A stretch of DNA of 18,559 nt from a bacterium (GTDB taxonomy: Bacteria > Zhuqueibacterota > Zhuqueibacteria > Oceanimicrobiales > Oceanimicrobiaceae). A program made the position numbers and the translations under genes. The stretch lies in assembly GCA_046757025.1 (NCBI GenBank), contig JBHHXN010000103.1, positions 1 to 18,559 on the forward strand. The letters run 5' to 3'. Shown here piece by piece: positions 1 through 18,559 of the stretch. Each line of letters starts with the position of its first letter. Position 1 is the stretch's first letter. The notes beneath the pieces are model-generated. The model ran no database searches. It saw only the letters and a program-made list of their open reading frames with translations, and was not told where the DNA came from.

Positions 1-543
1 TCGCAAAATCTTCAACCGGGCGATGTGCTGATTCTCAGCGGAAGTTTGGCGGATCACGGCATGGCCATTCTGTCCAAACGAGAGGGGCTGGCCTTTGAAG
101 CGCCCATCGAAAGCGACACCGCCGCGCTCAATGGCCTGGTAGCGGATATTCTCAAAGCCGGGGGCAAAGATGTTCACGCCATGCGCGATCCCACCCGCGG
201 CGGTCTGGCAGCGACCCTGAATGAATTTGCCGAAGCATCGCGAGTCGGGATTCGCATCAAGGAAGATCGCATTCCGGTGAAAGCGCCGGTGGCGGGCGCC
301 TGCGAGATTCTTGGACTCGACCCGCTGTACGTGGCTAACGAAGGCAAGCTGGTGGCGGCGGTGGCGCGCGGAAAGGCCGAAGCCGTGCTCGCGGCCATGC
401 AGAAGCACCCATTGGGTAAAGAGGCGGTCATTTTCGGCGATGTGGTGGCGGACAAAGCTGGCCTGGTGAGCATGCAGACGCGCATCGGTGGCTGGAGAAT
501 TGTCGATATGCTGGTCGGAGAGCAATTACCGAGAATTTGTTAA
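1..543 (+). CDS. hypE: Hydrogenase maturation protein HypE (carbamoyl dehydratase), 5'-truncated by the window edge
   Basis: Frame is open from base 1 (SQNLQPGDVLILSG...). Motifs DHGMAILSKRE, MRDPTRGGLA and LDPLYVANEGK, plus the diagnostic C-terminal GEQLPRIC. Confidence 0.97.
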   Translation, partial: SQNLQPGDVLILSGSLADHGMAILSKREGLAFEAPIESDTAALNGLVADILKAGGKDVHAMRDPTRGGLAATLNEFAEASRVGIRIKEDRIPVKAPVAGACEILGLDPLYVANEGKLVAAVARGKAEAVLAAMQKHPLGKEAVIFGDVVADKAGLVSMQTRIGGWRIVDMLVGEQLPRIC

Positions 544-585
544 CCTGTTTAGAATTGTGAAGCGACAAATTAGTCTGGAGGGAAA

Positions 586-1221
586 ATGGCAAAGATCGAT
601 TCGCTGTCTGTGCTGATCGTTTCAACGCTTACCATCGGCATCGTGCACGCGCTGGCGCCGGACCACTGGGTGCCGTTTGTTAGCATCGGTCGAGCTCAGA
701 ACTGGTCTAAAACGAAATTAGCCTGGGTGACATTTATATGCGGAATCGGGCATGTCGGCTCCTCTGTGGTGATCGGCATCATCGGGCTGGTGCTAGGATT
801 TAGCTTGTCCAGCCTGGAGAGCATTGAATCCCAGCGTGCACAGGTGGCGGGTTTGCTGCTCATCGGTTTCGGCATTGCCTATGCAATCTGGGGATTGAAG
901 CATGTGCACCATCATCACCACCCTAAATTAGATGGCAAGCGCTCCATGACCATCTGGACGATGATCGCGATTTTTGTGTTAGGACCCTGCGAACCCCTCA
1001 TCCCGCTGATGTTTGTGAGCGCGGCGCACGGCTGGACCGCCGTCTGGATGGTGTCGCTGATTTTCGGGCTGGTGACGCTGGCGATGATGGTGGGGCAGGC
1101 GCTGCTGGCGTACATTGGAACGAGTATGGTTGTTTTTAAGAAAATGGAGCACTATACGCATGCGGTGGCCGGTCTGGTCATTGCGCTCACAGGCGGTATG
1201 GTGATGTTTCTGGGGATTTGA
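586..1221 (+). CDS. Nickel/cobalt permease of the UreH/NiCoT-like type (HX4DH signature), hydrogenase accessory
   Basis: GGAGGG RBS. About 6 hydrophobic segments. HALAPDH (HX4DH) in TM1, GIGHV, a His-rich loop HVHHHHH and PCEPL. Adjacent to hypE. Confidence 0.8.
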   Translation: MAKIDSLSVLIVSTLTIGIVHALAPDHWVPFVSIGRAQNWSKTKLAWVTFICGIGHVGSSVVIGIIGLVLGFSLSSLESIESQRAQVAGLLLIGFGIAYAIWGLKHVHHHHHPKLDGKRSMTIWTMIAIFVLGPCEPLIPLMFVSAAHGWTAVWMVSLIFGLVTLAMMVGQALLAYIGTSMVVFKKMEHYTHAVAGLVIALTGGMVMFLGI

Positions 1222-1307
1222 TCATTTAATTGCCGTATCTGTGAATTCAAATATTATTTATCTCAGGCTGTTTATATTCTTAATTTGATGAATTGCATTC
1301 CCTTAGT

Positions 1308-3695
1308 ATGAAATTCAACTTAAACAAAATAGTCCACCTTCATATACGCGGTAAACTGGCCATTGCCTTTACGGGCTTGTCGGTCCTGCCGGTGCTGGTG
1401 GTTGGAATTCTATGGATCTCTACCAATGTGCGCATGCTGCATCAGGTGGCCATTGAATCGTTGAAGCACGATTTGCTGACCATCAAAGAACGGTTGAGCA
1501 CGTTTATTTACGGGATGGAAGAGAATATCGCGTTTATTACGGCTTCCGCGTCTTTCCAGAATTTTATACAGACTGCGGCTTCAGGAGATCAGACCGAGAT
1601 GGTCGTTGCTGTTGAAAACTTTGCGCCGGATGTGATCAGTTTTGCCCGCCGAAAACAAATTTTCTATCAGATCAAATATCTCGATGCCGAGGGCACGGAA
1701 ATATTTATCGTCGAACATGACTTTCAAAATTACCGATTGCTGCCTCCAGAAGAGTTAAATAGGACCGGCACCAGTTTCTATTCCCATCTTGCCAGAGAAA
1801 TCCCTACCAACAAAGCGACTTTCATTCCGGTTGAGCTGATGCACCGAGCTCATAAAACCTTACTGCCCAGTATAAGCTGCGTTTATCCAATTTACCATCA
1901 TGAATTTGCCGGCCTGCTCATTTTCCAGATCTATGCCCAGACGTTTTTTAAAATCATGGAACTTCAAAGTCCACGCGGTTCTTCAGGAACCACCATGCTG
2001 GTGAATTCGGATGGTTATTATTTGTATCATTCAAAAAAAAAGAAAATGTGGAACCAGCTTCTGGCCACCAAAGATGTTTTAAATTTAACAACCGAGTACG
2101 GTCAGCAATTTGCGCATAAGTTATTAACAAACTCTTCCGAATCCTTTTATGAAATCAACGGTTCCATCGTTGCCCACTTACCCATTTTCAGTAAATATGG
2201 CGGTCTGGAAGGGGAGTATACCATTCTGAAAAGCGTATCTAAAAAAGAAATATTTGCTCCTGCCGAAAAATTTAAAAAGCTGTTTTTCGCCTTGTTGGGA
2301 TTGTTTCTCATAATTTCGCTGCAACTGGCATATTTAGCGACTAAGCAATTTACCGGCCCCATCGAAAAACTTACGCGTGAAGCCGAAGTCATCGCACAGG
2401 GCGACTACCGCTCGCGCGTGGATGTGCAGACCTTTGATGAAATTGGCGAGCTGGCCTCGCAATTTAATGTCATGGCGGAATCCCTTGAGCAACGGGAAAC
2501 AGAAATTGTTCAGCATCGCGAACGGTTAGAAGATATGGTGCGAGACCGTACCAGCGAACTGGAAAAAGAGAAAAACAAGCTGCAAGCCATCCTGGACAAC
2601 GTTCCCAGTGGATTTGTTTTGCTGGATAAAGATTACACCATTCTTACCGCGAGTGCGGCTATGAAGTCTCTGGCCGGTTGCGCAACGGATGAACTTTTAG
2701 GGAGACCCTGCTTCGAAGTTTTCGGCAATGAACGGCCGTGCCGAGATTGTCCTTCACATGAAGTTTTCGCAAGCGGTCGCATGCAATCCCAGGTGTTGCA
2801 GCGTTTAAATTCTGAGGGCGAGGAACGTTTTTGGGAACATATTTCCGTGCCGTTAAAAAAAGCGCAACGAGTTGAAAACATCCTTGAAATAATTACCGAT
2901 GTTACCGAACGCAAACGGCTGCAGGATCAGTTGATTCGGTCTGAGCGACTGGCCGCAACCGGTGAAATGGCCGCGGTTATCGCTCATGAAATGCGCAACT
3001 CGCTGACTTCCGTAAGAATGTTGCTGCAGCTTTTTACCGAGAACGAAAGTTCGGTGCATTATGACCGTGAATCTTTTGATGTGGCACTGGATTCGCTGAC
3101 ACGAATGGAACGAGTTGTGCAAGACCTGCTGCAATTGGCTCGGCCTGCTCAGCTCAAAAAGCAGGTCCGCAGTATAAACAGCATTTTGCAAGAGAGCGTC
3201 GAATTTGCCAGCCACCAAATCGTAAGCAAAGGCATTGAGCTGCGGGTGGATTTGGCGTCCAACTTGCCCCGTGTTGAGCTGGATGTGGAACATTTTAAGG
3301 AGGCTTTGATCAACATGATTTTAAATGCTTCACAGGCAATTGACAACGGCGGCAGCATCCACCTTCGCACGGAGTTAAAAAGGCTGAAAAAGAACTATCG
3401 CGACCTGGGAGAGGTACGGATTGCCGAAGGGAAAAATGCCTCTGTCAAGGTACGGGAAGTGCAATTGAAAAAAGGCCTGCAGGTGATCGGCGTGCAAATA
3501 AAAGACACGGGTTGCGGCATTCCCGCGGACCACCTCAAGCGTATTTTCGATCCCTTTTTTACCACGAAAACCAATGGCACCGGCCTGGGTTTGTCGTTTG
3601 TGAAGCGCGTGGTGAATGAACACGATGGGCTCATTCTGGCCGAGAGTAAAGTCGGTAAAGGAAGTTGTTTTGAAATCGTCATTCCGGTGAGTTAA
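1308..3695 (+). CDS. Membrane sensor histidine kinase (periplasmic Cache-like domain, HAMP, Cys-containing PAS, HisKA, HATPase)
   Basis: Two TM segments flank a ~290-aa domain. HAMP (PIEKL...DEIGELASQFNVM), H-box AHEMRNSL, N-box NMILNASQA, DTGCGI, FDPFFTTK, GTGLGL. Start is ATG 1308 or TTG 1293. Confidence 0.93.
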   Translation: MKFNLNKIVHLHIRGKLAIAFTGLSVLPVLVVGILWISTNVRMLHQVAIESLKHDLLTIKERLSTFIYGMEENIAFITASASFQNFIQTAASGDQTEMVVAVENFAPDVISFARRKQIFYQIKYLDAEGTEIFIVEHDFQNYRLLPPEELNRTGTSFYSHLAREIPTNKATFIPVELMHRAHKTLLPSISCVYPIYHHEFAGLLIFQIYAQTFFKIMELQSPRGSSGTTMLVNSDGYYLYHSKKKKMWNQLLATKDVLNLTTEYGQQFAHKLLTNSSESFYEINGSIVAHLPIFSKYGGLEGEYTILKSVSKKEIFAPAEKFKKLFFALLGLFLIISLQLAYLATKQFTGPIEKLTREAEVIAQGDYRSRVDVQTFDEIGELASQFNVMAESLEQRETEIVQHRERLEDMVRDRTSELEKEKNKLQAILDNVPSGFVLLDKDYTILTASAAMKSLAGCATDELLGRPCFEVFGNERPCRDCPSHEVFASGRMQSQVLQRLNSEGEERFWEHISVPLKKAQRVENILEIITDVTERKRLQDQLIRSERLAATGEMAAVIAHEMRNSLTSVRMLLQLFTENESSVHYDRESFDVALDSLTRMERVVQDLLQLARPAQLKKQVRSINSILQESVEFASHQIVSKGIELRVDLASNLPRVELDVEHFKEALINMILNASQAIDNGGSIHLRTELKRLKKNYRDLGEVRIAEGKNASVKVREVQLKKGLQVIGVQIKDTGCGIPADHLKRIFDPFFTTKTNGTGLGLSFVKRVVNEHDGLILAESKVGKGSCFEIVIPVS

Positions 3696-5093
3696 ATGCC
3701 AAAAGAAAAAATCCTGATCGCGGACGACGATAAAAACATTCAATTCGCTTTTCGAAAGACCTTTGAAAAAGACGGATTTGAGGTGGTTACGGCGGGCGAC
3801 GGTCGGGAAGCGCTGCAAAAATTAACCGATGAGCAGCCGGTGCTGATTTTCCTGGATATCGCTATGCCCGGCACCTCCGGCCTGGACGCTTTGCAGGAAA
3901 TCAAAGAAAAAGGCATCCGAACGCCGGTGGTCGTGATCACGGGTTTCGGCACCATGCAAACTGCCGTGAAAGCCATCCAGCTCGGAGCGTATGAGTATCT
4001 CACTAAACCGTTAGACGTGGATAAAGTTCGTGTGGTGACGCGCCGAGTGTTGGAAATGCTGCACCTTCGCAAGGAAGTTGAAGAGCTTAAAGCCAAACTC
4101 AGCAAACCGTCGGAGGAATTCGAGCTCATCGGGAATTCTCCACAAATGCACGAAGTCTATAAAACCATCGGTGCGGTGACGACCACACCCAACACCACCA
4201 ATGTTCTGGTAGTGGGGGAAAGCGGCACCGGCAAGGAGCTGGTGGCGCGTGCCGTTCATAACAGCGGGCCTCATGCCTCGGAGCCGTTTGTGGCTATCAA
4301 CTGCACGGTGCTACCCGAGACCTTGCTGGAGAGCGAACTGTTTGGTCATGAGAAAGGCGCTTTCACGGGTGCGGATAAACAAAAGCTTGGGAAATTCGAA
4401 ATCGCCAGACAGGGAACGATTTATCTGGATGAAATTGGCGACATGTCTCCCAAACTGCAGCAGAAGCTGCTGCGGGTTTTGCAGGAACGGGTGTTCGAGC
4501 GATTGGGCGGCAACGAAATCATCCGGGTGAACGCCAGGTTCATCGCGTCTACCAACATGAATCTGGAACGGGAAGTGCAATCGGGTAAATTTAGAGAGGA
4601 TCTGTATTTTCGATTGAACGTCATCAACATCAAGCTGCCTCCTTTGCGAGAACGGTTTGATGACATTCGGCTGCTGGCCCAGCATTTTCTGGTGAAATAT
4701 TGCCGACGTTTGGGTAAAAATGTTCGTGCCATTTCTGAAGATGTCCTGCAGGTTTTGCAATCCTACCCATTTCCGGGCAATGTAAGAGAGCTGGAAAACG
4801 CCATGGAGCACGGGGTGGCGATTGAGAAGGGCGAGGTGTTGCTGCCCGATTCCCTGCCGGAACACTTGCTCAAAACTCAAAAAGAGGTGTATTTAGATAT
4901 TCCCATCACCAATCCGATTTTGCGCCATGCACGGCGGGACGTTTTGGAAGCCTTTGAGAAGAAATTTCTGATTGAACGCTTGCGTGCGCACAAGGGCAAC
5001 GTCACCGCCGCCGCCCGGGAAGCCCAAATTCAACGGCAGAGTTTCCAGCGTTTGATGAAAAAGTACGAAATCGATTCCAGTGAATTTCGGTAA
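3696..5093 (+). CDS. Sigma54-dependent NtrC/AtoC-family response regulator (REC, AAA+, Fis-type HTH)
   Basis: REC (ADDD, LDIAMP, TKP), Walker A GESGTGKE, ESELFGHEKGAFTGA, Walker B LDEIG, FREDLYFRL, FPGNVREL and a C-terminal HTH. The ATG directly abuts the kinase stop codon. Confidence 0.96.
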   Translation: MPKEKILIADDDKNIQFAFRKTFEKDGFEVVTAGDGREALQKLTDEQPVLIFLDIAMPGTSGLDALQEIKEKGIRTPVVVITGFGTMQTAVKAIQLGAYEYLTKPLDVDKVRVVTRRVLEMLHLRKEVEELKAKLSKPSEEFELIGNSPQMHEVYKTIGAVTTTPNTTNVLVVGESGTGKELVARAVHNSGPHASEPFVAINCTVLPETLLESELFGHEKGAFTGADKQKLGKFEIARQGTIYLDEIGDMSPKLQQKLLRVLQERVFERLGGNEIIRVNARFIASTNMNLEREVQSGKFREDLYFRLNVINIKLPPLRERFDDIRLLAQHFLVKYCRRLGKNVRAISEDVLQVLQSYPFPGNVRELENAMEHGVAIEKGEVLLPDSLPEHLLKTQKEVYLDIPITNPILRHARRDVLEAFEKKFLIERLRAHKGNVTAAAREAQIQRQSFQRLMKKYEIDSSEFR

Positions 5094-5279
5094 ATCGTTT
5101 TGTTTTGAGTGGGGGCATATCACTGAATTAGTCAGACCTGATGCTACCTGAGCACAGGTTTGTGTTGTGCCGTAGAACTTCATTTATTGCAGAACCCCCA
5201 AGCCTGCCCTGCATGAAATTACCGATTTAATCCAATTAAGTTTTTCAGAAATTTGGAAACGGTGGCGTTCCACCTCCAG

Positions 5280-5320
5280 TGCCACCATGCCGGTTTCACA
5301 CTGCCACGCAAAAGGTGACA
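5280..5320. promoter_or_regulatory. Candidate enhancer (UAS): two 19-bp imperfect inverted repeats 22 bp apart
   Basis: TGCCACCATGCCGGTTTCA (5280-5298) and TGCCACGCAAAAGGTGACA (5302-5320), about 100-140 bp upstream of the sigma54-like element. Confidence 0.55.
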
Positions 5321-5376
5321 CTTCTTACACTTCTGTCATGGTCAGTCCATTTTGATAAAGGGTCTTAATTTTAATA

Positions 5377-5389
5377 AATTAAAGACTTG
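5377..5389 (+). promoter_or_regulatory. Possible IHF site
   Basis: AATTAAAGACTTG has one mismatch to WATCAANNNNTTR, is preceded by an AT tract, and lies between the putative UAS and the promoter. Confidence 0.35.
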
Positions 5390-5417
5390 TAAAGCGCTCA
5401 ACAAGCCGTTCATTGAT

Positions 5418-5434
5418 TTGGCATGCCATTTGAA
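5418..5434 (+). promoter_or_regulatory. Sigma54 (-24/-12) promoter candidate for the cytochrome-porin operon
   Basis: TTGGCATGCCATTTGAA against consensus TGGCACG-N4-TTGC. GG(5420-21)-N10-GA(5432-33) gives correct spacing, with A instead of C at -12. It follows an enhancer-binding-protein gene. Confidence 0.65.
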
Positions 5435-5491
5435 GGTAGCATGGCGTATCCCTTCTAATTCTCACACACTTACAAATTGGAGGCATGTATC

Positions 5492-6760
5492 ATGAAAATG
5501 TCAATTTTGAGGAGTTGCGGTATTTTCTTTTTTGTGGCATTGTTTGTCTTGCTGGCGGTGGTAATGTCAGTGAAAGATGCCCAGGCCATTCCCGCTTGGG
5601 CGCGCAAATACAAAACCAGTTGCTCCACCTGCCATTATGCCTATCCAAAGTTGAATGGCTTTGGTAAGGCATTCAAAAATAATGGCTATCGGTACCCCGG
5701 AGGTGATGAAAACTACCGAAAAGAAGAGCCCACAAGTTTAGGTTCTGAAAGTTACAAAAAAGTCTGGCCGGATGCGATATGGCCTGCCGATATTCCAGGA
5801 GGTTTGCCGATTGCAATTCAAGCGATTGGCCGCGTCAACTACGAGCCGGATGCGGATATTAAATCCACTTTTGAATTCCCTCATGAGTTAGAAGTACTTT
5901 TTGGCGGTACGATTGGTGAGAACGTTTCGTTTTTAGGCGAAGTGGAAATTGAAAACGAGGACAACGAAAACCAATTTGCTTTTCCTTTTCATTTGCAATG
6001 GGATTTCAACCCAAGATGGCACATTAGAGTTGGTAACGTATCCCCGGATCCCACACCAGAGGGTCGCCGACTTACGCGTAACCATTACAACGTGGCCAGT
6101 TTTAGAAGCCGCAACCGGGTGCGTTTGAGAGACGAACATGCTGGTATTGAGCTCTGGGGAGCCGGAAACGGTGCTGGCGGGCGCGGAGGCTATCGTTTCC
6201 AATTAGGTGTTGTCAACGGTCAGGGTAGAAATGATGCCAACAGCGAAAAAGATTTTTACGGCCTTCTTTCCTATAAAATCGGTGGTTTGGGAGTAATCGG
6301 TGGCACCGAAGGACAGGCCAGCGAAACTTCGGACTTTTATGTCGATAACAATTTACGTCTTGGGGGCTATTTCTATATCGGTACGGCCACGAAAGATGCC
6401 GTCGATGAAGATTTTCAAATATTTGGAGGTAACTTCGATTTTTGGTATAATCGATTTATATTGAATGGTACTTTGCTCTATATGAATTCAGAATTGCCGG
6501 GCACTCCGGATCGTCAATCTTTGGTATGGTATGTGGAAAGCAATTATGTCATCTATCCCTGGTTAATCGGTCTGGCGCGATTTGAGTTTACCGATTCAGA
6601 TTTGGATGTCGATACACCGGATCCGGTGACTTCTCTGATACCGGCTGTAACAATCGTCGCAAGGGCAAATGTGCGCTTCACGGCGGAGTACATCATCCCT
6701 TTGGATGACGCAAGTAAAAAGAAAGACCTGTTTGTCATTCAAGCACAGTTTGGATTTTAG
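5492..6760 (+). CDS. cyc2: Cyc2-like fused monoheme cytochrome c / outer-membrane beta-barrel porin
   Basis: GGAGG RBS 5479-83. Sec signal ending AQA, then IPAWARKYKTSCSTCHYAYPKLNGFGKAFKNNGY, matching the Cyc2 N-terminal pattern AxPxFAR[Q/K][T/Y]-x-CxxCH-x3-PxL. The remainder shows alternating amphipathic beta-strands and a C-terminal Phe (QAQFGF). The symbol indicates family resemblance, not demonstrated Fe oxidation. Confidence 0.8.
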   Translation: MKMSILRSCGIFFFVALFVLLAVVMSVKDAQAIPAWARKYKTSCSTCHYAYPKLNGFGKAFKNNGYRYPGGDENYRKEEPTSLGSESYKKVWPDAIWPADIPGGLPIAIQAIGRVNYEPDADIKSTFEFPHELEVLFGGTIGENVSFLGEVEIENEDNENQFAFPFHLQWDFNPRWHIRVGNVSPDPTPEGRRLTRNHYNVASFRSRNRVRLRDEHAGIELWGAGNGAGGRGGYRFQLGVVNGQGRNDANSEKDFYGLLSYKIGGLGVIGGTEGQASETSDFYVDNNLRLGGYFYIGTATKDAVDEDFQIFGGNFDFWYNRFILNGTLLYMNSELPGTPDRQSLVWYVESNYVIYPWLIGLARFEFTDSDLDVDTPDPVTSLIPAVTIVARANVRFTAEYIIPLDDASKKKDLFVIQAQFGF

Positions 6761-6766
6761 TGATAA

Positions 6767-6855
6767 AAAAGGCTGACCTTCTTCTGGGGGTGTACAAATT
6801 TATTGTACGCTGCTGACTTAGTGAAACGACAAATCCAGCAGAAGGTTAGCTTTTT
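6767..6855 (+). other. Structured intercistronic RNA element (21-bp outer stem plus inner hairpin, ending in U5)
   Basis: 6767-6787 pairs with 6835-6855 with one mismatch and two G-U pairs. Inner hairpin GTGTACAA-ATTTA-TTGTACGC at 6790-6810. Confidence 0.6.
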
Positions 6856-6904
6856 CAAATTGACTCTATTTATTAATCGACACATTAAATCAGGAGAAAA
6901 TCCT

Positions 6905-7507
6905 ATGCGAAGATTTGGGTTATTTACAGCCACGCTCGTGGTCACTTTGGTATTCTGTGCCACGAACAATAGCCTGGCCGGCACCATCAAAGGTAAGGTG
7001 ACGGTAAAAGGAGCTCGGGATGCCCGCGATGTGGTGGTCTTTGTCGATGAAATGAAAGGCGAATTTAAACCGCCGAAAAAGCACGTACAAATGGATCAGA
7101 AGAATTTAACTTTTATTCCACATGTGCTGCCGATCATTCAGGGTACCACCGTGGATTACATGAATAGCGACGATGTGCTTCACAACGTGTTTACCCCCGA
7201 TAAGTGTGCAGAAAAATTCAACCTCGGTACCTGGCCCAAAGGGGAGGTGCGGTCCTTCACTTTTAAAGAAAAAGGTTGTTCTTCCGTCATGCTGTGCAAG
7301 GTGCACCCGGAAATGGAAGCCTGGATTCTCGTCCTGCAAAATCCCTATTTTTTCAAGACCGATAAAGATGGCACGTTTACCATCGAAAACGTACCGGCGG
7401 GAAAATATACTTTGCGTGTTTGGCACCAAAAGCTGAAGGGCAAACCGCAGGAAATCGAGGTGCTGAAAGAAGGTGTGGTGACGGTTAATTTTCAAATGAA
7501 ACGATAA
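6905..7507 (+). CDS. Periplasmic type-1 (blue) copper cupredoxin with a carboxypeptidase-regulatory-like beta-sandwich
   Basis: AGGAG RBS before ATG 6905. Signal peptide ending SLA. Ligand set H(NVF)...C-x2-H-x2-M (CKVHPEM). C-terminal TDKDGTFTIENVPAGKYTLRVWH. Confidence 0.8.
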   Translation: MRRFGLFTATLVVTLVFCATNNSLAGTIKGKVTVKGARDARDVVVFVDEMKGEFKPPKKHVQMDQKNLTFIPHVLPIIQGTTVDYMNSDDVLHNVFTPDKCAEKFNLGTWPKGEVRSFTFKEKGCSSVMLCKVHPEMEAWILVLQNPYFFKTDKDGTFTIENVPAGKYTLRVWHQKLKGKPQEIEVLKEGVVTVNFQMKR

Positions 7508-7707
7508 GATTTCTCAAGGCTTGTGATTCACATATTTAGCAGATTACAATCGGGATCTCATATTAAAGTCTTTGGTTGCCGGTTTCACGAAACCCAGACA
7601 TTGAAATAAATTCCTTTACTGAAAGTGTAAAATTCTTTACAGAGCGTTTTTACACATCCTTAGACAGGATAAATGATAAGGAATGTACCACCAGCAAAGA
7701 GGCACTT

Positions 7708-8193
7708 ATGAGAAAAACCATGATAGATTTATTACAGCAAGCGAGAGTATTTGAGGATCTCAATACGCAAGAAATCGCAGAAGTTGCCAAAATTAGCCAT
7801 AAAGTCACTTTTAAAAATGGTGAGCGTATTTTGGAGGCTGAAACGCCAGCCAGATATCTGTTTATAGTCGGCGAGGGTTTGGTGGAACTACGCTTCAAGG
7901 TTACCTTACTTGGCGGTACCGTAGAAATTACTATTGACCAAAAGTTCAACGGCACTTCCTTTGGCTGGTCCGCGCTAACTGAACCATATAGATACACTCT
8001 CTCTGCTTTAGCGATGCGCGATACCGAGCTGATTAGAATAAAAGCAAATGACATCAAGAGATTGTGTGAGCAGAATAATCATTTGGGATTTGTGGTTATG
8101 AAGAACATTGCCCTGATAATTGGTGAGCGATTTGGTACGATACAAAATGCATTGATTGCTGAGATACAACAAAACCTCAAAATAAAAGAATGA
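7708..8193 (+). CDS. Stand-alone cyclic-nucleotide-binding (Crp-like effector) domain protein, no HTH
   Basis: GAGG RBS before ATG 7708. VFEDL...FKNGERIL...LFIVGEGLVEL...FGWSAL...YTLSALA. At 161 aa it ends after the C-helix. Confidence 0.85.
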   Translation: MRKTMIDLLQQARVFEDLNTQEIAEVAKISHKVTFKNGERILEAETPARYLFIVGEGLVELRFKVTLLGGTVEITIDQKFNGTSFGWSALTEPYRYTLSALAMRDTELIRIKANDIKRLCEQNNHLGFVVMKNIALIIGERFGTIQNALIAEIQQNLKIKE

Positions 8194-8704
8194 TAGTTTG
8201 AACCTAAATTGATGAACTATTTAACCACGTAGTGTTTTCGTTTGATCACGTGCTCTTTGCTTGATTGAATTACGACACGGACATCAATTGAAGGGTGAAC
8301 AAGTTTAACGAAGAGAAGACTTTGTGGTCTAAATGAAAATAAACTGCTACGACCATACAGACACTTTTGGGATACAGTACATTTTTTTAAACAGGTGAGA
8401 AGATCCTGGCGTAGATTGTTGCTGAAGTTTTCAAACTCAGTTTCACCCCATAGGCAACAATTTCTTTGTTGCTCGTAAGTCGTAACAGATGTTGACTCCA
8501 GATGGTGTGAATCTTCTGTTCTCGACCCCAGTTTGAGAGTGTAATCTGTTGGGCGAGAAAATTAATGTGACTATAGTTAAAGTCAACCACAAATTTCTTC
8601 TTAAAAAATGTCCCATCCTGAAATAGGTTGACAAAATTAGTAGTGGTTTTTCTTTTGGTGCCCGATTAACAAAGATTTGACTGACAATAGAAGGGAATAG
8701 ACGT

Positions 8705-9250
8705 ATGCGTTCAAAACTAATATCAATGGCGCTCCCGATTCTAACCACGATAATTGGAAGTATAATAGGTGGGGTTGTGGGATGGTCCTCCCCTGAGCCT
8801 ACTCAACAAGATATCTTTATCAAAGCACGTCAATATGCCTTTGAGCCCTCTGTTATCCGAGTAAATAGGGGGGACACACTCCATATAAAGCTTGTTTCAT
8901 TGGATGTGGTGCACGGATTTTTTGTTGAAGGATATGATATTGATGCTGAGATTTTTGCTCATCAAAAGACTTTTCATATTCGACATCCATCAAATAGTGA
9001 TACATGGTCAGAGGTAGATGAGTTAGTCCTTATTGCAGATCGTCGTGGAAAGTTTCGTTATCGCTGTTCCCATACCTGCGGTAGTATGCACCCATTTATG
9101 CAGGGGGAACTTATTGTTCAACCCAACACGCCTTATCATGCTGGCGTTGGTGCTGTCTTCGGGCTTTTTATAGGGATGTTGTGGCTATTTGCCCGACGTG
9201 GAAGAGTTCCCTTAACTTACAAGAATTCTGAAGAGAAGCCGCGTCAATGA
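8705..9250 (+). CDS. Membrane-anchored CuA-type cupredoxin (cytochrome c oxidase subunit II / NosZ C-terminal-like domain)
   Basis: N- and C-terminal hydrophobic segments. ARQYAFEP, SLDVVHGF and CSHTCGSMHPFM (H...C-x3-C-x3-H-x2-M). Confidence 0.85.
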   Translation: MRSKLISMALPILTTIIGSIIGGVVGWSSPEPTQQDIFIKARQYAFEPSVIRVNRGDTLHIKLVSLDVVHGFFVEGYDIDAEIFAHQKTFHIRHPSNSDTWSEVDELVLIADRRGKFRYRCSHTCGSMHPFMQGELIVQPNTPYHAGVGAVFGLFIGMLWLFARRGRVPLTYKNSEEKPRQ

Positions 9251-9259
9251 CGCGTTTTT
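9240..9259 (+). terminator. Possible weak intrinsic terminator overlapping the stop codon
   Basis: CGCGTC-AAT-GACGCG followed by TTTTT. Confidence 0.35.
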
Positions 9260-9366
9260 GGTTAAAGAAAGTAGTGGCTTGTTTAAGTTCTTTTAAAAAA
9301 TTGGTAGTAGTTATGCAGCAAAATTGGAGATCTTGAACGAGGCTGAGATAAGAGGAGTGTAGAATA

Positions 9367-10857
9367 ATGAGCAAGTTTGTGAATTCAGTACCAGAGACTG
9401 AGAAGAGAGTTGATAGCAGTGAAACAGTTTTAGCTGATCGGAAAGTATCCCCGGCCCAGGGTTTCCGTCTTGACCTTTTCGAGTGGATTCCAGGTCTCAA
9501 GAGGTTTGCTCGTTTGCGATCATTTCAATTTCTGATGATGTTACCAAATCTTCTCGTTTTCCATTTACTTTTTATTGCGGGAATTTTTGGTACTCCTGTA
9601 GGCAATAAGAATATCATTATAGTATTTATTTGGATCCTCTGGTGGTTTATGTTGATTGCCATTATGGTACCTTTTGCCTCCAGAATTTGGTGTACAATGT
9701 GTCCTATGCCATTCTTTGGAGATTGGCTTCAACGTTTGGCGTTGATTACAGTCAGGCCTGGGAAAACCCGTGGGATAAGAAATAAACTATTCGGCCTCAA
9801 TCTACGTTGGCCAAGAAGATTTTCTAACATTTGGCTCCAAAATATAGCTTTTCTTACTCTTTGCACATTCAGTGCCCACCTTGTGACACGTCCAATTGTT
9901 ACCGTTGGAGTTTTAGGAGGGCTTGTGTTGTTGGCGACAGTTCTGGCCCTTTTTTATCGGATGAGAACATTCTGTAATTATATTTGCCCGGTGAGTGGGT
10001 TTCTCAGCCTGTATTCAATGGCATCTACGATTGAACTTCGCTCAAAAGATACCGATGTTTGTTTGAAATGCGGTACGAAGGGCTGCCGAACCGGGAGTGA
10101 AAACGGCTGGGCATGTCCCTGGCTGGTTTATTTGGGAAAGCTGGATCGTAACAACTATTGCGGCCTTTGTATGGAGTGTATAAAGTCGTGCCCCAATGAT
10201 AACATTGCTTTGAATCTCAGGCCATTTGCTACCGACACAAAAATCAAAGGTTTTGATGAAGCCTGGAAGGGTTTTATTATGTTAGCTCTGGCGATGGCCT
10301 ATTCCGTAATTCTCTTGGGAACAAATGGCACGATTAAAGACTGGGCCAATGTGGCAGAATCAGGGATGTGGGGTGGTTTCGTTCTTTATGCCCTTATCTT
10401 ATGGTCTGTTGCACTGGTGTTAGTTCCGGGAATTTTCTATGGATGCAGTTGGTTGGCACGCCGGTTTGCTAATATAGCTCATATCCCTGTTAAAGAGGTT
10501 TTTTTGGGCTATTCCTTTGTTCTGGTACCCTTAGGACTATTAGCGTGGATCGCTTTTAGTGTTCCCTTACTTTTTGTGAATGGTTCTTATATTATTTCGG
10601 TCATATCCGATCCGCTGGGCTGGGGGTGGAACTTGTTCGGAACCGCCCATTTCCCCTGGCAACCGTTGTGGCCAGAGTATCTTGGTTTTATACAAATTGG
10701 TCTTCTATTATTGGGACTATTCTACGCTTTGTATCGGGGTTACCAAATTGGAGAAAGCCTATTTAACTCTTCCCCGGCGGCCTTCAAAGGTCTTATTCCC
10801 ATAGCTGCTTTCTCTGTAGCAGTAACATTAGCATTTCTTCGCTTTTTTACAGGTTAG
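9367..10857 (+). CDS. Polytopic 4Fe-4S membrane protein, NapH/MauN/NosR-like
   Basis: GAGGAG RBS. About 9-10 TM segments. Motifs WCTMCP, FCNYICP, CLKC-x4-C...ACP and CGLCMECIKSCP. Confidence 0.85.
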   Translation: MSKFVNSVPETEKRVDSSETVLADRKVSPAQGFRLDLFEWIPGLKRFARLRSFQFLMMLPNLLVFHLLFIAGIFGTPVGNKNIIIVFIWILWWFMLIAIMVPFASRIWCTMCPMPFFGDWLQRLALITVRPGKTRGIRNKLFGLNLRWPRRFSNIWLQNIAFLTLCTFSAHLVTRPIVTVGVLGGLVLLATVLALFYRMRTFCNYICPVSGFLSLYSMASTIELRSKDTDVCLKCGTKGCRTGSENGWACPWLVYLGKLDRNNYCGLCMECIKSCPNDNIALNLRPFATDTKIKGFDEAWKGFIMLALAMAYSVILLGTNGTIKDWANVAESGMWGGFVLYALILWSVALVLVPGIFYGCSWLARRFANIAHIPVKEVFLGYSFVLVPLGLLAWIAFSVPLLFVNGSYIISVISDPLGWGWNLFGTAHFPWQPLWPEYLGFIQIGLLLLGLFYALYRGYQIGESLFNSSPAAFKGLIPIAAFSVAVTLAFLRFFTG

Positions 10858-10899
10858 GTAGTAACGCAGGTAAGTTGAGAAAACAATTATGAGGCAATT

Positions 10900-11109
10900 A
10901 TGAATAACATATTTAAAACTATTTATTGTGATGAATGCAAAAAAGATATTCCAATAGAGGAACTTGAGGATGGAACCATCATTGTCCATTGTCCTCGGTG
11001 TGTGGGTGAATGTATGCTATGTGATTGTCATTTGGTGAAAGAATGTTTCCCGGATACTCCAGGCGTGAAAGTTCAACATCCTGATGACGGGAGGGGAGAG
11101 GTGTTATGA
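10900..11109 (+). CDS. Small Cys-rich putative metal-binding protein (69 aa)
   Basis: GAGG RBS and an ATGA overlap with the next gene. Eight Cys: CDEC...HCPRC-x3-C-x2-CDCH-x4-C. No signal peptide. Confidence 0.75.
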   Translation: MNNIFKTIYCDECKKDIPIEELEDGTIIVHCPRCVGECMLCDCHLVKECFPDTPGVKVQHPDDGRGEVL

Positions 11110-12059
11110 AAAAAAGATTAGGGGAACTTCTGGCTACTGTTGTAACGATTGTTCTGTTGATAGGTCTGCCTGTGGTAATCTTTCAAAATGCTCCCTGGGT
11201 CGCAAAAGGGGCTACTCGCGTTATCCATCTTACAGGCGTGATGAAAAATGGAGCCTGGACCGATGAGGAAGTAAGCGGCTTAAACTATTGGTGGAAGACC
11301 TTTTATCCTACTACTCTTATTTTACGAGAAGGTGAAGAGGTTTTACTACGGCTATCCAGTTCAGATGGAACGCATAGTTTTTATGTGCCAGAATTAAACC
11401 TGGGGCCCATTCAAGTAGAATCTGGCCATACAGTTGAAGTGCCATTACGTGCCACACGCGCTGGCAATTACACCTACTACTGCACACTGGTTTGTGGCGA
11501 ATGTCATTATTTTATGCGTGGAACCGTGAGGGTCTTAGATGAAGATGAAAAATATGCATCCTCTGTGGATTTGGAAAAAGCTCATCTGAGCTGTGAGATT
11601 CATGATCCCCCCTCCAAATTTATTTCTTTTATTGAGCGAGGTAAATATTTATATCAACAAAAAGGCTGTGTAACATGTCACGGAGAGGATGGGGTTGGGG
11701 GGATCTACAATCCAAATTACGTAAGCACGTATATCCCCGGATTAAATAACCTTGCGGATAAAATGAAAATATATTGGCAAGAGGATGCAGAGATTATCAT
11801 CAACCTTCTGGAATCTAATCCGGATTTGGAAAGTCTGGAAGACGACCCCCCTATTGATAGTTACAGCCGATTTCTCGCTCAATACAACTCCATTTGTAAT
11901 AAAATTATTAATGGCAGTCCAACACTACAGAAGTTGAATCCTGATGGACCCAAACCCCCGCTTTATATGCCTGCATGGGAGGAACAACTTTCAAGAGAGG
12001 ATATTAATGCAATCTTGGCTTACCTAATAAGCTTGTATCCCTGGGATGAATATGAGTGA
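11106..12059 (+). CDS. Membrane-anchored CuA domain fused to a monoheme cytochrome c
   Basis: One N-terminal TM. SSDGTHSFYVP...YYCTLVCGECHYFM (CuA). GKYLYQQKGCVTCHG...MPAW (class I cytochrome c, His/Met). Confidence 0.85.
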   Translation: MKKRLGELLATVVTIVLLIGLPVVIFQNAPWVAKGATRVIHLTGVMKNGAWTDEEVSGLNYWWKTFYPTTLILREGEEVLLRLSSSDGTHSFYVPELNLGPIQVESGHTVEVPLRATRAGNYTYYCTLVCGECHYFMRGTVRVLDEDEKYASSVDLEKAHLSCEIHDPPSKFISFIERGKYLYQQKGCVTCHGEDGVGGIYNPNYVSTYIPGLNNLADKMKIYWQEDAEIIINLLESNPDLESLEDDPPIDSYSRFLAQYNSICNKIINGSPTLQKLNPDGPKPPLYMPAWEEQLSREDINAILAYLISLYPWDEYE

Positions 12060-13947
12060 ACCGGCTATGTCAGAGTACACGAAGACGACACAAAAAGTTA
12101 ATGCAGAATGGTTGAAGAAAAATTTTCCCTGTTACTGGGCTTGTCCAGTACACACTGAGGCCGGCCGTTATGTGAATCTCATTGCTCAGGGGCGGTTTGA
12201 AGAAGCCTATCGAATTGCACGTGCTCCAAATCCTTTTGCGTCCATTTGCGGACGAATATGTGCGGCCCCCTGCGAAACGGCTTGCCGCCGTGGTCAACTG
12301 GACAAACCTATTGCTATTCGGGCGTTAAAGCGATTTGTTTGCGAGCGATATGGTGTGGAAAGTATGATCGATATCAGCAGAATTCACGAGGCATTAGGAC
12401 CCAGGATTAAACCTAAAAACAAATGGGTGGCTGTCATTGGTTCCGGTCCGGCGGGTATGTCTTGTGCCCATGACCTGGCTCTTTTAGGATATAATGTTAC
12501 GGTTTTTGAAAAACAGGAGGTGCCAGGCGGTATGCTGACATTGGGTGTCCCCGAATATCGACTTCCAAGAGAATTAGTTCGCATGGAGATCAATGCTATT
12601 CTCAGTTTGGGAGTGGAACTTAAGTTGGGTAAGGCCTTAGGTAGAGATTTTACTTTGAAAGACCTTAAGGAAAGCGGCTTTGAGGCGATATTCCTGGCCA
12701 TTGGTGCCCATAAAAGCCGGGATCTTCGCATCGAAGGGGTGGAATTAGATGGGGTTTTACGAGGTGTAGATTTTCTCTTGAATGTCAATATGGGCTACAA
12801 GGTTGAATTGGGAGAGAAGATTATTGTTGTTGGAGGAGGTAATGTGGCGATCGATGTAGCCCGTACCGCGGCACGACAGGAACGAATCGAGGAAGTGGCT
12901 TCAGATATTACGGAAGCATTAGATGTGGCGCGATCCGCTGTGCGCTTCGGCGCTAAAGAAGTTCATATGGTGGTTTTAGAATCTCGGAGGGAAATGCCGG
13001 CCACCGTAGAAGAGATTCAGGAAGCCTTAGAAGAGCGTATTCATATTCATAATTCTGTGGGTCCAAATCGAATATTAGGGGAAAATGGCGTGGTTGTGGG
13101 TTTAGAAACCATTGATTGTGTTTCGGTTTTTGACGAGAATGGAAAGTTTAATCCAAAATTTGCACATGAAACGGAAAAAGTGATAGAGGCTGATACGATT
13201 ATCATGTCCATTGGTCAGGCCTCAGATCTCTCCTTCATCCAGCCAGAAGATGGTATTGAGGTGACGCCACGCAATACCATTAAAGTGGATACAGATACGT
13301 TAGCTACAACTGCTCCGGGCATTTATGCTGGTGGAGATGTGTGCTTTGGGCCTCGTGTGGCGATTGATGCCATCGCCGATGGACGACGGGTGGCCCGTGC
13401 CATTGATGAATATCTCACAGGTCGAAAACACGAAGTTAAAAAGGTTTATCTCACCGTTTACGATACATATGAATATGAACAACAGCCAGAATTTGAGAAA
13501 GTCAATCGAATTAATATTCCAGCTCTGCCAATCGACCGTCGTGTAGGTGTGGCACAAGTTGAATTGGGTTATACTGAAGAACAGGCCGTACTGGAAGCCA
13601 AACGCTGTCTTCGCTGCTGGATCAACACGGTTTTCGTAGGACGTGAGGAATCGGGTTCCGAATGTATTCTTTGTGGCGGTTGTGTTGATATTTGCCCTGA
13701 AAGTTGTATTGAATTGGTTTTCCTCGATCAACTCATTGGCGATCCCAAAGCCATGAAAACTTTGGAGCAATCAGAAGATTTTATCCTGGGTCGGCGACAA
13801 ACCATTCTTGACGAAGAAATCGAGGGCGCAGTGATGATTAAAGATGAAACTATTTGTATCCGCTGCGGACTTTGTGCAAAACGTTGTCCCGTGGACTGTA
13901 TAAAAATGGAAGGTTTTGAAATTGAGGAGAGAGTTGCATATGAATGA
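12052..13947 (+). CDS. GltD/NfnB-like FAD-dependent NAD(P) oxidoreductase with N-terminal Fe-S domain and C-terminal 2x[4Fe-4S] ferredoxin
   Basis: CYWACP, CGRICAAPCETACRR, GSGPAG, GVPEYRLP, GGGNVAID, AGGD, EAKRCLRC, CILCGGCVDICP, CIRCGLCAKRCP. No signal peptide. Start is ambiguous (12046, 12052 or 12067). Confidence 0.9.
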   Translation: MSEPAMSEYTKTTQKVNAEWLKKNFPCYWACPVHTEAGRYVNLIAQGRFEEAYRIARAPNPFASICGRICAAPCETACRRGQLDKPIAIRALKRFVCERYGVESMIDISRIHEALGPRIKPKNKWVAVIGSGPAGMSCAHDLALLGYNVTVFEKQEVPGGMLTLGVPEYRLPRELVRMEINAILSLGVELKLGKALGRDFTLKDLKESGFEAIFLAIGAHKSRDLRIEGVELDGVLRGVDFLLNVNMGYKVELGEKIIVVGGGNVAIDVARTAARQERIEEVASDITEALDVARSAVRFGAKEVHMVVLESRREMPATVEEIQEALEERIHIHNSVGPNRILGENGVVVGLETIDCVSVFDENGKFNPKFAHETEKVIEADTIIMSIGQASDLSFIQPEDGIEVTPRNTIKVDTDTLATTAPGIYAGGDVCFGPRVAIDAIADGRRVARAIDEYLTGRKHEVKKVYLTVYDTYEYEQQPEFEKVNRINIPALPIDRRVGVAQVELGYTEEQAVLEAKRCLRCWINTVFVGREESGSECILCGGCVDICPESCIELVFLDQLIGDPKAMKTLEQSEDFILGRRQTILDEEIEGAVMIKDETICIRCGLCAKRCPVDCIKMEGFEIEERVAYE

Positions 13948-14434
13948 AAAGAAAAAAACAAAGAAAAAGGATAATCAAAATTTGGTCAGTCGGCGGGATT
14001 TTTTGAATACCCTGGGAACAGGAGCTTTGGTGGTCAGCAGTTTGGGCGCGGCTGCCGTCACCTGGGATTTTTTGTCTCCCAATGTTCTGTTCGAACCGCC
14101 ATTAAAATTTCCGGTGGGAAAACCCGAAGATTACCCGCCCGGCACCGTGACCCTGAATTCGGAAAAGAAAATATTCGTGGTGAGGGACCAGCAGGGATTT
14201 TTCTATTGTCTTTCTGCCGTCTGTACCCACCTGGGCTGTCTGGCCTTCTGGAAAGGCGATGAAAATCTGATTGCCTGCCCATGCCACGGAAGCCGCTTCG
14301 GAATGCATGGTGAAGTCATCAAACAGCCGGCGCCCAGGACCTTGCCGCATTTTCTGATCGCGCTCGACAATCGCGGGAAATTAGTGGTGGATAAAAATGA
14401 GCTCGTCAGTGAAGATTACATTTTGAAGGTGTGA
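13940..14434 (+). CDS. petC: Rieske [2Fe-2S] subunit of a Rieske/cytochrome b complex
   Basis: GAGGAG RBS. Tat motif SRRDFL plus TM. CTHLGC, CPCHGS, PAPRTL. Overlaps the oxidoreductase stop by 8 nt. Confidence 0.95.
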
Positions 14435-14439
14435 TAATT

Positions 14440-15186
14440 ATGCAAAACCCTCTTTTGACAAAGATCGTGCGCTCGCAGGCGTGGAAGTCGATTTTCAGAA
14501 CCGGCGTTCCGAAGACGAATCTGGATAAATCTCTGCTGATTTTTAACAATTTGTTTTTGCACATTTTCCCGGTCAAGGTGCGACAAGAATCCCTTAAATT
14601 CCGGGCCACCTTTTATCTGGGTGTGACGGCTTTTGCGTTGTTTGTGATTCTGGTGGTCACCGGCATTTATCTCATGCTCTACTACCATCCTTCGGTACCA
14701 CAAGCTTATCGGGACATGAAAGATTTGGAGTTCGTGGTTTCCAACGGTCGCTTTATCCGAAATTTTCACCGCTGGGCTGCGCACGGTATGGTAGCCGTGG
14801 TGTTTATGCATTTGCTGCGAGTCTTTTTTGCCGGCGCCTACAAGCCGCCTAAACAATTCAACTGGGTGCTTGGCGTCATTTTGTTTTTAATCACTTTGCT
14901 GCTCAGTTACACGGGATACCTTTTGCCCTGGGACCAATTGGCTCTTTGGGGAATTTCAGTGGGCACCAACATGATGGGTTATGCGCCAGTGCTCGGGAAA
15001 AAACTGCGCTTTCTTTTGCTCGGCGGCAACCTGGTTGGGGAAAACGCCTTGCTGCGCTTTTACGTGCTGCATGTTTTTGTTTTACCTTTAGCCATGACCG
15101 TTTTAATTGGCATTCATTTCTGGCGTGTTCGCAAGGACGGCGGCATAACTCCGCTTTTCAAACGAATCAAGAAGAAGTCAGAGTAA
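14440..15186 (+). CDS. petB: Cytochrome b6-type (split cytochrome b, N-terminal four TMs)
   Basis: RNFHRWAAH...[27 protein letters not shown]-x14-H. Start is ATG 14440 or GTG 14431. Confidence 0.95.
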
Positions 15187-15222
15187 TGAGTTGAACAACA
15201 TTTTTATTTAGAGGTCTTGGTC

Positions 15223-15927
15223 ATGAGCTTAAATCAAAAATTCAAATTAGAAGAAATTGTTGAACCACTGGAAATCCCTAAACGCGTAGCCTTCATAAAA
15301 CGCGACACCAGTGCCCAGGTCAAAGTGGAAACCGAAGAGACGGTGATGAGCTGCCCGGATTTGTTGCTGCGCCTGGTGGTGGGATTGGAGATTCTCCTCA
15401 TCATTCTGGCTGTGCTCTCTCTGGTAATCGATGCCCCGCTGGAAGAAATGGCCAATCCAGAGCACACACCAAATCCAGCCAAAGCGCCCTGGTATTTTCT
15501 CGGTCTGCAGGAGCTGCTGCATCTTTTCCCGCCTTTTGTTGCGGGGGTTCTGCTACCCCTGCTGGTCGTGGTTGCACTGGTAGTGATTCCGTATTTTGAG
15601 ATCAACATTAAACGTGAAGGGATGTGGAAAAGCAATCAGCGACAGACCTTTTTCCGGCTAACCACCTTCACCGCGATAATCGTGATCACATTTTCTCTGT
15701 TAAAGGCTTATTCAATTTCGATACCCACTTTGTTGATTTATGGTTACATGATTTTGCCTTATCTGAGTAAAAAAGAATCGGGTTTCATCGAACGACTGGC
15801 GGGCTATTCATTGGCTGAGTGGGTGATGACCTGGTTCGTTTTGGTGGCAGGTGTTTTGACGCTCATCGGCATTCTATTTCGTGGACCCGGCTGGGAATGG
15901 ACCTGGCCCTGGCAAGGAATATATTAA
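15223..15927 (+). CDS. petD: Cytochrome b6 subunit IV-like (C-terminal half of cytochrome b), APWY variant
   Basis: APLEEMANPEHTPNPAKAPWYFLGLQELL, multiple TMs, FRGPGW. GAGG RBS before ATG 15223. Confidence 0.88.
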   Translation: MSLNQKFKLEEIVEPLEIPKRVAFIKRDTSAQVKVETEETVMSCPDLLLRLVVGLEILLIILAVLSLVIDAPLEEMANPEHTPNPAKAPWYFLGLQELLHLFPPFVAGVLLPLLVVVALVVIPYFEINIKREGMWKSNQRQTFFRLTTFTAIIVITFSLLKAYSISIPTLLIYGYMILPYLSKKESGFIERLAGYSLAEWVMTWFVLVAGVLTLIGILFRGPGWEWTWPWQGIY

Positions 15928-15929
15928 CA

Positions 15930-17888
15930 ATGGAAACGAGACATTTGAACAAGATTTATGCCATCGCCAGCTTGCTCTTTTTGGCGGTGCTGGCCATCTC
16001 TCCCACCAAGGATTATTTCACTGAGTGGCGTAGCTATCAGAAAAAATATAATGAATTGCTTTCCAGACAACCACGCAGAATCAAACCGGTGGAAATAAAT
16101 ATCAAACAAATCTGGAACATAGAGTTGGACCGGGTGGATCGCTGCACATCTTGCCACCTGGGAATGGAGGAAATTGGTTTGACTGGGGCTGAACAACCAT
16201 TTACCAGACACCCTCAGATTTATCATGATTTGAATGAAATGGGTTGCACGATTTGTCATCAAGGTCAGGGTCTGGCCACTTCTGCGGAAAAGGCGCACGA
16301 CGGCCGACCCTACTGGGAAGAGCCGCTTCTGCCAAAAACTTACCTGGAAGCTTCCTGTGGCCGTTGCCATCTCGAAGAAACCGTTAAGGATGCCCCCACC
16401 TTGAGCTACGGTCGACGGCTTATTCGAGAGTATAATTGCGCCGCTTGTCATGAAATCGGTAACTTGAAAAAGGGATACGCTCCGCAATTGGACGGCATCG
16501 GCGATAAAACCAACCGCGGCTGGCTGGTGCGCTGGTTGCGGGATCCCAAGGCCTTCCGACCCGAAACCAAAATGCCGGACTTCAAGCTCGGTGAAAAAGA
16601 AGCGGAGTGGCTGGCTGATTTTCTGATGACGTTTAAATCGTATCCTGACAATCAAACGCTCGAACCGTTACCGCTTGAATTGCAGGAAGAATACCCTCCG
16701 GAAGAATTGGTGGAATTGGGAAAGACGCGTTTTAGAGAGGCGCGCTGTATCAGTTGTCACCTGGTGGATGGCAAAGGCGGTCCCCTGGCACCCGATCTCG
16801 TAAAGGTCGCCAGCAAGGCCAAACCGGCCTGGCTGTACTCTTACATACTGCATCCCCACAGCTTCCAGCCCGATGTGGAAATGCCACAATATGGTTTCAC
16901 TCCTAAAGAGGCACAGGCCGTCACCGCTTACATGATGAGTGAATTTGTGGATTGGGATGCACCCGAAGACACCGTAGAACATACTCCGGAGCGCGGTTTC
17001 TATGAAAAAGGATTGCAGCTATTCGACAAATATAATTGCGGCGGGTGCCATGAGCTGAGCGGAGTGAAAAGAGTGGAAAATCTCGGTCCGGCGCTCACGG
17101 ACATCGGCGACCGACCACTCTATCAGTTAGAGTTTGGCAGCTCTGATTTACCCAGAACACTGCCGTCCTACATCTACCACAAGCTTAAAAATCCACGTCA
17201 GTTTCTCCAGAGCGCGCGCATGCCCATCTACGGTTTTGAAGAGGAAGAACTGCGAGCCATCACCACCGCGCTCCTGGCTATGACCCGAAGCGAGCTACCG
17301 CAAAAATACCTCGTTGCTGCTCAACCCGAACCCGCCTTCGAACCTCAGGGGGATTTTGGCCGGTTGGTAAAAAAATACGCCTGTTTTTCCTGTCACGTCA
17401 TCCAGGAGCGGGGGTTTCTTCTGGCTACCGACCTGACCAGAGAAGGCAGTCAGGTGCAAAAAAAGTGGTTGCCAAATTATTTCAAGATACCCTACTCCAT
17501 GCGACCCATTTTAACCGAACGCATGCCCAATCTTTTCATGTCAGACGCGGAAATTCAAACTGTGGTCGATTATTTCAACCTGGTGCTGCGCGACGATACG
17601 ATTGAATCGATACAGATTGCGGTAAATGACACTGCGCTCATTTCCGAAGGGGAGAATCTTTTTTTCGAGAAATACGGATGTCAGGCCTGTCACCAGGTTG
17701 GCGGCAAAGGCGGTTATGTGGGTCCACCTCTGGATCACACCGGTGAACGGATGACGCCGGGCTGGGTCTATCGCTGGCTCATGAATCCGCAGAAGTACTA
17801 TCCGGATACCATCGAGCCCAGGGCCGGTTTGACGGATCCGCAAGCCCGAGCCATCACGGCTTACCTGATGAATTTGAAAGGAGAGTAG
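15930..17888 (+). CDS. Membrane-anchored octaheme cytochrome c subunit of the Rieske/cytb complex
   Basis: N-terminal TM. Eight CxxCH motifs: CTSCH, CTICH, CGRCH, CAACH, CISCH, CGGCH, CFSCH, CQACH. AAGGA RBS before ATG 15930. Confidence 0.93.
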   Translation: METRHLNKIYAIASLLFLAVLAISPTKDYFTEWRSYQKKYNELLSRQPRRIKPVEINIKQIWNIELDRVDRCTSCHLGMEEIGLTGAEQPFTRHPQIYHDLNEMGCTICHQGQGLATSAEKAHDGRPYWEEPLLPKTYLEASCGRCHLEETVKDAPTLSYGRRLIREYNCAACHEIGNLKKGYAPQLDGIGDKTNRGWLVRWLRDPKAFRPETKMPDFKLGEKEAEWLADFLMTFKSYPDNQTLEPLPLELQEEYPPEELVELGKTRFREARCISCHLVDGKGGPLAPDLVKVASKAKPAWLYSYILHPHSFQPDVEMPQYGFTPKEAQAVTAYMMSEFVDWDAPEDTVEHTPERGFYEKGLQLFDKYNCGGCHELSGVKRVENLGPALTDIGDRPLYQLEFGSSDLPRTLPSYIYHKLKNPRQFLQSARMPIYGFEEEELRAITTALLAMTRSELPQKYLVAAQPEPAFEPQGDFGRLVKKYACFSCHVIQERGFLLATDLTREGSQVQKKWLPNYFKIPYSMRPILTERMPNLFMSDAEIQTVVDYFNLVLRDDTIESIQIAVNDTALISEGENLFFEKYGCQACHQVGGKGGYVGPPLDHTGERMTPGWVYRWLMNPQKYYPDTIEPRAGLTDPQARAITAYLMNLKGE

Positions 17889-17893
17889 AGGGC

Positions 17894-18370
17894 ATGTGTA
17901 AAATTGTTTCCGCCTTTGTTATGGCGCTGTGGATGATTACTTTCTCTTGCCAGCAGAAAAACAGCTCGGAACACGATTCGAGTCCTGCAGCGGATTCATT
18001 AGTCACACGCACGATGAATCCGCCACCTCAGTCTGAAATGACGAGTGCTTTGCAGCTCAATTACGCTGAACAAAATGGCAAACTGCTCTACGAAAAGTAT
18101 TGTTCGATTTGTCACGGCCTACAGGGTCAGGGCGACGGATTCAATGCGTACAATTTAGATCCCCGACCAAAAGATCTCACTGCAAGCGGCTATTTGGATT
18201 CCGTGAGCGACGCCTGGTTGATGGAAGCAATCGGCCAGGGGGGGCGCGGCGTCAAACGCTCCGTTCTGATGCCAGCCTACGAAAACACCCTCACCAAACA
18301 TCAAATCGAAAATGTTGTTGGTTACTTGCGTTATCTTTCACGTAGAGGATCAAATATTCCTCAAAAGTGA
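17894..18370 (+). CDS. Monoheme class I cytochrome c lipoprotein
   Basis: GGAG RBS. Lipobox-like ITFS-C. GKLLYEKYCSICHG...GDG...PRPKDL...MPAY. Confidence 0.88.
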   Translation: MCKIVSAFVMALWMITFSCQQKNSSEHDSSPAADSLVTRTMNPPPQSEMTSALQLNYAEQNGKLLYEKYCSICHGLQGQGDGFNAYNLDPRPKDLTASGYLDSVSDAWLMEAIGQGGRGVKRSVLMPAYENTLTKHQIENVVGYLRYLSRRGSNIPQK

Positions 18371-18504
18371 ATTTCAATCCACAACCGATTTGTGTCTATT
18401 TAATCATCCTTAATAATTCATGAAAGCCCTGCCGAATCCCCTTTCTATTTGCCAGCGGGTATAAAATTTGAGCTTGAATTTGGTTTCGAAAATGGGAGAT
18501 TGAC

Positions 18505-18559
18505 TGTCAGGGGGCACTTAAACTGTACCACCTGCGGGCAGATCAAAGTGTACCACCTT
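18505..18559 (+). mobile_element. Probable IS21-family terminal repeat (element truncated by the window end)
   Basis: Begins TGTCA, then tandem imperfect repeats GGGCACTTAAACTGTACCACCT (18512-18533) and GGGCAGATCAAAGTGTACCACCT (18536-18558). A TG terminus with multiple internal ~20-bp repeats is typical of IS21 ends. No transposase is visible. Confidence 0.65.

Follow-up and report, generated by a model that had tools for sequence, protein, structure and literature searches.

Which way do electrons run through a cluster that sets a Cyc2-like cytochrome-porin beside copper proteins and quinol-linked membrane modules, and do these parts form one system? We approached this question in a window of 18,559 nucleotides (the whole stretch of DNA analysed, and at the same time a whole contig), comparing the genes with homologous loci and with the remainder of the host genome.

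Gene content and layout of the locus

As the earlier note had claimed, the 13 genes between positions 5492 and 18370 in the ORF list of the window all lie on the + strand (Table 1). Its count of metal sites is likewise supported: both C-x3-C-x3-H-x2-M loops of the two CuA sites are present, and the His/Cys/His/Met ligands of the single type-1 copper site are invariant in 29 of 29 aligned homologues. The window holds 12 CxxCH strings (one in the porin, two in the CuA-cytochrome, eight in the octahaem cytochrome and one in the last cytochrome), one of which sits within the second CuA ligand loop. Because 45 of the 66 homologous second-CuA proteins that have the motif lack the extra Cys of this string, we set it aside and arrive at the 11 c-type haem motifs originally given. 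Pfam and NCBIfam profile searches found no catalytic subunit of an oxidase or reductase in the window, again in agreement with the note. Since the contig ends 189 bp past the last gene, a gene further downstream cannot appear in the window; homologous loci extending beyond this end point carry no conserved terminal enzyme downstream.

Table 1 Features of the locus and of the region upstream from it.
Feature	Position	Strand	Basis
Sensor kinase dCache-HAMP-PAS-HisKA	1293..3695	+	Pfam
Sigma-54-dependent response regulator, NtrC/AtoC type	3696..5093	+	Pfam, NCBIfam; kept upstream of porin
Three TG(C/T)CAC / GTG(A/G)CA half-sites, candidate activator binding region	5280..5320	+	
Candidate sigma-54 -24/-12 promoter, non-canonical -12	5419..5434	+	
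Cyc2-like monohaem cytochrome-porin	5492..6760	+	Motifs, predicted 16-strand barrel
Periplasmic type-1 copper (T1Cu) protein with carboxypeptidase-regulatory-like beta-sandwich	6905..7507	+	Pfam
Stand-alone cNMP-binding-domain protein, accessory	7708..8193	+	Pfam
Membrane-anchored CuA domain, module B	8705..9250	+	Pfam, NCBIfam, motif
NapH-like multi-helix membrane protein, module B	9367..10857	+	CxxCP, CxxxCP, two 4Fe-4S motifs
69-aa Cys-rich protein, travels with module B	10900..11109	+	No family match
Membrane-anchored CuA domain fused to monohaem cytochrome c, module B	11106..12059	+	Pfam, NCBIfam, motif
Cytoplasmic GltD/NfnB-type FAD/Fe-S NAD(P) oxidoreductase, C-terminal 2x4Fe-4S	12046..13947	+	Pfam, NCBIfam
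Tat-type Rieske protein, potential-raising Ser	13940..14434	+	Pfam, alignment; criterion from PMC12954380
Four-helix cytochrome b6-like subunit	14431..15186	+	Four canonical His, extra His44
Subunit IV-like protein, APWY at Qo motif	15223..15927	+	Pfam, NCBIfam
Membrane-anchored octahaem cytochrome c	15930..17888	+	Pfam, CxxCH motifs
Monohaem cytochrome c, probable lipoprotein	17894..18370	+	Pfam, motif; kept after octahaem gene

The last eight genes overlap or lie at most 42 bp apart, and the first five are separated by 144, 200, 511 and 116 bp. As the distance between the type-1 copper and CuA genes is only a few to about 210 bp in homologues, the 511-bp gap is a local feature. The gene for the cNMP-binding-domain protein varies in position: homologous loci have it next to the porin or behind the last cytochrome gene. 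The sensor kinase, homologues of which (33-65% identical) stand upstream of the porin in most cassette loci, is a likely regulator of the cluster. A sigma-54-type site aligns in 13 of 17 porin upstream regions against a chance of 0.6-1.8% per region, for a pattern defined post hoc in regions from related genomes. The half-sites, a pattern picked after looking at the upstream alignment, number three where 0.26 are expected and occur in 3 to 5 copies in 9 of the 17 regions.

The porin and its place in other genomes

The porin matches no Pfam or NCBIfam profile. It has a hydrophobic segment at residues 9-27 that qualifies as a signal peptide, a single N-terminal CxxCH, the motif AXPXFAR[QK][TY] before the haem site (with Trp replacing Phe) and PXL after it, which are the motifs given for Cyc2-type cytochrome-porins in PMC8406198. 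The relaxed motif is present in 102 of 104 aligned homologues and the exact FA form in 38. An AlphaFold2 model (pLDDT 89.8) predicts a barrel of 16 strands, counted by eye with one strand read across a bulge, together with an N-terminal haem domain, and its best Foldseek matches are OmpU/OmpF. The portion of PMC8406198 consulted here cautions against carrying Cyc2 function over to distant homologues.

Homologous porins were compared in 40 places from two phyla. Module A (flavoprotein, Rieske, b6, subunit IV and octahaem cytochrome), scored here as porin-T1Cu-flavoprotein(-Rieske), accompanies the porin in 15 of them, module B in nine and both in four, and an ACIII/Qrc-like complex fills the same slot in three. 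The modules recur together in other genomes, contrary to the refuting case set out in the earlier note, in which they never would. That the parts belong together is indicated by the co-occurrence of the porin, cupredoxin and flavoprotein-Rieske/b6 genes in those 15 places, by the porin-linked flavoproteins forming one clade (14 rows, 13 seen with a porin) and by the conserved sigma-54-type site that precedes the porin. The idea of one linear pathway fares worse: each module occurs with the porin without the other, and no more than 4 of 40 places hold both, which suggests feeders that work in parallel and can be swapped for one another. At least two porin clades supply the porin in this slot, and the layout persists where loci have been rearranged (L065, L079); across three genomes the slot porins are 34-36% identical as against 81-87% for the flavoproteins. 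Judged by sequence, the locus is a conserved composite in which porin and cupredoxin stand behind a conserved, predicted sigma-54-type promoter, followed by modules A and B. In the literature we found no description of a porin linked to either module.

Module A

The anammox-type gene set of Rieske protein, b6, subunit IV, multihaem cytochrome c and NAD(P) flavoprotein is complete in one cluster, and the flavoprotein has no signal or membrane segment. Menaquinone together with a high-potential Rieske protein carrying Ser is described in PMC12954380, as far as consulted, as a combination fit for NAD(P)+ reduction. The Ser of the window protein, for which a high potential is predicted, and a host MenB scoring over cut-off match this combination. 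The attachment Cys of haem cN is absent at its site in the window b6 and in the flavoprotein-linked b subunits examined, the sole exception being the C12 paralogue with a Cys near the site. Because the window b6 lacks this Cys, we regard module A as a relative that probably works alike and not as a strict anammox-type member. Flavoprotein-linked b subunits conserve both His44 of b6, matched to the anammox extra-haem-b His by position only, and a C-terminal Arg/Lys; three unlinked b subunits lack them. The subunit IV-like protein shows four segments over the hydropathy threshold, where the anammox criterion is five helices.

Copper proteins and module B

Both CuA domains show the His and the ligand loop on a cupredoxin fold, and copper binding is predicted for them. 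The NapH-like protein carries the NapH/MauN pattern of two CxxxCP-type motifs (the first being CxxCP) and two 4Fe-4S motifs, with cysteines invariant in 79 of 79 aligned homologues. It scores far below the family cut-offs (26.6 bits versus 213 and 26.3 versus 234; NCBIfam families NF007013 and TIGR02163), its alignment holds no conserved membrane His for haem b, and we found no solved structural relative of the protein, which was modelled at pLDDT 89.6. There is no NapG partner gene in the window; instead of NapG, CuA neighbours accompany the NapH-like gene in 86 of 93 loci, and in some other loci the CuA domain of the first type is fused to the NapH-like protein. Of the longer NapH-like homologues, 21 of 26 have a GltD domain inserted in the Fe-S loop, one of them also with CuA. 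In a tree the window flavoprotein and these fused domains belong to separate clades; contact between the window flavoprotein and the window NapH-like protein therefore does not follow from the fusion.

The CuA/NapH-like module family comprises 1767 proteins at E 1e-50 or better. The Cys pattern of the 69-aa protein is kept in 23 homologues among the matches listed, and the full-length CuA-cytochrome c form occurs in 3 of 167 genomes of the phylum. In loci devoid of a porin, module B adjoins Sec-NosZ (L072 and L086 over cut-off, L128 by BLAST), NapA (L133, over cut-off), Aio/Idr-family enzymes with two MauG-like genes (L091, L098) or Nxr/Nar-type enzymes (L036, L039, L041). No oxidase subunit I was found near module B in 93 loci.

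Direction of electron flow

The reading we prefer, with a probability of about 0.45, is that both modules draw electrons from menaquinol or NAD(P)H for the copper carriers and the porin, that the porin reduces an acceptor outside the cell, and that electrons are bifurcated to NAD+. Co-transcription, partners, potentials, direction and acceptor are what we infer here. Working side by side instead of one after the other, modules A and B would both load the copper and haem carriers of the periplasm, and an oxidant outside the cell would receive the electrons from the porin haem. At its Qo site module A would oxidise menaquinol, one electron passing via Rieske protein, octahaem cytochrome and cytochrome c toward the porin and the other via the b haems and the Fe-S chain to NAD+, by analogy with the proposal for Kustd1480-85. 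In module B, as fusions and neighbours suggest, electrons from menaquinol or a cytoplasmic NAD(P)H flavoprotein would reach the two CuA centres. On typical potentials, transfer from NAD(P)H to CuA is downhill only in the outward direction. As acceptor we would guess at something soluble and of high potential, for instance chelated Fe(III), Mn(III) or a shuttle. It is a more tentative proposal that the Cyc2-family porin acts as terminal reductase and as the high-potential sink enabling Rieske/cytochrome b bifurcation of menaquinol electrons to NAD+, while the haem-free CuA/Fe-S membrane protein delivers electrons from NAD(P)H or quinol into the same copper pool.

In favour of the outward reading we count the presence of module A, module B or the ACIII/Qrc-like complex at the porin places, that BLAST with a caa3 subunit query found no subunit I of a haem-copper oxidase following the porin gene at any of the 40 places (cbb3 types could escape this query), the GltD insertions, the enzymes beside porin-less module B, MenB with the Rieske Ser, and the His44 and Arg/Lys kept in flavoprotein-linked b subunits. 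We also count the host's uptake-type and group 3b hydrogenases, and that neither RuBisCO nor acetyl-CoA synthase was found in its 94.8% complete genome. Counted against it are the weak NapH scores, the separate clade of the fused GltD domains, cytochrome bd genes adjoining the porin on the opposite strand at L180, and sister flavoprotein-Rieske complexes beside enzymes of uncertain or oxidative direction, namely the Aio family with T1Cu (L146, L147, L149) and an Nxr type (L148). Two haem-copper oxidases, NapA and an Nxr/Nar enzyme, all encoded outside the locus, are possible sinks in trans. The host's citryl-CoA lyase, which scores over cut-off and is encoded next to a pair of CoA ligases, makes autotrophy conceivable. 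Every characterised Cyc2 is an Fe(II) oxidase, with measured potentials of -130 to +560 mV (PMC13692758, as far as consulted), and with a low-potential porin haem the transfer from copper to porin would run uphill.

Because every characterised Cyc2 oxidises iron, Fe(II) uptake is a strong rival, though less probable than export. Here the porin would oxidise Fe(II) or another outside donor and load a copper pool drained by those host oxidases or nitrate reductases, with module A either reversed by proton-motive force or making NAD(P)H from quinol fed by other donors such as H2. A Cyc2 next to a blue copper protein is the rus-operon pattern, the Aio-family loci with T1Cu and sister complex are laid out alike and headed by an enzyme that could act on a donor, and the host has the citrate-cleaving genes named above. 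Against this stand the missing oxidase subunit I at the 40 porin places and in the 93 module-B loci, and the expectation that a reversed module A would use up NADH instead of producing it; moreover, moving electrons from copper potential to menaquinone via module B needs an energy input, and with no conserved membrane His for haem b the sequence suggests none. The earlier note had offered, beside export, direct reverse flow to NAD(P)+ through the Rieske complex. A straight series from outside donor over porin, copper, Rieske complex and flavoprotein to NAD(P)+ is highly improbable, even though the window has every part and 4 of 40 places conserve the whole set: on typical potentials it demands an ascent of about 0.6 V by a single electron against the membrane potential, and 11 of the 15 places with module A lack module B. 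Nor does such reverse flow follow from Q-cycle chemistry as we understand it from the account in PMC12954380, where the Rieske/haem-c and haem-b/flavoprotein branches would both take from quinol or both give to it; such a wire fits poorly because the two branches lie in parallel around quinol at the Qo site. Export fits better, and is the direction we infer.

Rather improbable is a non-respiratory role, in which the porin lets in or reduces one particular metal ion or oxyanion, either to take it up or to detoxify it, and the NapH-like protein services copper sites as a CcoG- or FtrD-like metal reductase. The Geobacter cluster extHIJKLMNOPQS unites porin and Rieske/cytochrome b genes and affects selenite and tellurite reduction, with a role in uptake or detoxification suggested for ExtI (PMC5877670, in the part consulted), and ExtP and ExtQ are the best-scoring profiles for the window b6 and subunit IV, with scores under the cut-offs (263 vs 290 and 56 vs 150). 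Rubrerythrin-like genes, present in 21 of the 93 module-B loci, a YtkA-like gene seen in several loci, and FtsX with FtrD-like genes in L104 would suit such a role, as would slot porins that diverge far more than the flavoproteins, as substrate-specific parts might. However, building an octahaem cytochrome and an entire Rieske/b or ACIII-like complex would be costly for uptake, Pfam and NCBIfam found no metal permease in the window, and ExtI is described there as having no haem domain and its cluster no copper proteins or flavoprotein. Slightly less probable again is a loose assembly of a porin-cupredoxin pair and two membrane modules under one regulator, with separate partners in trans and no shared path. 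Each block is found without the others, paralogous porin-T1Cu pairs occur with only a kinase and a regulator (G000:C63, G013, G004), and the window has its 200- and 511-bp gaps and a hairpin at 9240-9254; but the gaps are short in homologues and hairpin counts are at chance level, and the single clade of porin-linked flavoproteins and a layout that outlasts both rearrangement and change of porin clade speak against such an assembly.

Cyc2 is used as a marker of Fe(II) oxidation. Since this conserved Cyc2-like group goes with quinol-linked modules instead of oxidases, it offers a direct test of that use; if the porin is a terminal reductase, many Cyc2 genes counted as iron-oxidation markers would mark outward electron transfer. 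The cluster is also a candidate partner, outside the anammox bacteria, for the unexplained high-potential branch of flavoprotein-coupled Rieske/b complexes.

Comparison with known systems

NapGH and NosGH are quinol dehydrogenase modules. Module B shares with them a membrane protein with CxxCP/CxxxCP and two 4Fe-4S motifs that often stands beside periplasmic reductases; it differs in the length of this protein (496 aa, about eight hydrophobic segments), in having CuA domains as partners and not NapG, and in the possible GltD insertion. The Geobacter ext cluster (Cbc6) likewise joins porin, Rieske protein, split cytochrome b and multihaem cytochromes, and in addition to the differences given above it is described with rhodanese-like and 5-, 10- and 12-haem proteins instead (PMC5877670, in the part consulted). 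The window octahaem cytochrome passes the ExtS HMM (113 vs 100) via its repeated haem domains.

Close to module A are the Rieske/cytochrome b complexes Kustd1480-1485 and Kuste4569-4574 of Kuenenia stuttgartiensis, a likeness based on the published description (PMC12954380, as far as consulted) and not on direct alignment to the Kuenenia proteins. Shared are the Rieske protein, four-helix b6, subunit IV, octahaem cytochrome and NAD(P) flavoprotein, a menaquinone host, a Rieske Ser without Tyr as in Kustd1480, and, by position, an N-terminal b6 His that may correspond to that of the proposed extra haem b. For the anammox complexes quinol-driven NAD(P)+ reduction is, in that account, only proposed, and for Kustd1480-85 no acceptor is proposed for the high-potential branch. 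The window complex differs in having no haem cN Cys and no HAO-like subunit, in its non-anammox host and in its link to an outer-membrane porin and copper proteins. The porin end of the locus resembles Cyc2 fused cytochrome-porins and the Acidithiobacillus rus operon as portrayed in the parts consulted of PMC8406198, PMC10654088 and PMC13692758, with signal peptide, one N-terminal CxxCH, PXFAR-type and PXL motifs, a 16-strand barrel and a neighbouring blue copper gene. The rus operon includes cytochrome oxidase genes, of which the window has none, and the cupredoxin here is not rusticyanin; in this locus it is quinol-linked modules that come after the porin and the cupredoxin.

Gene content of the locus

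The window is one entire contig of a 5.96 Mb host genome that is 94.8% complete, and its gene order runs from hypE through a His-rich membrane protein, a sensor kinase and a sigma-54 regulator to 13 genes on one strand. The inventory of the earlier note, with one type-1 Cu site, two CuA loops and 11 haem motifs, was right, and its statement that the window holds no terminal catalytic subunit was borne out. A twelfth CxxCH, located inside the second CuA loop, is not counted as a haem site. The type-1 Cu ligands are invariant in 29 of 29 homologues. At the contig end, 55 bp match at 84% a stretch beside transposase-like genes on host contig C94, and probably represent an insertion-sequence end that broke the assembly.

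Coordinates of the features discussed (G000, host genome; C, contigs; L, fetched loci)
Feature	Contig or locus	Position
13-gene locus	window	5492-18370 (+)
Cyc2-like porin	window	5492-6760
Cupredoxin (type-1 Cu)	window	6905-7507
Small repeat	window	8607-8656
CuA domain protein	window	8705-9250
Hairpin and T run	window	9240-9254
NapH-like protein	window	9367-10857
CuA-cytochrome	window	11106-12059
GltD/NfnB-type flavoprotein	window	12046-13947
Contig-end match	window	18504-18557
Second monohaem family	G000:C63	10550-11665
Second monohaem family	G000:C141	13321-13640
Second monohaem family	L029	4113-5246
Flavoprotein-Rieske/b cluster	G000:C12 (L055)	36000-53000
Protein with inserted GltD domain	L038	2-2188
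Citrate-cleaving set	G000:C39 (L198)	16574-19809
NiFe hydrogenase large subunit	G000:C158	2191-3624

Family searches gave no family match for the porin, which has 446 homologues, and its sequence found nothing among solved structures. The predicted structure, which general porins match, has a small haem domain in front of a 16-strand barrel. Using the Cyc2 motifs in the accessible text of PMC8406198 as criteria, we found them in the window porin with Trp in place of Phe, and a relaxed motif is kept in 102 of 104 aligned homologues; the same text calls the function of distant Cyc2 homologues uncertain. Measured Cyc2 potentials range from -130 to +560 mV in the accessible part of PMC13692758. 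Complex prediction for the porin with the cupredoxin scored 0.02, the mark being 0.32, and speaks neither for nor against contact between the two.

Unannotated monohaem proteins of a second family, about 370 residues long, with one N-terminal CxxCH and with multi-cupredoxin proteins as neighbours, possibly represent another cytochrome-porin. Elsewhere in the host, contigs C52, C186, C94 and C151 hold 36 ORFs with at least three and as many as 31 CxxCH motifs. Several of these ORFs are next to barrel-like genes, and other extracellular electron routes are likely. The large subunit of a Group 1 NiFe hydrogenase has an in-frame TGA near its end, possibly encoding selenocysteine. A CoA-ligase pair with a citrate-binding domain and a citryl-CoA lyase lie among PrpD-like and isomerase genes, and could belong either to a reverse TCA cycle or to a catabolic route.

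Co-occurrence of the porin with both modules

The porin profile matched 26 places in 22 of 167 genomes of the host phylum and 14 places in 11 of 301 sampled Fidelibacterota genomes. All 40 places were fetched and their downstream genes listed; since the genomes are related, the counts are not independent. Porin and cupredoxin were joined by the flavoprotein of module A (flavoprotein, Rieske protein, b6, subunit IV and octahaem cytochrome) at 15 of the 40 places, a count that leaves out a G138 flavoprotein with 32% identity and a remote porin. The Rieske gene follows the flavoprotein in 14 of these, while one contig stops within the flavoprotein. Module B, the CuA/NapH-like block, was present at nine places, and both modules in the window's order at four (G000, G001, G167 and G168). 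An ACIII/Qrc-like complex occupies the same slot at three places, one of them with module A too, and at three the contig stops at the porin; the remaining places hold paralogues with cupredoxin and regulators only, remote homologues, or fragments. BLAST with a caa3 subunit found no haem-copper oxidase subunit I downstream of the porin in the 40 places, and cytochrome bd genes adjoin the porin on the opposite strand in one. Two metagenome contigs (L065 and L079) carry both modules in different gene orders. The modules do co-occur with the porin, and from gene content we take the locus to be a composite.

Among 301 genomes sampled from the class of locus L035, the sole match was L035's own genome. 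Linkage to hydrogenase maturation genes was seen in only one other examined genome (G003), and was therefore not taken as evidence for H2 as donor.

Linkage, porin exchange and a promoter-like site

In a tree that left out three later loci and one partial protein, the porin-linked flavoproteins form a single clade (14 rows, FastTree support 97; 13 of 14 seen with a porin), separate from sisters tied to NapA-like, Aio-family or Qrc-like enzymes. The porins of these clusters fall in at least two clades of a quick tree, and G014, G015 and G022 share 81-87% identity with the window in the flavoprotein and 34-36% in the porin. From these comparisons the linkage between porin and module looks selected.

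A sigma-54-type site could be aligned in 13 of 17 porin upstream regions (chance about 1-2%, for a pattern set post hoc from the alignment), with repeated half-sites about 100-140 bp upstream of it. Over the whole window, the canonical sigma-54 pattern with two mismatches was found 40 times against 38 by chance, and sigma-70 and terminator scans were at chance level, so that the signal came only from cross-genome alignment. The gap ahead of the CuA gene is short in homologues, which favours one transcript for the locus.

A weak tblastn match within the 511-bp gap had pointed to the decayed remains of a CuA-cytochrome, a reading rejected because an 18-homologue profile scored the stretch below shuffled controls. 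About 50 bp of this gap are repeated at 82-83% on host contigs C17 and C32. Where the CuA gene ends, a perfect 6-bp hairpin followed by a run of T, of a class not above chance, is a possible terminator or processing site.

Module A

In its parts, module A agrees with the account of the anammox complex Kustd1480-85 given in the accessible text of PMC12954380. Its Rieske protein resembles Kustd1480 (+335 mV in that text) in having the Ser and in being without the Tyr. The window b6 has an N-terminal His and a C-terminal Arg/Lys at positions similar to those that are proposed there to serve an extra haem b, and these residues are kept in flavoprotein-linked b subunits and missing from three unlinked ones. 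Unlike the anammox complexes in that account, the window b6 is without the haem cN Cys.

MenB is present in the host. In the flavoprotein, the last residue of the second Rossmann strand is acidic, a feature that favours NAD over NADP. The host has two further flavoprotein-Rieske/b clusters, one on C170 with a NapA-like enzyme and one on C12 with a Qrc/Psr-like enzyme, so that module A is a chassis used with different periplasmic ends.

The set on C170 (L054) and C178 (L062) encodes flavoprotein, Rieske, fused b/IV and octahaem proteins and then a 906-aa NapA/Fdh-like molybdoenzyme that falls below all cut-offs. Behind the molybdoenzyme come NapG, NapH and another long NapH-like gene. The set is intact in L049 and L047/L155, and three or more genomes of the family keep the arrangement. 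On C12, the flavoprotein, Rieske, b and pentahaem genes precede the Qrc/Psr-like complex and several multihaem cytochromes, and a cNMP-domain paralogue there is 50% identical to the window's. A sister complex with a pentahaem cytochrome is joined to an Aio-family molybdoenzyme and a type-1 Cu protein in L146, L147 and L149 (G014, G005 and G013), and to an Nxr/Nar-type set in L148 (G003).

Module B

The NapH-like protein scored far under the NapH cut-off, and in the alignment of its homologues the Cys motifs are invariant and no His is. Solved structures searched with this alignment gave nothing, Foldseek with the model gave no match at E 0.001, and a fold search gave generic helical matches only (best Z 8.2), the absence of a relative being weak evidence. 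We compared 93 NapH-like-centred loci, 14 from genomes and 79 from metagenomes, without dereplication. In this set, whose metagenome part was drawn from the 80 best among at least 545 matches, a CuA domain adjoins the NapH-like gene in 86 loci, the 37 with at least 3 kb upstream hold a porin in 15, a cupredoxin in 24 and a flavoprotein in 4, and full-length NosZ occurs in only three, a larger NosZ count being inflated by CuA-domain hits. Other neighbours are NosZ, NapA, Aio/Idr-family or Nxr/Nar-type enzymes.

A GltD-type flavoprotein is inserted in the Fe-S loop of 21 of 26 longer NapH-like homologues, in P0139 together with a CuA domain. Since the inserted domains belong to a clade other than the window flavoprotein's, they show a capability of module B and not contact between the window flavoprotein and the NapH-like protein.

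The proteins with this insertion (P0121-P0141 and one in L038) are membrane proteins of about 940 aa; one is labelled Omnitrophota and one lies on a Brocadiaceae contig. By the residue rule, their Rossmann ends include what we take to be both NADPH-type and NADH-type. In L036, L039, L040 and L041, module B stands beside periplasmic Nxr/Nar-type operons of Planctomycetota and an Undinarchaeales archaeon; in these loci CuA forms a fusion either with a haem b subunit or with the NapH-like protein.

Direction of electron flow

At the Qo site of module A, one electron would pass to the Rieske protein and the c haems, and the other, following the anammox proposal, to the b haems and NAD(P)+. With electrons split in this way the two ends of module A would be parallel, so that electrons entering at the porin could not reach NAD+ in series by way of the Rieske protein, and on this argument the serial route proposed in the earlier note fails. 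A forward-running module A would need an electron sink of high potential. Module B, which in other organisms connects NAD(P)H with CuA, would also point outward, and no terminal part other than the porin is conserved in the cluster. Together these points favour electron export to an oxidant outside the cell, with bifurcation to NAD+, a tentative reading to which we give a probability of about 0.45.

The inward route, uptake through the porin, draws on the fact that every tested Cyc2 oxidises iron. It also draws on two haem-copper oxidases and nitrate enzymes encoded in trans in the host, on sister complexes that adjoin enzymes of unclear direction, and on the host's citrate-cleaving genes, though searches of the 94.8% complete genome turned up neither RuBisCO nor acetyl-CoA synthase. 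NosZ and Aio were likewise not found in the host by tblastn. We consider uptake less likely than export but a strong rival to it, and keep export as the working reading.

Relation to known systems

Each part of the locus has known kin, in Cyc2, the anammox complexes, NapH and the Geobacter ext cluster, the last of which already links a porin to Rieske/b genes (accessible text of PMC5877670). The literature searched, mostly open-access texts and among them PMC10732223, PMC13741234, PMC10654088 and bioRxiv 2022.05.06.490989, yielded no account in which Cyc2 goes together with either a flavoprotein Rieske/b complex or a CuA/NapH-like module. What the window adds to these systems is the placing of both modules behind one porin, the exchange of the porin within its slot, the shared promoter-like site and the insertion fusions.
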